The translations under genes were made by a program, and so were the position numbers. From the NCBI GenBank assembly GCA_965226745.1, contig CBDDDS010000003.1, forward strand, positions 230,520-294,519: 64,000 nt of DNA, given 5' to 3'. Shown here in pieces: positions 1-64,000 of the stretch (within the stretch, counting starts at the first letter, position 1; each line of letters starts with the position of its first letter). The notes beneath the pieces were generated by a model. That model did no database searches. It worked only from the letters and a program-made list of their open reading frames with translations, and had not been told where the DNA came from. This stretch comes from Dehalococcoidia bacterium. Its GTDB lineage: Bacteria; Chloroflexota; Dehalococcoidia; Lucifugimonadales; SAR202-VII-2.

Positions 1-264
1 ATGCTGGGCGTCCCCGTCGACCGTCGCACCATCAGCCTTGGCGACCCGATTCGGGAGCCCGGGACCTTCGAGGTGGAGCTAAAGCTGCCCCAACAGACCT
101 CGGCCATGGTCACTGTCGTCGTGACGGGTGAAGGGCCTGGCGCCCTGCGCGCCGCTGCGGAGGACGACCAGGAAGCCGAGCAGGAGGATGTTTCCTCCGC
201 AGACCCCGCCGCCGTAGTGGAGGAAGAGCCGGAACCCGAGGAGGACGACGAGCAATCCCGCTGA
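1..264 (+). CDS. rplI: 50S ribosomal protein L9, C-terminal part (5' end outside window), with an unusually acidic D/E-rich tail
   Basis: ORF open from the window edge. The segment FEVELKLPQQTSAMVTVVV resembles the L9 C-domain. It sits directly upstream of dnaB, the widely conserved rplI-dnaB arrangement. Confidence 0.55.
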   Translation: MLGVPVDRRTISLGDPIREPGTFEVELKLPQQTSAMVTVVVTGEGPGALRAAAEDDQEAEQEDVSSADPAAVVEEEPEPEEDDEQSR

Positions 265-352
265 GACAACCTCGCTCTGTTTCACTCACACATAGGCATT
301 GCGCCTACCTGTCCACAGTAGATTGGCTTGAATCCAGCACCTGGGATTTGCC

Positions 353-1732
353 ATGTACGTAGAGAAACTCCCCCCGCACAGTGTGGAAGCGGAGGAGGCG
401 GTGGTTGGGTCCCTGCTCATCGACGGCGAGACTTTCCTCCGCGTCCAGCCGCTGCTGAAACCCGGCGACTTCTATCGCGAGAAGAACCGCTGGTGCTACG
501 AGGCATGCCAGAATCTCTACGAGCGCGACGAGGCCATCAACGAGCTGACCGTCGCTCACGAGATCAACCGCCTTGGCAGGCTGGACGGCATCGGCGGCCC
601 TTCCTATCTGAGCTATCTCGTCAGCATCGTGCCCACGTCGGTCCATGCAGAGCACTACGCTCGCATCGTGTCCCGCTCCTCCACCCTGCGGCGCCTCATC
701 AACGCCGCCGGTGAAATCGCAGACATCGGCTATGAAGGCCCCGCCGACGTTGAGGACGCCCTGACGCAAGCTGAGGGCGTGCTGTTCCGCATCCGCTCCG
801 GGCGCGAGCGCCGGGATTTCGTTTCCCTCCGCGATGTTCTGGACACCTACCTGGAACAGACGACCACAGCGGCCCTGGCGCCGCTGGGGCAGCACGAGGG
901 GCCGGTCCCCACAGGGTTTCGGGATCTTGACCGGCTTCTGGGCGGTCTCCAGCGTTCGGACATGGTGGTCTTGGCGGCCCGGCCCAGCCTGGGCAAGAGC
1001 GCCTTGGCGCTGAACATAGGCCGGTACGCCGCGGGCCAGGGTTCCAGGGTGGCGGTGTTCAGCCTGGAGATGGGGCGGGAGCAACTGGCCATGCGCCTTC
1101 TGGCCTCGGAGGCCGGGGTTGACAGCCACCGGCTGCGCCTCCACCTCTACAACGAAATGGAGGAACACCGCATCCATGAAAGCGTTGGCGCCCTGTCTGA
1201 CCTTCCCGTGTGGATAGACGACACCCCCCTTGTGACGATCGTTGAGATTCGAAGCAAGGTGAGGCGTCTTCATGCCGAGGTTGGGGGCTTGGACCTCGTT
1301 CTCGTGGACTACATGCAGCTCGCTGCGGGCGGCAGCGGCAGGCCCGAGAACCGGGTGGCGGAGATGGGCGAGATATCCCGCTCTCTCAAGGGCGTCGCGC
1401 GAGACCTGAAGGTCCCCCTGATCGCCGTCTCTCAGCTCAGCCGCGACATAGAGCGCCGTGAGCGGGATGGCCGCCGGCCCAGACTGTCGGACCTGCGGGA
1501 GAGCGGCAGCATCGAGCAGGATGCGGACGTGGTCGCCTTCATCTACCGGGAGGACAAGGCCTATTCGGAAGAGGAATGGGCGCGGCGTTTTCCGGAACGT
1601 CCGTACCCCCACAACGTCGCCGAGATCATTGTGGAGAAGCATCGGCACGGGCCGGTGGGAAGGGTGGAGCTGTACTTCAACGAGCGCCTGGCCCGCTTCG
1701 AGAACCTGGCCAGGCTCGAGCCCTATGAGTAG
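353..1732 (+). CDS. dnaB: replicative DNA helicase DnaB
   Basis: 459 aa. N-terminal PPHSVEAEEAVVGSLL. Walker A ARPSLGKSALAL, Walker B LVLVDYMQL, and SQLSR motifs. Confidence 0.95.
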   Translation: MYVEKLPPHSVEAEEAVVGSLLIDGETFLRVQPLLKPGDFYREKNRWCYEACQNLYERDEAINELTVAHEINRLGRLDGIGGPSYLSYLVSIVPTSVHAEHYARIVSRSSTLRRLINAAGEIADIGYEGPADVEDALTQAEGVLFRIRSGRERRDFVSLRDVLDTYLEQTTTAALAPLGQHEGPVPTGFRDLDRLLGGLQRSDMVVLAARPSLGKSALALNIGRYAAGQGSRVAVFSLEMGREQLAMRLLASEAGVDSHRLRLHLYNEMEEHRIHESVGALSDLPVWIDDTPLVTIVEIRSKVRRLHAEVGGLDLVLVDYMQLAAGGSGRPENRVAEMGEISRSLKGVARDLKVPLIAVSQLSRDIERRERDGRRPRLSDLRESGSIEQDADVVAFIYREDKAYSEEEWARRFPERPYPHNVAEIIVEKHRHGPVGRVELYFNERLARFENLARLEPYE

Positions 1733-2420
1733 CGCGGGCCGCTTTTCGGGCTTTCCCCGGGGGAGCGCCTACACACCCGTCCCCGACGCTCTTCTGGGCC
1801 CCCTGCTGGAAGCGATTGATGACCTGGGCGAGTTGAAAACGGTCCTCAGGGCCGTCCACCTCTTCCATCGGAAGAAGGGCTCGCCGCGGTTGGTGACCCA
1901 GAAGGAGCTGGAGGCGGACCCGGTGCTCCGCCGCACATTTGCCGGTCATGCAAGCGTTGAGGAAGAGATCGGCAGGGCGCTGGACGAGGCTGTCTACGCG
2001 GGCCTGTTGCTGAGAACGAGGGTGGGGACGGGAGCGTCGTTGCAGACGGCCTTCGTGCTCAACAGCGAGACCGAGCGTCAGGCTCTGGAGGGACTGGACA
2101 AGGCTCGCATCGAGGCGCCGGCGCCGTTGCCGAACGAGGCCGCTGGTGAACCTACCCCCTCCGAAATCTTTACGCTCTACCAGGAGCACGTGGGGATGCT
2201 GACCCCGCTCATTGTGGACCAACTCAAGGACGCCGAGGGGCAGTACCCGGCTGCCTGGATACGCAGTGCATTTGTGGAGGCCGTGGAGCGCAACAAACGT
2301 AGCTGGCGTTACATCGCTCGGATTCTGGAGCGGTGGCGCGAGGAAGGGAGAGGTCATGGAGAGCCTGGGCGACATCCTGCGAAGAGCGACCCTAAGGCCT
2401 ACCTTCGGGGGTGGCAATAA
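1725..2420 (+). CDS. DnaD-domain / replisome-organizer-like protein
   Basis: ATG at 1725 overlaps the dnaB stop. The C-terminal ...AVERNKRSWRYIARILERWREEG resembles the DnaD C-terminal domain. The longer ORF from 1458 lies inside dnaB and was rejected. Confidence 0.55.
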   Translation: MSSAGRFSGFPRGSAYTPVPDALLGPLLEAIDDLGELKTVLRAVHLFHRKKGSPRLVTQKELEADPVLRRTFAGHASVEEEIGRALDEAVYAGLLLRTRVGTGASLQTAFVLNSETERQALEGLDKARIEAPAPLPNEAAGEPTPSEIFTLYQEHVGMLTPLIVDQLKDAEGQYPAAWIRSAFVEAVERNKRSWRYIARILERWREEGRGHGEPGRHPAKSDPKAYLRGWQ

Positions 2421-3774
2421 TCCTCCGGCGAATAGGACGGAGGAGGGGGAGTCGGCGTGCCAAATCTGCGGGGGACCCGGGTGGGTTACCCTGAACGTCG
2501 GCCTTGAAGACCCGCGTTTTGGGCAGGCCCAGCCATGCCGCTGCACGTCTATCCCCTTCGAGAAAGAGCGTCGCCAACGCTTCGCCAAGCTCAGCAACCT
2601 GGGGAGTCTCGAGCGCTTCACCTTCAGCGCCTTGGATGCCCCGGAGGGAATGCCGGATGCCCGGCAAAGCTTCGAAGTTGCCCTGGCGGCGGCCGTGGCC
2701 TACGCCTCCGCTGAGAAACTGACGGGCTGGTTCGTGCTGGCAGGCGCCGCGGCCACCGGTAGGACGCCGATGGCGGCGGCTATTGCCAACGCCGCCATGG
2801 AGAGGGGAGTGCGGGCCTCCTTCATGACGGCGCCGGACCTCTTGGACCACCTGCGAGGCGCCTTCGCTCCCCATAGTGAGTTGGCCTACGACGAGCTGTT
2901 CGAAGAACTCAAAAGCGTTCCCCTTTTGGTGCTGGACGATCTGGGCATCTACAGCGCGACTCCCTGGGCGCAGGAGAAGCTCTACCAGCTCTTGAACCGC
3001 CGCTATCAGGACAGGCTCCCCACCGTCATCACACTGGCCTGCGAATTGTCGGACCTTGATGAGCACCTTCGGGTGCGGCTAGCGGACACCAGTGTGAGCC
3101 AGGTTCACCGCCTTGCCGATCCCGAGTCTGCGCCCGCGTTCCAACAACTAGGCAACCTTCCTCAGGAAATGCGGGCTCGAATGACCTTCGAACACTTCAA
3201 CTGGAAGGGTGGTCCGGGGACGGACGAGACGGGCAGGGGAACGCTGGAGGCGGCTTTCCAGCACGCCCAGCGCTACGCCGAAAACCCCGAGGGCTGGGTG
3301 GTGTTCACCGGAGTTCCGGGGTGCGGCAAGACCCATTTGGCAGTGGCCATTGCCGGCGAGCGAGTGAAACGAGGCTACCCCGTGTTTTTTGTCATGGCGC
3401 CGGATCTGCTGGACCACCTGCGCCAGACGTACAGCCCGGACAGCCGGGTGTCCTATGACCGGCTGTTCGACCAGGTGAAGAACGCACCTCTGTTAATACT
3501 GGATGATCTCGGTATGGAGCTAGGAACCCCCTGGGCCAAGGAGAAGCTCTATCAACTCTTCGCCCATCGGCACAACCTTCGCTTGCCCTTAGTCATTACC
3601 AGCAGCACTGTGGAACGGAAGGAATTCCCACCTGAGATACGCTCCAGACTCCAGGATGGAGACCTTGTCGTTACCCACACCATCGCCGCTCCAGACTATC
3701 GAGACAAGGGCGCCGGGCGCTACCGCGCCCGGCCTGCCGGGCAGGACCGCCGCCCCAAGCGTCCCCAGCCCTGA
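2356..3774 (+). CDS. helicase-loader-like protein with N-terminal zinc ribbon and two tandem DnaC/IstB-type AAA+ modules
   Basis: MESLGD start overlaps the upstream gene. Zinc ribbon CQICGGPGW...PCRC. Module 2 has Walker A GVPGCGKTH and Walker B LLILDDLG. Module 1 is a clear paralog but reads GAAATGRT (no Walker Lys), with LLVLDDLG. Confidence 0.75.
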   Translation: MESLGDILRRATLRPTFGGGNNPPANRTEEGESACQICGGPGWVTLNVGLEDPRFGQAQPCRCTSIPFEKERRQRFAKLSNLGSLERFTFSALDAPEGMPDARQSFEVALAAAVAYASAEKLTGWFVLAGAAATGRTPMAAAIANAAMERGVRASFMTAPDLLDHLRGAFAPHSELAYDELFEELKSVPLLVLDDLGIYSATPWAQEKLYQLLNRRYQDRLPTVITLACELSDLDEHLRVRLADTSVSQVHRLADPESAPAFQQLGNLPQEMRARMTFEHFNWKGGPGTDETGRGTLEAAFQHAQRYAENPEGWVVFTGVPGCGKTHLAVAIAGERVKRGYPVFFVMAPDLLDHLRQTYSPDSRVSYDRLFDQVKNAPLLILDDLGMELGTPWAKEKLYQLFAHRHNLRLPLVITSSTVERKEFPPEIRSRLQDGDLVVTHTIAAPDYRDKGAGRYRARPAGQDRRPKRPQP

Positions 3775-3820
3775 GCTTCTCTTGACGCTTGAACCGCCTC
3801 ATGCTTCACCGACGAGGGAG

Positions 3821-4156
3821 ATGTACTGCGTTTTCTGCGAGATCATAGCCGGGAAACTGCCGGCCAGGTTCTTCCACGGGGAAGAGGACTTGGTGGTCAT
3901 AGCGAACCAGTTGACCTGGGCGCCCGTGATGCTTCTGGTGATTCCCCGGGAACACATGACGCAAGAGCAGCTGTGGTCTTCCGCCCTCTTGCAACGGATG
4001 GGGCAGGTGGCGGTGCAGATGGGTCAGCGGCACTGTCCCGGCGGCTTCAGACTGCTCTCCAACTTCGGCCGGGACGCCATGCAGAGTCAGCCTCACGGGC
4101 ACGTCCATGTCCTGGGCGGCATGTTCCTGGGTCCGTACGTGCGGCGGGAGTCCTAG
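3821..4156 (+). CDS. HIT family protein
   Basis: MYCVFCEIIAGK N-terminus and histidine triad HGHVHVLGG. Confidence 0.8.
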   Translation: MYCVFCEIIAGKLPARFFHGEEDLVVIANQLTWAPVMLLVIPREHMTQEQLWSSALLQRMGQVAVQMGQRHCPGGFRLLSNFGRDAMQSQPHGHVHVLGGMFLGPYVRRES

Positions 4157-4237
4157 CCGCCTCGCTATGTCAGGCGCTGACGCCGGTGGTATGATGGGCC
4201 GCGCCTCATGCTCCGCTCTTGAGTGTTGGGCCGGACC

Positions 4238-4654
4238 ATGGAACGACCTTCCTTTAAGGAGACCGCCTTGACCGAACAGAGGAGCAAACGATCGCTGCCG
4301 GCGCGCCCTGAGGGGTCCTACCACCCGGCCCCGTCCGTTGACGGCGTTATCGCCGGCGGGTTCATCTTTCTTGGGGCGCTCCGCGGCAAAGGGGACACGA
4401 CGGCAGAGCAAGCGCGCTCCGCTTTCGAGACGCTCAAGTCGCTGTTGGCGCCGGCGGGGGCCAGGTTGGAGGATGTGGTCAGGGTGACGGTGTACTTCCA
4501 GGACATGGCTTACCGCTCGGAGTTTCAAAAGGTGTGGGTGGAGTGCTTCCCACAGAATCCGCCGGCCAGGGTGGCGCTGGGCGTCGCCAACGCCAGTGTC
4601 ACCCCGGACGGGAACTCGCGCTTCGTCCTGGAAGTCATTGCGCTGGAACCCTAG
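4238..4654 (+). CDS. RidA/YjgF family reactive-intermediate deaminase
   Basis: YjgF-like pattern (VRVTVYFQDM, ARVALGVA). An alternative GTG start lies at 4223. Confidence 0.75.
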   Translation: MERPSFKETALTEQRSKRSLPARPEGSYHPAPSVDGVIAGGFIFLGALRGKGDTTAEQARSAFETLKSLLAPAGARLEDVVRVTVYFQDMAYRSEFQKVWVECFPQNPPARVALGVANASVTPDGNSRFVLEVIALEP

Positions 4655-4774
4655 CGAGGTGGGCAGGCAGCGCCCCCTGACGCGGGCTTGCTGCGGTTCG
4701 ACGGCGCCGTGGGGCCGCTGCCGGACGGCGGTGCGACGGAACCACTGAGATCAGACACATCGAAGGAGGCCCTC

Positions 4775-5545
4775 ATGGCGGGAAGCTGGGGACTGGACGG
4801 CAAGGCTGCATTCATTACCGGCGTGGGCGGCATGGGACGGGCGACGGCCCTCGCCTTTGCTGAGGAGGGCATCCCCGTGGCCGTGACGGACGTCGATCCG
4901 TCGGTGGCGGAGACCACGGCTGGGCTTGTGGCCGACAAGGGCGGCAGGGCGTTGCCCCTAACGTTGGACGTTACGGACTCGTCGGCTGTTGAAGAGGCCA
5001 TCGCCAGGGCCGGGGATGAGCTTGGCCCGATAGACTACCTGTTCAACACCGCTGGCATCGGCCACTACGCCCCTGTGACCGAGATGACCAACGAGGATTG
5101 GACGCGCATGGTGGAGGTGTGCCTGACCGGGACATTCTTCACCTGCCGCGCGGCGCTGCCCGGCATGATCTCCCGCGGCAGGGGGGCGATTGTCAACATC
5201 TCCTCCATGTTCGGGCAGACGGGGCAGGCCAACATGGTGCACTACTCGGCGGCCAAGGCGGGGGTTATGGGTTTGACGAAGGCGCTCGCCCGGGAAATGG
5301 CCGGGCACGGCATCCGGGTCAACGCCATCGCCCCCGGGCCCATCGATACGCCGCTCTGGCGCCGCGGCCTGGAGGGGAAGGACCTGGAGGATATGATGGA
5401 GGGTAGGAGACAGCCGGTGCCCATGAAACGGATTGGGCACATCAGCGAAATCGCCGACGCCGTGATGTACCTACTGAGCCCCGCCAGCAGCTACGTCACC
5501 GGGCAAATACTGCACGTCGGCGGCGGCGAGGTCACGGTCACTTAG
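4775..5545 (+). CDS. SDR family oxidoreductase
   Basis: RBS GAAGGAGG. Rossmann motif AFITGVGGMGRA, NISS, and catalytic YSAAK. Confidence 0.85.
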   Translation: MAGSWGLDGKAAFITGVGGMGRATALAFAEEGIPVAVTDVDPSVAETTAGLVADKGGRALPLTLDVTDSSAVEEAIARAGDELGPIDYLFNTAGIGHYAPVTEMTNEDWTRMVEVCLTGTFFTCRAALPGMISRGRGAIVNISSMFGQTGQANMVHYSAAKAGVMGLTKALAREMAGHGIRVNAIAPGPIDTPLWRRGLEGKDLEDMMEGRRQPVPMKRIGHISEIADAVMYLLSPASSYVTGQILHVGGGEVTVT

Positions 5546-5667
5546 GGCGTCCCTTCCGCTGGATGCGGGTCTCCCTTGGGGGTTTTGACACCCCGCGGGC
5601 CATGTGATACGTTCGCGTCGAACCTGATTCAACCTGTGAGGCGCGAAATTTGCCGGATGGGGAGGGC

Positions 5668-6567
5668 ATGATGACGACTCAGGTATCGGCGTCTGTTCAG
5701 CATTTCGACCATTCCGTTCTTCCATGTATGGACCTGTTTCGGGCGGAGCGCTTCTATACGGAAGTGATTGGGGGCGCGATGTTTCTGAAGCCCGGCATGA
5801 CCTTCCACGACCCCTCGGGGTTCAGCGAGGCGACGGGCAAGACGCATCCGCCCGGAACGTTCATCAAGTTTGGCCGCAACCACTTGGGCTTCTTCCTACA
5901 GTACGAGGTGCCCGTGTTCCCGGCGAAAGAGCCCGGCAGCGGCTATCCCTGCTGGGGTCTCTACGTGGCCGAGGAAGACTTCGACGACGTGGTGCAGCGG
6001 GCCCGCGACTTTCCGACGCTGGTTGGCCCCGTGCGTACGGAGGGCTATGCCGGCATTCCCATGCGCAGCGTCCGTCTCTCGGACCCGGACGGCAATAGCC
6101 TCGAGCTAGTGTCCGACCCCCGGGGCCGCTACGACGACTTCAAGGTCACAGGCATCAGCCACATGCATCTGGAAGCCGTAGACCTGGCCGCAACCGTCGA
6201 GTTCTATGGCCGCTACCTGGGACTCGACGCCGTGGGGGCGGATGAAGAGGCTGAGGTGGTGGCGCTTGGTCTTCCCAGCGGGCAACATCTGTTCATCCAC
6301 AGGGTGGACGAGGTCTCGCCGGCAACCATTGGGCCGTACTTCGGGCGGCATTGCGCCTACTACGTGGAGGACGACGCCTACCATGTCCTGGAGGGCCACC
6401 TGAGCGACGACAGCGTGGACCAGATTGACATGGTGCCCGGCTTGCGAAAGCCCGATGAGTTGGACACCTATTTCTTCGACCCCAGCGGGCTGTACATTCA
6501 GATAAAGAATGAAGACTCGCTGACCATGGCCCAGGGGCGGCCAAGATACCGGTACGTCACCATCTGA
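5668..6567 (+). CDS. two-domain VOC (glyoxalase/extradiol dioxygenase) family protein
   Basis: Two VOC-like modules (FDHSVLPCMDL..., GISHMHLEAVDL...). RBS GGGGAGGG lies before the ATG at 5668. Confidence 0.6.
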   Translation: MMTTQVSASVQHFDHSVLPCMDLFRAERFYTEVIGGAMFLKPGMTFHDPSGFSEATGKTHPPGTFIKFGRNHLGFFLQYEVPVFPAKEPGSGYPCWGLYVAEEDFDDVVQRARDFPTLVGPVRTEGYAGIPMRSVRLSDPDGNSLELVSDPRGRYDDFKVTGISHMHLEAVDLAATVEFYGRYLGLDAVGADEEAEVVALGLPSGQHLFIHRVDEVSPATIGPYFGRHCAYYVEDDAYHVLEGHLSDDSVDQIDMVPGLRKPDELDTYFFDPSGLYIQIKNEDSLTMAQGRPRYRYVTI

Positions 6568-6716
6568 GGCCGTCCGGCTCGGATGGTCCCGGCGCCCCCT
6601 GGGTGTTCTGAGAGGGCGCGAAAGCTGAAACGAGGGGTGTGGGACGTTCCCGCACCCCTCGTTTGCAAGAGCCGGGGATGGGCCGGCTACACGACACAAG
6701 GAGCCTGTTGACGCCG

Positions 6717-7331
6717 ATGATCCACGAAATACGAACCTACGATATCCGCGTTGGGACGGTGGCTGAGTATGAGCGCCGGCTGGTCAAGGCCCTTCCCTTC
6801 AGCGAGAAGTATTGCCCGCTGGGCGGCTTTTGGCGCACCGACATCGGCCCGTTGAATCAGGTCATCCACATCTGGCCCTACGATGACCTTGACCAGCGAA
6901 TGGCCGCCCGCACCGCCCGCTTCACGGATCCCTACTGGCCGCCCGACGTGGACGGCATGGTGCTTCGCCAGGCGTCGGAGTTGGGGCATCCGCTTTCGGC
7001 CATGGGACCGCTGAAGCAGGGCCACCTGGGGAACGCCTATGAGTTGCGCTACTACTGCTACGTGCCCAGGGACATCAAAGAAGCGATCGAGCGCTGGGAG
7101 GAGATTCTTCCCTACCGTCAGAAGTTTGCTACCCTGGCGGGCGCCTGGCGCATAGACGTGGGAGAGCTGGACAAGGTGGCCGTCATGTGGGCCTACGACA
7201 GCTTCAATCAGCGGGATGAGCAGATGAAGGCGGCCAGCGAAGACCCGAAATACGCTTCCGGCACGAGCCACATTCTGGTGCGCAGGGAGAACAAGCTGAT
7301 GGTCCCGGCTGATTTCTCCCCGATGCGCTAG
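6717..7331 (+). CDS. NIPSNAP family protein (two repeats)
   Basis: IHEIRTYDIRVGT...GFWRTDIGPLNQVIHIW and YELRYYCYVP...GAWRIDVGELDKVAVMW. Confidence 0.8.
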   Translation: MIHEIRTYDIRVGTVAEYERRLVKALPFSEKYCPLGGFWRTDIGPLNQVIHIWPYDDLDQRMAARTARFTDPYWPPDVDGMVLRQASELGHPLSAMGPLKQGHLGNAYELRYYCYVPRDIKEAIERWEEILPYRQKFATLAGAWRIDVGELDKVAVMWAYDSFNQRDEQMKAASEDPKYASGTSHILVRRENKLMVPADFSPMR

Positions 7332-7347
7332 TCGGGGGCCCACCGCT

Positions 7348-8280
7348 GTGGCGGAGCTCGACAGTCTTGCGCTCATCGCCAACCCGGTCTCCTGTGGAGG
7401 CAAGGGACGGCGCGGCGCAACGAAGGTGGCCCAACTTCTGACCGAGCAGGGCGTCGACTTCACGCTGCATTGGACCCAGGCCCGGGGCGACGCCGAGGTG
7501 ATGGCCCGGAAGGCTGTGGAGGAGGGGCGACGCCGCATCGTCGCTTGCGGCGGCGACGGTACGGTTCACGAGGTTGTGAACGGGATCATGGCAGCCCGGG
7601 CCGGAAGCAAGGTTACCCTTGGGCTGGTTCCCCTGGGCCAGTGCAACGACCTAGGAAGAGCGCTGGCCATTCCTCGCGACCTGCCCGGCGTGGTCAGCAC
7701 GCTGCTGCGCGGGACGACGCGCACCATTGATTTGGGACAGGCAGGCGACCGGTACTTCTCCACGGTGATGACGCTGGGTTTCGATAGCGTGGTGAATGAG
7801 TTCGTGGCGGGTGGCGGTGTGCCGAGGTTCGTCAAGGGGACGGCGTCGTACGTGTGGGCGATTTTTGCCAAGCTGTTTCAGTATACGGGCGTTTGGGTCA
7901 CCATGGAGGGAGATTTCGGCCGGTTCGAGGGACAGGTGTTCCTTGCGGCAACCGGCAACACGCCCACCTATGGGGGGCGCATCAAGATAGTGCCCCCGGC
8001 TGTGATAGACGACGGCCTGCTGAATATCTGCCTTGTTCACAGCGTTTCGAGGTTCACGATACTGAGCATGCTCCCGATGGTGTTTTCTGGGAGGCATGTA
8101 AACCATCCGGCTGTGGAATTGAAGCAGGTGTATCGGATGGAGATTGATGCTCGGGAGCCCATCTCGCTGTGGGCCGACGGCGAGTTCGTGGCGAGGACAC
8201 CCACGACAGTGAGGGTGGCGCCGCGAGCGCTGCAGGTGCTTGTGCCGGCGGGCGGGCCGTTTCAGGCGCCGAGGCTGTGA
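7348..8280 (+). CDS. diacylglycerol kinase family lipid kinase (YegS-like)
   Basis: GTG start. DAGK catalytic motif ACGGDGTVHEVVNG. Confidence 0.85.
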   Translation: MAELDSLALIANPVSCGGKGRRGATKVAQLLTEQGVDFTLHWTQARGDAEVMARKAVEEGRRRIVACGGDGTVHEVVNGIMAARAGSKVTLGLVPLGQCNDLGRALAIPRDLPGVVSTLLRGTTRTIDLGQAGDRYFSTVMTLGFDSVVNEFVAGGGVPRFVKGTASYVWAIFAKLFQYTGVWVTMEGDFGRFEGQVFLAATGNTPTYGGRIKIVPPAVIDDGLLNICLVHSVSRFTILSMLPMVFSGRHVNHPAVELKQVYRMEIDAREPISLWADGEFVARTPTTVRVAPRALQVLVPAGGPFQAPRL

Positions 8281-8511
8281 GGTAGGCTGGCAAGCAGTGT
8301 AGGGTTGGCGGCAGCCGGGCGTCGCGTGGGCGGTCCATTTGCTTGAACGCGCTACGGTTGACTACCTCACCACTGAGCGCGCTGCGGTTGAGCCTCCTGC
8401 GAGCGAGTGCCCCACTACTGCGCACGCCACTGTTGAGCGCCCCGCTACTGGAACCCCCCGCTGTTGCATGCGCTGCCGCAACGGGTTTGCTTCGGGACCC
8501 ATGGATTGCTT

Positions 8512-9372
8512 TTAGCTAACGACCTCCGCGAGGCGATCGAACTGGTCGAGTTCCGCTATCGTTGGCCAGAGGATGAACTCGTCCATGCCGATGTCTTCAA
8601 AGGCCTTGATGGTGTCCGTGATCCTTTCGGGTGTTGAGAGGATACCTTTGACGGCCTGTTCGCCGAACGGGCCGGAGGGGTAGTACTGCCTGATGTAGTC
8701 TGCGCCGGCTGAGGTGTCGGGGCCCAGGGCGTAGTAGGCCGTGCCCACCAAGCGGGGCTCGCCCGGCCTTCCTGCTTCCTTGCGGGCGTCCTTGACGATC
8801 TGGAAGGCGGCCTGCACGGCGGCTGGGTCGCCGCTTCCTCCGCCGATGTAGCCGTCGGATGCTCTGCCAGCCCTCTTGAGGGCCGCTTCGGCCCTGCCGC
8901 CGAGGAGGAGCTCGGGGCCGCCTTCTTGGACGGGCAATGGTCCAACGGGCCCGATGTCGCCGGAGACGGGTTCGCCGGACCAGATCTGCTTTATAAGGTC
9001 GAGCTGTGCGTCCATGCGCTTGCCGCGGTCGTGGTAGCTGGCGGGAGCGGCAATGAAGTCGGAGTCGCGGCTACCGACGCCCAGTCCGAGGGTGAGCCGG
9101 CCGTTGGAAAGCACGTCGATGGTTGCGGCCTGTTTGGCCAGGATGGCGGGCTTTCGGATGGTGGCAATGAGAACGGTGGTGATCAGGCGCACGCGGGTCG
9201 TGAGGGCGGCGCAGGCGGCGAGGGTGGTGAGCGCTTCGTGATTGGGAAACACTATCCTGTCGAGGGCGGCAAGCGTGGAGAAGGGGCTGTCGTCGGCCTT
9301 TCTGGCCCAGTCCAGGATGATGGGTCCGGTGGCGCTGGGGATCATCGCCGGCGTACCGATGCCGATTTTCAT
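8512..9372 (-). CDS. LLM class (luciferase-like, probably F420-dependent) oxidoreductase
   Basis: 286 aa. Luciferase-like monooxygenase pattern (GRLTLGLGVGS). Paralogous to the next gene. Confidence 0.8.
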   Translation of the reverse strand: MKIGIGTPAMIPSATGPIILDWARKADDSPFSTLAALDRIVFPNHEALTTLAACAALTTRVRLITTVLIATIRKPAILAKQAATIDVLSNGRLTLGLGVGSRDSDFIAAPASYHDRGKRMDAQLDLIKQIWSGEPVSGDIGPVGPLPVQEGGPELLLGGRAEAALKRAGRASDGYIGGGSGDPAAVQAAFQIVKDARKEAGRPGEPRLVGTAYYALGPDTSAGADYIRQYYPSGPFGEQAVKGILSTPERITDTIKAFEDIGMDEFILWPTIAELDQFDRLAEVVS

Positions 9373-9396
9373 AGCGGAGAACCTCCCGAAGTGATG

Positions 9397-10266
9397 CTAT
9401 CCAAGAATGTCGGCCAGGCGGTCAACCTGGTCTATTGCCGGGTTGCAGGGCAACGCGACCAACTCGTCTATGCCGAGGCCGTCGTAGGCCCGGAGGGCAT
9501 CGGTGACTGCTTGGGGCGACGAGAGGACGCCCTGAGCGGCCTGCTCGGCGATGTCGGCTCTGTAGCTGTAGTAGCTGGAAACGTAGCGCTGTCCCTGTTC
9601 CCGGGCGTCAGGGCCGAGGGCAAAGAACACGACGGCGACGAGCCGGGGCTTGCCCTGGCGGTTGTTGTTGGCCCAGGACTGGTGGACCAGATCGAGGTAG
9701 CCGGCCAGGGCTTCCGGGCTGCGCGGCGTGGCCACGTAGCCGTCCGACCACCTCCCCACCCGCGCTAGGGCAGCATCCGAGCGGGCGCCGATAAGGACCT
9801 CCGGGCGGTCGCCAGGGCTGAGGACGGGACCGATGGGGCCAGTATCCTCGGTTGCCTTTTGTCCGGCCCATACGCGGAACATGAGGTCCATCTGCTGTTC
9901 CATCAACCGCCCGCGCCCCTTCATGGGGGTGTCTGTGGCCTCGAAGTCGTCGGCGCGGCTGCCAACTCCGAGGCCGAGGGTCATGCGTCCCCCGGACAGG
10001 GAGTGGATGGTTGCGGCCTGCTTGGCGATGATGCCGGCGCTGTGCAGCGGCGAGAGCAGGATGCCGGTGGCCAGCCGGATGCGGTTGGTGACGGCGGCTG
10101 CGGCGGCGAGGGCGAGCAGGGGCTCCATGTTCTGATAGACGATGCGGTCGACCACGAGGAGGCTGGAGAAGGGGCCGGCGTCGGCGCGGCGGGCCCACTC
10201 CGCAAGGTGCTCTCCCGTGGCGCCTCCGTGGGCTGCGGGCAGCCCAATGCCGAAGGTAATGCTCAT
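9397..10266 (-). CDS. LLM class (luciferase-like) oxidoreductase
   Basis: 289 aa, a clear paralog of 8512-9372 (GRMTLGLGVGS). Confidence 0.8.
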   Translation of the reverse strand: MSITFGIGLPAAHGGATGEHLAEWARRADAGPFSSLLVVDRIVYQNMEPLLALAAAAAVTNRIRLATGILLSPLHSAGIIAKQAATIHSLSGGRMTLGLGVGSRADDFEATDTPMKGRGRLMEQQMDLMFRVWAGQKATEDTGPIGPVLSPGDRPEVLIGARSDAALARVGRWSDGYVATPRSPEALAGYLDLVHQSWANNNRQGKPRLVAVVFFALGPDAREQGQRYVSSYYSYRADIAEQAAQGVLSSPQAVTDALRAYDGLGIDELVALPCNPAIDQVDRLADILG

Positions 10267-10326
10267 GTTCTTCCTTGGCTCCTTCCTTTGCTGGGTGGGG
10301 GAGGGTCTCAGACCGTTCCCTACGGG

Positions 10327-10773
10327 CTACAGGCGCAGGGGCAATGAAGGTGCGGCGACGGCGGAGGGGTCATCCTTCCAGACCGCCGGTTGGACGTCGA
10401 TGTAGAGTTCCAGCTCGTTGCCGTCCGGGTCGTGGATGTACAAGCTGTGGGTCACGCCGTGGTCGGTGGCCCCAACGATGGGGGTTCCGGCCTGTTTCAA
10501 CTGCTCCAGCGCTTCCCGTAGCTCGTCGTCCGTTTCACCGACCTTCAGGCCGAAGTGGTACATCCCGACGCGCCGGCCCTCCGGGATCGGTGTTGCGTCG
10601 TCACCCACTTCAATGAGCAGAAGCTCGTGATGGGTGCGGCCGGAGGTGTACATGGCGCTTCGGCCCTGGGGCCGGGCGACCTCGCGCCAGCCGAGGACGC
10701 CGCCGTAGAACTCTTTGGAGCGCTCGAGGTTGCGCACGTAGAGGACGATGTGACCCAACTCTTTGATTTCCAC
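10327..10773 (-). CDS. VOC family protein (glyoxalase-like)
   Basis: 148 aa, with LGHIVLYVRNLERSKEFY and HHELLLIE motifs. Confidence 0.8.
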   Translation of the reverse strand: MEIKELGHIVLYVRNLERSKEFYGGVLGWREVARPQGRSAMYTSGRTHHELLLIEVGDDATPIPEGRRVGMYHFGLKVGETDDELREALEQLKQAGTPIVGATDHGVTHSLYIHDPDGNELELYIDVQPAVWKDDPSAVAAPSLPLRL

Positions 10774-10992
10774 GATTTACCTCCGGAGCGCGCGCCTCTC
10801 GAATCGCCGCCTTATGGTACGTCCTATGGGCCGCCATTGTCATCTCGACGCGGGCACAGGGGCGGGGGATGGGGTGGATTCCCGCCTGCGCGGGAATGGC
10901 TGCTGGCTGCGATGGCGTTCGGCGGTTGCTTTTGGATGCCCCTTCCCTGGAAGCTAGGGAATCTCTGAACAAGCCCCCCACCCACGGCGGAA

Positions 10993-11213
10993 CCTCAGTC
11001 CCTGCCCTTGTACGCGGGGAAGGCTAGGAAGCGTCGGGACGCCCCCCAACCTCCTCCCCCAAGCAGGGTGCAGGGGGCTGCGCCCCCGCCGGGGGTAACA
11101 GGGGTGTCCCCCTGTACCCAAAAACGTCGGAGGGCGGAGCGGGCGGGATGGCGGCGCAGGCCAAGCCAAACCCTCGGCTGAAGTAGGGCGCAGGCCACAA
11201 CAAGACCCTCCCC
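10993..11213 (-). repeat. GC-rich mosaic hairpin repeat (R family), upstream flank of element copy A
   Basis: Reverse complement of the unit seen at 42521-42745, 47408-48070, 50003-50350 and 61508-61660. Contains the GTACAGGGGGA-n-TCCCCCTGTAC type hairpin. Confidence 0.8.
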
Positions 11214-11337
11214 GTTTTCATCAACCTTATCTGGCCTGACAAAGCCGCCGTCCTTCCGGCCAAGCCCGGTAACCCAGCCCGCCAGTCTGACCAGGCCCTA
11301 GGCGGCGTCCGGGCGGCCTAGGGCGTCGCTACCCCCC

Positions 11338-11705
11338 TTGCAAAATCCGAACACTTGTGCTATAATATCCCCATGAAGTGGGCCGGGGGCCCGCTTCTCC
11401 TTCTCGGAGCCTGCCGCATAACGTATGTACTGGGGGCTAACCACAGAGAATCCCCCTGTGGCAGGGGCGCTGAGGGAACAACCCTAGGGGCAAGACCGTC
11501 CGAGGAAGGCTGGGACCGGAGCGAATGCCATTGTAAGGCACAGGCTCTTTGGAGCCATCCCGCTCCGTAACGAATCGTAACAACTAGGTAACGGTTCGTA
11601 ACGGCTCCGTAACGACTCGTAACAGCTTTGTAACGGCCTGTAACGCCTTTGTAATGGCTCCGTGCCTGCAAACCCCGAAATCCGGCTGACAAACGTTACA
11701 AAGCC
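11338..11705 (+). ncRNA. copy A of dispersed promoter + structured core + phased-repeat element (candidate novel ncRNA)
   Basis: -35 TTGCAA (11338-11343), 17-nt spacer, extended -10 TGTGCTATAAT (TATAAT 11361-11366). Conserved core to ~11566, repeats 11567-11661, and 3' module CGTGCCTGCAAACCCCGAAATCCGGCTG. Confidence 0.6.
11567..11661 (+). repeat. phased short repeats, GTAAC core, 9 units
   Basis: GTAAC (last unit GTAAT) starts are spaced 10,11,10,11,10,11,10,11 nt, giving a 21-nt super-period. Confidence 0.9.
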
Positions 11706-11734
11706 TCGCTGGCTCGCACAGGCGGGAAAGTCCC

Positions 11735-12103
11735 CTACGGAAGCGGGGACGCGGCGGCGCCTCGCTGCATATCGGCGATGTCCAGGTGCTGGGCCAGGAG
11801 CATCTTGGCCTCCTCCCGGCGCAGGTCGAGGCCGGAGACGGCAATGGCCCTATAGAGCACGCCGCCGGGAACGGTGACCTCTACCGACAGGCCGGGCTGA
11901 GGCAGGGCGACGCCGAGGATCCTGGCCATGGAGTAAGCCTGCAGCCGGCCCACGGCTGATGCATAGCAGCGGGTGAGGACTCGGCCGTTGTGGAGGAGCG
12001 ACACGCCGCTGCGGCCGTGGCTCAGGGTGACCTTCATGTCGCCCTGGGGTCTGGAGAGGACATGTTCGGCGCGGTCCTGAGCCTTTGTGCGGCTGATGGC
12101 CAT
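11735..12103 (-). CDS. hypothetical protein downstream of sulfite reductase
   Basis: ORF with a plausible ATG at 12103 (the longer form starts at 12145). No motif recognised. Confidence 0.35.
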   Translation of the reverse strand: MAISRTKAQDRAEHVLSRPQGDMKVTLSHGRSGVSLLHNGRVLTRCYASAVGRLQAYSMARILGVALPQPGLSVEVTVPGGVLYRAIAVSGLDLRREEAKMLLAQHLDIADMQRGAAASPLP

Positions 12104-12184
12104 GGCTATTCCCGCCTCGCAGGCTGAGGCAATCGCCGCCTCCAATCAGGGCGGCGATTGCTTTCTCCTGAGCTCGTTGTAGCT

Positions 12185-12288
12185 CCCAGAGGGGTTGCTG
12201 CGCGGCCCCCATTCCGACCGTTCCCGGCACCCGGGGACGGTCGGATTCCTTCGCCTCGCGCTTGGAGCCGCGTCCCTGGGAAGTGGAG
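12185..12288 (-). terminator. post-stop element: palindromic CTTCCCAGGGA-type motif plus GC-rich hairpin
   Basis: Immediately 3' of the sir stop codon. Hairpin TCCGACCGTTCCC / GGGGACGGTCGGA at 12213-12245. Same architecture as 23840-23942, 33100-33210 and 61745-61878. Confidence 0.5.
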
Positions 12289-14106
12289 CTAGACGGCGCA
12301 CTCTCCCTCGCCCCGTTCGAGCTTATAGAGCGTTGACTTGTTCCAGTCCAGGTACGTGTCGATGTTCTCCTTGTTCAGCGGCCCGGCGTCCTTGTACTCC
12401 AGGGCGATGGCCTCGAAGGGATCAGTTCCGACCCGGTCCACGAAGTCGTTGAAGGGCTCGCTGTCGCGGCGCTGCTCCTGGTAGTAGGTGATGTAGTGGC
12501 GGAGCAACTGAGGGACGCGCTTGGCGGGGACCTTGGTCTTGACGCGGACGCCGAACCGGGCATCATCCCCGGCGCCGAAGTTGCCGGCGAGGAACGTCTC
12601 ATAGGAGGGGACCTGGTTTCCGTCGCCCTTCGTGGCGGCGCCGTGGAAACCGATGCTGGCGATGTGGTGGCGGGAGCAGCCATTGGGGCAGCCGCTGGCC
12701 TTGACGTTCAGGGCGTTGACGAGGGGGTCCTGGATGTTCATGTCTTCGAGGACGCCCATGAGAGCCCGGCCCAAGCCCATAGAGGAGGTGATGCCGAGCT
12801 TGCAACTGTCGGTGCCGGGGCAGGTGACGACGTTGGTGATGTCGTTGGCGCCGGCGTCGCCGAGGCCGATTTCGTTGAGGGCCTTCCAAACGCTGGGCAG
12901 GTAGCCGGAGGGGATCCAGCGGAGGACGAGGTTCTGCTCCACAGTGACGCGGACGCGGCTGCCGGCGTAGTCGCGGGCGATGGCGGCCAAGCCGTGGAAC
13001 TGCTCCGGGGTGATGTCTCCCTGAGGGACCTTCACGTAGAGATAGTTGTAGCCCTCCTGCTTCTGGGGGAACGCGTTGGTGTTCAGCCAGTGTTGGTAGC
13101 CGGGGTCTTCGTGGCCGTTGGCGCTCGGGAGGGGCGGGTGGGGAGCGTCGAGGTGCTCGTCGGGCAGGGCGAGGAGGGGGGTTGGATCGTAGTCCTTCTG
13201 CGCCCAGGGCTTCTTGAGCTCCTCCTCGACCTCTTCGCGGAAGGCCTCGATGCCGACGCGGTCGACGTGGAACTTGATGCGGGCCTTCATGCGGTTCTTC
13301 CGTAGCTCTTCACTGCGGTTGAATATGCGAATGACGGCTTCGCTGATCCGAATGTAGTCCTCGACGGGCACGAAGTCGTAGAGGGTGAGGGCGATGCGGG
13401 GCATGATGGAGGTGCCGCCGCCGACGAGTATCTGAAAGCCATTGCGTTCGACGCCGTTGGCGTCCTTCTGCACCTTGGGCCTGAAGGCCATGTCGTGAAT
13501 GGCGCTGACGACGCAGTCCCGGGCGCAACTGGAGAAGGAGACCTTCATCTTGCGGGGGAGCTTCTGGCTGAAGGGGTGGCGCACCCACCACCGGGCGAAG
13601 GCGGCCACGTAGGGGCTGACGTAGAAGGGTTCCTCCGGCGTCACGCCGGAGATGGGGCAGCCGATGACGTTGCGCACGGTGTTGCCGCAGGCCTCGCGGC
13701 TGCCGAGACCGACTTCGCCGAGGCGGCGAATGATCTCGATGTTGTTCTCGACCTTGATGAAGTGGATCTGGATATTCTCGCGGGTGGTGAGGTGGCCCTT
13801 TCTAAGGGGCGCGTAGTCCTCCACGCAGTCGCCGATGACATCCAACTCGTCGGCCGTGAGGCCGCCGAAGGGAATTTTGATGCGGTGCATCTGGGCGTCG
13901 GACTGCCGTTGGCCGTAGACGCCGCGGACCAAGCGGAAGGGGATGAACTGCTCTTCAGTCCACTGGCCGCTTCTGTATTTCTGGACCTCTGCCTGAAAGT
14001 CCTCTACTTCCTGGGGGATGAAGGGAATCACCCCCTTTGAGTAGTCGAGCTTGGCCTTTTCCTCCATCGTGGGCTCGTGAAGGCCCTCCTCCCATTTGCT
14101 GACCAT
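12289..14106 (-). CDS. ferredoxin-type nitrite/sulfite reductase (siroheme/4Fe-4S)
   Basis: 605 aa. Cysteine clusters TCPGTDSCKLG and SGCPNGCSRHH. Duplicated NIR/SIR ferredoxin-like halves. Confidence 0.9.
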   Translation of the reverse strand: MVSKWEEGLHEPTMEEKAKLDYSKGVIPFIPQEVEDFQAEVQKYRSGQWTEEQFIPFRLVRGVYGQRQSDAQMHRIKIPFGGLTADELDVIGDCVEDYAPLRKGHLTTRENIQIHFIKVENNIEIIRRLGEVGLGSREACGNTVRNVIGCPISGVTPEEPFYVSPYVAAFARWWVRHPFSQKLPRKMKVSFSSCARDCVVSAIHDMAFRPKVQKDANGVERNGFQILVGGGTSIMPRIALTLYDFVPVEDYIRISEAVIRIFNRSEELRKNRMKARIKFHVDRVGIEAFREEVEEELKKPWAQKDYDPTPLLALPDEHLDAPHPPLPSANGHEDPGYQHWLNTNAFPQKQEGYNYLYVKVPQGDITPEQFHGLAAIARDYAGSRVRVTVEQNLVLRWIPSGYLPSVWKALNEIGLGDAGANDITNVVTCPGTDSCKLGITSSMGLGRALMGVLEDMNIQDPLVNALNVKASGCPNGCSRHHIASIGFHGAATKGDGNQVPSYETFLAGNFGAGDDARFGVRVKTKVPAKRVPQLLRHYITYYQEQRRDSEPFNDFVDRVGTDPFEAIALEYKDAGPLNKENIDTYLDWNKSTLYKLERGEGECAV

Positions 14107-14423
14107 TGCGGCCTACCCCCTTGGATACGGGTTGAAGCGAAAGAATACGCCCCCTCGGGTCATTGTACGCGAGGGGGCGCAACGCTTTCCATGCTTAGGA
14201 GCAAACGTTGGCCTTCAGCAACAACACCTGCATGGGTCAACGATGCTCAACATAGCCTTGAGACCGTACTACAGGGTACGCGCCTTGTCAATTGAAGTTA
14301 CGCCGAACGGCGCCCGCCTGGGAGGGTGGGGAAGGTCGCCGCAGCGCCCTCTCAGACCCCGCGGGGCTGCGCGGCCCCGGCCCACTTGCGCTCCCCTGCC
14401 GGCTGCTGTACAACCGAGTCGCC

Positions 14424-15437
14424 ATGTGCCCCATCCACGTTTTCCACGGCGACGACGATTTCTCCATGGCCGAGGCCCTTGCCGAGCTGAAGCAAGCCCT
14501 CGGCCCGGCGGAGCTGCGGGACGTGAACCTCGCGACCTTTTCGGCGGGCGCTACTTCCTATGAGGAAGTGATCGCGGCCAGCTCGACCGTGCCGTTCATG
14601 ACGCCTGCGCGGATGGTCGTCGTGGAGGGACTTCTGGCGACCTTCGAGGGCGGTGGATCCCGTCGTGGGGGGAGGAGCCGGGCGGGGGCGGCCAAGGAGT
14701 CGGCGGGGCCCTGGGCGCAGCTCCCCGACGCGGCTGCTGGGCTGCCGCCAACCACGGTCCTGGTCTTTCGGGATGGCGCCATAAAGGATGGGAACCCCCT
14801 GCTGCAACTGCTGAAGCCGGTGGCAACGGTGCGTCGCTTTTCCCCGTTGCAACGAGAGGACTTGCGCTTGTGGGTGACGGAGAGGATGGCCCGCAAGGGC
14901 GGATCGATGTCGGATAAAGGCGCGCGCCTGCTGACCGAGTTGGTGGGCGGCAACCTGTGGGCGCTGGACACCGAACTGGAAAAGCTCCAACTGTACGCAG
15001 GGGAGCGGCCGGTGTCGGAGGATGACGTGCGGCTGCTGGTGTCGCGGGCCCGGGAGGCCAACATCTTCGCCGCCGTGGACGCAATGGTGGAGGGCCGTCA
15101 GGCGGCGGCGCTGCGGGAGTTGCAGCGCCTGTTGGCCGACGGGGCGGCGGCGCCCTACATACTGACGATGATTGTGCGGCAGGTGCGGCTGGTGCTGCTG
15201 GCGCTGTCCCTGAAGGGGCAGCGCCTTGGAGAGCAGGAGCTGTCGAAGAGGCTGGGCGTTTCGTCTCCGTATGTTCTAAGGAAGGTGCAGGAGCAGTCTC
15301 AGCGGTTCACGACGGCCAAGCTGACGGCGCTCTACCGGCAGCTCTTGGACGCCGACACCGCGGTCAAGACGGGCGCAGGCGCGCCCGAAAGCGTCCTGGA
15401 ATTGCTGGTGACGGACGTGTCGAGGGCCGGGCGTTAG
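14424..15437 (+). CDS. holA: DNA polymerase III subunit delta
   Basis: MCPIHVFHGDDDF N-terminus and a C-terminal helical domain typical of HolA. The longer ORF from 14292 is unlikely. Confidence 0.75.
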   Translation: MCPIHVFHGDDDFSMAEALAELKQALGPAELRDVNLATFSAGATSYEEVIAASSTVPFMTPARMVVVEGLLATFEGGGSRRGGRSRAGAAKESAGPWAQLPDAAAGLPPTTVLVFRDGAIKDGNPLLQLLKPVATVRRFSPLQREDLRLWVTERMARKGGSMSDKGARLLTELVGGNLWALDTELEKLQLYAGERPVSEDDVRLLVSRAREANIFAAVDAMVEGRQAAALRELQRLLADGAAAPYILTMIVRQVRLVLLALSLKGQRLGEQELSKRLGVSSPYVLRKVQEQSQRFTTAKLTALYRQLLDADTAVKTGAGAPESVLELLVTDVSRAGR

Positions 15438-15445
15438 CTGTAGTT

Positions 15446-15890
15446 CCCGTGGAGGTCGGCGTCCGGGTACGGCAGGGACGAACTCATCGCCAGGGCCTTC
15501 GACATGGGGGCAGTCGATTGCGTCGTCAAGCCCTTCTCGCCGACGGAGTTCATGGCGAGGGTCAGGCGGCTCTGCGCAAGCGGGTGTGCCCGAACTAGGC
15601 GAGCCTCCCGAACCATGTCTACTGGGAGACCTGACCATCGACTACACTCAACGCCGGGTGACCGTCACCGAGCGCCCGGTGGAGCTTACCGGCATCGAGT
15701 ACCGGGTGCTGGCCAAGGTTTCGGTCAGCGAAGGCCAGGTGCTGACCAACGTCCAGTTGCTGCAACGGGTCTGGCATCTTGAGGTGCGCAACATCGTCAA
15801 GAGGTTGCGCCGAATGCTGGGGGACGACGCCAGTAACCCCATCTACAAGTTCAACGAGCCTCACGTAAGCTCCGGATACCCGAGGAAGAG
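15446..15890 (+). pseudogene. OmpR/PhoB-family response regulator remnant (5'-truncated, frameshifted)
   Basis: Only the last ~35 aa of a receiver domain remain (SGYGRDELIARAFDMGAVDCVVKPFSPTEFMARVRR). A frame change then leads into the winged-helix part (LGDLTIDYTQRRVTVTERPVELTGIEYRVL...QLLQRVW...VKRLRRMLGDDASNPIY). No N-terminal receiver half or start codon is present. Confidence 0.75.
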
Positions 15891-15998
15891 AATCCTACTC
15901 AGGTCATACCATGACCGTCAAGGACTGCGCTGTCGCCCTCATGTCTATGAGGCTGCCGTTTGGAGCGGATCCAAATGCTTGTCGGAGTTACGTAGGAG

Positions 15999-18074
15999 GT
16001 GATACAACTATCGGGGAGGTCAAGATATCGAATGATAGCGAGGAATGATTTGAAGGTAGAGTTCTCAAGGCTGACCTCCGATGATCTAGGCGCCGTCGAC
16101 GACTTGATGAAACGCAATAGCCGAACTCTTGGCTTTCTGCCGACTGAGGCGCTCATCGACTACCTTCACAAGAGACGCGTCTTGGGTGCCAAGATTGGAG
16201 GTGATAGGCTCGTTGGGTACCTGCTCTATGCGCCTATTCAGAGTCGCTTTCGGATTGTTCAACTCTGCGTCTCGCAAGAATTCAGAGGCTACGGCATCGC
16301 GAGCCACCTCCTTGAAGAACTCAAGGACGTTGCTACGACGCAGTCCGCCATAACTCTCAGCTGCCGCCGGGACTTCCCTGCACATTACATGTGGCCGAAA
16401 TTAGGCTTTGTTTCAATTGGGGAAAGGCCGGGCCGTTCCGTAGCTGGGCACCTCTTAACACTTTGGCACCTCCCCCTGAACCCAGCCAATCAAATGGACC
16501 TGGGACTGTTCAAGGCACAAACATCAGATGAGACCATCGATGTCATCATTGATGCCCAAGTATTCTTTGAGCTGTCTAAGCCAGACAGTGATGAGTCGGA
16601 AGGGTCCAAGGCTCTGCTATCTGACTTTTTGGTAGATTCCCTCAACCTTTGGATCACCGATGAATTGCTCAACGAAATCCATCGGAGCGACGACCCCGAG
16701 CAACGACGGGCAGGGCGATCCCGAATACAGCAATTCCCACAGGTGACATATTCTCCACGCTTGGTTGATGACTTCTATAGCCGCTTGATGACTACCCTGC
16801 CCGACCGCACACCCAGCCAAGTCTCCGACATTAAGCATCTAGCGAAGGCTGCCTCTTCCGATGTGAATGTCTTTGTCACCAGAGATCAGTCTCTACTGAG
16901 AAAGGCACAGGAGATTGCAGACTTAACGAATCGCCGGGTGCTGTCCCCAACAGAGTTGATAATTGAGCTCCACGAACTCCTCGAAGGACAGTCCTATGGA
17001 CCTCACCGCGTTTCTGGTCTTCGTCTCGGATGGTATCGCTTTACCGTCCGCGACCTCGCATCTCTTCCGATCGACTCTTTCCTTAACGAAGGAGAAGGGC
17101 AGAGGCAGTTGAGGAGGGAACTGGATCGCTACCTAGTTCGTCCCAACAACTACCAGTGTGAGCTACTCAAAGCGGAGGACAACGATGTCGCAATCCGAAT
17201 CATCCCCACCACTCCTAAGGCGACAGTCACTGTACCCTTGGCCAGAGTAGCGCGCACCGCCGAGCGATCGCTGTTCGGACGCTTCCTGATCGCAGACACT
17301 ATTGCAAAGGCGGTAGACAACAACCAGGACATGGTTGAGTTCGAGCTGTCCGGGCTTACTTCCTCGTTGATACCGGACCTCATGGAGATGGGATTCACAA
17401 GATGCAGGTATACCTTTGCGAAGTTCTGTTTCTCACGCTGCCTCGATCGGGAAGATGCTCTCCAGACGATTGCGACTCTATCACCTGAATTGGAGGCTGC
17501 ATATGACGATGTGTCAGACCTCGAACTTGAACGCTACTGCGCACCTGTGAGTTTAGATGCAGACCAGAACTATTTTCTGGTTCCGATTCGACCAGGTTAT
17601 GCTATCAGCTTGATCGACAGAGCGCTGTCGTCTAGTGACATGTTCGGTGGAGACCCTTCTGTCTTGTTGCGGTGGGAAAACGTCTATTACCGAAAGGCTG
17701 CTACGTCGAGGAAGATTCTGAAGGCCCCTGGGCGCATTCTCTGGTACGTGAGTCGCAGTCAGAAACAGATCGTAGCAGTATCCCATCTTGACGAAGTGGT
17801 GGTCGATACCGCCAAAGTACTTTTCAGGAGGTTCAAGAAGTTCGGGATACTGGGATGGGAGGAACTCTACGGAATGTGCGCCGGTGATACTTCGATGGAA
17901 TTGATGGCGCTGCAGTTCTCCCATACGTTTGTCTTTAGAAGGAGGATTCCATTGAAGGCGGTGCGGATGGTCTATGATGAGGAAGGGAGTGGCTTGACTG
18001 TGCGACTCCCGACACACATGCCGGCGAGCAGATTTCAGAAGCTGTTTAAGCTAGGCTTTCCAGATTGCTCATGA
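15999..18074 (+). CDS. multidomain protein: GNAT acetyltransferase - PIN nuclease - second (degenerate) GNAT-like - C-terminal ASCH/PUA-like domain
   Basis: 691 aa in an AT-richer island. GNAT motif A QLCVSQEFRGYGIASHLLEEL...LGFVSIG. PIN acidic residues (DVIIDAQVFFEL, ITDELLNEI, SDVNVFVTRDQSLL). The C-terminal region (ILWYVSRSQKQIVAVSHLDEVVV...) parallels the downstream ASCH protein. Start is uncertain (GTG 15999 or ATG 16032). Confidence 0.6.
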   Translation: MIQLSGRSRYRMIARNDLKVEFSRLTSDDLGAVDDLMKRNSRTLGFLPTEALIDYLHKRRVLGAKIGGDRLVGYLLYAPIQSRFRIVQLCVSQEFRGYGIASHLLEELKDVATTQSAITLSCRRDFPAHYMWPKLGFVSIGERPGRSVAGHLLTLWHLPLNPANQMDLGLFKAQTSDETIDVIIDAQVFFELSKPDSDESEGSKALLSDFLVDSLNLWITDELLNEIHRSDDPEQRRAGRSRIQQFPQVTYSPRLVDDFYSRLMTTLPDRTPSQVSDIKHLAKAASSDVNVFVTRDQSLLRKAQEIADLTNRRVLSPTELIIELHELLEGQSYGPHRVSGLRLGWYRFTVRDLASLPIDSFLNEGEGQRQLRRELDRYLVRPNNYQCELLKAEDNDVAIRIIPTTPKATVTVPLARVARTAERSLFGRFLIADTIAKAVDNNQDMVEFELSGLTSSLIPDLMEMGFTRCRYTFAKFCFSRCLDREDALQTIATLSPELEAAYDDVSDLELERYCAPVSLDADQNYFLVPIRPGYAISLIDRALSSSDMFGGDPSVLLRWENVYYRKAATSRKILKAPGRILWYVSRSQKQIVAVSHLDEVVVDTAKVLFRRFKKFGILGWEELYGMCAGDTSMELMALQFSHTFVFRRRIPLKAVRMVYDEEGSGLTVRLPTHMPASRFQKLFKLGFPDCS

Positions 18075-18553
18075 CCACAGCGTTGCGATCCTTGATCATC
18101 TCGCTGAAGCCGTGTTATGCCGACTTGTTATTTGAGGGTTTGAAGAAGGTTGAACTTCGGCGACGGATTGCTTCCCAGATAAATGACCGAGACGTGTTCA
18201 TTTATGTTTCCAGCCCAGTTAGGGAATTGCGTGGAGGCTTCCGTGTCGGTCAGGTATGGGAAGGATCACCCGACGCCGTGTGGAACAGTGTGGCTGAACT
18301 GGCGACTGTCGATAGACGGGTATTTGACGCCTATTTCCAAGGTCGGACCGTCGCTTATGCAATAGAAATCACGAATGTGTGGGAATACCAAAGTCCGGTG
18401 GGTCTCAGTTGGTTGAGAGATCGGTTCGAGAATTTTGTTGTTCCGCAGTCGTGGCGATATGCCAAACCTGAAGAGCGAGAGGCCTTCCAGAAGATGAGGG
18501 GACGAGCAAATGAAGAGGCCCAAAATGAGATCATATTGGTTGAAACTACCTAA
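18065..18553 (+). CDS. ASCH domain protein
   Basis: Overlaps the upstream gene by 10 nt. LIISLKPCYADLLFEGLKKVELRRR, DVFIYVSSPVRELRGGFRV, and PQSWRY are typical of ASCH/PUA-like folds. Confidence 0.65.
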   Translation: MLMTTALRSLIISLKPCYADLLFEGLKKVELRRRIASQINDRDVFIYVSSPVRELRGGFRVGQVWEGSPDAVWNSVAELATVDRRVFDAYFQGRTVAYAIEITNVWEYQSPVGLSWLRDRFENFVVPQSWRYAKPEEREAFQKMRGRANEEAQNEIILVETT

Positions 18554-18651
18554 CAGGTGATAAGACGAGTAAGCTGTGCTCACCGCCGGCGTTTCCTGAC
18601 ACCGAGCGAAGGAATGGATTCCCGGCACCGCAATCCGGTTGAAAGGCAGAT

Positions 18652-20127
18652 ATGACAGATAATTCCGCGGACTCCAACAAAGTGCACAAGGAATCGGACA
18701 CGGACACGCTTCCGTCCGTGATCGATAAGCTTGGCGAAATCGCGAGAGCCGCGAGTGGCGGTTCTTTTGTATTTCGAGATGAGCCGAAATACTACCCGGA
18801 AATTTCATCTAGCCTTTACCGAGAGTATAGAACGATGCTCATACCTCTTGGTGATGATGGGTTCGATATCCGTCATGTGGAAGGCGAGATTCTTACCGCC
18901 GCCGCCCGCTACGTTGACGACCTTACACCAGAGGACCTACTAAGCCAGCTCCAACACTACGGTTATCCTACAAACCTGGTTGACTTCACTGCTGACTATC
19001 TCAATGCGCTCTTCTTCGCCTGCCCCAGTGAGCCGAAAAACGATGGTCGCGTAATACTCCTTAACACTGACACCAACCTACTCTTGCGCATGCGGGCCCC
19101 TGCGAACCGTATCAAGGCACAGAAGAGCGTTTTCGTTAGCCCTCCTACAGGGGTCGTCAATCCGGGCCATATTATCTGCTTCCCGAGCGCTCTAAAACTT
19201 CCCATGCTTGAATATCTCAGTTCTTATCACGACATTTCAGCGCAGACGATCCACGACGATATTCAAGGCTTTATCAAGAACGCCGAAATTCACCGAAGTG
19301 CGTACGCGGAGTTTCATATGGGCGGGCTTCACTTGAGCCAAGGACATTTTGAAGAAGCTCTTAGACATTACAACCGTTCAATTGAGTTGAACAGTTACCA
19401 ACAAGCTTCATTCGCAAACCGAGCAGTAACGTTCATAAAAATGAAGAAATACGGTGATGGCATTCAAGATTTCTCTCGAGTGATCACCCTGGATCGCCAT
19501 GATGCGCGGGCGTACCAGGAAAGGGAACGGGCTTACTGGGACAGCGGACAACCGGAGTTGGGGGAGCAGGACTATAGCGAGGCGATACGGCTTGACGAAC
19601 GGCTGGAGGGTGCCTACATTGGGCGTTCTGCCTGTCGTGTAAATCGTAGGGACATCGACGGGGCGATGCAAGACTTAAACTTCGTAATCGACGTGAATCC
19701 CAAGAGCAGCGCAGCATACAAGGGAAGGGGTGTCGCCTTTATGACGGTTGGCAATTACCGATCGGCCCTGGAGGACATAAGTAGTGCGATAGAGATTGAC
19801 CCAACCGATCCGTTCGCCTACATGGGCCGAGCTGTAGTCCACTTTAATATGGGACAATCCCAGGATGCCGTAGATGACTTCGGCAGGCACCTCAGTTTAG
19901 GTGGTGACGACCCGGCCGAGGCCTACTTTCTCCGGGGTATTGCTCTGGTCACCTTGGGAAAGTTTGAGGAAGCGCGTGCAGACCTAGAGACCGCCTTGGG
20001 GCAGGATCCATTTGTTGCTAAACGGGTGATCGCGAAAGTAAGCGACCTCGTCGGCGGGAGCGACAGCCTTATATTGCAGGATGAGGTGCCTGCCGACATT
20101 CTAGAGATGCTAAAACCTGCAGAATAG
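18652..20127 (+). CDS. FRG domain - TPR repeat protein
   Basis: N-terminal FRG-domain hallmarks (FVFRDEPKYY..SSLYRE, LQHYGYPTNLVDFT, RIKAQKSVFV), followed by about seven TPR repeats (aa ~220-470). Confidence 0.75.
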   Translation: MTDNSADSNKVHKESDTDTLPSVIDKLGEIARAASGGSFVFRDEPKYYPEISSSLYREYRTMLIPLGDDGFDIRHVEGEILTAAARYVDDLTPEDLLSQLQHYGYPTNLVDFTADYLNALFFACPSEPKNDGRVILLNTDTNLLLRMRAPANRIKAQKSVFVSPPTGVVNPGHIICFPSALKLPMLEYLSSYHDISAQTIHDDIQGFIKNAEIHRSAYAEFHMGGLHLSQGHFEEALRHYNRSIELNSYQQASFANRAVTFIKMKKYGDGIQDFSRVITLDRHDARAYQERERAYWDSGQPELGEQDYSEAIRLDERLEGAYIGRSACRVNRRDIDGAMQDLNFVIDVNPKSSAAYKGRGVAFMTVGNYRSALEDISSAIEIDPTDPFAYMGRAVVHFNMGQSQDAVDDFGRHLSLGGDDPAEAYFLRGIALVTLGKFEEARADLETALGQDPFVAKRVIAKVSDLVGGSDSLILQDEVPADILEMLKPAE

Positions 20128-20176
20128 CGGCCCAGGGCAAAACAAGACCATCCCCTCCCGCCCCACCACCGCCCCC

Positions 20177-20567
20177 TTGCAAAATAAGAACGAGTGTGCT
20201 ATAATGTCCCCATGAAGTGGGCAGCCGGCCCGCTTCTCTTTCTCGGAGCCTGCCGCATACGTTTAGCACTGTGGGCTAACCATAGAGAATCCCCCTGTGG
20301 CAGGGGCGCTGAGGGAACAACCCAAGGGGCAAGACCCTCCGAGGAAGGTTGGGACCGGAGCCAATGCCGTTATAAGGCACAGGCTGCTTGGAGCTATCCC
20401 GCTCCATTACGGTTCCGTTACGGTTCGTTACGGGGCCATTACGGTTCCTTTACAGATCCCTTACAGCTTCATTACTGCTAGTTACGCCTTGTTACGCCCT
20501 CTGTTACGGCTTCGTGCCTGCAACCCCCGAAATCCGGCTGGCCAGTGTAACAACAAACAATCAAAGG
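20177..20567 (+). ncRNA. copy B of dispersed promoter + core + phased-repeat element
   Basis: -35 TTGCAA 20177-20182, 17-nt spacer, TGTGCTATAAT (TATAAT 20200-20205). Core to 20405, repeats 20406-20513, and 3' modules CGTGCCTGCAACCCCCGAAATCCGGCTG and ACAAACAATCAAAGG. Confidence 0.6.
20406..20513 (+). repeat. phased short repeats, (G/A/T/C)TTAC core, 10 units
   Basis: TTAC starts are spaced 11,10,11,11,11,11,10,10,12 nt. The core is the reverse complement of the GTAAC core of copies A, C and E. Confidence 0.9.
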
Positions 20568-20705
20568 CCTAACCTGCCCCCGGCAAATCCCCCCATCCCT
20601 TCCCTCCACTACGGGCGGAGGTTACGATGGGAGTCTCCCGCCTGGCCTTGGACCCAACGTCCCTGGGAAAGAGAGCTGGCGGGGAGCGGGACAGCGGGAA
20701 GGAGC

Positions 20706-21743
20706 TTGAACAACCCCATTACGCTGAGCTTCGTTGACCAGTCGCCGATACGACGGGGCGGCGCCGCTGCCGATGCGCTTCGGGAGACGGTTGAGTTGGC
20801 CCGCCTGGCTGAGGAGGCGGGGTACGCCCGCTACTGGGTCGCCGAGCACCACAACACGCCTGCGTTCGCGGGAACGAGCCCGGAAATCCTCATTGGGCAG
20901 ATTGCCGCGCACACGGACCACATCCGGGTTGGCAGCGGCGGCGTGATGCTGACGCACTACTCGGCGCTGAAGGTGGCCGAGCAGTTCAGCGTCCTGAACA
21001 GCTTCTATCCGGGCCGCATAGACCTTGGCATTGGCCGCGCCCCCGGCAGCGACCGCCGCACGGCCCTGGCCCTGGCGGATCCCCGCCCGTTGGTGGACGT
21101 GGAGGGGTTTCCGGGGCAGGTGCTGGACCTGCTGGCCTATCTGCAGGGCGGTACCTACGATGGCAACCCGTTCGAGGGAGTCAAGGCGCATCCGGGGCCT
21201 GTGTCCGAGTCTCCGCCGGAGATCTGGCTTCTGGGCTCCAGCGACTACAGCGCGAGGCTTGCCGCGATGATGGGGCTCCCGTTCGCCTTTGCCGAATTCT
21301 TTGGCGTGACCGGGGCGACGGGGCCCACGGTGGCCAAGCTCTACCACGACCTCTTCAAGCCGTCGAGGTTCCTGTCTGAGCCGAGGATCAACGTGGCGCT
21401 GCAAGTCGTGTGCGCCCCAACGACGGAGGAGGCGCAGTTCATCGCCTCGAGCCGGCAGATGATGCGGGCCGACCGCTATTTGCAGCTTGGCGTTGGCCCG
21501 GGCATGATCCCACCCGAGGAAGCGTCGGTGTTCCCGTTAACGGAGGAGCAGCGGGCGTTCCTGGCGCGGTTCAGAAACCGGGAGATAGACGGAGACCCGG
21601 AGACGGTGCGGGAGGGTATCCTTCAGGCCGCCGAGGACTTTGGCTCCACGGACATTGGCATCGTAACCAACTGCTACCGGTTCGAGGACCGGGCGCGCTC
21701 GCTGCAACTGGTGGCGGAGGCGATGGGGGTGGGGAGGGGGTAG
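20706..21743 (+). CDS. LLM class flavin-dependent oxidoreductase
   Basis: TTG start after GGAAGGAG. ARYWVAEHHNTPAFAG and GRIDLGIGRAPG motifs. The upstream part of the 20388 ORF runs through element B and was rejected. Confidence 0.8.
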   Translation: MNNPITLSFVDQSPIRRGGAAADALRETVELARLAEEAGYARYWVAEHHNTPAFAGTSPEILIGQIAAHTDHIRVGSGGVMLTHYSALKVAEQFSVLNSFYPGRIDLGIGRAPGSDRRTALALADPRPLVDVEGFPGQVLDLLAYLQGGTYDGNPFEGVKAHPGPVSESPPEIWLLGSSDYSARLAAMMGLPFAFAEFFGVTGATGPTVAKLYHDLFKPSRFLSEPRINVALQVVCAPTTEEAQFIASSRQMMRADRYLQLGVGPGMIPPEEASVFPLTEEQRAFLARFRNREIDGDPETVREGILQAAEDFGSTDIGIVTNCYRFEDRARSLQLVAEAMGVGRG

Positions 21744-21809
21744 GGGCGGTTGTCTCGCTGCGTTCTCCGGGAACGCAACTTCGCCGGTTGCCGTCATGGT
21801 GGTGCGTCG

Positions 21810-22685
21810 TCAGGCGTTGGGGGCGATGCAGAAGGCTAGGCCCAGGAGGCCGGGCCCGGTGTGCGCCCCGATGACCGGGGAGAACTCCGTCAGCAGAATG
21901 TCCTCGCAGCGGAACTCCCGCCCCACGAGCTCCCTCAGCGCTTCGGCTTCTTCCTGGGCATCTGCGTGGATGACGTTCATCAGAACGGGATTGTCGCCGA
22001 CCTTGTCATGGGCCAAGATGGCCAGCCGCTCCAGCGCCCGGCGGCGGGTGCGGGGGCGTTCCAGTCGGCGGACTTCCCCTCCGGGCGCCATTTCCAGAAT
22101 CGGTTTGACCTGAAGCAGGTCGCCGAGCCAGGTTGCCGCCCGGGGGACGTGCCCTCCCTTGCCCACGTAATGGAGGGTATCCAACGCCGCCAGCATGTAC
22201 GACCGTTCCCTCAAAGTTGCAACGAGAGCCTCCACCTGGCCGGCGTCGGCGTCGGGGTCTGCGCGTCGGGCGGCGGCGACAAGGAGCACCGCCTGGGCGC
22301 CCGCCGCCGTGCCGCTGTCGAGGATGCGGAGGTCGATCTCAGGGCGCCGTTGGAGGAACACCTCGGCGGCGGTGTTGGCGGCGTCGAGGGCGGCGCTGTA
22401 TCTACGGGACACCACCACGCAGACGATGCCCCTCGCCGTTGCCGCCGCCGCTTCAAAGGCGGCAACGAAGCTGGCCGGGTCGGGGGCTGAGGTGAGCGGC
22501 TGAGGCGCGCCGGCCCTGAGCCTTCGGTAAAGCTCGCCGGCGGTGATGTCCACCCCATCCCGATAGGACTGGCCCTCCATGGTGACGTGCATGGGGGCAA
22601 CGTGGATTCCCAGGTTCTCGGCGAAGTCCAGGGGAAGGGAAACGGTGCTGTCGGTGACGATGGCCGTGGCTCGGGGGACGGTCAT
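21810..22685 (-). CDS. DegV family fatty-acid-binding protein
   Basis: MTVPRATAIVTDSTVSLP start and DegV-like pattern throughout. The N-terminal extension of the 417-aa ORF is P/R-rich and unlikely to be translated. Confidence 0.85.
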   Translation of the reverse strand: MTVPRATAIVTDSTVSLPLDFAENLGIHVAPMHVTMEGQSYRDGVDITAGELYRRLRAGAPQPLTSAPDPASFVAAFEAAAATARGIVCVVVSRRYSAALDAANTAAEVFLQRRPEIDLRILDSGTAAGAQAVLLVAAARRADPDADAGQVEALVATLRERSYMLAALDTLHYVGKGGHVPRAATWLGDLLQVKPILEMAPGGEVRRLERPRTRRRALERLAILAHDKVGDNPVLMNVIHADAQEEAEALRELVGREFRCEDILLTEFSPVIGAHTGPGLLGLAFCIAPNA

Positions 22686-22777
22686 GGGTGGAGGGTACAC
22701 GATGTCGGTGTGCTTGGGCGGAGGCCCCTCGGCGGGGGGCCGGCCTGCGAAAGGTGGCCGGGCGCTGGCGCAGAGGG

Positions 22778-23806
22778 CTACTTGAAGTGCGGCATGACCT
22801 TCTCGGCCATGAGCCGCATGGAGTCCCTGACGACGCCGTCCTCGAGGCTGCCGAGGTTGAGATAGCAGTTCAACTGCGTCATGCCGGAGACGTCGAGGTA
22901 CTCCTGGATGCGTTCGCGGACTCGTTCCGGGCTGCCGGCGATGGTGTGGGTATTGTACAGGTCTTCCAGGGATGGCTCGTCCTCCATGGGGGCGGCGTGG
23001 GCGACGCCGGCCTCCACGTTCACCGTTCCCAGCCGGAGCCGGTTGGAGTGGCGGTGATGCCACAGCGAGTGGTCTAACCGCGTTTTGGCCTCCGCGTCGG
23101 TTGGGGCCACGTGGACGTGTTGTTGCACGGCGAACTCGGTGGCGTGGGGGGACGCGCCGTGCTGTGCTCGAGCGCTTTCGAGGACGGCGGCAGTCTCCTC
23201 GAGGGCGCTTATGGGGCGCGTCGAAGTGGTGGTGAACAGGTTCATGCCCCGGCGCACGGCGCTTTCAACGCTTTCCTTGCTTGTGGCCGCGAGCCAGATG
23301 GGCGGGTGCGGCTGCTGCGCCGGCCTGGGATAGGTGGTGGTTTCGGCCAGGGCGTAGTACGGGCCCTCGTGGGTGAAGCCCACCGTGGATAGCGCTTTCA
23401 GCAGCACGTCCAACGTATCGTCGGATAGGGCGCGGCTCTGCGAGATGTCGAGCCCCAGGCGTTGGAACTCGTAGGGTTGGTAGCCCCTGGCTACACCAAC
23501 GTCCAGCCGTCCTTCGGTGAGCACATCGGCGAGGGCGATGTCTTCCGCCAGTCTCAGTGGATGCCAGAAGGGAAGGACGATGACCGCAGTGCCGATGCGG
23601 ACGCGCCGGGTAACCTGGGCGGCCTTGACGGCCAGCATCAGGGGATTGGGGCAGTAGCCGTAGTTGGAGAAGTGGTGCTCGGCGATCCAGACGGAGTCGA
23701 AACCGAGGTCGTCGGCGTATTGCATTTGACCGAGCGCCTGGGCGTAGACCTCTCCGGTGGGGCGGGCGAGAGGCGACTGCAAGAGGAAGAAGGCGCCGAA
23801 TTTCAT
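22778..23806 (-). CDS. LLM class flavin-dependent oxidoreductase
   Basis: 342 aa, with FDSVWIAEHHFSNYG and GRLDVGVARG. Confidence 0.85.
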   Translation of the reverse strand: MKFGAFFLLQSPLARPTGEVYAQALGQMQYADDLGFDSVWIAEHHFSNYGYCPNPLMLAVKAAQVTRRVRIGTAVIVLPFWHPLRLAEDIALADVLTEGRLDVGVARGYQPYEFQRLGLDISQSRALSDDTLDVLLKALSTVGFTHEGPYYALAETTTYPRPAQQPHPPIWLAATSKESVESAVRRGMNLFTTTSTRPISALEETAAVLESARAQHGASPHATEFAVQQHVHVAPTDAEAKTRLDHSLWHHRHSNRLRLGTVNVEAGVAHAAPMEDEPSLEDLYNTHTIAGSPERVRERIQEYLDVSGMTQLNCYLNLGSLEDGVVRDSMRLMAEKVMPHFK

Positions 23807-23839
23807 GCGGTGCGCTCGGGGTTCTCGCTGTAGTTTTTC

Positions 23840-23942
23840 TAGCGGTTGTTGCGCGGCCCCATCCTAACCTTCCCCCACACTCGGGAGAAGGGATGGGATG
23901 CTCTCGCCTTGCTCTTGTAACTAGCGTTCCTGGGGAGTACAG
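23840..23942 (-). terminator. post-stop element (palindromic motif + hairpin) after sucC
   Basis: GTACTCCCCAGGAAC lies 5 nt after the stop. Hairpin CCATCCTAACCTTCCC / GGGAGAAGGGATGGGATGG. Confidence 0.5.
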
Positions 23943-25103
23943 CTAGCCGGCGGTTACCTCGCGCACCTTGTCGGCGGCCTCGGCGAGGGTATCTGCGAAC
24001 AGCACCTTCAGGCCGGACTCGGCCAGCAGGCGCCGGCCCTCCTCCACATTGGTTCCGAGCATCCTCACCACGAGCGGGATCTCGACGCCACCTTCCTGGT
24101 CGGCCTGGATGATGCCCCTGGCAACGATGTCGCAGCGCAGGATGCCGCCGAAGATGTTGACGAGGATGGCCTCGACGTTGGGGTCCTTGAGTATCAGCCG
24201 GATGGCGTTGGCGACCTTGGCCTCGTCGGCGGAGCCCCCGACGTCGAGGAAGTTGGCCGGGGCGGCGCCGGCCATGAGCGCCGTGTCCATCGTTGCCATG
24301 GCGAGGCCCGCGCCGTTGACCAGGCAGCCGACGTTGCCGTCCAGGCGGATGTACTGCACCTGGTATTCGGTGGCCTCCGCTTCCAAGGGGTCTTCCTGGG
24401 CCCGGTCGCGCAGCTCGATGAGGGAGGGATGGCGGAACAGGGCGTCGTCTTCCAGGGTGATCTTGGCGTCCACGCACAAGAGTCTTCCGTCCCCGGTGAC
24501 CACCAGCGGATTGATCTCCAGCATGGAGCAATCGTTGGCTTGAAACAGGGTGAACAGCTTCACCAGCATGGACGAGGCGGCATTGACCAGGCCGGGATCG
24601 ATGCCCATGCCGTACGCCAGGCGTCGTCCCTGAAAGGGAAAGAGGCCGAGCGCGGGATCGACGACCTCCTGAAGGATCTTCTCAGGGTTGGTTTCCGCCA
24701 CTTCCTCGATCTCCATCCCCCCGGCCTCGCTGGCGATGACGACGGGGCCGCCGACGGCTCTGTCCACGAGGATGCCGACGTAGAGTTCTTTGGCCACGAC
24801 GATGGTCTCCTCTACGAGGAGTTGCCCCACGGGCGCTCCTTCGGGGCCTGTCTGGTGGGTGGTGAGGTTGGAGCCCAAGAGCCTGGTGGCTATCTCACGG
24901 GCCTCGTCCGGTGTGGACACGACCTTGACGCCCCCCGCCTTTCCCCGGCCCCCGGCGTGGACCTGCGCTTTGACGACTGCCGTGCCGCCGAGGCTGGCCA
25001 GGATCCGGACTGCGTCGTCAGGGGTGAGCGCGACCTCGCCTGTGGGGACGGGGACGCCGGCCTCGCGGAGCATTGCTTTGGCCTGGTATTCGTGGAGCTT
25101 CAC
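23943..25103 (-). CDS. sucC: succinate--CoA ligase (ADP-forming) beta subunit
   Basis: GTG start giving (M)KLHEYQAKAMLREAGVPVP. ATP-grasp plus ligase-CoA domains. No sucD is adjacent. Confidence 0.9.
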   Translation of the reverse strand: MKLHEYQAKAMLREAGVPVPTGEVALTPDDAVRILASLGGTAVVKAQVHAGGRGKAGGVKVVSTPDEAREIATRLLGSNLTTHQTGPEGAPVGQLLVEETIVVAKELYVGILVDRAVGGPVVIASEAGGMEIEEVAETNPEKILQEVVDPALGLFPFQGRRLAYGMGIDPGLVNAASSMLVKLFTLFQANDCSMLEINPLVVTGDGRLLCVDAKITLEDDALFRHPSLIELRDRAQEDPLEAEATEYQVQYIRLDGNVGCLVNGAGLAMATMDTALMAGAAPANFLDVGGSADEAKVANAIRLILKDPNVEAILVNIFGGILRCDIVARGIIQADQEGGVEIPLVVRMLGTNVEEGRRLLAESGLKVLFADTLAEAADKVREVTAG

Positions 25104-25355
25104 TAGTGGCCTACCTCTGTGATCTTCCGTGATCTTTCTTGTGGGGGCATGTTTGCCGGGCGGTGCGCCTCGCCGCCGCACGATGGCCGCCCGAAAGATT
25201 GTAGCCTCGGTGTTAGGCGGTGTCCACACGGCGGCTGGGGTAGCAGAATCAGGCGGACAATGGTTTGGGAACACCTTCCGTAGTCATTGACAGGGGGCAG
25301 GCCGCCGATTATCGTTGTGAAATCATTTTGGCCTGGGTGACGGGAGGGGTTGTTG

Positions 25356-26126
25356 ATGGCGTTGCAGGGGCAGGTCGCCGTGATAACGGGATCGGCCAAG
25401 GGAGTTGGCAGGTATGCAGCCCACTCCCTTGCAGGGGCGGGCGCCAACATCGTCATCGCCGACATTGAAGACGCCGCCAAAATGGAACGGGTCGCCGGCG
25501 AGGTCCGTGAGCTTGGCGCTGAAGCGCTGGTCGTGAATGCAGACGTCAGGGACGACGGACAGGTGAAGGCGCTCATGGACAGGGCCGCTTCTCACTTCGG
25601 GCGCGTCGACATCCTTCTTAACAACGCCGCTATCGTGACTCACTTTCAGTGGGGAGTGCCCATTTGGCCGCCAGTGCGGGACATGGAGAAGTCCTTTTGG
25701 GACAAGGTGATCGATACTAACCTTGGCGGGGCCTTCGCCTGCGCCAAGCACGTCATACCGCACATGGCAAGGCAGGGCGGGGGTCACATCATGAGCGTGG
25801 GCACGGCGCCGAGGGGCGGTACGCCCAGCCGCACCGGCTTTTGCGCCTACGCGGTGTCGAAGGCCGCGGTGGAAGCCTTGACCCGCTTCGTGGCCGCCGA
25901 GGAACGGGAGAATAACATTTGCGTCCTGACCACCCACATCCTGGTGGCCATCGCCACCGAGGAGGCGCCCGAAGAGGCGCAGGCAACAATGAGTGGCCCC
26001 GACGCCGTGGGGGATCTTTTCGTGCTGGGCGCCCAGGCGGGCATGGAATACAGTGGCAACTCAGTCATCGTCGAGGATGGGAAACTTCAGGTCATTCCGT
26101 GGGACACGGGACTGACGAAGCTGTGA
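25356..26126 (+). CDS. SDR family oxidoreductase
   Basis: VAVITGSAKGVGR Rossmann motif and YAVSKAA catalytic motif. Confidence 0.85.
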   Translation: MALQGQVAVITGSAKGVGRYAAHSLAGAGANIVIADIEDAAKMERVAGEVRELGAEALVVNADVRDDGQVKALMDRAASHFGRVDILLNNAAIVTHFQWGVPIWPPVRDMEKSFWDKVIDTNLGGAFACAKHVIPHMARQGGGHIMSVGTAPRGGTPSRTGFCAYAVSKAAVEALTRFVAAEERENNICVLTTHILVAIATEEAPEEAQATMSGPDAVGDLFVLGAQAGMEYSGNSVIVEDGKLQVIPWDTGLTKL

Positions 26127-26220
26127 GGGGTCTGCGGGGGCGTCCGGTTGAACTGCGGGTCTGCTGTGGCTCGCGCAAGAGGCAGGGGATCCGATGATTC
26201 GAATCGAATGGAGGACAGTG

Positions 26221-27435
26221 ATGACGTCATGGAAGGTTTTCATTGGGGTGATGGCGCTGCTGCTGGCGCTTTTGGCGGCTGCCTGCGGCTCCGATCCAAC
26301 GGCAACGCCGCGCCCGACGACGGCGCCGACGGCCACTTCTGTGCCGGCCACCGATACTCCCGCTCCTCCAACGCCGACGCTGAGGCCGGGCGAAACGCCA
26401 CAGCCGACTGCTACCCCGCGTCCGGCTACGCCAACGCCAAGGCCCACGGCGACCGCCGTTCCCACCGAGCCGCCGCCGGAGACCGACTTCTTCGAGGGGA
26501 AGACGATCAGGATACTGGTGGGCTCGGTTCCCGGCGGAGGCTACGACTTTTTCGCCCGCCTCGTCGCCAAGCACATGCCGCAGTACATCCCCGGCAAGCC
26601 GTCCATGATCATTCAGAACATGCCCGGGGCCGGCGGCCTGATTGGCAACAACTTCCTGTACAACGTCGCCAAGCCCGACGGCCTGACCATCTCCCCGATA
26701 CACATGGAGCTCGCGGGGAAGGTGCTCGTTCGAGCGCCCGGCGTCGAGGTCAGATTCGACGACTTGGAGTATCTTGGGCACATTCAGCAGTCCATTCCCA
26801 ACTGTGCGATCACGACATCCGCCGAGGGGGGCGTCAGCACCTTCGAAGAGCTGATAGATGGACCTGAGGTCCCGATGGGGGCGTTCGCCAGCACGACCTT
26901 CTTCGTCGAGCTGCTGAACCAGGCCTTTGGCACCAACCTCAACAACGTGTCGGGTTACGGCGGCACGGGGACGATGTTTGTGGCGGTGGAGCAGGATGAG
27001 GTGCACGGGTTCTGCGGGTACCCGGCGGCCTCCATCATCGGCGCTCGCCCAGATTGGATTTCGTCAGGGTACGTCAAGCCCTTCATTCAATTCTCGCTGG
27101 GAGACCGGGACCCGCTCATTCCCGATACGCCGTCACTGTTTAATGATTTCGCGCATCTGACGACCGAGACCTGGCTGGAGGTTTTCAGGGCGTTGCTCGG
27201 CCCCTACTCAACCTTCAGGCCCTTCGGGGCGCCGCCTGGAACGCCGGAGGACAGAGTCCTAGTCCTGCGGGATGCGTTCTGGAACATGTTGAAGGACCCC
27301 GGCTTCATCAGCGACGCCGAGCGCGTGGGCCGGCCCGTCAATCCGCTGGCCTCCTACGACGAGTTCATCACAGCGCTCCGAGCGAGCTTGCAGGTGTCGG
27401 ATGAGGCGCTGGAGATTATCAGGAAGCTCCCCTAG
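26221..27435 (+). CDS. Bug/TctC-family periplasmic substrate-binding lipoprotein
   Basis: Signal peptide plus lipobox LLAAACGS and a P/T-rich linker. GKTIRILVGSVPGGGYDFFARLVAKHM...MPGAGG is typical of tripartite tricarboxylate transporter receptors. Confidence 0.7.
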   Translation: MTSWKVFIGVMALLLALLAAACGSDPTATPRPTTAPTATSVPATDTPAPPTPTLRPGETPQPTATPRPATPTPRPTATAVPTEPPPETDFFEGKTIRILVGSVPGGGYDFFARLVAKHMPQYIPGKPSMIIQNMPGAGGLIGNNFLYNVAKPDGLTISPIHMELAGKVLVRAPGVEVRFDDLEYLGHIQQSIPNCAITTSAEGGVSTFEELIDGPEVPMGAFASTTFFVELLNQAFGTNLNNVSGYGGTGTMFVAVEQDEVHGFCGYPAASIIGARPDWISSGYVKPFIQFSLGDRDPLIPDTPSLFNDFAHLTTETWLEVFRALLGPYSTFRPFGAPPGTPEDRVLVLRDAFWNMLKDPGFISDAERVGRPVNPLASYDEFITALRASLQVSDEALEIIRKLP

Positions 27436-27553
27436 TAGCCGAAGCCTGCCAAGCGGAGGACCATGTTTGGCCTCCCAACGTAATTGAAAACGCACGCCTT
27501 CGTTGGCGCCGTTGGGCGCCGGCGGGGGCGTGCGTGGTTCCCGGAGGTGGCCG

Positions 27554-28621
27554 GTGCGGATAATCGACTCGGATGCCCACGTCTTGGAGATCGAGAAGAC
27601 GTGGGACTACATGGACCCCTCGGTGCGCCAGTACCGGCCTCAGTTGGTGAGCGAGATGCTTGCCAGCGGAGAGGTGAGCAAGTCGTGGGCCATAGACGGC
27701 AGGTCCTTCCTTGCGCCGTACCCCGGCGGAGGGAAGTTCTCGATGCTGGGCCCCCACTCGGACAACGTGGCCCTCTCTGACGACTCGAAGTTTCTCCTGG
27801 ACGTCCAGGCGCGCGTTCGTCACATGGACGAGTTGGGCACCGACGTTCAGGTGCTCTACCCCACGATTTTCCTGTCGCCCATCTCTGAGAAGGCTGAGGT
27901 TGAGCACGGCGTGCGGAGGAGCTACAACCGCTGGCTGGCCGACGTGTGGGCGGAGAGCGGGGGGAGGTTGCGATGGGCGGCGGTGCTCCCGTTGTATGAC
28001 ATGGACGAGTCGTTGGAGGAGCTTCGCTTTGCCGTGGACCATGGCGCCTGCGCCATTTTCATGCGGGGCATCGAGCTTGGCGACCGGCTGCTCATCGACG
28101 AGTACTTCCACCCTCTGTACAACGCTCTCAGCGAGATCGACCTTCCAATGTGCGTCCACGCTGGGAATGGCAGCTTCGATATAGACCGCATATGGACGCC
28201 GCCCGACGCAACATTCGCCCGGGCCAAGTTTCCGGGCGTCAGTGCATTCCACCAGCTTCTGTACACGGGCATGATGGCCAAGTTTCCAGAGCTTCGCGTC
28301 GGGTTCGTGGAGTTGAGCGCCCAGTGGCTGCCCTACGTGATTCACGACCTGGAGCGCAGGGTGAAGCGCCGGGGCCGGGTGTGGAGCGACGACCCTCTGC
28401 GGGACAACCACATCTGGGTCGCTTGCCAGACCAACGACGACCATCAGACCATCATGCGGTACGTCGGGGACGACAACCTCGTCATTGGGACGGACTATGG
28501 CCACGCTGACACGTCGACGGAGATATACGCTCTCCAGGAGTTCCGCAAGAACGAGGGCCTTTCCGCGGACAGCATTCGCAAGATTCTGGACGACAATCCG
28601 GTAGCGCTCTACAGCCTGTAG
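27554..28621 (+). CDS. amidohydrolase-2 (TIM-barrel metal-dependent hydrolase/decarboxylase) family protein
   Basis: GTG start after GGAGGTGG. RIIDSDAHV and GTDYGHAD motifs. Paralog of 28643 and 30562. Confidence 0.8.
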   Translation: MRIIDSDAHVLEIEKTWDYMDPSVRQYRPQLVSEMLASGEVSKSWAIDGRSFLAPYPGGGKFSMLGPHSDNVALSDDSKFLLDVQARVRHMDELGTDVQVLYPTIFLSPISEKAEVEHGVRRSYNRWLADVWAESGGRLRWAAVLPLYDMDESLEELRFAVDHGACAIFMRGIELGDRLLIDEYFHPLYNALSEIDLPMCVHAGNGSFDIDRIWTPPDATFARAKFPGVSAFHQLLYTGMMAKFPELRVGFVELSAQWLPYVIHDLERRVKRRGRVWSDDPLRDNHIWVACQTNDDHQTIMRYVGDDNLVIGTDYGHADTSTEIYALQEFRKNEGLSADSIRKILDDNPVALYSL

Positions 28622-28642
28622 CCTGCTGAACCTGGAGGCGAC

Positions 28643-29716
28643 ATGCGGATCATCGACGCTGACGCCCACGTCCTCGAGACGATGGCGACCTTCGACTACA
28701 TGGACCCGTCGGAGCGCCAATACAGGCCGGAGATCATCGCAGACCCCGAGCCCGGACCTTCCGGCGACATCAAGAAGTGGTGGCTCATCGATGGGCGGCG
28801 GCGGGAGGCGCCATACCCCGGCGGCGGGACCGCTGCGCTGTTGGGGCCGTACACCGACGACATCGCGCTGGACGATGACGCCAAGTTCCTGTTGGACGTG
28901 CAGGCGAGGGTGCGTCACATGGACGAGCTGGGCACGGACATACAGGTGCTCTATCCAACCCTGTTCCTAGGGCCAATGACCGACAATCCAGACATCGACG
29001 TGGCGCTGCGCAAGAGCTATAACCGCTGGATGGCGGACGTGTGGGCGGAGAGCAAGGGCCGGCTGCGCTGGGCCGCGGTTCTGCCCCTGCTGAACATGGA
29101 CAGGGCCAGAGAGGAGTTGCGCTTTGCCCGGGACAATGGGGCCTGCGCGGTGATGGTGCGGGGCGTTGAGGCGAGCGATCGTCTTTTGGACGACCCGTAC
29201 TTCTACCCGCTCTACGAAGAGGCGAGCGACCTCGATTTGCCTATCTGCGTTCATGCCGGATGCGGCAGCTACGAGATGTCGCGCATCTGGGGCGGGTTCG
29301 ACCGCACGTTCGCAAGAGCCAAGCTGCCGGGTGTCAGCGCCTTCCACCTGATCCTGTACACGGGAATCCCGGATCGATTCCCCAAGCTGAAGTTTGGGTT
29401 CGTTGAGTTGAGCGCTCAATGGCTACCGTACCTGATGCACGATCTGCAGCGCCGGGTGGAGCGGCGGAACATGCCCTGGAAGGAGCGCCCACTGGCGGAC
29501 AACCGCATCTGGGTGGCCTGCCAGACCAACGACGACCACGAGACGATCATCCGCTACGTTGGGGACGATAACCTGACGATCGGCACGGACTACGGCCACG
29601 CCGACACCTCCACGGAGGTGATGGCCCTGCAGACCTTCAAGAACGAGGCGGGCCTTCCCCAAGAGACCATTCGCAAGATCCTCGACGACAACCCGGCGGC
29701 GCTCTACGGGCTGTAG
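28643..29716 (+). CDS. amidohydrolase-2 family protein (paralog 2)
   Basis: MRIIDADAHVLE and GTDYGHADTSTE. High similarity to its neighbours. Confidence 0.85.
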   Translation: MRIIDADAHVLETMATFDYMDPSERQYRPEIIADPEPGPSGDIKKWWLIDGRRREAPYPGGGTAALLGPYTDDIALDDDAKFLLDVQARVRHMDELGTDIQVLYPTLFLGPMTDNPDIDVALRKSYNRWMADVWAESKGRLRWAAVLPLLNMDRAREELRFARDNGACAVMVRGVEASDRLLDDPYFYPLYEEASDLDLPICVHAGCGSYEMSRIWGGFDRTFARAKLPGVSAFHLILYTGIPDRFPKLKFGFVELSAQWLPYLMHDLQRRVERRNMPWKERPLADNRIWVACQTNDDHETIIRYVGDDNLTIGTDYGHADTSTEVMALQTFKNEAGLPQETIRKILDDNPAALYGL

Positions 29717-29777
29717 ACGGCTGGTGTTGTCGTGGGGGCGCCATGCGACCACAAGGACCCATGAGCGTGGAGCTTCA

Positions 29778-30533
29778 ATGCAAAAGGTGCTGATAACCGG
29801 AGGCGCGGGACTCATCGGCTCCGCGGCGCGCCGGCTGCTGGCCGGCAAGTACGAGCTTTCGTGCCTCGACATCAAGGAAGTTGAGGGCATGCCTTCCCAT
29901 GTCGCCGACATCGGGGACCTCGATGCCATCATGCCCGCCTTCGAGGGCGTTGATGCCGTCGTGCACCTGGCCTTCCTCATCGAAGGGGCCTGGGAGGACA
30001 TGCTCCGCATCAACATCGCCGGGACGTACAACGTCTATGAGGCTGCGCGGCGCGCCGGGGTGAAGCGCATAGTGAGCGCCAGCAGCGGGACGGTGGTGCA
30101 GGGCTACAACCTGGACGAGCCCTACAAGTCGATCATTGCCGGGGACTACGACAACGTCCCTGAGAGTTGGCCATTGATGACCACCGACATGCCGTACAGG
30201 CCGGACCGCCTCTACGCCTGCACGAAGGTCTGGGTGGAGACGATAGCCCGTTACTACGCCGACGCGCATGATATTGCGTCGGTGTGCATCAGATTCGGAC
30301 GGGTGTGGGCGGAGGACAGGCCGCTCAGGGGGGCGCGGGACTACGCCCTGTGGTCGAGCCAGCGGGACGCGGTCCAGGGGATTCAGAGGAGCCTGGACAA
30401 CCCACCCGCCGATAAGTACATTGTCGTCAACATTGCCTCGAACAACAGATGGGGCACGATGGACCTGAGCTACGCCAAGCAGGTGATCGGGTTCGAGCCC
30501 CTGGATAGCGCAGACCCCTTCATTGGGGAGTAG
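29778..30533 (+). CDS. NAD-dependent epimerase/dehydratase family protein
   Basis: MQKVLITGGAGLIGS Rossmann motif, and YACTK catalytic Tyr-x3-Lys. Confidence 0.85.
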   Translation: MQKVLITGGAGLIGSAARRLLAGKYELSCLDIKEVEGMPSHVADIGDLDAIMPAFEGVDAVVHLAFLIEGAWEDMLRINIAGTYNVYEAARRAGVKRIVSASSGTVVQGYNLDEPYKSIIAGDYDNVPESWPLMTTDMPYRPDRLYACTKVWVETIARYYADAHDIASVCIRFGRVWAEDRPLRGARDYALWSSQRDAVQGIQRSLDNPPADKYIVVNIASNNRWGTMDLSYAKQVIGFEPLDSADPFIGE

Positions 30534-30561
30534 GGGAACATAGACACATTGGAGGTGCGCG

Positions 30562-31635
30562 ATGCCCATCATTGACTCTGACGCCCACGTCATCGAGATT
30601 GACGAAACATGGGAATACATGGACCCATCGGAACGCCATTTCAAGCCTGGCACGTCCTTCAAGACCATGGCGAACGGCGAGGTGATGAAGTACTGGATCA
30701 TCGGCGGGAGGGCCATGCGGACATCGTGGCCTGGGACTGGCGCCAACGACCAGAGCTTTGGCCTGTTCATCGGCAACGTTGGCCTGCCGGTGGAGTCAAA
30801 GTTCATGCTGGACGTTCAGGCCCGCGTGCGGCACATGGATGAGATGGGGACCGACTTGCAGGTGCTCTACCCCTCGCTGTGGACGGGTCCGATAACGACC
30901 AATCCCGCAGAGGAGGTGGCCCTGTGCCGCAGCTACAATCGCTGGATGGCGGACATTTACGCGCAGGGAAAGGGCCGCTTCCGTTGGTCGGCGGTGATAC
31001 CGACGCTGGACCTGGAGGAGGCGGAGCGTCAACTGCGATTCAGCAAGGACAACGGTGCCGTGGCCATCAATCTGCGGGGGGTGGAAACGGGCAACCGCCT
31101 CATTCACGACCCCTATTGGTATCCTCTGTTCGAGTGGGCCGGGGAGTTGGACATGCCCATCTGCCCCCACTCTGGGACGGGCAGTTTCGAGGTTGACACC
31201 ATCTGGGACGACCCGTTGACTGCGTTCGAGCGCAACAAGTTCAGCGGTCTTTCTGCGTTCCACACCCTGTTGATGACGGGGATTCCAGACAAGTTCCCCA
31301 AGACCAAGTGGGGCATCATTGAGTTCAGCGGGGACTGGATCCCCTACCTGTTCAACGACATCCAGCGGCGCCTGGAGCGGCGGGGCGGCAAGATGAAGGA
31401 GAGGCCGCTGGCCGACAACAACATCTGGGTGACGATACAGCTCAATGACGACCTGGAGCAGATCTACAAGTACGCCGGAGACGATCGGCTGCTGATTGGG
31501 ACGGACTATGGCCATTCCGATTCGTCTACGGAGATCTACGCGCTTCAGACGTTTCTCAAGGATGAGCGGATGAAGCCGGAGAGCCGGTCGCGGATTCTGT
31601 GGGACAACGCGTTAGAGTTCTACGGCATCGAGTGA
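30562..31635 (+). CDS. amidohydrolase-2 family protein (paralog 3)
   Basis: MPIIDSDAHVIE and GTDYGHSDSSTE. Confidence 0.85.
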   Translation: MPIIDSDAHVIEIDETWEYMDPSERHFKPGTSFKTMANGEVMKYWIIGGRAMRTSWPGTGANDQSFGLFIGNVGLPVESKFMLDVQARVRHMDEMGTDLQVLYPSLWTGPITTNPAEEVALCRSYNRWMADIYAQGKGRFRWSAVIPTLDLEEAERQLRFSKDNGAVAINLRGVETGNRLIHDPYWYPLFEWAGELDMPICPHSGTGSFEVDTIWDDPLTAFERNKFSGLSAFHTLLMTGIPDKFPKTKWGIIEFSGDWIPYLFNDIQRRLERRGGKMKERPLADNNIWVTIQLNDDLEQIYKYAGDDRLLIGTDYGHSDSSTEIYALQTFLKDERMKPESRSRILWDNALEFYGIE

Positions 31636-31795
31636 GGCCGGCGTTGGACACTGCGCTATGAGAAAGGCGGGCACCAGCGCCCGCCTTCTTCATGGCGCAG
31701 CAGCGTTGCCTGCTTTCCTGCGTTCTTCATCGTTCGATTGCATGGTGGTTGTCGGCGGCGGGCGAGATGGGGAAGTCCCTACATAAGGCGGTGTT

Positions 31796-32560
31796 ATGAA
31801 GCGCTCTCTGGCCATTGTGGCTGGCGTCTTGGTTCTAGCAGTTGCGGCCTGCGGCGGGGCCAATCCGACGGCGGCGCCGGATGAGGCGGCGCCCCCGGAG
31901 GCAACGGCTGTTCCCACGTCCACGGAGGGCGCGCCGGCGGTGGGTGAGACGGCCGCCGTCGCGTCAACCCCGGAGTCTCCTACGCCCACGGCCGTCGATT
32001 CCGCGGGGCAGGAGGAAGGACCCAGACAGACGGGTGAGGTTGAGGGGACTACCTTCGTGGTCAGCGAGGGTTCGGAGGCCACGTTCACAGTGGAGGAGCA
32101 GCTTCAGCGCCTTCCTCTCCCCAATGACGCGGTCCTCCGCACGACTGCCCTGTCGGGGGAGGTGCGGTTGGACGGCGGCGCCTCCATCATCAGCATTGAC
32201 CTCCACGAGCTTTCAAGCGACCAGCAGTTCCGGGACAGGTACGTCCGCACCGCGATGTTCCCCAACGATCCGATTGCCACTTTCACGGTGGACAACGTTG
32301 GGCCCCTGCCCAGCGGCTTCACCGACGGCGACGCGGTGTCCACCCAGGTCAGCGGCGCCCTCACGGTGAGAGGGGTTGAAGTACCTATAACCTTCGACAT
32401 AGAAGCGCGGGACGATGGGGACGTTGTGCACGCAGTGGGGAGGACTCAATTCACGTGGGACCAGTTGAGCATCAAGGCGCCCACGGCCCTCTCGGTGGTG
32501 TGGGTGGCGGAAGAGGTGAGCGTGGAAGTCCTCCTTACCCTGAGGCCGGCGGACTCCTAG
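31796..32560 (+). CDS. YceI family lipoprotein
   Basis: Lipobox LAVAACGG with an A/P/T-rich linker. YceI-like core (LSGEVRLDG..., VSGALTVRGVEVPITFDIEAR). Confidence 0.7.
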   Translation: MKRSLAIVAGVLVLAVAACGGANPTAAPDEAAPPEATAVPTSTEGAPAVGETAAVASTPESPTPTAVDSAGQEEGPRQTGEVEGTTFVVSEGSEATFTVEEQLQRLPLPNDAVLRTTALSGEVRLDGGASIISIDLHELSSDQQFRDRYVRTAMFPNDPIATFTVDNVGPLPSGFTDGDAVSTQVSGALTVRGVEVPITFDIEARDDGDVVHAVGRTQFTWDQLSIKAPTALSVVWVAEEVSVEVLLTLRPADS

Positions 32561-32564
32561 GACG

Positions 32565-33089
32565 ATGAAGCCAGACGCTGCGCCGAGCGAGCGGCCGGTC
32601 CGGGCGGGGGTGTTCTCAGGCGCAGTTGCCGCGATCGTTGGCTCACTGGCGCAGTTGCCGCTTCATGCCCCTTCGGACACGCTGTTCAACAGCGGTACGG
32701 TGATGGCCGCGGCGCTGGCGGCGGGGCTTGCGGGCGGGGTGCTCTGGAAGGTGTTGCGGCGCTACCACAACCGCTTGTTGGTGTTTGCGGCTGCGTGGCT
32801 GGCTGCGTTCTTGGGCGCCGTTCTTGTTGCCTTCCTCAGCGAGACGCAGTTGGACCGCTCGCTCTCCTTCATCGCGCCCCTGGCGGCCGTCGTGCTGGGG
32901 ATCACCGGCGCGGGCACGGTGGCGCTGGCGCGCGCTGCTGCAATGCGGCGGTGGGCGTTGGTGGCGGCGGCGCTGGCGGTGGCTGTTGGCGTGGGTGTTG
33001 GGCTGGTGGGGCAGGGAGATGCAGAGAGCGGCCGGTTAGAGCTGCCGCCCCGGCAGGTTGACGCCGGTATCGAGCGGGGGATGACCTGA
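32565..33089 (+). CDS. hypothetical membrane protein
   Basis: 174 aa with four or so hydrophobic A/L/G/V-rich segments. Adjacent to the YceI gene. Confidence 0.45.
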   Translation: MKPDAAPSERPVRAGVFSGAVAAIVGSLAQLPLHAPSDTLFNSGTVMAAALAAGLAGGVLWKVLRRYHNRLLVFAAAWLAAFLGAVLVAFLSETQLDRSLSFIAPLAAVVLGITGAGTVALARAAAMRRWALVAAALAVAVGVGVGLVGQGDAESGRLELPPRQVDAGIERGMT

Positions 33090-33099
33090 AGACAGGCGT

Positions 33100-33210
33100 G
33101 GGAAGGGAGCAAGTGTTGGGGATGACGCTCCTCCCTTCCCACGGCTACGGAGGAAGGGAGGAGCGGATTCTTCTGCTTTGCGCTTGTAACAACTTCCCTG
33201 GGAAGTACGC
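33100..33210 (-). terminator. post-stop element between convergent genes
   Basis: GTACTTCCCAGGGAAGTTGTTACAAGCGCAAAGC after the stop of 33211. Hairpin CGCTCCTCCCTTCC / GGAAGGGAGGAGCG. Confidence 0.55.
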
Positions 33211-34407
33211 CTAGCCGCCGTAGAGGGCCATAGGCGCGACGAGGAGCTCGTCCCTGGGGAAGTTGTCGAGGAGTTGAGGCCCGTCCTTAGTGACGACGAC
33301 CATGTCCTCAATGCGGACGCCGCCGACGCGCTGGACGCCCTGGCGGCTCTCTACGGCAATGACCATGCCCTCCTGGAACTCCTGTGGGTGGTCGAAGGAC
33401 CACTGGCGGTTGATGATGGGCATGTCGTAGCCGCCGCGGCCGCCGAGGCCGATGCCGTGGCCGATTTCGCTGCACAGCACCTCCACTTCCTCGTCGTAGC
33501 CCCATGACGATGCCGGGGGGAAGTGCTTTGCGGCGTCGGCGGTGGTGTTGCCGGGCTTGATCTCGCTGATAACGCCGTCGACGACGTCCATGAGCTGCTT
33601 GTACCAGTCCTTCTCGCGCTCGGTGGGCTTGCGCCCGATGATGAAGGAGCGGTAGGTGCAGCTTCCGTAACCGAGATAGGTAATGCCGCAGAGGGACCCG
33701 TAAAGGAGGTCGCCAAACTGGAGAATGCGGCTGCTGGTCTGGAAGCCGCGATCGAAGGTCATGGGGCCGCTGCGCCAACCGCCTGGGACGGCGAACTCGG
33801 CGCCGGCTTCGTAACCGGCGGCGACAGCGATGGCGCCAAGCTGGTTGTCCCGGATGCCGGGCTTGGCGTTCTCCCATACCTTCCACCACATGCCGTCGAC
33901 AATGGCTGAGAGGATGCGGAAGCAGTTGATCTCGTCCTCATTCTTGATGGCGCGGGCTTCGAGCAGCATGTTCCGGGTGTCAACGAGGTTGGTGACGCCA
34001 GCGTCGATGAGGGCCTGACGAGCGAACCCGTCAAGACCGCCAACGGCGACCCGTTCCTTGAGGAGGCCCCGCTTTTCCAGTTCCATGCTGATGTCCGCGG
34101 CGTGGGCCTTGGCCTCGTCGGCGATGGCCCCGAGGCCGGGTGAGCCGGCGAGCCAGGAGCGGCCGGGGCGCCATTCCTTGATCCAGGTGGCCTGGTCGGG
34201 CATCTGGTGATACCAGCCGCTGTGCTCGTACATGATGGTGTCGCCCTCGGCGAAGAAGAGGCAATAGCGGCAGCCGGGCATTTCGAAGCCGCGGGTGGAG
34301 GTGAGGTAGCGGAGGTTGCCGGGCGTGCCTTCGAGGATGACGGCGACCTCGTATTTGCGCATGACCTGGCGGGCTCTGGCCTCGCGGTGTTGGCGCATAC
34401 GCTCCAT
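33211..34407 (-). CDS. M24 family metallopeptidase (Xaa-Pro dipeptidase/creatinase-like)
   Basis: 398 aa. Creatinase N-domain plus pita-bread fold (HGIGLGG, VIAVESR, GVRIEDMVVVT). Confidence 0.85.
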   Translation of the reverse strand: MERMRQHREARARQVMRKYEVAVILEGTPGNLRYLTSTRGFEMPGCRYCLFFAEGDTIMYEHSGWYHQMPDQATWIKEWRPGRSWLAGSPGLGAIADEAKAHAADISMELEKRGLLKERVAVGGLDGFARQALIDAGVTNLVDTRNMLLEARAIKNEDEINCFRILSAIVDGMWWKVWENAKPGIRDNQLGAIAVAAGYEAGAEFAVPGGWRSGPMTFDRGFQTSSRILQFGDLLYGSLCGITYLGYGSCTYRSFIIGRKPTEREKDWYKQLMDVVDGVISEIKPGNTTADAAKHFPPASSWGYDEEVEVLCSEIGHGIGLGGRGGYDMPIINRQWSFDHPQEFQEGMVIAVESRQGVQRVGGVRIEDMVVVTKDGPQLLDNFPRDELLVAPMALYGG

Positions 34408-34735
34408 GTTGATGCGGTCCTACCAGTCGGCAATCCAGGGCCCGAACGTGAGTTTGGGCAGCATGTCCACCATAGTTTCCTCCAAGGGTGAGCTAGGGAT
34501 CGGCGGTGGCTCGCAGGCTACCGCCTGCAAATCGCCGCGATTGTATGCCTGGGTTAGGGGGGGTGCAAGGCAGGGGCGCGGCGCACCGCTGGAGAGGGCG
34601 GCGCTGGCGAGGAGGCGACGGCGGCGCTGGGGTGCTCATACCGTAGGGCCGCTACGCAGAGAGCGACCTTGGGAAGACGGGCATCGCCGCTTGCCCATCT
34701 TCCCAAGGCCGGGGACGTTCTATTCGCGTGTGGGT

Positions 34736-36763
<2,028 letters not shown>

Positions 36764-37089
36764 TGGGGAACCTCAACCTTCGAGTATGGGTCCGCGGAGC
36801 ATGTCACTAACGTCTGCGGCGGCTAGGGCGGTGAGGAAGGGTCGGAGAGGGGACGGCAAACAGGCCGCCCGTGACTTTCCCGCCTGCGCGATACCGCTTG
36901 GAACTGTACCACCAGGCGAAGGAATTCGTCAAGGAGCAATGGGGGCGGGCGCGTGGGCGCCGTGGGTGGCAAGGCGCCTGGGCGCCGCTCGCTCCGCCCC
37001 TACGGAAATGGTAGGAGTTGTGGGAGAAGGATCTCCGTCAGGGGGGCCGCCTGAGGGGACTGAGCCGCTAGTCTGGCGGGCCGGATGGG

Positions 37090-38229
37090 CTAATGGCGCC
37101 GTGCTCGCCGAACGAGAACAAAGAGTATTGCAAGGGCCAGGACCCAAACCGGGCTGTATATGCCCAGCCAGATACCGATTCCGGCCAGCCGCTGTCCAAA
37201 GTCGCTGAGGGAGCGGAGGGCCGAGCGTCCCGTGCTGGAGGGGCTCCACCCCTGTTGGAGGATCGGCTCGGTGGGGTTGAGGAATATGGTGATTGCGGCT
37301 GTCTCCGAGGTATGTTCCAGGAGTTGCATCTGTCCCTGGAGACGCTCGATGTCCTCGCGGACCTGGAAGAGGCGGTTCTGGACTTGGAGGGCCTCGTCCA
37401 CGTTTTTTGCGTCCTGAAGCAGCTCCAGGTACTGGCTCTCGGCGGCCTGCCAGTTCCGCAGGCGGGACTCCAGGTCCACGTACTGCTCGGTGACGTCTTC
37501 GTTGGTGGTCTCTTCTCTCTCCACCTCTAGGGCGAGGGCGCTGAAGGTCTTCCTGGCATCGTCGAAGGTCTCCACCGGCACCCGCACCGTCAGCCTAGCT
37601 GAGTCGCTGCCGTCGCGGAAGGAGGAGACGACGTAGCCGTCCATTTGCCGGGTGTGCTCCACGAGGCTTTCCAGGGCCGCGTCGACATCGCCGACGCGGA
37701 GCCAGAGGATGCTCTGGTAGACAATCATGCGCTGGTCGTAAGGGTCGGCGAGCACCAGCGCAGAGCGAGCGGGACGGGCGGCGAGGAACGCGGCGTCCGG
37801 GTCCGTTGTCACCATCCAGCGGCCATCGGCGTTCGAATTGAGATCGACGGCCAACAGTCCCGATGTCCCGGGCTCTCCGCGCGGACCCAGCTGCCCCGGC
37901 AGCATGGCCGAATCTTCCCTTCCGGGCCCCAGGGTTGAAACGTCCGGGTTCCAGGGCGAGGTGACGGCGAGGGTGATGGCGATAGTTGCCAACGTCAGAG
38001 TGGCAATCGAGGCTGCGGCTCCCAGGGGCCGCCACTGCCACGGCGGGGATAGGAGGCGGCGCAGCCTGGCCCATATGCTCCGCGGCTCTCTTTCATTCAC
38101 TTGGGCATTTATCCGGGCTGCAACGTGTTGCCAGAGGCCGGCGGGGGCCCTGAGGCTGGCCGCCCGGTGCTGGAAGTATGCCTCCAGCCGCCCCTCCAGA
38201 TCTGCTTCGGAAGAGGGTTGATGTTCCAT
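37090..38229 (-). CDS. DUF4349 domain protein, probable anti-sigma partner
   Basis: Starts 3 nt after the ECF sigma gene. One TM segment, then a DUF4349-like coiled region (TEQYVDLESRLRNWQAAESQYLELL...) and C-terminal TM helices. Confidence 0.6.
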   Translation of the reverse strand: MEHQPSSEADLEGRLEAYFQHRAASLRAPAGLWQHVAARINAQVNEREPRSIWARLRRLLSPPWQWRPLGAAASIATLTLATIAITLAVTSPWNPDVSTLGPGREDSAMLPGQLGPRGEPGTSGLLAVDLNSNADGRWMVTTDPDAAFLAARPARSALVLADPYDQRMIVYQSILWLRVGDVDAALESLVEHTRQMDGYVVSSFRDGSDSARLTVRVPVETFDDARKTFSALALEVEREETTNEDVTEQYVDLESRLRNWQAAESQYLELLQDAKNVDEALQVQNRLFQVREDIERLQGQMQLLEHTSETAAITIFLNPTEPILQQGWSPSSTGRSALRSLSDFGQRLAGIGIWLGIYSPVWVLALAILFVLVRRARRH

Positions 38230-38231
38230 GG

Positions 38232-38774
38232 CTATGATCCTCCGGTGGGAGGTTGTTCCTCCAATGCAGTCCGCATGTGCTGCAATGCCCGGTGCAAACG
38301 GGACTTGACCGTCCCCTCTCGAGTCCGCAGGACTTCAGCGATTTCAGCCAGTGAGAGGCCGGTGAAGAACCGAAGCAGGACAACCTGCCGGTGCTCGTTG
38401 GACAGACACCTCAGGGCTTGTTCCACTTGCTCCTTGTTGGAGACCCAGTGCGCCACGTCATCGGGTCCGGCCGGGTCCTCTTGGGCCGGGTCGTCGAGGG
38501 AAGCAGCAACGATATGGCCTCTGCGCCGCTCGCTGAGCACCCGGTTGACGAGGATGCGCACCAGCCAGGGCTTGACGGGCCGGTCGTTGTTGAAGCCTCC
38601 CAGCCCACGCCAGGCGGAGACGAAGGCTTCCTGGACATGCTCCTCGGCAGTCGCGGCGCTTCCCGTCATCAGGTAGGCGGCGCCGTAGAGGATGTCTTTG
38701 TACTGCTCGACCAGGTGGCGGAAGGCGTCCAGTTCGCCTGCCTGGCAGCGACGCACGGCCTCGGCGTCGTTCAT
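38232..38774 (-). CDS. ECF-type RNA polymerase sigma-70 factor
   Basis: 180 aa, with region 2 (FRHLVEQYKDILYGAAYLMTGS) and region 4 (LSLAEIAEVLRTREGTVKSRLHRA). Confidence 0.9.
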   Translation of the reverse strand: MNDAEAVRRCQAGELDAFRHLVEQYKDILYGAAYLMTGSAATAEEHVQEAFVSAWRGLGGFNNDRPVKPWLVRILVNRVLSERRRGHIVAASLDDPAQEDPAGPDDVAHWVSNKEQVEQALRCLSNEHRQVVLLRFFTGLSLAEIAEVLRTREGTVKSRLHRALQHMRTALEEQPPTGGS

Positions 38775-38937
38775 GTAGCTCCCGGTGGAGGCGTCCGCTA
38801 TGGGCCTGTTATTAAAGAATACGCCGGTGAGGTGGGAAAGGTTCCACGGCGGAGGACAAGGGGGACGCGCAGGGGGCCGGGCGTTGCTGCTTCAGACCGG
38901 GGAACTCCGGCCGGAATGGCGAGAAGGGTGGGGGGCG

Positions 38938-40101
38938 CTAGGACGTGGGGCGGGTGCCGAGGGTGACCTCGATGGTCTGCTCCTCGCCGTCGCGGACGAT
39001 GCGGAGGGCAATGGTCTGGCCGACGTCGGTGAAGTGGGCGAGGTGGCTGATGAGGACGTCGGTGGAGATGACGGGATCACCGTCGATAGCGATGATGACG
39101 TCGCCGCCGACGCGGATATCGACGCCGTTGACAGTGGCGAGGTTTTCGCTGCCCCGCAGGTCGGCCTTATCGGCGGGGCTGCCGGGAGAAAGCTCCAGAA
39201 TCATTGCTCCCCGGTGGTTGGAGTCAAGGCCCATGGCCTCAGCGACCCCTGACGTAACGGTGAAGACGCGAACGCCCAGCCAGGAGTGCCTATACTCGCC
39301 GTCTTTGATCAGCACCGGCACGACTTTCTCGACGATGGCTGAGGGTATGGCGAAGCCAAGGCCCGCCGATACCTGTAGAGGCGAGATGATGGCCGACGGC
39401 ACGCCGATGAGCCGGCCATCGGTATCGACGAGGACGCCGCCGGAGTTGCCTGGGTTGATGGATGCGTCGGTTTGGATGACGTCAGGGATGCTGTAGATGC
39501 CGCCCTGAGGGCTGTCGGTGCGCACCGGAAGAACCCTCCCCAGGGCACTGACGAAGCCGACAGTCATGGTGCCCGCGAGTCCAAAGGGGTTGCCGATGGC
39601 TGCCACAAGCCTTCCCACCCTGACATCCGCGGAGGACGCCATCTCGAGGGGAAAGAGGATGTCCTCAGGGACGTCCACCTTGATGACGGCGAGGTCGCTG
39701 TCGCGGTCGACGCCCACGACGCGGGCGGAGGCGGAGAGGCCGTCGTGGAAGGTGACAGTGAGGCTCTCAGCGGGGGAGACGACGTGCTCGTTGGTAACGA
39801 TGTGGCCCTGCTTGTCCCACACGAAGCCGGAGGCAAGGCCCTGGGCGTTGAACCCCGGGAACCCGCCAGAGGAGCTGGCCCCGTCCAATTGAATATTGAC
39901 GACGGAGCGGTTGACTTCATCGTAGACAGCGGCGAGGACATCCTCGAGTTCGGCGATGCTGCCGGATGCTGGGGGGGGGCGCTGGACCGCGGGGGCGTCG
40001 GTGGGCGTCGGGGCCGGTGTATTCGAGGAGGCGCAGGCGGCGGCTGTTATCACCAGGACTGCAACCAGTGCGGTGTACATGTAGGAGAGGTGTCGTCGCA
40101 T
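38938..40101 (-). CDS. S1C (HtrA/DegP) serine protease with PDZ domain
   Basis: Signal/TM segment, TNEHV, D..LAVIKV, GNSGGVLVD catalytic triad context, and a C-terminal PDZ domain. Confidence 0.9.
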   Translation of the reverse strand: MRRHLSYMYTALVAVLVITAAACASSNTPAPTPTDAPAVQRPPPASGSIAELEDVLAAVYDEVNRSVVNIQLDGASSSGGFPGFNAQGLASGFVWDKQGHIVTNEHVVSPAESLTVTFHDGLSASARVVGVDRDSDLAVIKVDVPEDILFPLEMASSADVRVGRLVAAIGNPFGLAGTMTVGFVSALGRVLPVRTDSPQGGIYSIPDVIQTDASINPGNSGGVLVDTDGRLIGVPSAIISPLQVSAGLGFAIPSAIVEKVVPVLIKDGEYRHSWLGVRVFTVTSGVAEAMGLDSNHRGAMILELSPGSPADKADLRGSENLATVNGVDIRVGGDVIIAIDGDPVISTDVLISHLAHFTDVGQTIALRIVRDGEEQTIEVTLGTRPTS

Positions 40102-40293
40102 GGGATGGTCTCGGTGTGTGTGGGCCTCTACATCTTATGATGGGCCAAGCGGGTGAACGGCGCAACGAGCGGCGCCGCGTTGACCTTGCTTCTCTTTCAG
40201 CATCCTGGCGCCGGGCCGCGTGGTTGCGGAGCTCCGGGCGGGGCCACGCTATAGAGCCTGTCCCATAATCCCGTGCAATTCCCTCCTCTCCCT

Positions 40294-40395
40294 AGGGGAA
40301 CGAAGGGAGCGTCGCTTTGTTGCCTTGGCGCTTCCAGACCCCCATCCTAACCTTCCCCCGAGTACAGGGGCAGGGACAGAGGCGCCCCCGGCGCC
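40294..40395. repeat. R-family repeat fragment (hairpin module)
   Basis: GAGCGTCGCTTTGTTGCCTTGGCGCTTCCAGACCCCCATCCTAACCTTCCCCCGAGTACAGGGGCAGGGACAGAG, near-identical to 47450-47525. Confidence 0.8.
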
Positions 40396-40432
40396 CCGCT
40401 GGGCGAGACGACAGGCCCTAGGGCGCTGCAAG

Positions 40433-41719
40433 TTACAGCCACACGCCGATTTCGGCCCGGTGGTTGAGTTCCGAGAGCGCCCAGACCAGGGCGTCGAGGC
40501 GGTCCGGGCTGGCGCCGCTTTCGGGGATCCAGGTGCAGAGCTGGTCCTCGAGGTCTTCCAGGCCGGGGCCGACGTGGAAGACCTTCCCCTGCTCGTAGAG
40601 TGCGGCGATGGGCTCGGCCCGGACGAGCTTGCCTCGGCTGGCGCGGACGGCCTTGTAGGGAATGGATGCGTCCACCGTGCGGAGGACGGACTCCACGAGC
40701 TCGCCGCCGTTGTTGACCTCGCCGATGATGCGGTCGGCGGCGAACTCCCGGTGCGCCCGCACGGCCCGCCGCGCCCACCCGTCGGGCGACAGCCTGCACG
40801 AGCGGTCGGCGAGGACGTAGAAGCTGCCGTCGACGCCGCGGCCGGCAACGACGATGCCGGTCTCGTCGGCGCTGTCGTTGTAGGAGACGGCGGGGTCGAT
40901 GGCGACGACGACGCGGAGGAGGTCCGGGGCGTCGGGGATGGACTGGAAGACCTTGCGTTGCCAGAGGGCGCCTTCGACGTCGTCAAGAAGCTCGGCGTGG
41001 ACCTCCTGGCGGCCCAGGCGGGTCCCCTCGTAGCGGGCGGCGATCCGTTGGAGGAAGGCCTCGGAGAGGTTGGCCCGGTTCTCGTAGGTGGCGCCGCGAG
41101 TGACCGCCGTTGACGGCGAGGCGAGGAGCTCGCGGATGAGGCGAACGGGCCGGGGGGTGGTGGTGACGACGGTGCGCGGGGGTTGGCCCAAGCGGAGGCC
41201 GAACTGGAGCATGTCCCAGGCTTCCGGGTAGCGCCAGGCGGCCATCTCGTCGCACCAGGCCGCATGGAACTGGGGCCCGCGCAGGCGGTCGGGCTCGTCG
41301 GCGGAGAAGGTGGTGGCGACGACGCCGTTGGGCCAGGTGAGGCGGCGCTTGGACGGCTCATAGGCGGGGCGCTCGTCGGGGTGGCCCACGGAGAGGATGC
41401 CGCTGTGGCCCTCGACCATGACGTCGCGAGCGTCGGCGGCGGTAGGGGCGACGAGGGCAATGCGGCGGGCGTTGTTGGAAGCGGCCTGGGCGCGGACCCA
41501 TTCGGCGCCGGTGCGGGTCTTGCCCCAGCCTCGGCCGGCCAGGACGAGCCAGACAAGCCAGTCGCCGTCGGGGGGAAGCTGGGAGGGGCGGGCCCAGGTG
41601 GGCCAGTCCCACTCCAGGGACTCAGCCGCTCCCGGCGCCAACTCCCGTATCACGCTCTTCCTCAAGGCGGGCTGCGATGCTATCGATTGCGCGCTGGAGT
41701 TCGGCTCTTGCATCCTCAT
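40433..41719 (-). CDS. phage/GTA-type terminase large subunit (apparently intact, orphan)
   Basis: 428 aa. Walker A LAGRGWGKTRTGAEWV. WCDEMAAW. Nuclease region VVAIDPAVS...DETGIVVAG. The start may be an internal GTG, because the ORF overlaps the upstream gene by 98 nt. Confidence 0.85.
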   Translation of the reverse strand: MRMQEPNSSAQSIASQPALRKSVIRELAPGAAESLEWDWPTWARPSQLPPDGDWLVWLVLAGRGWGKTRTGAEWVRAQAASNNARRIALVAPTAADARDVMVEGHSGILSVGHPDERPAYEPSKRRLTWPNGVVATTFSADEPDRLRGPQFHAAWCDEMAAWRYPEAWDMLQFGLRLGQPPRTVVTTTPRPVRLIRELLASPSTAVTRGATYENRANLSEAFLQRIAARYEGTRLGRQEVHAELLDDVEGALWQRKVFQSIPDAPDLLRVVVAIDPAVSYNDSADETGIVVAGRGVDGSFYVLADRSCRLSPDGWARRAVRAHREFAADRIIGEVNNGGELVESVLRTVDASIPYKAVRASRGKLVRAEPIAALYEQGKVFHVGPGLEDLEDQLCTWIPESGASPDRLDALVWALSELNHRAEIGVWL

Positions 41720-42083
41720 CCCTCATCCGTGCTGACTTTTCTGCGGGGTCGCCGGGTTTGGAGTGCCGGACGACGGCGCGCTCGACGATCCACTCGGCGA
41801 CGCTGGTGTCTTTCTCCGCGAGCGCGTCGCTTATCACCTCGACGGCCTCCCCAGCGAGCTGGAGCAGTGCGCCTTCAACCTCCTGCCGATGCGAGCCCGG
41901 CGACGCCAGCGCCGGGTCCGGTCCAGCCTGGGGGTCCGTTCCGTCGCTGCGCTTTGCGTGTTCTGCGCGGTGGGCGGCCACCCGGCAGCGCCCGGAACAG
42001 TAGATAGCGTCTCTCCGCAGAGCAGGGGGGAAGCGGGAGGCGCACCAAGGGCAATAGCGGAGAGAGCGCAAGCTGTAGTTCAT
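41622..42083 (-). CDS. zinc-ribbon protein, possible small terminase/DNA-binding partner
   Basis: 153 aa. N-terminal CPWC...YCSGRCRVAAHR zinc ribbon and an acidic helical C-terminus. Immediately upstream of TerL. Confidence 0.45.
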   Translation of the reverse strand: MNYSLRSLRYCPWCASRFPPALRRDAIYCSGRCRVAAHRAEHAKRSDGTDPQAGPDPALASPGSHRQEVEGALLQLAGEAVEVISDALAEKDTSVAEWIVERAVVRHSKPGDPAEKSARMRDEDARAELQRAIDSIAARLEEERDTGVGAGSG

Positions 42084-42127
42084 ACCACCTCAAGGCGACA
42101 ACAGTCAGAATTCTGGGCGGTGAACGG

Positions 42128-42464
42128 GGCTTTGTAACGTTTGTCAGCCGGATTCGGGGTTTGCAGGCACGGAGCCATTACAAAGGCATTACGAGGCATT
42201 ACAAGCCGTTACACAGTCGTTACGGAGCCGTTACAGAGCGGGATGGCTCCAAGGAGCCTGTGCCTTACAACGGCATTCGCTCCGGTTCCAGCCTTCCTCG
42301 GAGGGTTGTGGGCCTGGGGATGTTCCCCAGACCCTCCTGCCACAGGGGGATTCTCTGTGGTTAGCCCCCAGTGCATACGCTATGCGGCAGGCTCCTAAGG
42401 AAGAGAAGCGGGCCTAGGACCTACTTCATGGGGGTACTATAGCACAACTGTTCTTATTTTGCAA
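42128..42464 (-). ncRNA. copy C of dispersed promoter + core + phased-repeat element
   Basis: On the minus strand: -35 TTGCAA (42459-42464), 17-nt spacer, TGTGCTATAGT (-10 at 42436-42441), conserved core, repeats 42171-42234, and 3' module CGTGCCTGCAAACCCCGAATCCGGCTG. It ends 44 nt before the ATG at 42083. Confidence 0.6.
42171..42234 (-). repeat. phased short repeats, GTAAC/GTAAT core, 6 units
   Basis: The minus strand reads GTAACGGCTCC GTAACGACTGT GTAACGGCTT GTAATGCCTC GTAATGCCTTT GTAATGGCTCC. Confidence 0.9.
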
Positions 42465-42520
42465 TAGGGGGGTGGCGGGGGCCCCGGACTCCGGCGTCCG
42501 CCCGCCGATGGGGACGGATG

Positions 42521-42745
42521 GTTTTGTCTTGGCCTGCGCCCTCCATCAGCGAAGGGTCTGGCTTGGCGTGCGCCGCTATCCCGCCCGCACCACCCTCCGA
42601 CGTTTTTGGGTACAGGGGGACTCCCCCTGTACCCCCGGCGGGGGCTGCGCCCCCTGCACCCTGCTTGGGGGGAGGGAGAGGGCTTGCGTTGGCGCGTCCG
42701 GGCGCTTCCTAACCTGCCGCTGGGTACGGGGGTAGGGAGAGAGGG
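42521..42745 (+). repeat. R-family mosaic hairpin repeat, promoter-proximal flank of copy C
   Basis: TTTTGTCTTGGCCTGCGCC...GTACAGGGGGACTCCCCCTGTAC...GGGGGCTGCGCCCCC...CTTCCTAACCTGCC. Confidence 0.8.
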
Positions 42746-42912
42746 CTTACGGTGGGTGTGGGGGCTGCATTCAGCGGTCGACTCGTATGCGGAGCACGCC
42801 ATGCTCGTTGGGGAGGGTGGCTTTGGTCCGGTCGGCCATCGGCTCCCAGGGCGACCAATCCAGAGGGAATTACATACCTAATTACACACGGGGCTGAGCC
42901 CTGGATTGAAGA

Positions 42913-43071
42913 TCAAGACTTGTCTTGGTAGGCATCGACAACAGCCTTGTGGATAATCCTTAACTGCGCCGCCCTATGCTGGGCATCTTCTTCCTGCAAT
43001 TCAGCAAGAGTTCCCTTAGCTATCATGGCTATGAGAATTTCTGCAGCGAGTTCGACCGTTGTCTTTGACAT
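42913..43071 (-). CDS. possible 52-aa small protein
   Basis: Not in the ORF track because it is under 60 aa. ATG is preceded by GGAGGAATTG. Sequence MSKTTVELAAEILIAMIAKGTLAELQEEDAQHRAAQLRIIHKAVVDAYQDKS. Flanked by 25-nt direct repeats. Confidence 0.3.
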   Translation of the reverse strand: MSKTTVELAAEILIAMIAKGTLAELQEEDAQHRAAQLRIIHKAVVDAYQDKS

Positions 43072-43363
43072 CAATTCCTCCCTTCTTCTTCTTCGGGAAT
43101 TATATACCGAATTGCACAGGAACGCCAGCCTTTAGCGATCATGTGTGCTATAGATCGCGGCCAGGGCAACGCTGACAAGGGCTTTGCGGGCCTCTTGTTA
43201 GCGCGCCCTAGCCACGTTCTCCGGCGTGTCAGGTATCCGATCCGGCATGGGATTGACGGCCTGCCCTGCGGGTTCTTCGGCTTGAAATTCGAGACTTGTA
43301 AGGCGCTCGCGAACTAGGAGCCTAGGCTCCCGTCGCGTTCCCGCAGGCTTCCACGTTGCAATT

Positions 43364-43636
43364 CTACCTGTTACGAGTCGCCCACAACTCTCGAAACTGT
43401 TCGCCGCTCAGCGGGCAATCAACTAACTGGTTCAATCCTTCCTTAGTCAGACTCAGTCGTTTGGCTGTATCGGCAAGAATAAAAGAAGACAATTGACCGC
43501 GACTCGAATGGGAGAACTTGGCCGCCCGGTAGTCTAGTCCATCAATCGTTATCCAACAATAGACATGGTGGGAGCTTCTATCCTCAATCGCTCCCAGCTT
43601 ACGCTTCAGAACGCTTCGTAAGTCCCTACTGTCCAC
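43364..43636 (-). CDS. small protein, weakly HicA-like
   Basis: 90 aa, the last gene of a tightly packed three-gene operon. The SSHHVYCW...SHSSRGQLSSFILADTAKRLSL pattern is reminiscent of HicA-type toxins, but the assignment is uncertain. Confidence 0.4.
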   Translation of the reverse strand: MDSRDLRSVLKRKLGAIEDRSSHHVYCWITIDGLDYRAAKFSHSSRGQLSSFILADTAKRLSLTKEGLNQLVDCPLSGEQFRELWATRNR

Positions 43637-43638
43637 CG

Positions 43639-44040
43639 CTAGACGTTAGTCCTGATGCGGACTAGGTTACGGAGTATCTCTAGGTCTTCAGTAGCTGGTG
43701 GCCCCAGTCTTTGGAGGCGCGCCTCCAATGACTGATAGTAGCCACTCAAGGACCTAAGAAGGTCTAGTATTGCATCCTCGAACGAGGTTCCCACTCCGTA
43801 TTCCTGAACTGTCAAATAGGTGATAGCCACCACTTCTTCCCATGAGGTGTAAATCTCAACTATAAGGTCACGGATCAATTCCCAAGAGTCGTCCCAAGAG
43901 TGTTGGGCAGGAACGACATACAGGCCCTGACTCGAAGTGGTATTCCCCGCGTGATTAGTCCCAACATGCAGAGATGTAAGCACCATAGGTTGAAGTGTAG
44001 ATGTATCGACCCTCAACTCGTGAGTCCCTGAAGTCGTCAC
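43639..44040 (-). CDS. small protein with HicB/UPF0150-like C-terminal half
   Basis: 133 aa. VAITYLTVQEYGVGTSFEDAILDLLRSL resembles the HicB N-domain pattern. It begins by overlapping the upstream gene (ATGA). Confidence 0.4.
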   Translation of the reverse strand: MTTSGTHELRVDTSTLQPMVLTSLHVGTNHAGNTTSSQGLYVVPAQHSWDDSWELIRDLIVEIYTSWEEVVAITYLTVQEYGVGTSFEDAILDLLRSLSGYYQSLEARLQRLGPPATEDLEILRNLVRIRTNV

Positions 44041-44351
44041 CCTAAACTCCCATTCGATCCCCAGAACGCATTCCAGTCTTCAGGGGATATTCCTAGTTGA
44101 TTCAAGACTTGCTGGGGGACTTCATATCGTACCCCTAGCTCCGTCTCCTGTCGGATTATCTGTCGTCTGATTATAAAAGTCAAAGCCTTCAGGTGTTCGT
44201 TGCTCATTCTGATAGTACCGAGTACGGATGGTTGCGGAGTAGATGCTGGCTCGGGGTGAGCCTCTCGCAATTGGAAGCCCAAGTTAGCGCCCCAAGGGCC
44301 AGTCGTGACTAAGAAAGCGTCGGAGTAAATATCGAATGGTTCCATAATCAT
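44037..44351 (-). CDS. DUF3467-like small protein
   Basis: DIYSDAFLVTTGPWGANLGFQL...IRMSNEHLKALTFIIRRQI..ETELG resembles DUF3467. Start is uncertain (44351, 44345 or 44378). Confidence 0.4.
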   Translation of the reverse strand: MIMEPFDIYSDAFLVTTGPWGANLGFQLREAHPEPASTPQPSVLGTIRMSNEHLKALTFIIRRQIIRQETELGVRYEVPQQVLNQLGISPEDWNAFWGSNGSLG

Positions 44352-44832
44352 CCCCACGTGGCCTATGCTGCCTTGCAAGCGATCTCCGAATCACCGTTCG
44401 GGAGGTTGAGGGCCCTAGTCCGAGCCGGGTCGCCCGGAGACCGCTGTTGTGTCTGTCTGACGATAACTCGCCCTTGCTACCCAGCCGGTAGCTCTACAAT
44501 CACATTCTAACATCCCAAATCATTCACCATCGCTTGCCATACTGTCAACCCCTGCCTTGACAAGCTCCTCTCACCTAGTGAGACCACCTACCCGCTATAG
44601 CAGATGGTTCTATCAATCCGAGTCACAAGCACTGGATAAGGGGAAGCCTGCCCCCTTGTTGGCTCGCGCTGGTAGACGGGTCTGCTGTAGCAAGTGCCCT
44701 GCTATCCTGGGCCGGAAGAGGGTTCCCTTGTACATGCTGCTTGCCAAGTTCACCTTGGCTGCTGGGGGGTAGCATGGGCGGTGGCGGTGGGGGATGGTGG
44801 CGGTGGAGGCTGGCGGGTTGTTTAGGGCGACC

Positions 44833-46203
44833 CTAGGGAACGGCTGGAAGTTGCAGGGCCTTCATAACGGGGTCGAGGTTGGGCGCTTGGTCGAGTTGCC
44901 ATAGTTCCTCGAGGGCAGCATCCTGGGATTGCGCCGGGAGCAAGCCGTCGCCGAAGCGCCGGAACTTTGCCTCCAGCTCCGCATCGGTGAGGGGGTTGCG
45001 AAAGTGGCCCTTGGGCGAGTCGATTTCAACCGCAATGCGCTCTCCACCGGTGGTTATGGCTTCGAGCCTGGCGGTGATGAACCCGTTGTCGTGTCGCAGA
45101 GTTAGGCCGGGGTCGTTGTGGACGCGGACCCTGGCGATGAGGCTGTGGATGGCGGGGTCGGCTATGCGGTCCTGCGTGAACTGGGCGGGGCCAATATCGC
45201 CGTCGAGGAAGGCGGCGGCTATCAGGTAGGGGAGGCTGTGGTCGGCGGTCTCGCGTTCCCGGACGTTCCACTTGGCCTCACCCTCGCCGATCTCGTGGTA
45301 GCCGAAGTCGTGGATGAAGGCGTGGAGCTCGGCGACGTCCGACGGGGCCAACCGCCGGCGGAGGTCGATGGCGGCCCAGATGTGGCCCTGGGCGTGGTAG
45401 TCGCTGGGGAAGTATTTCATGTTGATGACCCCTGCGTGGAAGTCCGCATCGCGGCCGCCCAGAGGCGGGAGCGTCAACTCCTCTTCCAGCAGCTCGAACA
45501 GGCCCTTGCCCCCATGAAAGGGCTCCGAGGGGCCCGTCATGCCCAGGGCGGCGAGCTGCGCGGCGAAGACGCCGTTGCGGGCGGCGTTGCCTGCGGCGGC
45601 CCCCTTCCACATGGACAGGTGGCCGGAGCGACTGACGCGCAGGGCGAGGTTCGGCGCGAGGGCCAGGGCGGCAGCATGGGCCATCTGCTGATTGGCGAGA
45701 CCCAGAACGCTCCCGGCGCCGAGGGCGGAGGCAATGGCCGTATTGAGGACGTGGTCGAGGCTGTGAAGCCCAAGGTTCACCATTTCTCCGAGGGTGCAGA
45801 AGACCTCGTAGGCGACTGCCATGCCCAGGATGGCGGCCCGTCCGTCTGCCCCGGCGGCGTCGGCGACGGCCAGGACGGCGCCGATGGTATCGCTGGGATG
45901 GCCGCCCTCCTTGGCGCGGTAGATGTCATTGCAGTCCAGGTAGCGGACCATGACGGTGTTGGCGAAGGCAGCCAACTCCGCTGACGTGGGGTCGCTGGTG
46001 AATAGGACGCGGGCGGGCGCCGTTGCCGAGACCTCGCGAGCCATCGCCCGGGCGATGCGGGAAGGCTCGCCACCGAATCCCCCGAGTGCGCAGGCGACGC
46101 TGTCCACGAGGCACCGTTTGATGCCGTGGACGGCGGCCTCGGTCAGGTCGTCGTAGGTAAGGGTTGCAGCGTAGTCGCTGAGGAGTTGGGTGGGCCTATC
46201 CAT
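44833..46203 (-). CDS. MmgE/PrpD family protein (2-methylcitrate dehydratase-like)
   Basis: 456 aa, with the PrpD-family pattern throughout (LDCNDIY, GGHPSD, DHSLPYLIAAA). Confidence 0.9.
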   Translation of the reverse strand: MDRPTQLLSDYAATLTYDDLTEAAVHGIKRCLVDSVACALGGFGGEPSRIARAMAREVSATAPARVLFTSDPTSAELAAFANTVMVRYLDCNDIYRAKEGGHPSDTIGAVLAVADAAGADGRAAILGMAVAYEVFCTLGEMVNLGLHSLDHVLNTAIASALGAGSVLGLANQQMAHAAALALAPNLALRVSRSGHLSMWKGAAAGNAARNGVFAAQLAALGMTGPSEPFHGGKGLFELLEEELTLPPLGGRDADFHAGVINMKYFPSDYHAQGHIWAAIDLRRRLAPSDVAELHAFIHDFGYHEIGEGEAKWNVRERETADHSLPYLIAAAFLDGDIGPAQFTQDRIADPAIHSLIARVRVHNDPGLTLRHDNGFITARLEAITTGGERIAVEIDSPKGHFRNPLTDAELEAKFRRFGDGLLPAQSQDAALEELWQLDQAPNLDPVMKALQLPAVP

Positions 46204-46458
46204 GTCTTCCCGCCATGCTTTCCCGCCAGCGGATTGTACGTGGGGAGCGGCGCAGGGACAACACGGGGTTGGGCCTTACCGCTCGCTGGCGGTCGGCGCG
46301 ACGTTCACCCGGCGCCGCGTGGGAATCGAGGGCGGGATTCGCTGCGGGGCGCGCATCCGCGTCGCTTGGCCGTTGACCGCGGGCGCGTTGGTTGCCTAAG
46401 GTAGTCGGGGGCTTGGGCGGGAAGTCCAAGTCCTTATCTCTTGTTGTGGAGGCTCCGC

Positions 46459-47394
46459 GTGGACATTCTGGTTTCCGGCTCACTGGCCTACGACCGCATC
46501 ATGGACTTTCCGGGCAGGTTCTCGGACCACCTGTTGCCGGGGAAGGCCCACGTCATCAATATCTCCTTCACCGTAGACAAGATGGTGGAGAACTTCGGGG
46601 GCACGGCGGGCAACATTGCCTTCGCGCTGGCGATGCTGGGAGAGAGGGCGCGGATACGGGCCACTATCGGCAGCGATTACGACCGCTATTTCCGGTGGAT
46701 GGGGGAGCACGACATCTCCACGGCTTCGATCAGGATCGTTGAGGAGGAGCTCACGGCGTCGGCGTTCATTACCACCGACCTCGCCGACAACCAAATCACC
46801 GCCTTCAATCCCGGGGCGATGAAGCAATCGGCGGGGAGCGATATGGCGGGAATCGACTCCAAGGACGCCATCGCCATCGTCTCTCCGGGAAACGGCGACG
46901 ACATGACCGGGTACGCGGGCGCCTACCGGGACGCCGGTTTGCCGTTCATCTTCGATCCCGGCCAGTCGATTCCGGTGTTGTCGGGAGAGCAGTTGCTGGA
47001 GGGGATTCGAGGCTCGCGGCTGCTCATTGCCAACGACTACGAGATGGAGATGATCCTTGGGAAGGCGGAGGTGGAGCAGTCCGAGCTTCTGGAGCTGACC
47101 GAGGCTATCATCACGACCCGCGGGGAGCATGGCTCGGTGATCTCGGAGGTGGATGGGGACAACTCGATCCCGGCGATTCCCCTGTCGAATGTGGTAGACC
47201 CCACGGGGGCCGGAGATGCCTACCGGGCCGCTCTCATCAAGGGGCTGATCGAGGGGAAGGACCTGGTAACCTGCGCCAAGATGGGGACGGTGTGCGCCGC
47301 CTACGCGGTGGAGGTATACGGGACGCAGACGTACCGCTTTACGGCGGAGGAATTCAAGGAGCGGTACGAGCAGCATTTCGGGCCGCTGTACTAG
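46459..47394 (+). CDS. PfkB-family carbohydrate/nucleoside kinase
   Basis: GTG start 6 nt after GGAGG. GGTAGNIAFAL and the PfkB signature VDPTGAGDAYRAALI. Confidence 0.85.
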   Translation: MDILVSGSLAYDRIMDFPGRFSDHLLPGKAHVINISFTVDKMVENFGGTAGNIAFALAMLGERARIRATIGSDYDRYFRWMGEHDISTASIRIVEEELTASAFITTDLADNQITAFNPGAMKQSAGSDMAGIDSKDAIAIVSPGNGDDMTGYAGAYRDAGLPFIFDPGQSIPVLSGEQLLEGIRGSRLLIANDYEMEMILGKAEVEQSELLELTEAIITTRGEHGSVISEVDGDNSIPAIPLSNVVDPTGAGDAYRAALIKGLIEGKDLVTCAKMGTVCAAYAVEVYGTQTYRFTAEEFKERYEQHFGPLY

Positions 47395-47407
47395 GGCCTG
47401 TAGCACA

Positions 47408-48070
47408 CTGGCGGGGGCTGCGCCCCCTGCACCCCGCTTGGGAGTGGGGGGAGCGTCGCTTTCTTGCCTGGGCGCTTCCGGACCCCCATCCTAACCTTCC
47501 CCCGAGTACAGGGGCAGGGACAGAGCAGCCCCCTGCACCCTGCTTGGGAGTGGGGGTTTTGTTTTGGCCTGCGCCCTCTTTCAGGGGAGGGTCTATTTTA
47601 GCCAGCGCCGTTGTCCCACCTGGCCCACCCTCCAACGTTTTTGGAAACAGGGGGACTCCCCCTGTACCCCCGGCGGGAACCAAGGGTTCCCTGCACCCTC
47701 CTTTGAGAGACAGGTGAGGCCTTCGCTTAGCATTGCGGGGGACACGCTGTAGCCCCAGCGGGGGCTGCGCCCCCTGCACCCTGCTTGGGGAACGGAGGGT
47801 CTTGTTGTGGCCTGCGCCTTCTTTCAGGGGAGGGTCTGGCTTGGCCTGCGCCGTTGTCCCACCTGGCCCACCCTCCAACGTTTTTGGAAACAGGGGGATT
47901 CCCCCTGTACCCCCGGCGGGGGCTGCGCCCCCTGCACCCTGCTTGGGGAACGGGGGGAGCGTCGCTTTCTTGCCTGGGCGCTTCCGGACCCCCATCCTAA
48001 CCTGCCCCTGTACTCGGGGGCAGGGACAGAGCAGCCCCCTGCACCCCCGCTTGGGGGAAGGGGGTTTGCG
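47408..48070. repeat. ~660-bp array of mosaic R-family repeats filling a convergent intergenic region
   Basis: About three ~230-bp units, each built from modules GGGGGCTGCGCCCCCTGCACCCTGCTTGGGG, TTGGCCTGCGCC...CAACGTTTTTGGAAACAGGGGGA-TCCCCCTGT and CTTCCGGACCCCCATCCTAACCT(T/G)CCCC-loop-GGGGCAGGGACAGAG. Confidence 0.85.
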
Positions 48071-48079
48071 TGCGGGTTT

Positions 48080-49270
48080 CTAGCTGCCGTTGCCGAGGCC
48101 GAAGTATTGGGCGACGGTCCCGACGGTGAGCATGTAGCGCTCCTCTTCTGAGAGGCCGGCGCTGCACTCCTCGATGATGCTGTCGGAGTTGGGCCAGTCC
48201 GACTCCAGGTGGGGGAAGTCGTTGGCCCACATGATGCGGTCCAGCCCTCCCACAGCCTGGGCGATGCGCACGCCCACGGGGTTCCTGTTCATGCCCCACC
48301 AGAAGTGGTCGTGGGCGTATTCGCTGGGCCATTTGGGCAGTTGGGGCAGTCCGAGGACGCGCTCGACCCAGAAGCGCTGCCGCCCGTACTCATTGTCCAG
48401 GGTTTCGATCCAGTGGGGCACCCAGCCGTACTGGACCTCGGCGATGTACATCCTCAGCTCTGGCAGGCGGTCGAAGACGCCGGACCAGATCATCTGGGTG
48501 GCCTGGAGAGCGCCCCGGAAGCCGTACTTGTTGAAGCGGTCCACCATGTCGGGGACGCCCATCTCCGGGTCCGGCGTCTTCGAGTACTTGAAGGCCGGCT
48601 GCGGGGGGCCGCCCGCGCCCCGGGGAGGGAAGCCAAAGGCGACATGGATGGTCAGGGCGATGCCAAGGTCGATGGCCTTGGCGTAGAACTCGTCGTCTTG
48701 CGGGACGGGGTAGGACTGGCCGCTGGGGAAGCTGTTCATTTGCACGGACCGCAGGCCGATCTTGGCGCAATGCTCCAACTCGGCGACGGTGGTTTCCAGA
48801 CTCTTGACGACCGGGATGACGCCTACGCCAATGAGGCGGTCCGGGTTGTGGGCGCAGTAGTCCAGGGCGAGCCAGTCGTTGTAGGCCCTGCAGAGGGCGA
48901 CGTAGGCGTTGTCGTTGCGGATGCCGCGCCACCAGGATGCGCCGATTGTGCCGGTGTAGAGGACCTCGGCGTCGACGCTGTCCACGTCCTGTTCCCGCAG
49001 GCGCTGCTCCGGGGAGCCGGTGCCAGGGGAGTCTTCATAGCTGTCGGCGGGATCGGGGTCGAAGGGGCGGCGTTCCTCGTAGGGCTTGCCGCAGTTGATG
49101 CTGGAGATCAAGCGCTCGATGGGCTTGCCCTCCTGCACGACGGCGCGGATGCCGTCGTGCATGGTGACGACCCGCGGCATGTGGCCCTGGAATTCCTCGG
49201 GGACGCGGGCGGTGTACCTGTCCGGCCTGACCTCGAGATGTGAGTCCGCTGAGATGCGACGGTACTTCAT
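48080..49270 (-). CDS. amidohydrolase family protein
   Basis: 396 aa. ISADSHLEV N-terminal metal site, and WANDFPHLESDW C-terminal motif. Confidence 0.85.
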   Translation of the reverse strand: MKYRRISADSHLEVRPDRYTARVPEEFQGHMPRVVTMHDGIRAVVQEGKPIERLISSINCGKPYEERRPFDPDPADSYEDSPGTGSPEQRLREQDVDSVDAEVLYTGTIGASWWRGIRNDNAYVALCRAYNDWLALDYCAHNPDRLIGVGVIPVVKSLETTVAELEHCAKIGLRSVQMNSFPSGQSYPVPQDDEFYAKAIDLGIALTIHVAFGFPPRGAGGPPQPAFKYSKTPDPEMGVPDMVDRFNKYGFRGALQATQMIWSGVFDRLPELRMYIAEVQYGWVPHWIETLDNEYGRQRFWVERVLGLPQLPKWPSEYAHDHFWWGMNRNPVGVRIAQAVGGLDRIMWANDFPHLESDWPNSDSIIEECSAGLSEEERYMLTVGTVAQYFGLGNGS

Positions 49271-49444
49271 GGGGCCTCCCGAGTCCGCCTGGGCGTAGAC
49301 CGCTTCCAGGGCCGGTGGTTTCAGGTTGGCTCAGTATGGCACTGCCCTCAAAATGGTGTCAAACCGGCCAGGGTGCCCCTAATCCACCACCCAACCGGCG
49401 TTGCGGCTCTGGTGGGCGCTTTTGCTCTGCCGGCGGTTGGCGGT

Positions 49445-49555
49445 GGCTGACGCCGCTATCCCGCCCGCTCCGCCCTCGGAGGTTGGGGGTACAGGGGAGA
49501 ACCCCCTTCCTAACCTTCCCCCGAGTACGGGGGCAGGAACAGAGGGACGCTTCCC
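49445..49555. repeat. R-family repeat fragment
   Basis: GCCGCTATCCCGCCCGCTCCGCCCTC...TTCCTAACCTTCCCCCGAGTACGGGGGCAGGAACAGAG. Confidence 0.75.
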
Positions 49556-49567
49556 AGCCTTCCTGCG

Positions 49568-49947
49568 GGATGGGCAGGGTTCCCCCGGCTTCGGTCTCTT
49601 CCTTTGATTGTATGTGTTCCTGCTTTTTCTTCTCCCCCGGCGCCCCGTAGTCGTGGAGCCGTCGCGTAGCCGTCGTGGAGCTGTCGTGGAGCTGTCGCGT
49701 AGCTGTCGCGGATGCGTCGCGTAGCCGGATGGCTCCAAAGAGCTTGCCTTACAACGGCATTCGCTCCGGTCCCAGCCTTCCTCGGACGGTCTTGCCCCTA
49801 GGGATGTTCCCTCAGCGCCCCTGCCACAGGGGGATTCTCTATGGTTAGCCCCCAGTACATACGTTATGCGGCAGGCTCCAAGGAAGAGAAGCGGGCCGGG
49901 GGCCCACTTCATGGGGAGACTATAGCACAAAGGTTCGCATAATGCAA
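49568..49947 (-). ncRNA. copy D of dispersed promoter + core + phased-repeat element
   Basis: On the minus strand: -35 TTGCAT (49942-49947), 17-nt spacer, TGTGCTATAGT (-10 at 49919-49924), conserved core, repeats 49651-49727, and a 3' module shared with copy E (…ACATACAATCAAAGG…GGGGGAACCCTGCCCATCCC). Confidence 0.6.
49651..49727 (-). repeat. phased short repeats, exact 11-nt period x7, GTCG(T/C)G core (plus-strand reading)
   Basis: GTCGTGGAGCC GTCGCGTAGCC GTCGTGGAGCT GTCGTGGAGCT GTCGCGTAGCT GTCGCGGATGC GTCGCGTAGCC. Confidence 0.95.
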
Positions 49948-50002
49948 TAGGCGTGGGGCATAGGCTTCCCCCGCGGCGGGGGGCAGGGATTTGGGATGGG
50001 TG

Positions 50003-50350
50003 GGCTTGTTGTGGCCTGCGCCTTCCTTCACCGGAGGGTCTGGCTTGGCGTGCGCCGCTATCCCGCCCACACCGCCCTCTGACGTTTTCCAGGACAGGGG
50101 GACACCCCCTGTACCCCCGGCGGGAACCAAGGGTTCCCTGCACCCTCCTTTTGGGAGACAGGTGAGGCCTTCGCTCAGCATTGCGGGGGACTCGCTGTAC
50201 CCTCGGCGTGGGCTGCGCCCCCCTGCTCCCCCGCTCGGCGGCGGTCGCGAGCTTGCGTTGGCGGGGCGTGGCGCTTCCTGGCCTGCCAACGGGCGCGGGG
50301 GCGTGGACAGAGGGTTGCCCCGTAGCCGGGGCAGGGGTGGTGGAGAGGGG
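50003..50350 (+). repeat. R-family mosaic repeat, promoter-proximal flank of copy D
   Basis: Same module order as 42521-42745 and 61508-61660. Confidence 0.8.
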
Positions 50351-50457
50351 GTAGGGGTTGGACATTGGCGGCTTGCGGGGCGGAGGGCGTGGGGGGTACT
50401 TTGGGCCTGCCATCCTTCCCGCTTCTTGGAGACTCCGCGGATGAGCGCACCGGAAAA

Positions 50458-52888
50458 ATGCCTATCCACATAGACTACGACGACCCCAAGTACGCCAAGG
50501 CCGCCGCTGAGATCCTGCGGCGGTACGACAACAACGATCTCGAGGCGAACATCACGAGCGCGGTGCGGGACTTCCTCGTCATCACTGGCCTCGTCGGACC
50601 CAGCGAGGTCGACCTGGAGAACCCACCGGCCCAGGGCTCGCGCCGGGCGGTGGACCTCACCGCCCTTGACACCTTCATCGAGTTCAAGCGCAGGATCGGT
50701 CCCGCCGGGGGCTTCCCCCCAAACTGGGAGTACGTGGAGCAGCTCGACGATTACCTGGCGCAGGCGCTAGGGCAGGGCCGGATGTGCATGGGCATCCTGG
50801 CCGACGGCAAGCACTGGCTGCTGCGCTCACATAACGCCACTTCGGTCAAAACGACTCCGTCCGACGCCTTCACCCTGGAGGACCCGAACCGCTGGACCCT
50901 CCTCTATGAGTGGCTCCGCGACCGCGCCCTGTTCACAGCGGAGAACGTGGTCCCGGACCGAGAGAGCATCGGGAACCACTTCGGCCCCGACAGCGCGGTC
51001 TACGAGCGCGACATAGCGGAACTCAAAGCCCTGTACGGCCAGTGCGCCGATTTCAACACCATCATGGTCAAGAGGCGGCTGTGGCAGGACCTGCTCATGG
51101 CGGCCCTGGGCGAAATCGCCGGCACTCCCGCTGAGTTGGATGACCTGTTCGTCCGCCACACCTATTTGAGCGCCGTCATCGGCATGGCGGTGCAGGCGTC
51201 CTTCGGCAACGACATCCGCCAACTGGCGGAGACCGATCCCGCGGACCTGCTCCACGGCCGCGACTTCCGCGACAAGACCGGGCTTCAGGGCGTTGTGGAG
51301 TCGGACTTCTTCGCCTGGCCTACGGAGGTGGGGGGCCTGCTGCTGCTGAAGGCGCTGGCGCGCCGGGTGGCGAGGTTCGACTGGATGGAGGCGCCCACTG
51401 ACGTCGCCGCGATCCTGTACGAGACCGTGATCCCGCCCGACGAGCGCCGCCAATTGGGGGAGTACTACACCCCAGACTGGCTGGCGCGAACGATCGTGCG
51501 GGAAGTGGTCACCGACCCGTTGAACCAGAGCGTCCTAGACCCGGCCTGCGGCTCGGGGACGTTCGTAGCCGAGGCAGTCACCCACTTCATAGAGGCCGCC
51601 AACGCCATGTCCCTTGATCCCCAAGAGGTGTTGGGACGGCTGCGCTCCTCCGTCGTCGGCATCGATGTCCACCCAGCGGCGGTGCACCTGGCGCGGGCCG
51701 CTTGGGTCCTGGCCGCGAGGCCAGCGATACAGGCCGCCGTCGCTTATGGCGTTGCCTCCAACATCACCGCGCCTATCTACCTGGGAGACGCCCTTCAGCT
51801 CCGGTTCCGCGCTGGGGACATGTTCGCCCAGCGCGACGTCACGGTGCCGGTGGGGGACAAGCAGAATACGGAGTTGGTGTTTCCGAGGAACCTCGTGGAG
51901 CGGGCCGAGACCTTCGACGCCCTGATGGGCGACATTGCCGAAGCCATCGAGCGCGGCGGCGACCCCCACCTGGCCCTCGACGACAACCACATCACCGACC
52001 CGGGTGAGCGGGAGACCCTGAAGAAGACCATCGTGACCCTGCAAATGCTGCACGACGAGGGCCGCAACCACATATGGGCCTACTACACGCGCAACCTCGT
52101 GCGTCCAGTGGCCATGTCTCGGACCAAGGTGGACGTGATTGTGGGGAATCCGCCGTGGCTGAACTACAACCAGACCGTCGGCATACTGCGCACGGAATTG
52201 GAGAGGCAAAGCAGGGACCTCTACGGCATCTGGGCCGGCGGCCGCTACGCCACCCATCAGGACGTGGCCGGGCTGTTCTTTGCCCGGAGCGTGGACCTGT
52301 ACCTGAAGGACGGGGGCGTCATTGGCTTTGTGCTGCCGCACAGCGCCCTGCAGGCGGGTCAATACAGCAAGTGGCGCAGTGGGCACTGGCGGGAGAGGAA
52401 CAGGGCTAGGAGCGTTCAGGTGGACTTTGCGTTCAAGCCCGCCTGGGACCTAGAGCGGCTGGCGCCCAACACCTTCTTCCCAATGCCAGCATCCGTGGTC
52501 TTTGCCGCCAAGCTCCCGGTGGACACTCCGGGCAGGGTTCTGGCGGGAGAGGTGGAGCGCTGGCTTGGCATGGCCGGCTCGCCCTCCGTGCGGCGGGTGC
52601 GCGCCGGCATCACGGACACGTCGGCTGGCGGCGGCTCCCCCTACGCCGACCACTCCCTTCAAGGAGCGACGATTGTTCCGCGCTGCCTGTTCTTGGTGGA
52701 AGAGACCGAGAATCCGGCCATCGTCCGGGCCGGGCGGACGGCGACCGTGAATCCGAGACGGGGCGCCCAAGACAAGGAACCCTGGCGCAGCCTCGACCTG
52801 ACCGCAATCACAAGTCAGACCATCGAATCCAATCACGTCTACGACGTTCACTTGGGAGAGACCGTCGTCCCCTACGCCACACTTGACC
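50458..52888 (+). pseudogene. MmeI-like type IIG restriction-modification enzyme, N-terminal fragment (interrupted by IS)
   Basis: PD-(D/E)xK-like nuclease motif VDLTALDTFIEFKRR. Gamma-class N6-adenine MTase motif I LDPACGSGTF and motif IV VGNPPWLNY. The reading frame is cut at 52888 by the IS inverted repeat. Confidence 0.8.
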
Positions 52889-52920
52889 TGACCTGCCCCC
52901 TGAATTAGGTCCAAGTATTC

Positions 52921-53760
52921 TTAGAGTCCGACCGGCGTATTCCTAGCCACCTGTTGTGCGAACTCCTCGGGCGTCCGGTTGCCCAGTGCGCTGTGGGGCC
53001 GGACAGCATTGTAGTCGTCCCGCCAGCGCTCGACGATGTTCCGGGCCGCAGGAAGACTCACGAACCAGTGCTCGTTGAGGCACTCGTCGCGAAGCCGCCC
53101 GTTGAAGCTCTCGATGTACGCATTCTGCACGGGCTTGCCCGGATCGATGAAGTGCAGATGCACCCCATGTGCATACGCCCAAGCGTCCAGAATCCTCCCG
53201 GCGAATTCAGGGCCGTTGTCTACGGTGATCAGCTCCGGCAGGCCACGGTCGATGGCCAGCCTGTCCAACACCCTTGTCACGCGGAGGCCGGGCAACGACG
53301 TGTCCACCTCCATGGGCAGGCTCTCCCGAGTGAAGTCGTCAATCACCGTCAGCACTCGTATCCGCCGGCCACTGGCGAGCGCATCGGACACGAAGTCCAT
53401 CGACCACCGCTGGTTCGGGCGCTCGGGCGCCATCGTGGGGACGCGAGCGATGCCCGCCATCCGCTTGCGCTTCCGACGCCGGACGGACAGCCCCTCCTCC
53501 CGATAGAGCCGGTAGACCCGCTTGTGGTTCACGCCGAACCCCTCCCGGCGCAACAACACCCACAACCGGCGATACCCGAAGCGCCGCCGCTCCGCGGCGA
53601 GCGAGCGCAGTCGCTTGAGGAGTTCGGGTGCGTCGCTGCCCACCCGCCTATAGCGGGCCACCGATCGGTGGATACCCATCAGCCTGCAGGCGCGACGCTC
53701 GCTGAAGCCCCACCGCTCCTGGACACGGTGCATGGTCTCCCGTCGCGTTGCAGGCGTCAT
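52921..53760 (-). CDS. IS3-family transposase OrfB (DDE integrase core)
   Basis: 279 aa, with [13 protein letters not shown] and [14 protein letters not shown] (the DDE triad context). Confidence 0.9.
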
Positions 53761-54056
53761 GCGTTTTTTCGGAGCAGCTCCCGCAAGACGTGATTGTCGA
53801 GCGTCGCCTCCGCCAGCAGCTGCTTCAGCTTCCGGTTCTCCTCATCCAGATGGCGCAGCCGTCGCGCCTCGCTCACGCCCATCCCGCCGAACCGCGCCTT
53901 CCAGTTGTAGAAGGTCCCCGGTGAGACACCATGTCGGCGGCATACCTCGGCCGTCGGCACTCCCGCGTCCGCCTCCCTCAGGACCCCGATGATCTGCTCG
54001 TCCGTAAACCTGCTCCTCCGCATGCTGTCCTCCTCTGTTTGACCGGAGGACTCCAA
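53757..54056 (-). CDS. IS3-family transposase OrfA (HTH)
   Basis: 99 aa. [39 protein letters not shown] and a leucine-zipper-like tail. AAAAAAC lies near the stop (53764-53770, minus strand), consistent with -1 frameshifting into OrfB. Confidence 0.9.
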
Positions 54057-54089
54057 TTATCCGTGGACCGGTTTTCGGGGAGCAGGTCA

Positions 54090-54854
54090 GACCCTCTCAA
54101 AGCAGTTCTGCCCCTGAGGAGCGGCGACAGCGCGATTCCCATCGCCGATGAAGAAACGGAACATGGCGTGGGGGGAATTCGTCTAGATGGACTCGAAAGA
54201 CGGATGCGGGAACGGTGGCGAACCGTTAGCCGCCTGTGGGAGGAGAAGAGGGCAGAAGCCAACAAGCTAGACCTGTTGGGGCAGTTGGACTACTACGGCA
54301 AACTGTCGGCCCAGTTGAGATGGCGGCAGGATCCAGGCGGCAAGCCAGTGCGGGTGGTGTACACGACCTCTGGTCAGCCGACGGCAGCGCTGCTCAGCGA
54401 AAACAACGCAATAGTTACTGAACGACTTTATTGGCTTACGTGCAAAGACCTTGAGGAAGCGAATTACCTGCTGGCTGTCATCAATAGCAACAGGCTGTAC
54501 GAAGTGGTAGGCTCGCTGATGTCCAGGGGCCTGTTCGGCGCGCGCGACTTGCACAATCACCTATGGAAGCTGCCCATCCCGGAGTTCGACCCGAATGACG
54601 CTCTGCACGCGGCGGTGTCGGAGGCCGGCAAGGCGGCGGCGGCAGGGGCGGCCAGGCAACTGGCCCAACTGCGGGCAGACCGGGGAGACGAACTGACCGT
54701 GGCGATTGCCCGGCGGGAGCTGCGGAGGTGGCTGCGCACGTTGGCGGAGGGGAAGGCGGTGGAGGCGGTGGTGGGGAGGTTGCTGGGGGGAGGGGTCGGC
54801 CTGCAAGATGAAGGAGATGGGCGATTGGATGAAGCGGACACCGCCCATGCCTAA
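54090..54854 (+). pseudogene. MmeI-like type IIG R-M enzyme, C-terminal (target-recognition) fragment
   Basis: Removing the IS and one GACC copy joins ...VVPYATLD-P-LKAVLPLRSG... in frame, restoring a ~1063-aa ORF. Confidence 0.8.
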
Positions 54855-55527
54855 GCATGACTACATATTTGTGGATGAATCGGGTGACCCCGCTTTTACC
54901 CGCGAACCAGCTTCGGGCCGTTTATTGAGCAGCAGCTTTTATATTGCCGCTGCATTGCATCTGTGCGACGATGCATTCCGCGACATCAACAAACACGTGG
55001 CCGCTTTCAGATACTATTCGGGTCTGAACAAGGAAATGAAAATTCCTCCCTCGAGAGAGGAATTTACGAAGCTTCTCGACCCAATTAGAGCTTTGTCAGA
55101 AGGCGGCAAGAATATATGGGCTTCGGTAGTATACGTGGATAAATGGGAGTACACCGGAAGCTATTTGAAACCAGGAGGAGCTAGGCCGGCGGATCCAGTT
55201 CGATTTCGAAACTACATGCTCCGCCGCTTGCTTGAACACCACTTTCAGCGATACGAACTACAATCGAATCAATACGACCTGGTTCTTGACCGGATAGAAT
55301 TGACCAGGGAAGAAACGGAGAACTTGAGGAAGTATCTTGCCGGCAACGCAAATATTCCCACCCCCACGCACATAACCCACGCCGCATCCATTTATGTGGA
55401 GGGGTTACAGATCGTGCATCACATAGCCAATGGCTATAGGAGCGTAGTTAATGGGGGCGATGCGCCTCATGAGCTTTCATTTGTTAACTCAAGAGACCTA
55501 ACTACCGACCAATACGTTGTCAACTAA
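54847..55527 (+). CDS. DUF3800 domain protein
   Basis: HDYIFVDESGDP N-terminal hallmark of DUF3800. AT-richer than its surroundings. The start overlaps the R-M stop (alternative ATGs at 54829 and 54808). Confidence 0.7.
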   Translation: MPKHDYIFVDESGDPAFTREPASGRLLSSSFYIAAALHLCDDAFRDINKHVAAFRYYSGLNKEMKIPPSREEFTKLLDPIRALSEGGKNIWASVVYVDKWEYTGSYLKPGGARPADPVRFRNYMLRRLLEHHFQRYELQSNQYDLVLDRIELTREETENLRKYLAGNANIPTPTHITHAASIYVEGLQIVHHIANGYRSVVNGGDAPHELSFVNSRDLTTDQYVVN

Positions 55528-55533
55528 AAGGTC

Positions 55534-55580
55534 GTGGGCTAGGGCGGGTTTCCATGTTTCAGGAAACCCGCCTAGCCCAC
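55534..55580 (+). terminator. 19-bp stem hairpin 3' of the DUF3800 gene
   Basis: GTGGGCTAGGGCGGGTTTCC - ATGTTTCA - GGAAACCCGCCTAGCCCAC, followed by ATTATT. Confidence 0.6.
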
Positions 55581-55670
55581 ATTATTAACGGACCAGCAAG
55601 AAGATCGTACATCGAGGAATTACTGTTGTCAACTGTTTGTTCTCGATGATGATCCGGCTGTGGGCGCGGG

Positions 55671-55765
55671 AAGGGAGAGAACGCTTCCTAACCTGCCCCC
55701 GTACTCAGGGGCAGGGACAGAGGCTTCCCCCGTAGCCGGGGGGCTGGGGCGGTGGAGAGGGGGCA
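55671..55765. repeat. R-family repeat fragment
   Basis: GCTTCCTAACCTGCCCCCGTACTCAGGGGCAGGGACAGAG...CCCCGTAGCCGGGG. Confidence 0.75.
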
Positions 55766-55951
55766 TTTTCAGCTTCACAGCCGGCGGTTGCGAAGTTGTC
55801 GGCTTCGATTAGGTGGGGGATTTGCGAGGGGGCGGCGCCGGGACTCCGTGTGCTATGCTTGCGGCCAAGCGCCGCCCCTCCGACCCGGATGCGCTTGCCA
55901 CCGCGAGCCGGAACCCGCCTCCGCGGGCCGGACCAAAGGAGTCGAACAGCC

Positions 55952-57100
55952 ATGACCTCCGCACGTTCTTTCGATCTTGTTGTGAAGGGGGGCGCCGTCC
56001 TCAATCTCGCCTCCGGAAGGGCGGTTGAGGCCGATGTTGGCGTCGCCGACGGGCACATCGCCGCGGTTGGACCGGCGCTCAGCGCGGAGGGCGCGGGGCG
56101 GGTCATCAACGCCGCCGGCGCCTATGTCACTCCCGGCCTCATCGACTTCCACGTCCACAGCTATTGGGGGGTGAACCCCTTTGGCTTCGACGCCGACCCT
56201 CTCTGCCTGAGCACCGGCGTCACCACTGCCGTCGACGCCGGTTCGGCGGGGCCTGTCAACTTCCCCGGCTTCAAGCGGTTCATTGCCGAGCGGGCCAAGA
56301 CGCGGATGTTGGCGTTCGTGGCCCTGGCTCAACACGGGGTATGGATGACGCCGGGAGAGTTGGAAGACCTGCGATTCGCCGACCCCGAGGGCGCCGCGGC
56401 CACCGTGAAGGAGCACCCGGACGTGGCCGTTGGGATCAAGGTGAGGTTGTCCAGGAGAATCGCCGGCGAGAACGGCAGGGAGGCGCTGAGGCTGGCGATT
56501 GTGGCCGGGGAGGCGTCCGGCACGCCGGTCATGGTCCACGTTGGAGACACGGCGATCTCCATGGAGGAGATCTTGGACACGCTCCGTCCGGGCGACATCA
56601 TGACGCATTGCTATACGCCGCAGGCGCCATCCGTTGTCGATGAGAACGGCAAGGTGCTGCAGGCGGCCCTCCGCGCCAAGGAGCGCGGGGTGGTCTTCGA
56701 TGTGGCTCACGCCGGCGGCCACTTTGACTTCGACCTAGTGCGTAACGCCATGCAACAGGGCCTCCTCCCGGACATCATCAGCAGCGACATCCATGCTCGG
56801 CTGCTGATGCGCCCCAATCCCGTCAAGGACATGCCCACTACGATGGGCAAGTTCCTTCCGTTGGGCCTGAGCCTGGAACAGATCGTGGCCGCGTCCACGC
56901 TCAACCCCGCGAAGGCTATTGGGTGGCAGGACCGGCTGGGCAGTGTAGAGGTGGGCCGCGTCGCCGATCTGGCCGTTCTCGAGGTGGTGGAGGGGCCGGT
57001 GGTCTTCCAGGACTCCGTGGGCAAGGAGCTTGCCGCCGACCAGTCAATAGCGGCCCGCTGGACCATCCGCGCCGGTGAGGTTTTCGAGGGCGCCGGATAG
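55952..57100 (+). CDS. amidohydrolase/deacetylase family metallohydrolase (dihydroorotase-like)
   Basis: AAGGAG RBS. DLVVKGGAVLNL...VGVADGHIAAVG composite-domain start. GLIDFHVHSY metal site. Confidence 0.8.
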   Translation: MTSARSFDLVVKGGAVLNLASGRAVEADVGVADGHIAAVGPALSAEGAGRVINAAGAYVTPGLIDFHVHSYWGVNPFGFDADPLCLSTGVTTAVDAGSAGPVNFPGFKRFIAERAKTRMLAFVALAQHGVWMTPGELEDLRFADPEGAAATVKEHPDVAVGIKVRLSRRIAGENGREALRLAIVAGEASGTPVMVHVGDTAISMEEILDTLRPGDIMTHCYTPQAPSVVDENGKVLQAALRAKERGVVFDVAHAGGHFDFDLVRNAMQQGLLPDIISSDIHARLLMRPNPVKDMPTTMGKFLPLGLSLEQIVAASTLNPAKAIGWQDRLGSVEVGRVADLAVLEVVEGPVVFQDSVGKELAADQSIAARWTIRAGEVFEGAG

Positions 57101-57214
57101 GGGGCAAATGGAGAGGGGTGGCGCGGTCGGGGCAGGTCCAAGTTGGCCAATCGAGGACGTCGGATGTGCGCCATACTTGGTCCGATATGCACGTAGTTCC
57201 AAGGTTAATATGAG

Positions 57215-58198
57215 GTGGATGTGGCGGCCACGATCGTTGCTATTATCAACTTGAAGGGCGGGGTGGGAAAGAGCACCCTGGCAATGATTTTGGGAGAGTA
57301 TCTCAGCCTACGTATTGGTGAGCGAGTATTGCTCATTGACATGGATGCGCAAGGCAACCTGAGCTATTGCATGGTTCCGGAACATCAGATACAAACTCAA
57401 GAGAACCAGGGCAGAACCACCTACCATCTTTTGAGCGCAGCACTACAGGGCGAAAATCCTGATCCTAAAGACTATCTGACACGACCGCCGCTTGTCATCT
57501 CAAATGTAGCTAGGCACGGGGCTGTCAATCATCCTGGAATCCTCGACATCATTGTCTCTACACCCAGCGTCGCCCAACTCGACGCGGAGCTTATTGATCT
57601 CTGGGCAAGGGGAAGGCCTTTTCCCACATCTCTAAGGGAGAGCCTCGCGATGGCACTGGGCTCCATCGGAGAGGAGTATGACCGCGTGATAATAGACTGT
57701 CCGCCGGGGCTCTCCGTGTTTTCATCTACCGCTTTAATGGCCTGCGACTACTTTGTGGCGCCCGTTATCCCTGAACCCTTGTCCCTCCAAGGCGTCAACC
57801 TCGTAAAGACTCGCGTGACCGAATTGCATCAGAAGGGCTCTGCGGCCAAGTTTGGGGGAGTGATACTTAATATCGTCAAACATTACCGGAAGACACACCA
57901 AACAACTGCCGTTACTCTGTACGGGGCCCAGCGCGGCATGTATGAACCTTTCGATTATTGGCTGCCGGATAGTGAAAGACTCCGCAGGATAGGAGAGTAT
58001 GACCCAGACCTCGAAGGTTCTTGGGCGGGAGGCATGGGACAAAAATTCAGCTCTCTGCATCAGAAGTATGGTCTTTCGTATCGCTTGAATAATCCCAGAG
58101 GGGGACCACTGGACTTAAGTGCAACAGAAGGTAAACAGTACAGTCTTGAGGACCGGATTGGCAGTCTCGTGGAGGAATTCCGGCAGAGATGCGCCTAG
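57215..58198 (+). CDS. ParA/MinD-superfamily ATPase (AT-richer gene)
   Basis: Deviant Walker A NLKGGVGKSTLA, LLIDMDAQGN, and VIIDCPPG. Long C-terminal extension. Confidence 0.85.
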   Translation: MDVAATIVAIINLKGGVGKSTLAMILGEYLSLRIGERVLLIDMDAQGNLSYCMVPEHQIQTQENQGRTTYHLLSAALQGENPDPKDYLTRPPLVISNVARHGAVNHPGILDIIVSTPSVAQLDAELIDLWARGRPFPTSLRESLAMALGSIGEEYDRVIIDCPPGLSVFSSTALMACDYFVAPVIPEPLSLQGVNLVKTRVTELHQKGSAAKFGGVILNIVKHYRKTHQTTAVTLYGAQRGMYEPFDYWLPDSERLRRIGEYDPDLEGSWAGGMGQKFSSLHQKYGLSYRLNNPRGGPLDLSATEGKQYSLEDRIGSLVEEFRQRCA

Positions 58199-58207
58199 GA
58201 GGGAATC

Positions 58208-58837
58208 TTGAGGGCTAAGACGCCCCCTAAAGGAGATGCCCAGAGGCATCTCATGGGCCTTCTTCAGAAGAAGTACCGAGCGGACCCGCAAGGTTTCCGC
58301 CGGTACTTGCCCGAGGTGGCCCAGGCCCTGGATAGCATTTCGCCTACGAAATGGCCTTTCAAGAGCCCCTATGGCCTTACTGAGCGTGAGCGCATCGCAA
58401 GGAAAGAGTCCCTGGAAGCAGTGTTGAAGCTTGTGGAGAGCGGCAAGGCGACTCCGCAGGAGGCCGTTCGCGGTTTGGAGCACGGTGCCGTTCTAACCGA
58501 AGACGACGACCTGCCGGAGGACGTGGGCCATGAAACGCTGCTGCGCCTTTTGCGGCTGGCCGTCGGCAAGGCGCCAGGGTCCTTCAGGAAGAAGGCAACG
58601 GTCGCAATGGAAGGAGAGGGGAATCGGGATGCCGTGAAGGCCGTCGCACTGATTCGGGGGGTGGCTTTGAACCTGACCTGGGATATGCGGTTGGTTTCGA
58701 TCTCAATTTCCCCCCATAAGGTTGAGGAGAGGCGGAAGATGCTCGGCCTTGTGGGGATGGCTCAGGACCCCCAGCCTGACGTATCCAGGCGTCACGACGA
58801 CTATTTGACGGAAGTGAGCCCGCATGGCGCTGCCTGA
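58208..58837 (+). CDS. hypothetical protein. The C-terminal tail resembles VapB-type antitoxin ends.
   Basis: 209 aa, starting 10 nt after the ParA-like gene and overlapping the PIN gene by 14 nt. The C-terminal ...DVSRRHDDYLTE is reminiscent of antitoxin tails. Confidence 0.45.
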   Translation: MRAKTPPKGDAQRHLMGLLQKKYRADPQGFRRYLPEVAQALDSISPTKWPFKSPYGLTERERIARKESLEAVLKLVESGKATPQEAVRGLEHGAVLTEDDDLPEDVGHETLLRLLRLAVGKAPGSFRKKATVAMEGEGNRDAVKAVALIRGVALNLTWDMRLVSISISPHKVEERRKMLGLVGMAQDPQPDVSRRHDDYLTEVSPHGAA

Positions 58838-59234
58838 ATCCGTTCTCGTTGACACGTCCGCCTTCTATGCGCTCATCTCCGCCACCGATGAGTTTCATGG
58901 CAGGGCGCGAGCCGCCTATGAACGCCTCTTGGATAGAGATCAGGGGCTGTGGAGCACTTCGTACGTCATCGTTGAAACGATTGCCTTGGTTCACCGCCGC
59001 CTCGGCTTCGAAACGCTGAAGGCTCTTCTTGAGTTCGTTGAGCGTCATGTTGAGGTGTTCTGGATAGACAGCTTTATTCATGACGCTGCGCTCAAGGAGT
59101 TAGTGGCAAGTGGAGGAAGCGGGTTGAACTTCGTGGATTGGACGACGGCCCTTGCCGCAGCCCGGCTAGGTGCTCCTGTCTTCACCTTTGATGAGGGGTT
59201 CCGTCGGCAAGGCGCGTCCGTTGTGCCCAGATAG
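58824..59234 (+). CDS. PIN domain (VapC-like) ribonuclease
   Basis: 136 aa, with VLVDTSAFYAL, SYVIVET, FVDWT and FTFDEGF acidic motifs. Confidence 0.8.
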   Translation: MALPESVLVDTSAFYALISATDEFHGRARAAYERLLDRDQGLWSTSYVIVETIALVHRRLGFETLKALLEFVERHVEVFWIDSFIHDAALKELVASGGSGLNFVDWTTALAAARLGAPVFTFDEGFRRQGASVVPR

Positions 59235-59293
59235 TCCTCAGACGCCTGCTGCTCCTGCCAGCAGCGCACACCGCAGAGTGAGGCGGCAGGGGG

Positions 59294-60697
59294 CTAGAGG
59301 ACTGGATGGCGCTTGTGCCAGTCGGTGGCCTGCTGGTAGGTATGGGCCGCTCGGAACAGCGCGGCCTCGTCGAAGGGGCGGGCGGCCAGTTGCAGCCCAA
59401 CGGGCATGCCGTCTGCGGTGAACCCGCAGGGAACGGAAATGGCGGGGTGGCCCGTCGCATTGAAGAGCACCAGGTAGTTGAGCCCCCCCAGACTGCTGAA
59501 CGGATGCCCCATAGCGTCCTGGACGGGGGCCGGCCTGGGCATGGACGGCGTGGCGATGAGGTCGACGCGGTCGAAGACTTGAGCGACTTCTCGGCAGGCG
59601 CGCTCGCGGAGCAGTTGGGCGTGCAGATAGTCCTCGGCTGTGTAGAGCGCTCCAAGCATGAAGCGGTACTTCACCGGCCCGTACTCGCGGTGGCGCTCCC
59701 GCAGGAACTGGCGGTGGTAGGCAAAGGCCTCTGAGATCATGATGACTCCCTGCGAGGCCCTGACGTCGGCGACGCTGGGGATTGTGACTTCTTCTACCTG
59801 AGCGCCCATGCCTTCCAATAGGGCGATGGCGCGCTCGGCGAGGCCCAGGGTCTCGGGATCGGCGCCGGAATCCCGGTCGAAGAAGTAGTGGCGGGGCACG
59901 CCGATGCGCAGCCCCCGGATGCCGTCGTTGATGCCGGCGCTGTAGTCGGGGACGGGTTCCCTGCTGCTGTGGGGGTCTTTGGGGTCGCGGCCTGCGGTGG
60001 CCTGGAGAAGCGCGGCAACGTCCGCGACCGACCTCGCCATCGGTCCGGTCGTGTCCATGGAGTGGGAGCAGGGGATAACCCCGCGCCTGCTCACCCGGCC
60101 AAAGGTTGGCTTGAGGCCGACGATGCCGACGCAATGCGCCGGGTTGCGGAGGGAGCCTCCGCTGTCGCTGCCAAAGGATGCCATGCTGATGCCGGCGCTG
60201 AGGGAGGCGGCGGAGCCGCTGCTGGACTGGCCGCAGGACCGGCTGAGGTTCCAGGGGTTGTTCGGAATCTCGAACAGGCTCGTGGGGTGGCCCCGCAGGC
60301 CGAACTCCGACAGGGCGACCTTGCCCAGCAGCGCGGCGCCGGACTGCTTCAGGGAGGCCGCCACCGCGCAGTCCTCTTCCGGGACCCTGTCGGCGAAGAG
60401 CTTTGACTGGGCCGTGGTGCGCACGCCAGCGGTGTCGTAGAAGTCCTTGAGGGACACCGGGATTCCGTGGAGAGGGCCCCGGTATCCGCCGGTGGCGATC
60501 TCGGACTCTGCGGCCCTTGCCGCAGCCAATGCCAGGTCGTCGGTCCGGGTGACGAAGGCCTTCACGCGCCCGTCAACCTCGTCCATGCGGTCGAGGTGAG
60601 CTTGGGTCAGGTCGACCGGGGAGATCTCCCGCCGCTCAATGAGGGGGCCAGCCTCGCTGATGGTCATCCAGCACAGTTCGTCCCTGCTGCGGCTCAT
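59294..60697 (-). CDS. amidase (amidase-signature family, GatA-like)
   Basis: 467 aa. AS signature region GQSSSGSAASLSAG...GSDSGGSLRNPA, with the catalytic K and S-cisS context. Confidence 0.9.
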   Translation of the reverse strand: MSRSRDELCWMTISEAGPLIERREISPVDLTQAHLDRMDEVDGRVKAFVTRTDDLALAAARAAESEIATGGYRGPLHGIPVSLKDFYDTAGVRTTAQSKLFADRVPEEDCAVAASLKQSGAALLGKVALSEFGLRGHPTSLFEIPNNPWNLSRSCGQSSSGSAASLSAGISMASFGSDSGGSLRNPAHCVGIVGLKPTFGRVSRRGVIPCSHSMDTTGPMARSVADVAALLQATAGRDPKDPHSSREPVPDYSAGINDGIRGLRIGVPRHYFFDRDSGADPETLGLAERAIALLEGMGAQVEEVTIPSVADVRASQGVIMISEAFAYHRQFLRERHREYGPVKYRFMLGALYTAEDYLHAQLLRERACREVAQVFDRVDLIATPSMPRPAPVQDAMGHPFSSLGGLNYLVLFNATGHPAISVPCGFTADGMPVGLQLAARPFDEAALFRAAHTYQQATDWHKRHPVL

Positions 60698-60930
60698 CGG
60701 GGGTCTCCGAAGAGCGCGATGTCGAAGGGATAGGTCTCGTTGGTGACGTCGTAGGAGTAGAGGAGCCTGAGCTGTGCCAGGAACTCCGGGTAGGCGCCTC
60801 TGAAGAACTCCAATTCCTCATCGGTCAGGTTGATGCCGGCGCCCTTCAGCCTAGCGTCCAACTCTTCGTAAGAGGGCAATGGGTGGATGGTCAACGCCCG
60901 CCTCCGTGGGATAGCCTTAGCGCCGCCCAT
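60694..60930 (-). CDS. small hypothetical protein upstream of and overlapping the amidase
   Basis: 78 aa, with its stop overlapping the amidase ATG (ATGA). No motif recognised. Confidence 0.4.
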   Translation of the reverse strand: MGGAKAIPRRRALTIHPLPSYEELDARLKGAGINLTDEELEFFRGAYPEFLAQLRLLYSYDVTNETYPFDIALFGDPR

Positions 60931-60966
60931 TCTAAACGGGGGCGTGTTGCGGGGTCTAGGGAACCT

Positions 60967-61036
60967 CGAACCTTGGGTTCCCTTCGCCTTCCTTCAGCGG
61001 AGGGTTTGTCTTGGCCTGCCAACGGGCGCGGGGGCG
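60967..61036. repeat. R-family repeat fragment
   Basis: CCTTCAGCGGAGGGTTTGTCTTGGCCTGCCAACGGGCGCGGGGGCGGGG, matching 50270-50310. Confidence 0.7.
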
Positions 61037-61482
61037 GGGATGGGCAGGGTTCCCCCGGCTTCAGCCTCATTCTTTGATTGTTTGTGATTCTTTGATTGTT
61101 TGTGCGCCTGCTTTTTCTTCTCCCGTAGGCGTGGAGCCGTTACAAAGGCGTTACAAGCTGTTACAAGGGCGTTACGTTACGAGCCGTTACGAGCCGTTAC
61201 GAGTCGTTACACAGTCGTTACGGAGCCGTTACTGATCTTACGAGCCGTTACGGAGTTGGGCGGCTCCTAAAGAGCCTGTGCCTTACAGCGGCATTCTCTC
61301 CGTTCCCGGCCTTCCTCGGAGGGTCTTGCCCCTCGGGTTGTTCCCTCAGCGCCCCTGCCACAGGGGGACTCTCCATGGTTAGCCCCCAGTACATACGTTA
61401 TGCGGCAGGCTCCGAGAAAGAGAAGCGGGCCTGGGGCCCACTTCATTGGGGGTACTATAGCACACCCGTTCGTATTTTGCAA
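61037..61482 (-). ncRNA. copy E of dispersed promoter + core + phased-repeat element
   Basis: On the minus strand: -35 TTGCAA (61477-61482), 17-nt spacer, TGTGCTATAGT (-10 at 61454-61459), conserved core, repeats 61139-61251, and a 3' module shared with copy D that includes an 18-nt tandem duplication (61069-61104). Confidence 0.6.
61139..61251 (-). repeat. phased short repeats, GTAAC core (GTTAC on plus strand), 12 units
   Basis: Spacing is 9-11 nt, with one 5-nt doublet (GTTACGTTAC). Confidence 0.9.
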
Positions 61483-61507
61483 TGGGGGGGTGGCATAACC
61501 TGGACGG

Positions 61508-61660
61508 AGGGTCTTGTTGTGGCCTGCGCCGCTCCTTCAGCGGAGGGTTTGTTTTGGCCTGTGCCGCTATCCCGCCCGCTCCACCCTCCAACGTTTTTAG
61601 AAACAGGGGGACTCGCTGTACCCCCGGCGGGGGCTGCGCCCCCTGCACCTCGCTCGGCGG
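61508..61660 (+). repeat. R-family mosaic repeat, promoter-proximal flank of copy E
   Basis: GTCTTGTTGTGGCCTGCGCC...CAACGTTTTTAGAAACAGGGGGACTC...GGGGGCTGCGCCCCCTGCACC. Confidence 0.8.
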
Positions 61661-61744
61661 GACGAAAGCCCCATACTGGACAGTGCAGGCGTATTTGTCG
61701 TTGTACGATCCTCTATTGACAACGCAATTCGGTGTATTAGCGTG

Positions 61745-61878
61745 AACAAACCCTAGCCTTCGCTCGGCTACGAGAGAAGGGAGGGAAGAATTCTCCCGCC
61801 GCGTGTCTGTAGCTAACGTTCCTGGGAAGCACGACCGGGGGCGCGAGGGAGGGAAGGCGCGCGGCTGTGGCGATGGCG
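61745..61878 (-). terminator. post-stop element (motif GTGCTTCCCAGGAACG + hairpin)
   Basis: Hairpin CCTTCGCTCG-GCTA-CGAGAGAAGG at about 61756-61781. Same family as 12185, 23840 and 33100. Confidence 0.45.
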
Positions 61879-62595
61879 CTAACGGTCTTCCAGCAATACG
61901 CCGTATCCGTCCACCTCTTCACCGATGCCGATGGCCTCCAGCCCCCACCACGTCATGGCCTGGACGCTGGTGACCACGGGGATGCCGGCGTCCTGCTCGA
62001 TTGTGCCGATGTTGTCGATGACGGGGAACCGGGCGCAGGGGATGTACAGGGCATCGGCGTCTGGCGCCCCGGCGGCGGCTTCCCGGGCAAGCCGATAGGA
62101 GGCGCTCCAGGGGAGCTTGGCGATGTCCATCGCTCGGGTCAGGCCCAGGCCCTTCTGACCGACGACTACGACGCCCTGGCTTTCCAGATACTTCCCAAGG
62201 AGCTTGTTCCGTTCCTCGGAGTAGGGGGAAGCGATGACGATGCGCTTCGCTTCGAGGTGGCGGAGCGCGGAGATCATGGCGCCGGTGGTGGTGGAGGCGG
62301 GCACGTTGGCGATGCTGGTTATGTGCTCGACGAGGTCGGCGTCGGTACCGCGCAGCGCGACCAGCGGGCCTCCGCCGGCAATGATGCAGTCGACCTCGCC
62401 CTCAGCCATTTGTTCGGTGGCCTCGGTCAGCCTGTCCAGGGCGCGGTCAAAGTCCTCCTGGCGGATGTTCTGCACGTGGAGAGACGTATAGACCATCACC
62501 ACGCCGTCGGGGATGATCTGCTGAAACTCGTTGATGATCATGTCGATGGGGATGGAAGGGCAGATGTGGCCGATGCGGCCGCGCCATCCGTACAT
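61879..62595 (-). CDS. Asp/Glu/hydantoin-racemase-fold protein (maleate isomerase / arylmalonate decarboxylase family)
   Basis: MYGWRGRIGHICPS start, and ...DCIIAGGGPL...IPCARFP motifs. The longer ORF to 62694 was rejected. Confidence 0.7.
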   Translation of the reverse strand: MYGWRGRIGHICPSIPIDMIINEFQQIIPDGVVMVYTSLHVQNIRQEDFDRALDRLTEATEQMAEGEVDCIIAGGGPLVALRGTDADLVEHITSIANVPASTTTGAMISALRHLEAKRIVIASPYSEERNKLLGKYLESQGVVVVGQKGLGLTRAMDIAKLPWSASYRLAREAAAGAPDADALYIPCARFPVIDNIGTIEQDAGIPVVTSVQAMTWWGLEAIGIGEEVDGYGVLLEDR

Positions 62596-62865
62596 GAGGC
62601 CTCCTTTTCCGTGCTTCCCGTTGGATCTTGGCGGCGAGCCGCGTACGCTGGATGCAGGCGACGCCATGCTAGCGGGGAGGGGGCGGGGTGGCAAGGGAGG
62701 TTTTGCCCAACCCCCGCCACCGTCCTGTTGGGCCGGCGCGGCGCGCCGGGCAGGGCCGCGGGCGGGGATTGACGCTCGTAGGGGGGCAACCTATAGTCGG
62801 GAAGGCGTGGCGGTGGAAGGCCAACCCACGATCGACAACGTCGAGAATATCGGAGGAGTGAGCGC

Positions 62866-64000
62866 GTGAAGACGGTAGCAGTAGACACCGGAGGGACATT
62901 CACCGACATGGTGGTGATGGACCAGGACACCGGCGAAATAGAGATTCTGAAGGTGCCCTCAACGCCCTGGGACCCGAGCCAGTCCATTGTTCAGGGTGTG
63001 CTAGAGCTGTTTCCGAACAAGGAAGACCTGGACAGCATTGGCGCCCTTTCCCACGGAACGACGGTGGGGACCAACCTCCTGGTGCAGTCCAAGGGCGCTA
63101 AGGTGGGCCTGCTGATCACCGAGGGCTTCACCGGCATCAACGACATCTGGCATCTGCCCCGCTTCGGCGCCGAGCTGGGGAACCTCTTCATAGAGAAGAA
63201 GCCCCTGGTGCCGCCCCGCTACCGCCGCGAGGTCCCCGAGCGGATAGACAATGAGGGAAACGAACTGAAGCCCCTGGATGAGGAGGCAACCGTCGCAGCG
63301 ATCCGGACGCTGAAGGCCAAGGGCGTCGAGTCGATTGCGGTGGTGCTGCTCTTCTCCTTCCTGAACCCCGCCCACGAGAAGAGGGTGGGAGAGCTCATCA
63401 AGCAGGAGTACCCCGAGGCTTGGGTGTCCCTGTCGTCGCACATTCTGCCCCAGATCAGGGAGCACCCCCGCTACAGCACGACGGTGGCCAACGCCATGCT
63501 GGCCCCAGCGATGACCGCCTACCTGACCAACCTGGGCAAGAAGCTGCGGGACGAGGGCATAGGGACTCGACAGATCTACATCATGCAGAGCAACGGGGGG
63601 GTCAGCAAGGTCGAAAGCGTGGTGCCGGTGACGACGATCCTATCCGGCCCCTGCGCCGGGGCGCTGGCCGGGGTTGAGATTGCCTCCGCCGCGGGGTTTG
63701 ACAACGTTGTGACCCTGGACGTGGGGGGGACCAGCACGGACTTGGCCCTGGGTGAGAAGGGCAAGATACTCGAAGAGACGTCCGGCCGCCTGGGCGACTG
63801 GGAACTGGGCGTGCCGATGCTGATGATCAATACGATTGGGGCGGGCGGGGGCACTATCGCCTGGCTCGACAAGGGGGGCGGCCTTCAGGTTGGGCCTCAC
63901 AGCGCCGGCGCCGATCCCGGCCCCGTGTGCTACGGCAAGGGCGGCACTGACCCCACGGTCACCGACGCCAACGTGGTGCTGGGGTATCTGAACCCCAACA
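62866..64000 (+). CDS. hydantoinase/oxoprolinase family protein, N-terminal part (3' end outside window)
   Basis: GTG start after GGAGGAG. VAVDTGGTFTD and LDVGGTSTD motifs. Open to the window edge and not listed in the ORF track. Confidence 0.9.
   Translation, partial: MKTVAVDTGGTFTDMVVMDQDTGEIEILKVPSTPWDPSQSIVQGVLELFPNKEDLDSIGALSHGTTVGTNLLVQSKGAKVGLLITEGFTGINDIWHLPRFGAELGNLFIEKKPLVPPRYRREVPERIDNEGNELKPLDEEATVAAIRTLKAKGVESIAVVLLFSFLNPAHEKRVGELIKQEYPEAWVSLSSHILPQIREHPRYSTTVANAMLAPAMTAYLTNLGKKLRDEGIGTRQIYIMQSNGGVSKVESVVPVTTILSGPCAGALAGVEIASAAGFDNVVTLDVGGTSTDLALGEKGKILEETSGRLGDWELGVPMLMINTIGAGGGTIAWLDKGGGLQVGPHSAGADPGPVCYGKGGTDPTVTDANVVLGYLNPN

Follow-up and report, generated by a model that had tools for sequence, protein, structure and literature searches.

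The window analysed here, a 64-kb stretch of Dehalococcoidia DNA, holds five copies (A to E) of a unit in which a promoter and a conserved core are followed by a short-repeat tail and a 3′ module. It also holds a gene for a small zinc-ribbon protein and an overlapping gene for a terminase large subunit, both downstream of copy C (Table 1). A pattern scan of the 64 kb recovered all five loci where a previous sequence-only reading had placed them, on the same strands, and the motif TTGCA[AT]-17 nt-TATA[AG]T has five matches in the window, each at one of these loci. The 17-nt spacer and an extended −10 element of the form TGTGCTATA(A/G)T, both part of that description, are present in every copy, and the copy A promoter was also recovered by a promoter scan in a region where shuffled sequences gave a chance expectation of 0.1. 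The blocks GGAGCCTGCCGCATA and CCCCCTGTGGCAGG each occur exactly five times in the window, all at the five loci. Similarity of the cores, first judged by eye, amounts to 86.9-89.9% identity of copies B to E to copy A over ∼236-238 nt of promoter plus core, and an alignment of the five copies defines a conserved core of ∼195 nt. A short-repeat tail of 58-113 nt follows in each case, and both types of 3′ module were found as originally described. The loci themselves thus stand, but the extents first assigned to them cover only the inner portion of a larger unit. No tRNA genes were found in the window.

Table 1. Coordinates of the leader copies, transposon features and native genes within the 64-kb window
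Feature	Position	Strand	Remark
Unoccupied CTAG target	4152..4156		904-906-bp MITE with leader copy at the orthologous site in OZ253584.1
CTAG target and left terminal inverted repeat GGAATCTCTGAACAAGC of the MITE holding copy A	10954..10974	+	exact terminal inverted repeat match
REP1 hairpin and REP2 repeat module, between left repeat and copy A	10975..11213	+	
Copy A promoter (TTGCAA, 17 nt, TGTGCTATAAT)	11338..11366	+	
Copy A core	11373..11566	+	predicted transcript start A11373
Copy A tail	11567..11655	+	nine GTAAC/GTAAT words, spacing 10-12 nt
Copy A type-1 3′ module	11656..11705	+	GGCTCCGTGCCTGCAAACCCCGAAATCCGGCTGACAAACGTTACAAAGCC
Copy B promoter	20177..20205	+	
Copy B core	20212..20405	+	
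Copy B tail	20406..20507	+	about ten xTTAC words
Copy B type-1 3′ module and CAATCAAAG box	20508..20566	+	box at 20558-20566
Terminase large-subunit gene, overlapping the zinc-ribbon 3′ end	40433..41719	-	Pfam Terminase_6N/6C; PHROG
Zinc-ribbon gene served by leader C	41622..42083	-	153 aa, treble-clef; 35 homologs
Copy C 3′ module and pre-ATG region	42084..42176	-	GAGGTG ribosome-binding site
Copy C tail	42177..42234	-	six GTAAC/GTAAT words
Copy C core	42235..42429	-	
Copy C promoter	42436..42464	-	native locus
Copy D type-2 3′ module	49602..49660	-	CAATCAAAG box
Copy D tail	49661..49720	-	six xCGAC words, period 11
Copy D core	49721..49912	-	
Copy D promoter	49919..49947	-	
Degenerate right terminal repeat and CTAG of the MITE holding copy E	60956..60975	-	GGTTCGAGGTTCCCTAG on element strand
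Copy E type-2 3′ module	61072..61138	-	two CAATCAAAG boxes
Copy E tail	61139..61251	-	about eleven GTAAC words
Copy E core	61252..61446	-	
Copy E promoter	61454..61482	-	

The promoter of the module is predicted to be a strong one of the sigma-70 type. In the sister genome OZ253584.1 the promoter of the tmRNA gene is TGTGCTACAAT, and this comparison suggests that the copies share the host's strong promoter type; a near-identical promoter also precedes the portal operon at a related locus (L118). Such promoters would be expected to fire and to yield a non-coding transcript, and no canonical intrinsic terminator follows the tail on the sense strand. Of 55 genes that lie downstream of a copy, 37 converge on it and 18 point the same way. 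This predominance of convergent neighbours makes the unit an improbable promoter donor, and a mobile promoter for downstream genes was ruled out on the same count.

The zinc-ribbon locus

In the zinc-ribbon protein encoded downstream of copy C, the N-terminus is a treble clef rich in arginine and the C-terminus is conserved and helical. Searches with this protein gave no match in Pfam, NCBIfam or PDB and weak matches in PHROG, and its AlphaFold model is poor (pLDDT 55). Its homologs, 55-86% identical, are found in contigs of other MAGs and as paralogs in the window genome and OZ253584.1. Ten native loci were compared, namely copy C and nine contigs of related Dehalococcoidia MAGs (L113-L121). 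At all ten the promoter and leader lie directly upstream of the zinc-ribbon gene, and the leader-gene junction GAGGTG-N-ATG is conserved throughout. The idea of a free-standing noncoding RNA or iteron family, with which the sequence-only reading had ended, is therefore not supported, since in its native context the module is a 5′ untranslated leader.

An upstream MmgE/PrpD gene is common to the window and L113, L114 and L119, and a downstream HtrA-like gene to the window and L121; these shared flanking genes suggest that the zinc-ribbon locus is old and vertically inherited. A search of seven of the nine related loci (L113-L118 and L121) found no terminal repeats flanking the leader-gene unit. 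One stray transposon-type end lies downstream of the leader in each of L115 and L121, that of L121 being a right end past the cassette. On this comparison we judge copy C to be, most likely, the native, non-transposed locus. A complete prophage at this position was ruled out, as genes for HtrA, an ECF sigma factor and a proton-pumping pyrophosphatase follow the large terminase gene.

The gene order in L118 (zinc-ribbon, terminase large subunit, an 83-aa gene, portal) puts the zinc-ribbon gene in the small-terminase position and makes its product, from that position, a candidate small terminase. The large terminase gene is degraded in L113, L119 and L121, where the leader and an intact zinc-ribbon gene persist. 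L116 has wholly lost the ∼190-nt core and retains promoter, tail, 3′ module and gene, and L114 and L120 carry a 64-nt hairpin-rich insertion at the tip of one helix. Together, the loss of the core in L116 and the survival of the gene beside a degraded terminase suggest that the tail and 3′ region are the more likely functional partner of the zinc-ribbon gene, and the leader would presumably act in cis on the zinc-ribbon and terminase genes.

A MITE carrying the leader

Outside the window, the element was found in OZ253584.1, a 3.09-Mb Dehalococcoidia MAG that is the only record with it among the matches listed in a pattern scan where a single genome stood for each species; the matches in other phyla in that scan were due to chance. 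This genome, whose genes are 92-96% identical to those of the window in syntenic stretches, holds at least 58 copies that are 76-95% identical to copy A (blastn). No homologs were found in plasmid and phage collections by blastn, in viral contigs by pattern scan, or in JGI metagenomes, where all 31 pattern matches were chance, and the family thereby appears limited to a narrow clade. The copies were located via the core sequence, which biases this census toward intact cores. Blocks of 14-15 nt are nearly invariant across 55 copies that otherwise differ by 5-24%. Private substitutions (103 singletons in 250 columns) are too sparse to judge purifying selection on individual copies.

One copy in OZ253584.1 (L044) lies between a block syntenic with window positions 4152-8229 (96% identity) and another syntenic with positions 2820-4156 (83%). 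Separating the two blocks are 904-906 extra bp that contain the promoter-core-tail module and that begin with CTAG and GGAATCTCTGAACAAGC and end with GCTTGTTCAGAGATTCC and CTAG, where the orthologous site in the window is a single CTAG. The terminal inverted repeats of this insertion are 17 nt long and perfect, and the pair of sites constitutes a presence/absence polymorphism with precise boundaries, in a single case. The terminal repeat upstream of copy A is the same as the one that bounds the insertion missing from this empty site.

Both terminal repeats, at three mismatches or fewer, were found in 9 of the ∼58 copies. These two-ended units measure 519 to 1803 bp, and the promoter adjoins the same distinguishable end in all nine. 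The ends abut CTAG nearly always (TTAG at two left ends), and the target duplication may be TA within CTAG instead of the full 4 bp. In the minimal units, L020 (519 bp) and L049 (524 bp), the module makes up almost the entire element and there is no conserved ORF. The unit is small, has no transposase gene and occurs in at least 58 copies besides the five in the window, all of which mark it as a non-autonomous transposon (MITE). Within the window, copy A retains a left terminal repeat only and copy E a degenerate right one only, with none at B, C and D; one or both repeats are missing from more than half of all copies, four of the window's five among them. The REP1/REP2 module that separates the left repeat from copy A is repeated 44 times among the loci. 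The density of copies, previously read as that of a stand-alone family, is better attributed to transposition: leader copies are numerous because an IS5-type MITE carrying the leader has moved, as its terminal repeats, the CTAG at its flanks and a precise empty site argue.

The terminus begins with GGAA and ends with GAACAAG, and equals that of a real E. coli IS5 copy (with a CTAA duplication) at 12 of 16 positions. Insertion at YTAR sites, mostly CTAG, is a further likeness, as IS5 duplicates a YTAR tetranucleotide of which CTAG is the commonest (PMC5493358); unlike IS5, the leader MITE encodes no transposase. In the ∼0.6 Mb of loci examined, no autonomous IS5 ended in these terminal repeats. 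Two IS5-family elements of ∼1.2 kb, with a transposase of ∼324 aa and GAGACCTTTGC ends, lie beside copies (L061, L004/L036). They were rejected as the parent on account of these ends of their own and their positions, which interrupt the MITE hairpin loop, and they are secondary insertions into the MITE. In L054 the terminal repeats enclose the leader together with a zinc-ribbon pseudogene, and L077 and L003 carry fragments of the zinc-ribbon gene.

We put at roughly 75% the probability that the five loci represent the promoter and leader of the zinc-ribbon gene, with copy C native and copies A, B, D and E leader-only MITE copies that have partly decayed. According to this account, the module would have served natively as the promoter and 5′ leader of a zinc-ribbon gene in a phage-derived packaging cassette. 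In the lineage of the window and OZ253584.1, the leader would have become enclosed by IS5-type terminal inverted repeats and been copied around the chromosome as part of a MITE. We infer mobilisation in trans, with an IS5-group DDE transposase that would cleave the element at its 17-nt repeats and integrate it into CTAG targets, which would be duplicated, after which leader-only copies would have decayed and lost their terminal repeats. Alternatively, the direction may have been the reverse, an ancestral MITE having landed upstream of the gene rather than the leader having been captured; the MITE right end downstream of the cassette in L121 would fit such a history.

Phased repeats, RNA fold and coding potential

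The tail has features that could assign the main function of the module to DNA. Across more than 55 copies its repeat words are spaced by 11 nt in 183 cases and by 10 nt in 77, with a mean of ∼10.7, which bears out the helically phased short-repeat array proposed from the window copies. The word is uniform within a copy and varies between lineages (GTAAC, xTTAC, xCGAC, GCGAT and GTCNC types). Type-1 3′ modules contain a fixed downstream word that is GTTAC in 13 of 13 GTAAC-tailed copies and mostly GTAAC or TTAAC with the other tail types. This pairing of tail word and fixed 3′ word would permit a 10-11-bp RNA helix and would suit an inverted site for a protein on DNA just as well. At several native loci the words continue to the start codon, and their type loosely tracks the N-terminus of the zinc-ribbon protein (HSRRYC with GCGAC/GCGAT, RSIRRC with GTAAC). 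Our favoured guess, a tentative one, is that the words are putative binding sites for the zinc-ribbon protein, either on DNA in the manner of a pac site or on its own mRNA.

Helically phased short repeats of this general kind are found in the pac region of phage SPP1, where pacL and pacR contain phased binding repeats for the small terminase, and in parC of plasmid R1. The array described here likewise has helically spaced words, and it lies immediately upstream of, and runs into, the first of two genes in small- and large-terminase position. In this case, however, the small gene encodes an unclassified zinc-ribbon protein, the likeness to pac is one of arrangement, and the array is also present at ∼60 chromosomal sites that lack terminase genes. 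A reading in which the phased words form a zinc-ribbon-bound array, akin to a pac site or to a centromere or iteron, with promoter and core secondary, is possible, although we would not bet on it. The spacing, the placement beside the gene pair, the correspondence of word type with protein type and the retention of tail rather than core in L116 all speak for it. On the other hand, a spacing of 10.7 suits an RNA helix of 11 nt per turn as well, simple linkage would explain the match between word and protein, and the number of units at native loci with an intact gene ranges from ∼3 to 14, as in a neutral minisatellite. Unit-sized insertions and deletions separate close copies, and the tail appears to behave like a minisatellite. 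A pure packaging role is further opposed by the persistence of the leader and zinc-ribbon gene beside degraded terminase genes. No partition or replication genes were found near the copies, whose neighbours are metabolic genes or the terminase cassette, and plasmid iterons and a ParR-type centromere were discarded for want of linked replication-initiator or partition genes.

Rfam gave no matches at gathering thresholds in the window and only matches with E > 3 in relaxed scans, in keeping with the earlier verdict that no known RNA class was recognisable. 6S, SRP, RNase P, omega/bridge and retron RNAs were dropped for lack of any supporting feature, as were type III toxin-antitoxin repeats and Rho utilisation sites. 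RNAalifold predicts, from the five copies, a 5′ hairpin, a long enclosing stem, two inner hairpins and a 3′ domain, and the fold of copy A is modestly better than that of shuffled sequences (z = −2.1). Among 55 paralogs, 90.7% of the proposed pairs form, most helices being simply invariant. Shuffle controls for covariation gave a mixed outcome: compensatory cells among the paralogs alone number 31 against 13.7 in shuffles (reached in 0 of 500), but once divergent orthologs are added the counts are barely above the controls, at 14 against 9.8 (34 of 500), with a covariation score of 0.085 against 0.075 (9 of 500), and the helices of the 3′ domain are 73-77% paired.

The hairpin-preserving differences reported for the window copies fared likewise. 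The clearest compensatory event is a C-G to U-A swap in L114 and L120, accompanied by a change from G-U to G-C, in the helix GCCUGCCGCA/UGUGGCAGG; the swap lies in the GCCTGCCGCA/TGTGGCAGG helix that competes with the CCACAG...CTGTGG hairpin. This one swap supports a single helix (helix 3). Most of the differences trace to a few discrete alleles at three hypervariable patches that are shuffled among paralogs. The CCACAG...CTGTGG hairpin is contradicted, for CTGTGG has become CTACGG, uncompensated, in the same two orthologs. Copy E and its counterpart L047 differ almost exclusively at the three patches, and the allele of the variable loop showed no association with the type of tail word. Shuffling of this kind points to probable gene conversion among paralogs, which can mimic covariation. 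Overall, the covariation support for the fold appears weak, and a structured RNA is no more than plausible.

These observations bear on whether the ∼60 copies could be genes, each with its own promoter, for a free-standing structured RNA that acts in trans, the MITE and the zinc-ribbon gene being incidental. We think this unlikely. A near-consensus promoter with an extended −10 at every copy, the nearly invariant blocks, the formation of 88-91% of the proposed pairs, the swap in helix 3 along with a CG/GC swap in helix 6, the hairpin-rich insertion at a helix tip in L114 and L120 and the absence of coding capacity would all suit such an RNA. Against it, the native form is a 5′ UTR joined to an ORF, L116 keeps the gene and tail without the core, the family is restricted to a narrow clade, the helices of the 3′ domain pair less well, covariation barely exceeds the controls, and the shuffled alleles are what paralog gene conversion would be expected to produce.

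Less probable again is that the promoter-core-tail module is an independent mobile element repeatedly nested in an unrelated MITE, a proposal that would accommodate the many copies without terminal repeats, the variable length of the REP1/REP2 modules between left repeat and promoter, and eight tandem copy pairs ∼600 bp apart. It is hard to reconcile with the constant orientation of the module relative to the terminal repeats in all nine complete copies, with minimal complete units that exceed it by only ∼35 and ∼95 nt, with its lack of terminal repeats or a target duplication of its own, and with an empty site from which the whole unit is missing.

A leaderless mRNA for a small lipoprotein-like peptide (MKWAxGPLLFLGACRI...) is the least credible candidate: its predicted start is the A of the ATG, 7 nt past the −10, and codons 1-16 are well conserved, resemble a signal peptide with a lipobox and have their commonest substitutions at third positions, but beyond codon 16 at least three reading frames are used across 59 copies although the nucleotide sequence stays conserved, stops or frameshifts break the frame earlier in 7 of the 59, ORF length ranges from 2 to more than 100 codons, variable sites fall evenly on the three codon positions (8, 10 and 7) with no clear third-position excess, and several copies have AGG or AAG in place of ATG. 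The module thus appears to be non-coding, as had been argued from the broken MKW frame and the lack of third-position bias in the five copies.

Relation to known repeats and implications

On its sequence features, the leader family seems to be a kind of mobile repeat already known and not a new RNA class. It most closely resembles BrickBuilt, a MITE of Porphyromonas gingivalis with IS5-like ends that is made up of a leader, a minisatellite of 23-nt units and a tail, shows promoter activity and has both terminal repeats in four of its 19 copies (PMC4596501, Klein et al. 2015). Both are species-restricted intergenic repeats with IS5-family-like terminal inverted repeats, and both have a tandem minisatellite inside, along with a leader, a tail and a promoter, which in the leader MITE is a predicted one. 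Two-ended copies are a minority in each (4/19 there, 9/∼58 here). They differ in the repeat unit (23 nt against 10/11 nt), in copy number (∼19 against at least 58) and in their ends, those of BrickBuilt being of the GAGACCTTTGCA type, which beside the leader MITE belongs to a different IS. Unlike the leader MITE, BrickBuilt has neither a ∼195-nt conserved core nor an identified source gene. Sigma-70-like promoters are also carried by Correia/NEMIS and other MITEs, which alter transcription near their insertion sites (PMC10969869). Correia/NEMIS resemble the leader MITE in being small, non-autonomous and promoter-bearing (by prediction in the latter), but they measure ∼100-160 bp and lie mostly upstream of genes, whereas the leader MITE is at least 519 bp long, mostly faces convergent 3′ ends and carries an entire gene leader. 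What seems to distinguish the leader family is thus its identifiable source locus, its 10/11-nt unit, its length of at least 519 bp and its at least 58 copies.

A second parallel lies outside bacteria. The Pack-MITEs of plants, which are eukaryotic Mutator-type elements, pick up fragments of host genes by transduplication. The leader MITE would be comparable in that a piece of a host gene region has been taken up and multiplied by a non-autonomous DNA transposon, with longer variants that include parts of the zinc-ribbon gene in L054, L077 and L003, and we are aware of no bacterial element described so far in which a promoter is amplified together with a 5′ leader. What looked like a new RNA class would accordingly become a bacterial MITE in which the promoter of one particular gene, along with its long leader, has been amplified ∼60-fold, in effect a bacterial version of what plant Pack-MITEs do when they capture gene fragments.

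Two cautions follow for the study of such genomes: alignments made of paralogs alone may imitate RNA covariation, and dozens of strong predicted promoters may be aimed into intergenic DNA, often toward convergent genes, where they could mislead annotation. One further proposal, a speculative one to which we give little credence, is that leader and array form a recognition platform for the zinc-ribbon protein, on DNA or RNA, and that the MITE has seeded ∼60 extra platforms. If so, these might be dispersed pac-like packaging-initiation sites for a domesticated phage-like particle or, alternatively, sources of abundant promoter-driven decoy RNAs that titrate the zinc-ribbon protein; in both cases a genome-wide network centred on a phage-derived gene would be the work of a transposon.

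The interest that remains is moderate, and lies in gene-fragment capture by a bacterial transposon and in the unexplained unit of leader and zinc-ribbon gene. That unit, conserved and unstudied in soil Dehalococcoidia, combines a strong promoter as predicted, a leader of 290-530 nt with a phased minisatellite and a zinc-ribbon gene, and it outlasts the decay of the neighbouring terminase gene.

Repeats and IS5-family elements beside the leader copies

Three insertion sequences of the IS5 family, found in L061, L004 and L115, end in GAGACCTTTGC(G/A)TAAC, an end type shared with ISNme1 and with BrickBuilt, the Porphyromonas gingivalis MITE. Two of them (L061 and L004) encode intact transposases of ~324 aa that share ~60% identity with each other. 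These two adjoin leader copies and share one insertion point, exactly in the loop of REP1, a GC-rich REP-like hairpin of the form CCCTGCCCC-loop-GGGGCAGGTTAGGAAGCG. REP1 also flanks both the body of the leader-carrying MITE and REP2, a second high-copy repeat of ~170 bp bearing GGGTGCAGGGGGCGCAGCCCCCGCCGGGGGTACAGGGGGAGTCCCCCTGT...AAAACGTTGGAGGG. Among the fetched loci, REP2 was counted 44-58 times; its units are often tandem and usually sit immediately upstream of the promoter module, and solitary units are also seen.

Coordinates of repeats, genes and segments around the leader copies
Feature	Window	Other loci
REP1	10990-11040; 48000-48030	downstream of CAATCAAAG box in many loci
REP2	10975-11213; 42530-42763; 47531-48035 (tandem units); 49948-50174; 61483-61757	
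IS5-family insertion sequences, ~1.2 kb		L061 4197-5390; L004 5736-6952 (same region as L036); L115 1995-3207
~567-bp unit	2820-3560	L044 5589-8000
2.4-kb segment	~61540 (compared position)	L047 4900-7359
tmRNA gene of sister genome		L023 3345-3699
Low-GC stretch separating MmgE/PrpD from copy C; several small ORFs	42900-44600	
N6-adenine methyltransferase gene, 847 aa, Eco57I/MmeI type (type IIG-like)	50365-52908	
Low-GC island (52% GC vs 65%)	15999-20127	
Copy B downstream DNA, repeated elsewhere	20567-20872	L045 6743-7343; L052 950-1583

Comparison with the sister genome

The ~567-bp unit is present once in the window versus ~4 tandem repeats in the sister genome (OZ253584.1), and falls within a 520-aa ORF (window 2212-3774). 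At the counterpart of copy E, OZ253584.1 carries a 2.4-kb segment, absent from the window, between the syntenic block and the upstream REP2; its product is a secreted repeat protein rich in proline and threonine. In the same genome a MITE copy lies directly upstream of the tmRNA gene, which has an extended -10 (TGTGCTACAAT) of the type shared with the element's own promoter.

Gene neighbourhoods of copies B, C and D

At the position of the low-GC stretch near copy C (the native leader of the zinc-ribbon gene), the syntenic loci L114 and L119 of related Dehalococcoidia MAGs hold HicA/HicB-like genes, and the methyltransferase gene is divergent from copy D. Copy B lies at the right edge of the low-GC island, a possible defence island gained by horizontal transfer. 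The island encodes proteins of 691, 162 and 491 aa; the first has an N-terminal region that looks acetyltransferase-like, and the last is an FRG-domain plus TPR protein. Downstream of copy B, ~200 bp is repeated in L045, and in L052 the leader is repeated together with ~200-300 bp of this DNA, including the start of a luciferase-like oxidoreductase gene; these repeats suggest co-mobilised flanking DNA or segmental duplication.

Follow-up and report, generated by a model that had tools for sequence, protein, structure and literature searches.

The window, by which we mean the whole stretch of 64,000 nucleotides of Dehalococcoidia DNA analysed here, holds five copies (A, B, C, D and E) of a unit of about 370 nt, in which a strong sigma-70-type promoter is followed by a predicted structured core of about 180-200 nt, a short hairpin, an array of short tandem repeats, an apex box of 27 nt and a single anti-unit in inverted orientation (Table 1). 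Four of the five copies are directed toward the next gene. The promoter lies directly upstream of the core and about 200 nt ahead of the array, and across 63 full copies its hexamers are either invariant or conserved to more than 95%; we infer transcription of the unit from this promoter alone. The array of copy A has nine GTAA motifs spaced 10-11 nt apart (11566-11661, forward strand), and those of copy C (42171-42236, reverse strand) and copy E (61123-61253, reverse strand) have GTAAY in element sense. No RHH/ParR-type gene stands beside any of the five copies, whose neighbours are unrelated metabolic genes, and copy E is separated by about 3 kb from the sole ParA-like gene (57215-58198).

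Table 1. Positions in the window of the repeat-bearing units, their parts, and the transposon and terminase features
Feature	Position	Strand	Basis or remark
Empty target site (..GAGTCCTAG / CCGCC..), single CTAG	4150-4160		OZ253584.1 counterpart filled
IS5-type terminal inverted repeat GGAATCTCTGAACAAGC, CTAG just before	10958-10974	+	380 nt upstream of copy A
Copy A, GTAAY class	11338-11705	+	Promoter 11338-11366, array 11566-11661, apex 11662-11688, anti-unit 11689-11705
Copy B promoter (putative): TTGCAA, 17-nt spacer, TATAAT, extended -10 TG	20177-20205	+	10/12 matches plus TG
Copy B structured core (predicted), about 180 nt: 5' hairpin, then U-rich run, then nested helices	20208-20389	+	Alignments
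Copy B pre-array hairpin GGAGCTATCCCGCTCC; 3' arm is array spacer sequence	20390-20405	+	Sequence; other subfamilies keep stem, loops differ
Copy B tail cassette (B class), ten NTTAC units, spacing 10-12 nt	20406-20513	+	Counted
Copy B apex / 3' box GTGCCTGCAACCCCCGAAATCCGGCTG	20514-20540	+	Conserved between copies A, B, C
Copy B anti-unit GCCAGTGTAACAAC, single GTAAC complementary to B-type units	20541-20554	+	Box-by-own-array duplex -12.3 kcal/mol
ACAAACAATCAAAGG and GC hairpin	20553-20582		Terminator-like on opposite strand (minus, 20582-20562); motif recurs after most copies
Orphan large terminase gene terL	40433-41719	-	Domain matches Terminase_6N/6C
Zn-ribbon protein, 153 aa, terS position	41622-42083	-	No family match (Pfam, NCBIfam)
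Copy C, GTAAY class, 6 units; leader of Zn-ribbon gene and terL	42128-42464	-	Alignment with other copies
Copy D, RCGAC class, period 11	49645-49947	-	Third motif among window copies
Copy E, GTAAC class, 11 units	61123-61482	-	Alignment with other copies

The predicted helices of the core show compensatory double changes in 4 of 32 pairs, the intragenome sequences being too similar for strong covariation, and a few compensatory pairs lie in the hairpin at columns 103-128 of the core alignment; in the divergent L063 and L188 copies a CCUGCCG/CGGCAGG helix is kept via GCA/UGU>GUA/UAC. A long-range helix AGGCAC/GUGCCU, judged by eye, that would have closed the array was dropped, as it is not kept in subfamilies with GAGACAAGC. 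No known RNA family was matched in Rfam: the whole window gave no match at the gathering thresholds of Rfam 15, and at E<=5 copy A gave none and L063 gave only a chance miRNA match. A metagenome scan by promoter pattern returned 120 loci, 0 with the core, and the pattern also fits generic strong promoters. The DNA of copy B had no match in phage and plasmid collections, and the literature yielded analogues only and no description of the element.

When characterizing the array of copy B, we counted ten TTAC motifs between 20407 and 20507 with spacings of 11, 10, 11, 11, 11, 11, 10, 10 and 12 nt, compared with a mean of 0.6 and a maximum of 4 in 116-nt shuffles of this stretch, and neither GTAA nor GTAAC occurs anywhere within 20406-20513. 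The pentamers are GTTAC (five), ATTAC (three), TTTAC (one) and CTTAC (one). A preliminary description had claimed that the tail of copy B is opposite in polarity to those of copies A, C and E, with the core in the same orientation, and both statements are borne out: NTTAC in B stands in the same register as GTAAY in A, C and E, and promoter and core have a constant orientation relative to the tail in all copies. The unit given there for copy B, (CC)GTTAC(GG), holds as a consensus but not literally, since the first base of the pentamer varies, and the flip of polarity applies to the pentamer but not to the spacers, which stay in the A-type orientation. The putative RNA gene borne by IS5/MITE elements, the wider motif diversity, the non-inverted spacers and the downstream anti-units of the A and B copies themselves were absent from that description.

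Indeed, the difference between copy B and copies A, C and E is a reverse complement limited to the pentamer, set in the same spacer scaffold. Between the A and B classes, the pentamer profiles have a correlation of 0.98 as reverse complements and of 0.58 directly, whereas the spacer (flank) profiles correlate at 0.83 directly and at 0.19 as reverse complements; with the pentamers masked, direct alignment was better in 290 of 290 A-by-B pairs, and T/(A+T) of the spacers is 0.78 in B and 0.75 in A. As the spacers are unchanged in orientation and not reverse-complemented, the B tail did not arise by DNA inversion, and an invertible segment, whether site-specific or mediated by inverted repeats, is therefore ruled out. 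The pentamer flip is in effect a change of the central base of a quasi-palindrome, CCGTNACGG, together with its degenerate end, GTAAC>GTTAC being a one-base change. Complementarity between unit and anti-unit could also arise mechanically, via template-switch correction of such a quasi-palindrome.

As a passenger, the unit is carried by an IS5-family insertion sequence and by MITEs derived from it, and it has been amplified to at least 66 copies per genome, as counted in the 3.1-Mb MAG OZ253584.1. The filled site differs from the empty one by a perfect terminal inverted repeat (TIR) of 17 bp and a duplicated CTAG: the OZ253584.1 counterpart (L025) of the empty site in the window holds a 904-bp TIR-bounded element with a putative A-type RNA gene, and CTAG stands on both sides of this insertion. 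Pairs of GGAWKCTCTGAACAAGC TIRs with YTAG duplications surround copies in L001, L006, L008, L017, L025, L030 and L039. Of these, L039 is a 1.8-kb full insertion sequence with TTAG on both sides, whose transposase gene (4268-5242) encodes a product matching NF033581 (IS5 family) with 273 bits at a cutoff of 140, as well as DDE_Tnp_1 and DUF772; the TIR pair of L039 also encloses the putative RNA gene, at its right end and in convergent orientation. In L008 and L056, A-type and B-type genes lie in tandem within one TIR pair. Around copy B no TIR with up to 3 mismatches was found near 20100-20900, and homology to other copies stops at about 20124 and 20640; copy B is either derived or fragmentary, or recombination has placed it there.

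Among the copies surveyed genome-wide we distinguished at least five tail classes (GTAAY, NTTAC, RCGAC, GCGAT and mixed), and GTGAC and GTCAC are also among the motifs. The classes are discrete and strictly phased at 10/11 nt, with no sign of the random drift that would have spoken against the polarity classes of the preliminary description; the latter are real, but polarity is a single axis within a wider motif diversification. A-class spacings are 10 nt (117 times) or 11 nt (125 times) and average about 10.5, RCGAC arrays keep strictly to 11 bp, and across copies the period is always within 9-12 nt. Arrays comprise 4-14 units of 10-11 nt, and no copy is without one. GTTAC is found in 0 of 283 A-class units and GTAAC in 1 of 96 B-class units, arrays do not mix GTAAC with GTTAC, and the degeneracy is mirrored between the two classes (GTAA-Y and R-TTAC). 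Within classes, 12 of 288 columns of the 4-mer are polymorphic vs 140 of 556 elsewhere (p = 3e-16), which makes polymorphism within each class about 6-fold lower in the invariant 4-mer than in the spacers; the spacer scaffold is nevertheless conserved in deep subfamilies and between genomes. The spacer (GGYUCC) as the true binding motif is ruled out, because spacers are far less conserved than the 4-mers, and a coding repeat is ruled out by the 10-11-nt period, the gain and loss of units, and a core ORF disrupted by 1-nt indels between copies.

Arrays are swapped as whole cassettes, since at the orthologous locus L032 of a sister genome the flanks are 96-97% identical to those of copy B but the arrays differ (ten NTTAC in copy B, ten GCGAC in L032). 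In addition, L188 and L063 have spacers in common with pentamers GTAAC and GCGAT, respectively, and unit number and content differ between genomes that are 95% identical (copy E and L028, L188 and L063).

The single inverted unit downstream of the array follows the class of the array in A and B copies. A copies have CGTTACAAAG at the position of GCCAGTGTAACAAC in copy B, and the anti-unit of all 19 A copies contains GTTAC, whereas that of 8 of the 9 B copies contains GTAAC. Predicted duplexes between the anti-unit box and the array are stronger within the own class (-13.9 kcal/mol for A, -13.2 kcal/mol for B) than across classes (-8.9 and -11.0 kcal/mol), and the variant units GUAAU (A) and GUUGC (mixed) could still pair with their own anti-unit by G-U pairing. 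The core change TGTAAGG>TATAAGG is diagnostic of B: 9 of the 10 B copies have it, and none of the 29 A copies does. Class-6 leaders have a half-array that is truly inverted and is predicted to pair with the direct half. A complementary anti-unit is lacking in the nine copies of the RCGAC class and beside the GCGAT array of L063 (duplex about -5 kcal/mol), and pairing in cis is therefore not universal. RNAduplex predictions for the whole RNA against the 5' region of the transposase gene, and for the array against its own core, were uninformative (-122 observed, -126 +/- 6 in shuffles).

We therefore propose, tentatively and at somewhat less than even confidence, that the array acts within the transcript, with the pentamer as a pairing address and the anti-unit as its closure in cis, and we favour such pairing at the RNA level over phased sites in double-stranded DNA. 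The units of one array would be kept mutually non-complementary, which would leave the tail open, and one unit would pair with its own downstream anti-unit, closing a long hairpin around the apex box. The switch of the array from GTAAY to NTTAC would have gone together with the switch of the anti-unit from GTTAC to GTAAC and with the loss of the only GUAA of the core, and the complementarity of A-type and B-type tails in trans would follow from it. The switch from A to B was probably a single evolutionary event, and the "compensatory" changes therefore count as one or two events.

In the next best alternative, which we consider unlikely, an oligomeric DNA-binding protein would place one of its subunits on each pentamer, one per helical turn; GTAAY and NTTAC would then be one duplex site in opposite orientations, the downstream inverted unit would be an inverted site, and the most concrete candidate would be the Zn-ribbon protein, in the role of a small terminase wrapping the pac-like array that precedes its own gene. 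The unit forms the leader of the operon of the Zn-ribbon gene and terL, with the array immediately before the gene that takes the terS position, an arrangement syntenic in at least four genomes. The position of the Zn-ribbon gene and its 98-nt overlap with terL would suit a small-terminase gene, TerL is 50-57% identical to phage TerL proteins, and no portal or capsid genes follow terL. Consistent with a protein reader, the A-class spacings are 10 or 11 bp only, the mirrored degeneracy is as expected for a flipped duplex site, the 6-14-unit arrays resemble small-terminase rings, which have a similar subunit number, and between the window and L063 the Zn-ribbon protein has evolved fast (60% identity) compared with terL (90-92%) while the pentamer differs between the two genomes too. 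The mean period of about 10.5 bp is expected from the double-stranded DNA model, and the RNA model gives no reason for requiring it. The helical phasing of the preliminary description thus fits as to its period, but no RHH/ParR/omega-type partner or conserved neighbouring DNA-binding gene was found; the nearest DNA-binding candidate is the Zn-ribbon protein before terL, which has no similarity to known TerS proteins. This protein has no Pfam or NCBIfam match and only weak Zn-finger PHROG matches, hhalign found no similarity to TerS of the nearest terL-bearing phages, and its AF2 model is poor (pLDDT 56, all-helical). Moreover, TRF found no repeat arrays in the related phages MW202777 and PP395641, most arrays have no terminase gene nearby, and the at least five motif classes of one genome compare with only two intact terL operons in the sampled 16% of it, so that most arrays would be without a cognate protein although their 4-mers are still conserved. 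The RCGAC period is strictly 11 and not 10.5 bp, and the arrays lie downstream of the promoter and not around it as in ParR-type centromeres.

Sense-antisense pairing in trans as the primary function is improbable in our view. A and B tails would anneal to an interrupted duplex of about 100 bp, one subfamily titrating or marking the other, and RCGAC or GTGAC tails would target the inverted half-array of GTCGC/GTCAC units beside the RBS of the Zn-ribbon gene. The predicted gain on cofolding is indeed large for copy B with A (-25 kcal/mol), C (-27 kcal/mol) and E (-27 kcal/mol), compared with -4 to -8 kcal/mol for other pairs and -4.9 +/- 2.2 kcal/mol for shuffles, as the mutual complementarity of RNA tails in the preliminary description implied; but permuted unit orders gave equal duplex energies, and no register-specific co-adaptation of A and B was thus found. 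Also in favour of such pairing, the 4-mer is conserved in every unit, as multivalency would need, A-type and B-type genes stand in tandem within one TIR pair (L008 and L056), and class-6 leaders have GTCGC/GTCAC units immediately upstream of the RBS of the Zn-ribbon gene. However, complementarity is automatic for a quasi-palindromic unit with a changed centre, an RCGAC array replaces the B array at the orthologous locus without visible consequence, and no free-standing class emerged that would complement RCGAC or GCGAT. A broader version, to which we attach little probability, takes the pentamer as an address code, read between IS-borne RNAs from separate subfamilies or between such an RNA and the terminase-operon leader: multivalent repeat-against-repeat pairing would form ten 8-9 bp helices, one per 10-11 nt. 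A tails with B tails, or RCGAC/GTGAC tails with the inverted GTCGC/GTCAC half-array beside the RBS, would make up a programmable sense/antisense network between elements, and a cassette swap would re-address a copy.

There is likewise only a small chance that the motif has no specific function, the tail being a minisatellite in a MITE made uniform by slippage, unit turnover and gene conversion, with GTTAC as a chance central-base variant of the quasi-palindrome, template-switched into the anti-unit. The shifts of unit number and content between 95%-identical genomes, the swapping of whole arrays between copies and the one-base change needed agree with this, and MITEs with internal minisatellites and promoters are known, e.g. 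BrickBuilt (PMC4596501). Turnover would, however, homogenise spacers equally, yet the 4-mers are far less polymorphic; and the minimum of four units in every copy, the period held within its narrow range and the scaffold conserved in deep subfamilies and across genomes argue against a functionless tail.

Several known systems resemble the element in part. In ParR/parC of plasmid R1 and in omega heptad arrays, about ten short direct repeats lie one helical turn apart, and the orientation of omega repeats may vary. The element resembles them in having about ten short direct repeats at helical-turn phasing, but it has no adjacent RHH/ParR gene, its arrays are downstream of a promoter, transposon-borne and inside a predicted transcribed unit, and there are more than 60 of them per chromosome in at least five motif classes. 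At lambda cosB (R sites) and SPP1 pacL/pacR, short direct and inverted repeats, helically phased, lie by terS-terL; repeated short sites, direct and inverted, beside terminase genes and with helical phasing are found here too, but the small protein is not recognisably TerS and the nearest terL phages are without arrays. CsrB/RsmZ sponges and ToxI of type III toxin-antitoxin systems are promoter-driven non-coding RNAs that act through a short motif repeated in tandem. The present unit would be of the same general kind as judged from its sequence; unlike in those RNAs, its motifs are not in hairpin loops, the unit is 10-11 nt as opposed to 36 nt, there is no linked partner protein or toxin gene, and the motif varies between copies of one genome.

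The closest analogues are themselves mobile. The BrickBuilt MITE of Porphyromonas gingivalis (Klein et al. 2015, PMC4596501), with 19 copies and a 23-nt unit lacking spacer/motif substructure, is also a multi-copy intergenic MITE with small inverted-repeat ends, a minisatellite between "leader" and "tail" and internal promoter activity; unlike BrickBuilt, the element described here has a conserved 200-nt core of predicted structure, motif classes, an anti-unit, a link to a terminase and a demonstrable autonomous IS5-family partner that carries the putative RNA gene. In Pseudomonas putida, ISPpu9 (IS110 family) carries the small-RNA gene ssr9 in 8 copies, which has been read as a selfish passenger using the transposase (PMC12288879). 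In both systems a small-RNA gene, putative in the present case, forms a module of an insertion sequence and is found in solo copies too, whereas the element here relies on an IS5 DDE transposase with TIR and TSD as opposed to IS110 minicircles, has at least 66 copies as opposed to 8, and bears a tandem-repeat tail that ssr9 lacks.

In annotation, the arrays should be treated as neither CRISPRs, iterons nor invertible switches. If this account is true, the units would be an abundant new RNA class absent from Rfam, spread by an IS5-family element and occupying about 1-2% of a Dehalococcoidia genome, each copy of which places a strong promoter before host genes. They would further constitute a natural experiment in which a 5-nt motif is constant within an array and block-switched between subfamilies, including to its reverse complement, and moved from locus to locus as a cassette, on a fixed scaffold, a pattern that would demand a motif-reading partner, be it RNA or protein. 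Finally, through the leader of an orphan, strongly conserved terL, a transposon passenger would be tied to a phage packaging module.

BLAST of the window with copy A as query showed copies A to E to be one element, the positions and pentamers of which are collected in the table; copy D had been absent from the discussion in the preliminary description. The array of copy B reads CC ATTAC GGTTCC GTTAC GGTTC GTTAC GGGGCC ATTAC GGTTCC TTTAC AGATCC CTTAC AGCTTC ATTAC TGCTA GTTAC GCCTT GTTAC GCCCTCT GTTAC GGCTTC, in which we counted 10 TTAC at distances of 10-12 nt and no GTAA. Shuffled versions of this stretch had a mean of 0.6 TTAC (maximum 4), and Tandem Repeats Finder recovered the array likewise. 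The opposite pentamer polarity that had been described for the tail of copy B relative to copies A, C and E is therefore correct.

Features of the repeat family and its surroundings (window positions unless a homologous locus, L, is named)
Feature	Position	Strand	Description
Copy A	11338-11705	+	GTAAY in element sense
Copy B	20177-20567	+	NTTAC in element sense; homology to other copies from ~20124 to ~20640
Array of copy B	20406-20513		NTTAC x10
Copy C	42464-42128	-	GTAAY in element sense
Copy D	49947-49645	-	RCGAC in element sense
Copy E	61482-61123	-	GTAAY in element sense
First core hairpin, then U-rich run	20214-20246		equivalent place in all copies
Tandem duplication downstream of copy E	61069-61104		exact 18-bp ATTCTTTGATTGTTTGTG x2, of the ACAATCAAAG motif
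Zn-ribbon/terL module	40433-42083	-	overlapping genes
Empty site	4150-4160		GAGTCCTAG joined to CCGCC
Filled site	L025 4101-5004		904-bp insertion
Terminal inverted repeat (TIR)	10958-10974		upstream of copy A
GC-rich hairpin repeat	42500-42760, 11040-11200, 61500-61715		contains GGGTGCAGGGGGCGCAGCCCCCGCCGGGGGTACAGGGGGAGTCCCCCTGTACCCAAAAACGTCGGAGGG
Tandem RNA genes	L008 1022-2681; L056 1638-2750		A then B
Core-truncated copy	L187 9717-10000		another genome, terS-linked
Low third-position GC islands	15999-20127, 43639-44378		0.53-0.59 vs ~0.8 elsewhere
IS3-type integrase-core transposase	52921-53760	-	rve, rve_3, HTH_21
ParA-like ATPase and PIN-domain gene	57215-59234	+	

When the GTDB collection was surveyed with a 20-nt core pattern, matches were almost exclusively in one genome, MAG Dehalococcoidia OZ253584.1 (OZ, 3.09 Mb), with at least 57 blocks and at least 66 copies; the window comes from a sister genome (3.33-Mb contig, syntenic genes ~95-96% identical). 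The 71 copies listed in the class census were GTAAY (29 copies, 283 units, the class of A, C and E), NTTAC (10 copies, 96 units, the class of B), RCGAC (11 copies, 92 units, the class of D), GCGAT (1 copy of 14 units, L063, from another genome), the GTGAC/GTCAC class-6 leaders, and a mixed class, in which all units differ within an array that is conserved between copies. Unit periods were ~10 or 11 nt (in the A class, 10 nt 117 times and 11 nt 125 times), and no surveyed copy had fewer than 4 units. The genome-wide table of motif and polarity thus gives discrete, phased classes and not random drift, with GTTAC occurring 0 times in A arrays and GTAAC once in B arrays.

Reverse-complementing the A pentamer gives the B pentamer, degenerate end included (GTAA-Y versus R-TTAC): the position-weight profiles correlate at 0.98 in that orientation and at 0.58 when compared directly. 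For the flanks, which are collinear, the values are 0.83 direct and 0.19 as reverse complement. Segmental DNA inversion of the tail was excluded, since the spacers are collinear, their T/(A+T) is unchanged (0.75 in A and 0.78 in B, with ~0.25 expected under inversion), and with pentamers masked direct alignment beat reverse complement in 290/290 AxB pairs. Since the unit CCGTNACGG is quasi-palindromic, its pentamer can be flipped by a central-base change alone. The core change TGTAAGG>TATAAGG, present in 9/10 B copies and 0/29 A copies, is diagnostic of the B class and indicates a probable single origin for it.

Equal-length arrays within one class were compared for polymorphism, the invariant 4-mer being GTAA, TTAC or CGAC. 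Polymorphic columns numbered 12/288 in the 4-mer versus 140/556 elsewhere (Fisher p = 3e-16). If units were subject to nothing but turnover or gene conversion, spacers and motif should have become equally uniform; we therefore conclude that purifying selection acts on the 4-mer within each class, though the 4-mer differs between classes. At the OZ ortholog of copy B (L032:885), the flanks are ~96-97% identical to the window, upstream from the pre-array hairpin and downstream from CTTCGTGCC to the start of a luciferase-like monooxygenase gene; between them lie NTTAC x10 in the window versus GCGAC x10 in OZ, with spacers differing too. Because the near-identical flanks surround differing arrays, and the GCGAC type is present in other OZ copies, we infer a block replacement of the array, in which the conserved flanks acted as homology arms. 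Between copy E and its counterpart in OZ (L028), units have been inserted or deleted.

The empty site of the window is filled in OZ by an insertion with perfect 17-bp inverted ends GGAATCTCTGAACAAGC, a duplicated CTAG and an A-type RNA gene inside, and such a difference between ~95% identical genomes demonstrates recent mobility. These TIRs, adjoining CTAG or TTAG, also flank copies in L001, L006, L008, L017, L025, L030 (a minimal non-autonomous derivative, or MITE, of 518 bp) and L039, and one TIR lies near copy A. L039, a 1.8-kb element between two TTAG sites, carries a 324-aa IS5-family transposase (NF033581, 273 bits; DDE_Tnp_1 and DUF772), its RNA gene reading inward from the opposite end. 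The TIRs, the duplicated CTAG/TTAG and this transposase show that the unit travels as a passenger of an IS5-family IS and of the MITEs derived from it; copy B has no recognisable TIRs in its own surroundings. Tandem RNA genes of differing tail class are frequent (A then B in L008, within one TIR pair, and in L056; RCGAC then B in L003; A then class 6 in L041 and L046; also L007 and L032). A second, very abundant hairpin repeat (GGGTGCAGGGGGCGCAGCCCCCGCCGGGGGTACAGGGGGAGTCCCCCTGTACCCAAAAACGTCGGAGGG) lies upstream of many copies and also inside TIR-bounded elements, with up to 89 overlapping BLAST matches among the homologous loci compared, and duplications resembling that downstream of copy E occur in L026 and L036.

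Every copy opens with a predicted promoter (TTGCAA-17 nt-TATAAT/TATAGT with an extended -10 TG), whose hexamers hardly vary among 63 full-length copies. Next come a core of ~200 nt, predicted to fold into a 5' hairpin and nested helices, the small hairpin GGAGCC-loop-GGCTCC, the array itself, an apex box of 27 nt (type one GTGCCTGCAAACCCCGAAATCCGGCTG; type two CCACGCCTACGG...AGAAGAAAA) and often ACAATCAAAG with a GC-rich hairpin, terminator-like when read on the opposite strand. The unit matched no Rfam family, even at E <= 5, apart from a chance miRNA hit for L063. Double changes were found in 4/32 predicted core pairs, the core varying too little to give covariation statistical support; in subfamily variants one hairpin (alignment columns 103-128) is rebuilt, and the CCUGCCG/CGGCAGG helix is kept in the divergent L063 and L188 via GCA/UGU>GUA/UAC. 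The first core hairpin and U-rich run score as intrinsic-terminator-like ~5 nt past the likely start, and the U-rich run has an alternative pairing with GAGGAAGG further downstream, which together suggest a possible attenuator or switch. Of the core, the L187 copy retains no more than the initial 66 nt, with array and inverted half-array present; hence the core can be lost while the tail persists.

The anti-unit is a single inverted unit beyond the array. CGTTACAAAG, which exactly inverts an A unit together with its GGCTTT spacer, lies 30-40 nt past the array in 19/19 A copies with the first-type apex box, and the anti-unit is GTAAC in 8/9 B copies and likewise in mixed-class copies with GTTGC units. 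Mean duplex energies of the A box were -13.9 kcal/mol with own-class arrays versus -8.9 with B arrays, and of the B box -13.2 versus -11.0 with A arrays. The RCGAC box reached only about -5 kcal/mol with own-class arrays, so RCGAC copies lack a pairing partner, and none was found for the GCGAT array of L063. The B-specific core change deletes the sole core GUAA able to pair with B units. We tentatively favour, at somewhat less than an even chance, an RNA-level code in which the transcribed array would pair in a class-specific manner, unit and own anti-unit closing in cis. Consistent with such a code are a promoter under selection immediately before the unit, arrays that avoid internal self-complementarity, variant units (GUAAU in A, GUUGC in mixed) that stay compatible with the anti-unit through G-U wobble, and the inverted half-array of class-6 leaders; so is the self-contained unit/anti-unit complementarity, which would account for several classes coexisting in one cell.

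Copy C serves as leader to a gene for a 153-aa Zn-ribbon protein (no match in family searches). This gene overlaps an orphan large-terminase gene (Terminase_6N/6C), whose product shares 50-57% identity with genuine phage TerL proteins; neither portal nor capsid genes lie downstream of terL. The order PrpD, RNA, Zn-ribbon gene, terL is syntenic in at least 4 related genomes, with 90-92% identity in TerL versus ~60% in the small protein. terL is lost or fragmentary in several genomes, and in many OZ class-6 copies nothing but a truncated 5' portion of the small gene remains. Class-6 leaders comprise a direct half-array, a CCCTTCGAGGG hairpin and an inverted half-array ending at the RBS, which is truly inverted, spacers included. 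At this locus unusual spacers, GGATGY/GGCTA(C), are common to L188 and its close relative L063, whose pentamers (GTAAC versus GCGAT) differ by transitions alone. Each of the two earlier readings retains partial support. That the pentamers are phased double-stranded DNA sites, as one of them proposed, fits the 10.5-bp mean period, the mirrored degeneracy, the location of an array before a terS-like gene and a unit number near the subunit number generally known for terminase rings; but no DNA-binding partner is recognisable, the nearest phages offer no precedent and the classes are many while intact operons are few, and we consider it rather unlikely. The other earlier reading, trans antisense pairing as the main role of the tails, retains its strong predicted A-B pairing, but register co-adaptation between A and B is absent and the complementarity follows automatically from the quasi-palindromic unit, which makes this role improbable. 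A purely neutral minisatellite with no motif-specific function is likewise improbable, being disfavoured by the low polymorphism of the 4-mer.

The low-GC islands, the first of them adjoining copy B, encode a GNAT-PIN-like 691-aa protein, a 162-aa ORF, an FRG-domain/TPR protein and two small ORFs; they were probably horizontally acquired, and they may be defence-related. The IS3-type transposase, ParA-like and PIN genes form another cluster of mobile or toxin-antitoxin-like character, with no relation to the repeat arrays.

The nearest described systems are the BrickBuilt MITE, with a 23-nt minisatellite and internal promoters (PMC4596501), and ISPpu9, with the ssr9 sRNA gene carried as a selfish module (PMC12288879). 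New here are the putative RNA family itself, its IS5 carrier in Dehalococcoidia, its presence as the leader of an orphan terL, and the two layers of its repeat: the scaffold is fixed, and the selected pentamer set into it differs from class to class, can change into its own reverse complement and is exchangeable as a cassette.

Follow-up and report, generated by a model that had tools for sequence, protein, structure and literature searches.

A dispersed Dehalococcoidia repeat that heads a zinc-ribbon/terminase cassette: a candidate protein-binding DNA array

Phased repeats and terminase genes in described systems

In the pac sites of the phages SPP1 and SF6, direct repeats cover the promoters of the small-terminase gene as well as its start, and recognition depends mainly on DNA shape (PMC4737164). 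In the proposed model, about 100 bp of bendable DNA wind around a ring whose DNA-binding domains are individually weak, which leads to regularly spaced protection, and the repeat sequences are poorly conserved between related phages (PMC4737164). The element described here resembles this arrangement, as its repeats lie at the head of a gene in small-terminase position and near its promoter; the gene encodes a 153-aa zinc-ribbon protein and is followed by a large-terminase gene (TerL). Unlike in SPP1 and SF6, the units measure 10–11 bp and share a strictly conserved core of 4–5 nt, a structured leader of 190 nt separates promoter and array, and a bacterial chromosome carries at least ~70 copies of the module. 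In addition, the small protein is a zinc ribbon instead of a helix-turn-helix protein and matches no TerS family, and capsid or portal genes do not accompany TerL in this genome.

Short sites about one helical turn apart, which are cooperatively bound by a small phage protein and lie near promoters or terminase genes, are also found in lambda cosB and in the box arrays for P2 Cox and 186 Apl. Within a phage, these sites have one sequence, and to our knowledge they are neither part of a transcribed, conserved and structured leader nor dispersed over the host genome. The units of the element are similarly phased by about one helical turn and located near a promoter and terminase genes, but they have variable cores, are preceded by a structured leader that is predicted to be transcribed, and are spread genome-wide.

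Dispersal is typical of the BOX elements of Streptococcus pneumoniae, REP/BIME, Correia elements and 'mobile promoters'. These are high-copy intergenic modules in which a 5' module, variable tandem units and a 3' module follow each other; RNA folds are predicted, and some of them carry promoters. The same order of modules, the high copy number and the intergenic location are seen here. BOX units, however, are ~45 nt long and BOX has terminal inverted repeats, while the units of the element comprise 10–11 nt and terminal inverted repeats were not found; furthermore, every copy contains a complete strong promoter, and nested 3' truncations lead the family back to a terminase cassette. In ToxI of the type III toxin–antitoxin systems, a promoter and tandem direct repeats precede a co-transcribed protein gene, whose product may bind the repeats; the units measure ~34–36 nt, a terminator is located before the toxin gene, and the toxin is an endoribonuclease. 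Here, promoter and tandem direct repeats are likewise directly upstream of, and predicted to be co-transcribed with, a protein gene, but with units of 10–11 nt, no terminator, and a zinc-ribbon protein and TerL downstream, the locus does not qualify as a type III system. Neither of the two cassette proteins matches a toxin–antitoxin or abortive-infection family in Pfam, PHROG or NCBIfam scans. A chromosomal head–tail cluster with a terminase, as in gene transfer agents, is not present either, as TerL is not flanked by structural genes in the window (the whole stretch of 64,000 nucleotides that was analysed). A literature search on GTAAC repeats, Dehalococcoidia repeat RNAs and zinc-ribbon small terminases retrieved nothing relevant.

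Organisation of the element and its cassette

The copy of the element next to the terminase genes, copy C, and the two genes that follow it comprise these features:

42464–42084, minus strand: copy C of the element, from the start of the -35 hexamer to the base preceding the ATG at 42083
42436–42464, minus strand: near-consensus sigma-70-type promoter of copy C, the sole promoter-like site in 41500–42700 (0.1 expected)
42240–42429, minus strand: leader ('5' domain') of ~190 nt, ~90% identity among copies, multi-helix RNA fold predicted
42177–42234, minus strand: six-unit GTAAY array, three GTAAC (42234, 42223, 42212) followed by three GTAAT (42202, 42192, 42181)
42128–42176, minus strand: tail, GGCTCCGTGCCTGCAAACCCCGAATCCGGCTGACAAAC, then CGTTACAAAG
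42084–42127, minus strand: link to the gene, kept only among zinc-ribbon-linked copies, GTTGTCRC..GAGGTG.TATG conserved
41622–42083, minus strand: 153-aa zinc-ribbon protein in small-terminase position, with N-terminal CxxC...CxxxC
40433–41719, minus strand: large terminase (TerL) of 428 aa, intact, Pfam Terminase_6N (E=3.3e-30) and Terminase_6C (E=1e-14)

The promoter combines the -35 hexamer TTGCAA (42464–42459), a 17-nt spacer and the TG-extended -10 hexamer TATAGT (42441–42436), and transcription is predicted to start at ~42429, the A of ATGAAGT. A terminator was not found between this promoter and the zinc-ribbon gene. These features back the more cautious proposal of a preliminary description of this DNA, in which the element provides the promoter and leader of the operon. 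The leader starts with a hairpin, GAAGUrGGyC...GGCCCGCUUC, which is followed by a U/C-rich run.

In the array, the units are 11, 11, 10, 10 and 11 nt apart and separated by GGCTC-like spacers; Tandem Repeats Finder (TRF) reports a period of 11 and 6.4 copies at 42172–42239. GTAAC occurs 62 times in the 64-kb window, compared to 44.7±6.7 times in shuffled sequences (none of 100 shuffles reaches 62), and these occurrences are clustered in arrays. The array ends 94 nt before the zinc-ribbon ATG. Within the tail, CGTTACAAAG is an array unit in inverted orientation, with GTTAC at 42138–42134, and 42129–42139 forms inverted repeats with 42229–42239 (91%) and 42207–42216 (90%). Folding predicts the corresponding unit–tail hairpin.

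The preliminary description had placed copy C directly upstream of, and co-oriented with, the zinc-ribbon/TerL pair, which agrees with the open reading frames 42083..41622 and 41719..40433 on the same strand. The 44 nt that it gave between the 3' end of the element at 42128 and the ATG are also correct; among zinc-ribbon-linked copies, however, homology does not end there but continues through these 44 nt to the ribosome-binding site (RBS, GAGGTGG at 42091–42085) and the ATG. Element and zinc-ribbon gene thus form one unit.

The 153-aa protein consists of the N-terminal CxxC...CxxxC, a variable linker and a conserved helical C-terminal domain. As expected for a small-terminase gene, its reading frame is on the same strand as TerL and its 3' end overlaps the longest TerL frame, a layout shared by the loci L005, L006, L018 and L061. 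No match was obtained in Pfam, NCBIfam or the PHROG TerS families, nor in a PDB profile search (best E = 0.29), and membership in a known TerS family was not supported; the AlphaFold model is unreliable (pLDDT 55) and too poor for a comparison of folds. The family comprises just 35 proteins. Its dN/dS of 0.6–0.9 indicates weak constraint and almost neutral evolution, and a zinc-binding cysteine is lost (CxWR) in several copies, including L005, where it lies beside an intact TerL.

TerL, which had been called intact-looking, also matches the PHROG large terminase subunit and contains a Walker A motif (AGRGWGKT), a Walker B motif (WCDE) and an RNase H-like nuclease domain. With a dN/dS of ~0.2 against four relatives, it is under purifying selection, and both the N-terminal ATPase and the C-terminal nuclease domain of a large terminase are intact and constrained. 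Its GC content is 0.70, compared to ~0.64 for the neighbourhood. The pair is indeed an orphan in this genome, as the genes downstream of TerL encode an HtrA-type protease and an ECF sigma factor. Only L006 and the outgroup L001 keep a portal of the HK97 type behind TerL, and the L006 locus contains just TerL, a 154-aa protein, the portal and a few unassigned ORFs. No portal match is present in the window, and no portal more than 60% identical to that of the L006 cassette comes from the 3.33-Mb or the 3.09-Mb chromosome; its close homologues sit on other contigs.

Conservation of the cassette and dispersal of its head

Eight loci were retrieved independently of the element, three via TerL (L005, L006, L007) and five via the zinc-ribbon protein (L154, L155, L156, L157, L158). 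All eight carry the element directly upstream, in differing flanking contexts, and the check proposed in the preliminary description, whether the element always precedes the pair in related genomes, turns out positive in these loci. In copy C and all eight loci, the array has the position of a pac site, at or just upstream of the gene in small-terminase position in a terminase operon. The comparison of loci confirms that the juxtaposition of element and terminase is real and not due to chance, and indicates that the module natively heads a zinc-ribbon/terminase cassette in a narrow group of Dehalococcoidia. The outgroup L001, with a TerL that is 80% identical, has neither the zinc-ribbon domain nor the array; it keeps the promoter, a hairpin and TerL, and the ORF in front of TerL encodes the C-terminal domain found in the small protein. 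In the variant L154, most of the leader is lost, while promoter, array, tail and gene are kept. Homologues of the zinc ribbon or of the C-terminal domain were not found beside related TerL genes in 80 viral loci. TRF detected no comparable phased array upstream of related TerL genes in 67 viral contigs, a search of limited sensitivity because it also missed the degenerate array of the L006 control.

The preliminary description counted four copies in the window; there are five, including the overlooked copy E. Besides copy C, these are:

11338–11723, plus strand: copy A, GTAAC array in which spacings of 10 and 11 nt alternate strictly; next gene in convergent orientation
20177–20593, plus strand: copy B, NTTAC (GTTAC/ATTAC) array, GTAAC in the tail
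49947–49570, minus strand: copy E, GCGAC/ACGAC array with an 11-nt period, purine-rich type-2 tail
61040–61482, minus strand: copy D, GTAAC array of ~11 units, type-2 tail

The units of copy B had been given as GTAAC, but they read NTTAC on the plus strand. An inversion of this array was considered and set aside, since the spacers keep their orientation and one central A-to-T change per unit converts GTAAC into GTTAC.

The five copies in 64 kb are matched by a high copy number in intergenic DNA of a related Dehalococcoidia chromosome of 3.09 Mb (OZ253584.1), which contains at least ~70 copies. All share a left boundary ~10 nt upstream of the -35 hexamer, and their right ends are nested relative to the full cassette of L061: some copies continue through TerL, others break off within the zinc-ribbon gene, and the majority end in front of the tail or at it. 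In OZ253584.1, many copies are followed by 5' fragments of the zinc-ribbon gene (28–164 aa), and fragments of any other gene common to several of the compared copies were not found. The fixed left boundary, the nested right ends and the zinc-ribbon fragments lead to the conclusion that the dispersed copies are derivatives of the cassette head.

The family is modular, as two types of tail are combined with several types of array in various ways; tandem pairs exist, and other repeat modules flank copies on both sides. Terminal inverted repeats, as in MITEs or BOX-type mobile repeats, were not found, as none connects the two ends of copy A, C or D. The position of the right end varies among copies. 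Copies without a zinc-ribbon link show no preference relative to the next gene (20 in the same and 27 in the opposite orientation, p = 0.38), and a role as dedicated 5' leader of whichever gene follows was rejected for them. The element is limited to a very narrow clade and has no match in IMG/VR viral contigs. Two matches in JGI metagenomes were discarded as chance hits inside coding sequence, and two matches from the genome collection outside OZ253584.1 (L042, L045) do not match the family profile, the latter lying at the start of a coding region.

Possible functions of the array

Across the family, units are spaced by a mix of 10 and 11 nt, with means of ~10.5 for GTAAC, 10.65 for GTTAC and ~11 for GCGAC arrays. 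The core of 4–5 nt is invariant, while the spacers differ inside an array as well as among orthologous arrays; ~50 bp downstream, one unit recurs in inverted orientation. Arrays hold 6–13 units, a number that falls in the range known for the rings of small terminases. Read on the opposite strand, NTTAC arrays yield GTAA(C>T>A>G), which is also the motif of GTAAC arrays. Nevertheless, cores differ within one genome (GTAAC/GTAAT, NTTAC, GCGAC/ACGAC/GCGAT, GTCAC, GTGAC, GTTGC/GTGGC) and among orthologous cassettes (GTAAY in the window, GCGAC in L005, GCGAC/T in L007, GTCAC-like in L006), which excludes one fixed sequence specificity. The mean spacing of ~10.5 upholds the phasing by one helical turn, as initially described; the variable cores contradict a specificity for GTAAC alone.

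A protein-binding DNA array is favoured by the phasing and the position of the units and by their co-occurrence with the zinc ribbon. On balance, copy C is probably the native head of the cassette, with an array that would serve as a cis-acting binding region on double-stranded DNA for the cassette's own small protein. The predicted strong sigma-70 promoter would drive the structured leader of ~190 nt, and transcription would cross the six GTAAY units at one-helical-turn spacing and the inverted unit and, without a terminator, enter the RBS of the clade-specific zinc-ribbon gene and then TerL. A small-terminase-like oligomer may bind or wrap the phased, bendable array of 60–140 bp, which would either continue to initiate the packaging of DNA or act solely in regulating the operon. 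A putative pac-like role is supported by the position, the ~10.5-bp phasing, the conserved cores with free spacers, and the outgroup, which lacks array and zinc ribbon together. It is opposed by the variation of the cores, the weakly constrained small protein, the failure to find a cognate portal in this genome, and the lack of the element in viral contigs. A DNA site for the small protein is in line with the purifying selection on TerL and with L154, which keeps array and gene after losing most of the leader. It is at odds with the lack of detectable similarity of the small protein to any known small terminase, and it leaves unexplained why promoter and RNA-like leader are the best-conserved part.

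In a possible, though less likely, alternative, each copy would be an independent gene for a structured non-coding RNA with a multivalent 3' array. The last unit would pair with the tail in a hairpin with a stem of 8–12 bp, and complementary arrays (GUAAC/GUUAC, GUCAC/GUGAC, GCGAC/GUCGC) might bind one another in trans or titrate a factor that binds RNA. In the copy at the cassette, control over translation or read-through of the zinc-ribbon/TerL operon would fall to the leader, much as a leader RNA mediates immunity in P4/P1-type elements. In agreement with this, the promoter hexamers are kept in every copy while the spacer between them drifts, the leader folds stably (-136 kcal/mol, z = -2.8), and CACCGCC, located upstream of the RBS, is its predicted pairing partner. 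In the fold over 48 copies, 92.5% of cells are paired and 11 double-sided changes occur, compared to 3.9±1.6 in shuffles; many one-sided changes in the leader convert G-C to G-U. The score for covariation is, however, matched by 76 of 500 shuffles, and all sequences are close paralogues from few genomes, which weakens it. The complementarity between unit and tail covaries over four core types and extends past the core, and where GTAAT units face a GTTAC tail that has not changed, G.U pairs are possible on the transcribed strand only. The length of the complementarity, 8–12 nt, and the tolerated G.U pairs (GUAAU/GUUAC) fit RNA pairing better than a protein half-site. On the other hand, a matching tail is missing from most GCGAC arrays, neither the strictly alternating 10/11 spacing nor the spacer-independent conservation of the cores has an obvious rationale in an RNA, and L154 dispenses with most of the leader while keeping array and gene. 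The z-scores of the 3' folds are unremarkable. Rfam returned no match for the whole window at gathering thresholds and only chance-level matches for copy A at permissive E-values (E = 3 and 6); a tRNA/tmRNA scan was also negative.

It is also possible, though less likely, that the solo copies are functionless and that adjacency to the terminase merely records the origin of the family. The cassette head would then have become a module of the clade's mosaic intergenic repeats, spread or homogenised by recombination among flanking REP-like modules. The copy number on the 3.09-Mb chromosome, the tandem pairs, the missing orientation preference of intergenic copies, the embedding in other repeat modules, the modular make-up and the very narrow clade agree with such a neutral or selfish spread. 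In contrast, hexamers, array cores and helical phasing are held in nearly all copies while spacers and flanks diverge, which indicates selection or else very recent spread. Moreover, terminal inverted repeats and an associated transposase were not found, and a sharp left boundary with nested right ends is unlike cut-and-paste or REP-type products.

The dispersed copies might instead be working entry sites for the orphan zinc-ribbon/TerL pair, a proposal of low probability. It would require some 100 promoter-coupled, helically phased pac-like arrays along the chromosome, unidirectional packaging of host DNA into borrowed capsids, a fixed left end and nested right ends left behind as a scar when end-anchored DNA fragments were re-inserted, and array cores that match zinc-ribbon subfamilies as specificity groups. 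If true, this would be a built-in, chromosome-wide transduction system run by a domesticated or satellite-like terminase.

Very improbable is a small secreted or lipoprotein-like peptide (MKWAGGPLLLLGAC...) encoded by the element and translated from a leaderless mRNA. The ATG ~7 nt past the -10 hexamer coincides with the expected transcription start, and the first ~16 codons are conserved and lipobox-like, but beyond codon 17 the copies split into two frames of one conserved nucleotide stretch. Among 44 copies, six have a stop at codon 17 and two already at codon 2, and ORF lengths range from 2 to 173 aa. A coding role was rejected because the reading frame differs among copies after ~17 codons while the nucleotides are conserved; the pseudo-ORF of the preliminary description is, as stated there, broken in copy C (ATG AAG TAG), yet it is not a gene in any copy. 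The weakest proposal, in which a frequent repeat happens to lie beside the remnant of a decaying prophage, can practically be dismissed: at five copies in 64 kb some copy falls beside almost anything, but the element is upstream in eight of eight independent loci with differing contexts, zinc-ribbon gene fragments travel with the repeat, and the 44-nt link and RBS are conserved.

If the array is the binding region of the small protein, it would constitute a very clean natural recognition site of the packaging type, with one short motif per helical turn, and the zinc ribbon would be a non-canonical 'small terminase'. The cis-element would have been multiplied to at least ~70 chromosomal copies, with TerL selected without a cognate portal. 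This combination bears on the domestication of terminases, on the choice of DNA by satellites and transfer agents, and on the spread of promoter-bearing repeats in bacteria. If each copy encodes an RNA, an uncultured Dehalococcoidia lineage would contain a large family of promoter-driven structured RNAs, new to Rfam, with repeat arrays evolving in concert. Either way, the element offers precise sites and, with the 153-aa protein, a candidate partner for them.

Copy C and the terminase cassette

Copy C of the element heads a cassette consisting of a 153-aa zinc-ribbon gene, located in the small-terminase position, and a large terminase (TerL) gene. Its features are as follows:

42464-42459, minus: promoter -35 TTGCAA, with a 17-nt spacer to the -10
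42441-42436, minus: promoter -10 TATAGT, TG-extended
42429, minus: start (ATGAAGT) of the conserved ~190-nt leader
42234, 42223, 42212, minus: three GTAAC array units
42202, 42192, 42181, minus: three GTAAT array units, 3' of the GTAAC units
42138-42134, minus: GTTAC of the tail, which reads GGCTCCGTGCCTGCAAACCCCGAATCCGGCTGACAAAC then CGTTACAAAG
42091-42085, minus: RBS GAGGTGG, in the 44-nt link between tail and gene
42083, minus: ATG of the 153-aa ORF, with N-terminal CxxC...CxxxC
41719..40433, minus: 428-aa ORF (TerL), overlapped by the 153-aa ORF

The six units are spaced by 11, 11, 10, 10 and 11 nt. The window contains 62 occurrences of GTAAC versus 44.7±6.7 in shuffles, and the surplus is located in arrays (TRF periods 10-11, 21 and 42); thus, the GTAAC arrays of the window exceed chance. 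The 428-aa ORF matches Terminase_6N (E=3.3e-30) and Terminase_6C (E=1e-14) and is assigned to the PHROG terminase large subunit. Just upstream of copy C, a stretch of lower GC (0.57; 43364-44378, minus) contains adjacent or overlapping small genes for proteins of 90, 133 and 113 aa, none with a Pfam match.

The preliminary description proposed that the element could provide promoter and leader for this operon. This reading is supported: the copy C promoter is the sole promoter-like site within 41500-42700, and the minus strand has no terminator-like site from there to the zinc-ribbon gene. By sequence, the region is a promoter and leader necessarily co-transcribed with the zinc-ribbon and TerL genes.

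The link between element and cassette, initially drawn from this single juxtaposition, is real and stronger than could then be known, as the element precedes the zinc-ribbon gene in all eight loci that were picked independently of it. Three loci from other assemblies, reached via TerL homologues at ~90% identity, have a zinc-ribbon gene that the element immediately precedes (3/3); L005 has the HtrA/ECF-sigma side in common with the window, L006 contains a portal gene 3' of TerL, and the flanks of L007 differ on both sides. Five more loci (L154-L158) were reached via zinc-ribbon proteins, a family with just 35 members among 5.8 billion proteins and confined to this clade. The element is again upstream (5/5), and TerL is gone in all five, including L157, a second locus of the window's own 3.33-Mb genome. 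In L154 (3717-4000), an element variant retains promoter, tail and zinc-ribbon gene; its array mixes GCGAC with GTCGC/GTCAC, and ~50 nt of C-rich sequence stand in place of the 190-nt leader.

The next relative out, L001, encodes a TerL with 80% identity and an HK97-type portal. It also retains a similar promoter, with a hairpin and U-run behind it, and an ORF of 119 aa whose product is homologous to the 153-aa protein in the C-terminal half of the latter; neither a zinc-ribbon domain nor any array is found there. The L001 promoter (TTGCGA-17-TATACT, in the stretch 9625-9700) precedes TerS-like, TerL and portal genes and leads at once to a perfect hairpin plus U-run (CGAGGTGGGCC ttccc GGCCCACCTCG TTCTTTTT), an attenuator-like layout. 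The element's first hairpin may have descended from an L001-type hairpin. Sequence comparison shows the region to be part of the zinc-ribbon/TerL cassette by descent.

TerL is intact in the window, L005, L006, L018 and the full cassette L061, with a dN/dS of ~0.2 at a dS of ~0.2 in a comparison that includes two paralogues within OZ253584.1, a related 3.09-Mb Dehalococcoidia chromosome. Its family is widespread among viral contigs at ~60% identity. The GC content of TerL is 0.70 versus ~0.64 in the neighbourhood, and the region 40001-42000 (GC 0.70, GC3 0.92) has the highest values in the window, which suggests an origin or codon regime different from that of the surrounding genes. In L004 (ENA ERZ28763718 ctg125183), a public assembly apparently of the same genome, positions 9935-10999 align to the window TerL (40433-41719) in two pieces, residues 1-200 and 255-428, and the gene call has 333 aa; a frame shift or indel would account for this, and an indel error of the long reads is a more probable source of it than biology. 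Close homologues of the L006 portal sit on other contigs and none are found on the 3.33-Mb and 3.09-Mb chromosomes, so that TerL is truly orphan there, as first described. The zinc-ribbon protein shows a dN/dS of 0.6-0.9; its C-terminal helical domain is well conserved, and loss of the N-terminal knuckle is common (CxWR in L005, L155, L156 and L044). It has no family or structure match, and its structure model is unreliable (pLDDT 55).

Copies, arrays and dispersal

An element profile made from the copies detects five full copies in the window:

11338-11723, plus: copy A
20177-20593, plus: copy B
42464-42096, minus: copy C
61482-61040, minus: copy D
49947-49570, minus: copy E

The preliminary set lacked copy E and pictured copy B differently from its actual plus-strand GTTAC/ATTAC/TTTAC units (20403-20512). 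All five copies share ~90% identity in the promoter and the 190-nt stretch, and the genes beside them differ from copy to copy (a convergent gene, a luciferase-like monooxygenase, the zinc-ribbon/TerL pair, an amidohydrolase, and a 78-aa ORF followed by an amidase). Copy E contains seven GCGAC/ACGAC units with a strict 11-nt period, an array type that also precedes the zinc-ribbon gene in L005; its tail (GGGGGAGAAGAAAAAGCAGG...ACAATCAAAG) is rich in purines. In copy D, the tail contains a perfect 18-nt tandem duplication (61069-61104, ATTCTTTGATTGTTTGTG x2), on the element strand the ACAAACAATCAAAGAAT motif common to second-type tails. Directly upstream of copy B lies a low-GC island (16000-20130; 0.52 versus ~0.64) with three genes. 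Their products are a protein of 691 aa that combines a GNAT acetyltransferase domain with a weak match to PIN_3, one of 162 aa without family, and one of 491 aa with an FRG domain and TPR. By its looks, the island was acquired horizontally and is possibly defence-related.

Each array has a uniform core and 5-6-nt spacers of varying sequence, with 6 to ~13 units. Over the copies, the core types are GTAAC/GTAAT, NTTAC, GCGAC/ACGAC/GCGAT, GTCAC, GTGAC and GTTGC/GTGGC; a flexible pyrimidine-purine step (TA, CG, CA or TG) can be read in every one of them. Spacings of 10 and 11 are about equally common in GTAAC arrays (mean ~10.5; strictly alternating in copy A), and the mean is ~10.65 for NTTAC and ~11 for GCGAC arrays. 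Even orthologous cassette copies differ in their cores:

Cassette cores
Window: GTAAY
L005: GCGAC/ACGAC
L007: GCGAC/GCGAT
L018: NTTAC
L006, L061, L155, L156: GTCAC/GTGAC

Read on the opposite strand, NTTAC units are GTAA followed by C (40%), T (37%), A (17%) or G (6%), and the fifth base of GTAAN arrays is C (69%), T (29%) or G (3%). Both could hence be the same double-stranded motif, turned round in one of them. The spacer GG.CT, however, points the same way in both, so that one central A-to-T substitution in each unit describes the difference equally simply.

A search for the leader pattern in a species-representative genome collection matched at least 64 stretches, 62 of those listed being from OZ253584.1, and the profile finds at least ~70 copies on the listed stretches, tandem pairs included. 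Alignment to L061 shows that the left end of every copy is identical, ~10 nt upstream of the -35, and that right ends vary. Most copies stop after the leader, where arrays differ; others end at L061 coordinates 4665-4706, or inside the zinc-ribbon gene or at its end (4840-4938, 5099, 5133), and L006, L018 and the window extend past TerL. Many dispersed copies precede the start of a zinc-ribbon gene, intact or broken. No fragments of any other gene are common to the copies, which are followed past the tail by just other repeat modules, and copies not linked to a zinc-ribbon gene show no orientation bias relative to the gene that follows (20 in the same and 27 in the opposite orientation, p = 0.38). 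These ends, gene starts and orientations indicate that the copy C arrangement is the founding configuration of the family, and that solo copies are derivatives truncated at the 3' end and do not act as leaders for whichever genes follow them. Cut-and-paste spread does not fit a fixed left end, nested right ends and no terminal inverted repeats, and these ends do not match 5'-truncated retro-copies either.

In OZ253584.1, tandem same-orientation pairs lie a few hundred bases apart (L016, L064, L015, L048, L054, L038, L071), often with different array types. On either side, the element is bordered by changing sets of other dispersed intergenic modules, among them the palindrome GGGTACAGGGGGASTCCCCCTGTACCC and a unit GGGATAGCGGCGCAGGCCAAGCCAGACCCTCCGCTGAAGGAGGGCGCAGGCCA (window 42470-42900, 47350-48150, 49400-49560 and 49960-50300; upstream of most copies in L008-L071). 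The repeat landscape of the genome is a BIME-like mosaic.

Leader and tail: predicted RNA folding

A protein-coding leader is ruled out by translation of 44 copies: ORFs from the leader ATG range from 2 to 173 aa, and past ~17 codons the copies split into two frames of the same conserved nucleotides, so that conservation acts at the nucleic-acid level. The leader likely has an RNA fold. The element has no Rfam match, and the predicted fold comprises several helices, including a 5' hairpin, a long-range helix of CUCYUUCUCGGAG with CUCCGAGGAAG and a further helix of CCUGCCGCA with UGUGGCAGG. In 48 distinct copies, 92.5% of cells are paired versus 38-56% with partners slid, and many changes are G-C to G-U. 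Among these close paralogues, double-sided changes number 11 versus 3.9±1.6 in shuffles, and the overall covariation score is unexceptional (reached by 76/500 shuffles).

In first-type tails, GGCTGA... is followed by a motif reverse-complementary to the array unit. Arrays of GTAAC are paired with a CGTTACAAAG tail, with perfect complementarity over 8-12 nt, NTTAC arrays with a GTAAC tail, and GTGAC arrays with a GTCAC tail (L155, L156, L044, L009); in L154, the GCGAC array and GTCGC tail have TCGCGACGC (9 nt) in common. The majority of GCGAC arrays are without a matching tail. Over 35 copies, the mean best unit-tail match is 5.89 nt versus 5.18±0.22 on re-pairing arrays and tails, and 0/200 re-pairings come up to 5.89 nt. 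Relative to copies A, C and D, with GTAAC units and GTTAC in the tail, copy B (NTTAC units, GTAAC in the tail) has changed all its units and the partner motif in concert. A GTAAT unit with an unchanged GTTAC tail would form G.U pairs on the transcribed strand only. Folding recovers the unit-tail hairpin in copies A, B, C and L154, and in copy C predicts the RBS to pair with the upstream CACCGCC, with modest z-scores.

A putative site for the cassette's own protein

The array is a putative DNA cis site for the small protein of its own cassette. This is suggested by several features: each helical turn carries one short conserved core while the spacers are free, the unit recurs inverted close by, the array heads a gene in the small-terminase position, and zinc ribbon and array are present or absent together. 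A reading at the RNA level, based on the structured leader, the unit-tail hairpin and the complementary array types, is compatible with this DNA site and accounts for features that the latter leaves unexplained. That the arrays are packaging sites active now is a minority possibility, given that the cognate portal is absent, the small protein is weakly constrained, the element is absent from viral contigs and comparable arrays are not found upstream of related viral TerL genes.

Nothing like the element is found in Rfam or the searched literature, and BOX-type modular elements are alike in architecture only. The proposed DNA site has its nearest worked parallel in the pac region of SPP1/SF6. 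There, weak DNA-binding domains arranged in a ring pick out ~100 bp of DNA with an intrinsic bend, and protection is regularly spaced with little dependence on repeat sequences (PMC4737164). Of the traits that define a pac site, a capsid to fill is lacking here, and binding and cleavage are putative. Recognition of the SPP1/SF6 type would tolerate the core diversity seen here, and pac-type recognition together with a leader region is what the element works most like.

Follow-up and report, generated by a model that had tools for sequence, protein, structure and literature searches.

A tandem array of short DNA units at positions 49650 to 49726 (minus strand) of the window, by which we mean the whole 64,000-nucleotide stretch of DNA that was analyzed, raises the question of what kind of sequence such an array is and whether it belongs to one site or to many. 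The initial annotation described it as the tail of one copy (copy D) of a repeated element, beginning at position 49651 and made up of seven exact 11-nt units that fit the plus-strand consensus GTCG(T/C)G(G/T)AGC(C/T). Reading the sequence from 49200 to 50200, we found GTCG seven times in exact 11-nt phase and free of gaps, which confirms the array and its phasing. The first GTCG lies at 49650 rather than 49651, however, and the consensus fits six of the seven units, the exception being unit 6 (..GGATGC). The plus-strand units are, in order, GTCGTGGAGCC, GTCGCGTAGCC, GTCGTGGAGCT, GTCGTGGAGCT, GTCGCGTAGCT, GTCGCGGATGC, and GTCGCGTAGCC; on the sense (minus) strand they read GGCTACGCGAC GCATCCGCGAC AGCTACGCGAC AGCTCCACGAC AGCTCCACGAC GGCTACGCGAC GGCTCCACGAC, and the sense-strand unit can be written as GGCTCC-(G/A)CGAC. 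The limits of the tail were set by this reading, by the sense-strand units, and by Tandem Repeats Finder, which reports positions 49650-49727 with a period of 11, 7.1 copies, 0% indels, and a score of 79, as well as a 33-nt higher-order period with a score of 105. Within the window, five GTCG motifs at exact 11-nt spacing occur only in copy D (three overlapping matches), and no such array arose in 100 dinucleotide-preserving shuffles. The units of copy D alone are unusually homogeneous, with an identity of 0.82, and this homogeneity together with the 33-nt super-repeat points to a recent expansion. We considered and rejected a CRISPR array, since the whole unit is only 10-11 nt long, whereas CRISPR repeats measure 23-50 nt and are separated by unique spacers of similar length. 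Likewise, no Cas family match was found among the neighboring ORFs that were scanned (about 38.9-52.9 kb and 59.3-60.7 kb). Genes for an amidohydrolase and a DNA methylase lie next to copy D.

Using BLAST and alignment, we observed five copies of the element in the window, with A and B on the plus strand and C, D, and E on the minus strand. In its own orientation, the element consists of a promoter, a conserved core of ~190 nt, a tract of 10-11-nt repeats (4-14 units across copies), and a 3' module. The promoter is of the sigma-70 type, TTGCA(A/T)-17-TATA(A/G)T with a TG before the -10 hexamer, and it is conserved in all copies. For copy D, alignment places the promoter-like site (TTGCAT-17-TATAGT, again with a TG before the -10) at 49919-49947 (minus strand). 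A scan for the promoter consensus flags copies A (10/12) and E (9/12) and does not flag the copy D site, whose -35 hexamer matches at three of six positions. The copy D core follows at 49727-49912 (minus strand; ~186 nt) and is 81-90% identical to the cores of the other four copies, and the copy D promoter and core together align with A, B, C, and E and with 58 copies in a metagenome-assembled genome (MAG) introduced below. The first hairpin of this core, GAAGTGGGCC-CCC-GGCCCGCTTC followed by TCTTCCTT, lies at 49888-49910 (minus strand), was picked out by a terminator-like score, and stands directly after the predicted start site. A small protein encoded by the core (ATGAAG...) is ruled out by indels of 1 and 2 nt between copies, so that we regard the core as non-coding. 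There are two types of 3' module, one in copies A, B, and C and the other in D and E, which frequently end in ACA(A/T)ACAATCAAAG. The module of copy D, of the D/E type (CCACGACTACGG..GAGAAGAAAAAGCAGG), extends with its terminal box over 49602-49656 (minus strand) and overlaps the last tail unit; the box itself, ACATACAATCAAAG, occupies 49602-49615 (minus strand).

The other four copies follow the same plan. On the plus strand, copy A (11338-11705, A/B/C-type module) has its promoter at 11338-11366 followed by the core and a GTAAC tail at about 11562-11660 in which spacings alternate between 10 and 11, and copy B (20177-20566, A/B/C-type module) has its promoter at 20177-20205, the core, an (N)TTAC tail at 20403-20512, and the box at 20553-20566. 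On the minus strand, copy C (42128-42464, A/B/C-type module) has its promoter at 42436-42464, the core, and a GTAAC/GTAAT tail at 42172-42239, and copy E (61072-61482, D/E-type module) has its promoter at 61454-61482, the core, a GTAAC tail at 61134-61252, and a duplicated box at 61072-61103. The copy D array starts immediately after ..TTGGAGCCATCC, at the same position as the tails of the other four copies, and the earlier description of it as joined to the same conserved core thus holds. Its description as having a motif unlike that of the other copies holds with respect to copies A, C, and E, in which the sense-strand unit is GGCTCC-GTAAC, but copy B is also a variant, with units of the form ..CC-(N)TTAC. 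With respect to the next gene, the element is randomly oriented, 22 copies being co-directional and 31 convergent, and on these numbers we rejected the idea that it supplies downstream genes with a mobile promoter.

To place the five copies in a wider context, a 21-base pattern from the core was scanned against one genome per species from 185,579 species representatives. We obtained 61 matches in 59 stretches of a single Dehalococcoidia MAG (OZ253584.1, 3.09 Mb) and one further match attributable to chance, and the MAG therefore carries at least 61 copies. The window comes from a different genome, and the regions that the MAG shares with it are 84-96% identical. In viral contigs the core pattern had no match, and in metagenome contigs it matched only twice, by chance, within a coding region. 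A search of the literature on Dehalococcoidia for such an element returned nothing relevant.

How the copies became dispersed is indicated by one MAG locus (L020), at which an insertion of 903 bp, bounded by perfect 17-bp inverted ends (GGAATCTCTGAACAAGC) and flanked by a CTAG duplication, holds the whole cassette. Sequence to either side of the insertion aligns with the window, where the corresponding site is empty (near 4152-4156). A 4-bp target duplication is typical of IS5-like elements. Complete versions of this miniature inverted-repeat element (MITE), about 520-750 bp long, are present at L023 and L008; both ends are found at L020, L023, L008, and L038, one end is found at about 11 more copies, and at least one end is thus kept in about 15 of the 61 MAG copies. 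At L030, the flanking sequence is TTAG. Given the 17-bp inverted ends, the CTAG duplication, and the one filled and empty site, at least some copies travel as cargo of an IS5-like MITE. In the window, an exact GGAATCTCTGAACAAGC preceded by CTAG at 10958-10974 (plus strand), 364 bp upstream of the copy A promoter, is the only MITE end, and copy A accordingly has the left end only. Copy D has no match to GGAATCTCTGAACAAGC within five mismatches near 49.3-50.4 kb, and its orthologous site in a close relative (L073) is also occupied by the element. The window contains no transposase genes. IS5-family transposases found near other copies were rejected as the parent of the element; they have different ends (GAGACCTTTGCRTAAY) and represent nested insertions in MITE or REP-like modules, and no autonomous insertion sequence with ends matching those of the MITE was found among them.

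We next consider whether the tail of copy D is peculiar to that copy. Among 61 analyzed copies, the tails fall into classes of 30 GTAAC, 8 CGAC, 8 GTCNC, 5 TTAC, 8 degenerate (with mixed pentamers), and 2 other. The CGAC class comprises copy D and seven MAG copies (L004, L009, L012, L013, L023, L044, and L056), and CGAC tails also occur in three relatives, upstream of a gene for a small Zn-ribbon protein that is described below (L071 and L072, with L064 carrying CGAT x14). Thus, the copy D tail is not a unique accident. Nor does the tail class correlate with the type of 3' module, a relationship that the initial annotation had singled out for checking: CGAC tails are joined to the A/B/C type in all seven MAG copies and to the D/E type in copy D, and GTAAC and TTAC tails are likewise found with both modules, split 19:11 and 2:3, respectively. 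Tail class is independent of 3' module type.

These distributions bear directly on the suggestion that each tail determines the specificity of a single copy, with a partner, ligand, or set of neighboring genes of its own. Motifs are indeed uniform within an array and different between some copies, and at the Zn-ribbon locus the class of the motif is associated with a residue of the adjacent protein (V, Q, M, or K). However, the classes are common to many dispersed copies, 30 in the case of GTAAC and 8 in the case of CGAC; class is independent of the module and orientation to the next gene is random, as noted above; different classes occupy one chromosomal site in close relatives; and the association with the protein residue is confounded by linkage. 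Nothing in these data supports a different ligand for each copy. At the level of individual copies the suggestion is largely refuted, and we consider it highly improbable.

Given that the classes are shared, we compared units within and between arrays. The identity of ten-mer units is 0.660 within arrays and 0.663 between arrays of the same class, as compared with 0.473 between classes. The earlier view that units are more alike within one copy than between copies is therefore not borne out, being true only when different classes are compared. When each unit is divided in two, the motif half is 0.88 identical within arrays, 0.87 between arrays of one class, and 0.51 between classes, and the corresponding values for the spacer half are 0.44, 0.45, and 0.43. 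The difference between classes lies wholly in the 5-nt motif; the pentamer is class-specific, and units are not homogenized copy by copy. Among 21 pairs of GTAAC tails of equal length, mismatches amount to 4.0% at pentamer sites and 12.1% at spacer sites (Fisher p about 1e-11, for pairs that are non-independent through common ancestry). Because it is the pentamer and not the unit that is kept uniform, these comparisons argue for constraint on a short motif and not for whole-unit homogenization alone. The threefold lower rate of change in the pentamer may nevertheless reflect selection on a few master copies and not on each dispersed copy.

The spacing of the units was also compared. In GTAAC tails, spacings of 10 (116 times) and 11 (121 times) give a mean of 10.5, and successive spacings alternate in a ratio of 158:40. 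Tandem Repeats Finder reports these tails with a period of 21, corresponding to a 21-nt double unit, and the alternation could reflect inheritance of that double unit. In CGAC tails, spacings of 11 (46) predominate over spacings of 10 (5), for an average of about 11. A period of 10-11 nt is kept in all tail classes, and the proposal that periodicity is maintained across copies therefore stands.

Loci at which the same site can be compared between genomes reveal how the tails change. At the locus of copy E and its MAG counterpart L021, which have one flank in common, the tails differ by indels of whole units; the length of the tract changes by whole units. Copy B and L034 are joined by a 3.5-kb match that is 92% identical overall and includes the flank downstream of the element. 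Within it, the promoter and the initial ~110 nt of core sequence are highly similar, but the two loci differ in class in the mid-core and tail, and synteny does not extend beyond the 5' edge of the element. L073, a contig of a close relative whose amidohydrolase is 99% identical, carries the element at the orthologous site of copy D. There, the flanks are 91-93% identical, the promoter and core 85%, and the 3' module 92%, as compared with 67% identity and 43 gap columns in the tail. The L073 tail belongs to the TTAC class and is joined to the 3' module, as in copy D, through a junction unit, GGCTCCACGAC, that is also present in the TTAC-class copies L011b, L038, and L057. In copy D, this unit occurs three times among the seven, and the remaining units are near variants of it that are also found in the CGAC arrays of the MAG. 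The TTAC tail in L073 and the shared junction unit indicate that the copy D tail arose either by recent local expansion of that unit or by conversion from a CGAC donor. At these orthologous sites, core and tail are more diverged than the flanks, which argues for exchange between copies. With the 33-nt higher-order repeats, present in CGAC arrays D, L009, and L044, and the unit indels at the copy E locus, these observations support the proposal that slippage and conversion shape the tracts.

Turnover of this kind would also be expected of a neutral minisatellite, that is, a functionless variable-number tandem repeat (VNTR) in a selfish repeat, whose classes are founder effects and whose period results from whole-unit slippage. 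The differences in unit number at loci with a common flank fit this explanation, as do the 33-nt repeats and the high unit identity of copy D as marks of recent expansion, the degenerate tails, the travel of the element, at least in part, as MITE cargo, and its random orientation to neighboring genes. A minisatellite within a bacterial MITE also has a precedent in BrickBuilt (PMC4596501). However, neutrality predicts equal decay of motif and spacer, and this is not what we observed: spacers are no more alike within arrays than between classes, motifs are closely similar within arrays, and pentamer sites change threefold less than spacers. By eye, moreover, TTAC and GTAAC arrays have position-specific spacers in common near their 3' ends and differ in their pentamers throughout, which is unlike a simple re-expansion from one unit. 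We therefore regard neutrality as a rather unlikely explanation, albeit one to be kept in mind.

The copy D tract is one version of the variable repeat tract of a dispersed, lineage-restricted, multi-copy element, at least some copies of which move with an IS5-like MITE. In our judgment, this tract is probably an array of phased recognition sites that evolves by slippage and by conversion between copies. Each unit would consist of a 5-nt recognition motif (G/A-Y-N-A-C) under constraint and a 5-6-nt spacer free to vary. With a spacing of about one helical turn, the motifs could present, on one face of duplex DNA, putative sites for a sequence-specific protein that binds cooperatively. By analogy, a spacing like that found in iteron operators and centromeres suggests an array of binding sites. 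The eight copies with degenerate tails count against such a site array, in that the motif is not maintained everywhere.

A function in RNA would account for other features of the element. In that case, the element would specify a non-coding or leader RNA of ~300-400 nt, and the GUAAC or CGAC motifs would bind a multimeric RNA-binding protein, as a sponge or in leader control, or would engage in pairing. Consistent with such a function, a conserved extended -10 promoter lies upstream of every copy, non-triplet indels exclude a coding role, the motif keeps to one strand with respect to the promoter, the tract forms part of the 5' leader at the Zn-ribbon locus, and a terminator-like hairpin immediately follows the start site. 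The folds predicted for copies D and A are somewhat more stable than those of shuffled sequences (z = -3.25 and -2.63, respectively), two long-range helices recur in the predicted core folds, and a C-G to U-A change is seen in one long-range helix in L064 and L070. An alignment of 32 sequences that includes distant relatives, however, gives no clear sign of covariation: 91.9% of the cells for 42 proposed pairs can pair, as compared with 91.4% in shuffles, and changes on both sides are seen in only four of the 42 pairs. There was no Rfam match at gathering thresholds anywhere in the window and only chance-level matches at E<=10 around copy D, and no tRNA or tmRNA was found. We also rejected pairing between the tail pentamer and the 3' module as a general feature; a GTTAC in the module is complementary to GTAAC tails and a GTAAC in the module is complementary to two TTAC tails, but such pairing fails in every CGAC tail. 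Furthermore, alternation between 10 and 11 nt has no obvious meaning for a single-stranded RNA. An RNA function thus appears unlikely to us, and we prefer an array of DNA sites because of the helical-turn spacing and because the unit is built of a pentamer plus a free spacer.

If the pentamers are DNA sites, the only candidate binder to which the data point is the small Zn-ribbon protein encoded beside copy C. Its ORF (41622-42083, minus strand; 153 aa) lies directly downstream of copy C, which forms its 5' leader, and its end is overlapped by a gene for a terminase large subunit (40433-41719, minus strand; 428 aa; Terminase_6). Through homologues of the Zn-ribbon protein, we fetched ten loci of relatives (L063-L072), and in all ten of these loci from other assemblies the element, with promoter, tail, and 3' module, is found directly upstream of the Zn-ribbon gene. 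The cassette likewise precedes this ORF at several MAG copies. Downstream of the Zn-ribbon gene there is often a gene for the terminase large subunit or a remnant of one, intact in few relatives. The two genes overlap in the window, L047, and L064; in L063, L065-L069, L071, and L072, the gene for the large subunit is truncated or missing. Among the window copies, a neighboring terminase large subunit was confirmed only for copy C.

This arrangement might be read as a packaging or late-operon signal, in which the late promoter and small-terminase site of a degraded prophage, its repeats bound by the Zn-ribbon protein, were scattered by the MITE. In line with such an origin, the cassette immediately precedes the Zn-ribbon ORF in the window, at all of the loci from other assemblies, and at several MAG copies, and that ORF overlaps the Terminase_6 gene. 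In phage gene order, the size and position of the ORF are also typical of a small terminase subunit. Against this, searches of Pfam, PHROG, and PDB gave no informative family or structure match for the Zn-ribbon protein and so do not support its identification as a small terminase subunit, and its AlphaFold model is poor (pLDDT 57, pTM 0.24) and unusable for this purpose. Most relatives have only a decayed gene, or none, for the large subunit, no phage genes other than the terminase are found nearby in the window, where the neighbors are ordinary metabolic genes, and viral contigs lack any match to the element pattern. A packaging signal is therefore a doubtful reading.

The Zn-ribbon locus carries tails of several classes: GTAAC in window copy C, L063, and L070; CGAC in L071 and L072 and CGAT x14 in L064; GTCNC-like tails in L047, L065, L068, and L069; and degenerate or mixed tails in L066 and L067. 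At the variable position of the protein motif YCSxRCR-x-AA, we observed V at all three loci with GTAAC tails, Q at all three with CGAC or CGAT tails, and M or K at the GTCNC loci. The L070 locus combines a core of the distant type with the V/GTAAC block. We treat the association of residue and motif as a hypothesis and not as a result, since linkage between the tail and the codon, which lie about 150 nt apart, may explain it. In its full form, the hypothesis would have the Zn-ribbon protein, encoded beside the ancestral copy, recognize the pentamers, and protein and site switch specificity together, with V paired to GTAAC, Q to GCGAC or GCGAT, and M or K to GTCNC, and the MITE would then have spread matched arrays through the genome, one per ~50 kb, as operator-like or packaging-like sites of a phage-derived protein. 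We give this scheme little credence.

If the pentamers are binding sites, as we favor, the element would provide a natural series of phased arrays with several switches of specificity in one lineage. Such switches might be coupled to one residue of an adjacent small protein, and the element would then be a compact system in which to study how a protein-site code changes and how transposons spread regulatory sites. Were the tract no more than a minisatellite, the element would still mark hotspots of ectopic gene conversion and rearrangement in the poorly studied genomes of Dehalococcoidia, because synteny breaks at the edge of a copy. It would also offer fast-evolving markers for strain typing and call for caution in the assembly and annotation of MAGs.

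Several known systems resemble parts of this element. As in a minisatellite or VNTR, its units lie head to tail and their number varies between copies (4-14). The nearest described system is BrickBuilt, a MITE of Porphyromonas gingivalis with a 23-nt minisatellite, present in 19 copies (Klein et al. 2015, PMC4596501). Like the element described here, BrickBuilt is species-restricted, intergenic, and multi-copy, with small inverted-repeat ends and internal promoter elements, and in both a leader and a tail subunit flank a tandem tract of variable length (PMC4596501). The BrickBuilt unit is 23 nt long without spacers, whereas the unit here is 10-11 nt long, is divided into a constrained pentamer and a free spacer, and occurs in several motif classes. 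Unlike BrickBuilt, the present element also has a conserved core of ~190 nt and serves in addition as leader to a conserved protein gene, and the two have no sequence relationship.

The BOX elements of Streptococcus pneumoniae, with roughly a hundred copies per genome, are built of boxA, boxB repeated n times, and boxC, boxB being about 45 bp long. They share with our element the character of mosaic interspersed repeats in which a variable middle tandem module lies between conserved end modules. They differ from it in host phylum and in sequence, and to our knowledge they have neither motif classes in boxB nor IS5-type ends with a 4-bp duplication.

The closest mechanistic analogue, in which each helical turn carries one short site, would be parC of plasmid R1. 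There, 11-bp direct repeats adjoin a promoter, each bound by one dimer of ParR, a small DNA-binding protein from the operon that the parC promoter drives (PMC2241845). parC is a single locus in which two sets of five iterons flank the promoter, and its binding and function have been demonstrated experimentally (PMC2241845). The likeness lies in direct repeats about one helical turn apart, with spacings of 10 or 11 in all classes here. In contrast to parC, the present array lies ~190 nt downstream of its promoter and exists in tens of dispersed copies, and no ParM/ParR-type genes are present.

Phage packaging sites are also composed of short repeated motifs, recognized by the small terminase subunit, as in the hexamer arrays of P1 pac. 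The likeness consists in short direct-repeat arrays at or just upstream of terminase genes; unlike phage pac sites, most copies of our element lie away from terminase genes. The element thus differs from BrickBuilt, BOX, and parC in its short pentamer-spacer unit, its coexisting motif classes, its long core, and its dual role as dispersed repeat and gene leader, and it is best read as a further version of minisatellite-bearing MITEs and iteron-like arrays.

We compared the residue at the variable position of the YCSxRCR-x-AA motif in small Zn-ribbon ORFs with the repeated motif of the leader tail, using the ORF of the window (41622-42083), those at L063-L072 in other assemblies, and L047 and other loci of the related Dehalococcoidia genome OZ253584.1. 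We observed that this residue pairs with the motif repeated in the tail of the leader immediately upstream, being V with GTAAC tails, Q with CGAC/CGAT tails, and M or K with GTCNC tails. Physical linkage is a confounder of this pairing. In the window, the Zn-ribbon ORF forms an orphan pair with a terminase large-subunit gene on the minus strand (40433-42083), with PrpD upstream, an HtrA-like protease downstream and no further phage genes around them. The locus is syntenic with the window in the relatives L063, L064 and L067, in most of which the terminase large-subunit gene is missing or truncated.

Upstream of the Zn-ribbon gene of a distant relative (L066, 2215-2500), most of the 190-nt core is absent, while the promoter and transcript start persist together with the 3' module and a short CGAC-like tract, indicating that the core is dispensable at this locus. 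One subgroup of cores (L064 3600-3690, L070 and L072) carries an extra GC-rich segment of approximately 65 nt, inserted where the standard core has a short variable hairpin. On the minus strand of the window, the first 23 nt past the predicted start site (49888-49910 and 61422-61444) are occupied by a GC-rich 10-bp hairpin, which is followed by TCTTCCTT; by score, the two together are intrinsic-terminator-like. For the T-rich run after this hairpin, pairing with a downstream GGAAGG segment is predicted as well.

A second repeat family consists of GC-rich REP-like modules, for example those containing GGGGGTACAGGGGGAGTCCCCCTGT and GGAGGGCGGAGCGGGCGGGATAGCGGCG. In the window these modules lie at 49991-50230, 47544-47944, 11054-11212, 42500-42666, 61500-61631 and 40292-40415; they border element copies, and the two families combine in mosaics. 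In OZ253584.1 they are also targets of IS insertions. Two types of IS5-family insertion sequence (L030 4132-5945; L006, L008, L048; L004, L016, L043) sit within the IS5-like MITE or within REP-like modules. The first is represented by a 324-aa transposase, which occurs in four copies that are 100% identical; the second is approximately 60% identical to it, and both end in GAGACCTTTGCRTAAY. Internally, these ends carry CCTTTGCGTAAC, a stretch that looks like some tail units, for example GCCTTTGTAACGG.

The window and OZ253584.1 lose synteny precisely where copy B has its 5' edge (about 20150-20180, versus L034), and this coincidence suggests that element copies mediate rearrangements. Divergent from copy D, on the plus strand, lies a large N6-adenine methylase gene (50365-52908) that is Eco57I-like (type IIG-like), and the same gene adjoins the orthologous site in a close relative (L073).
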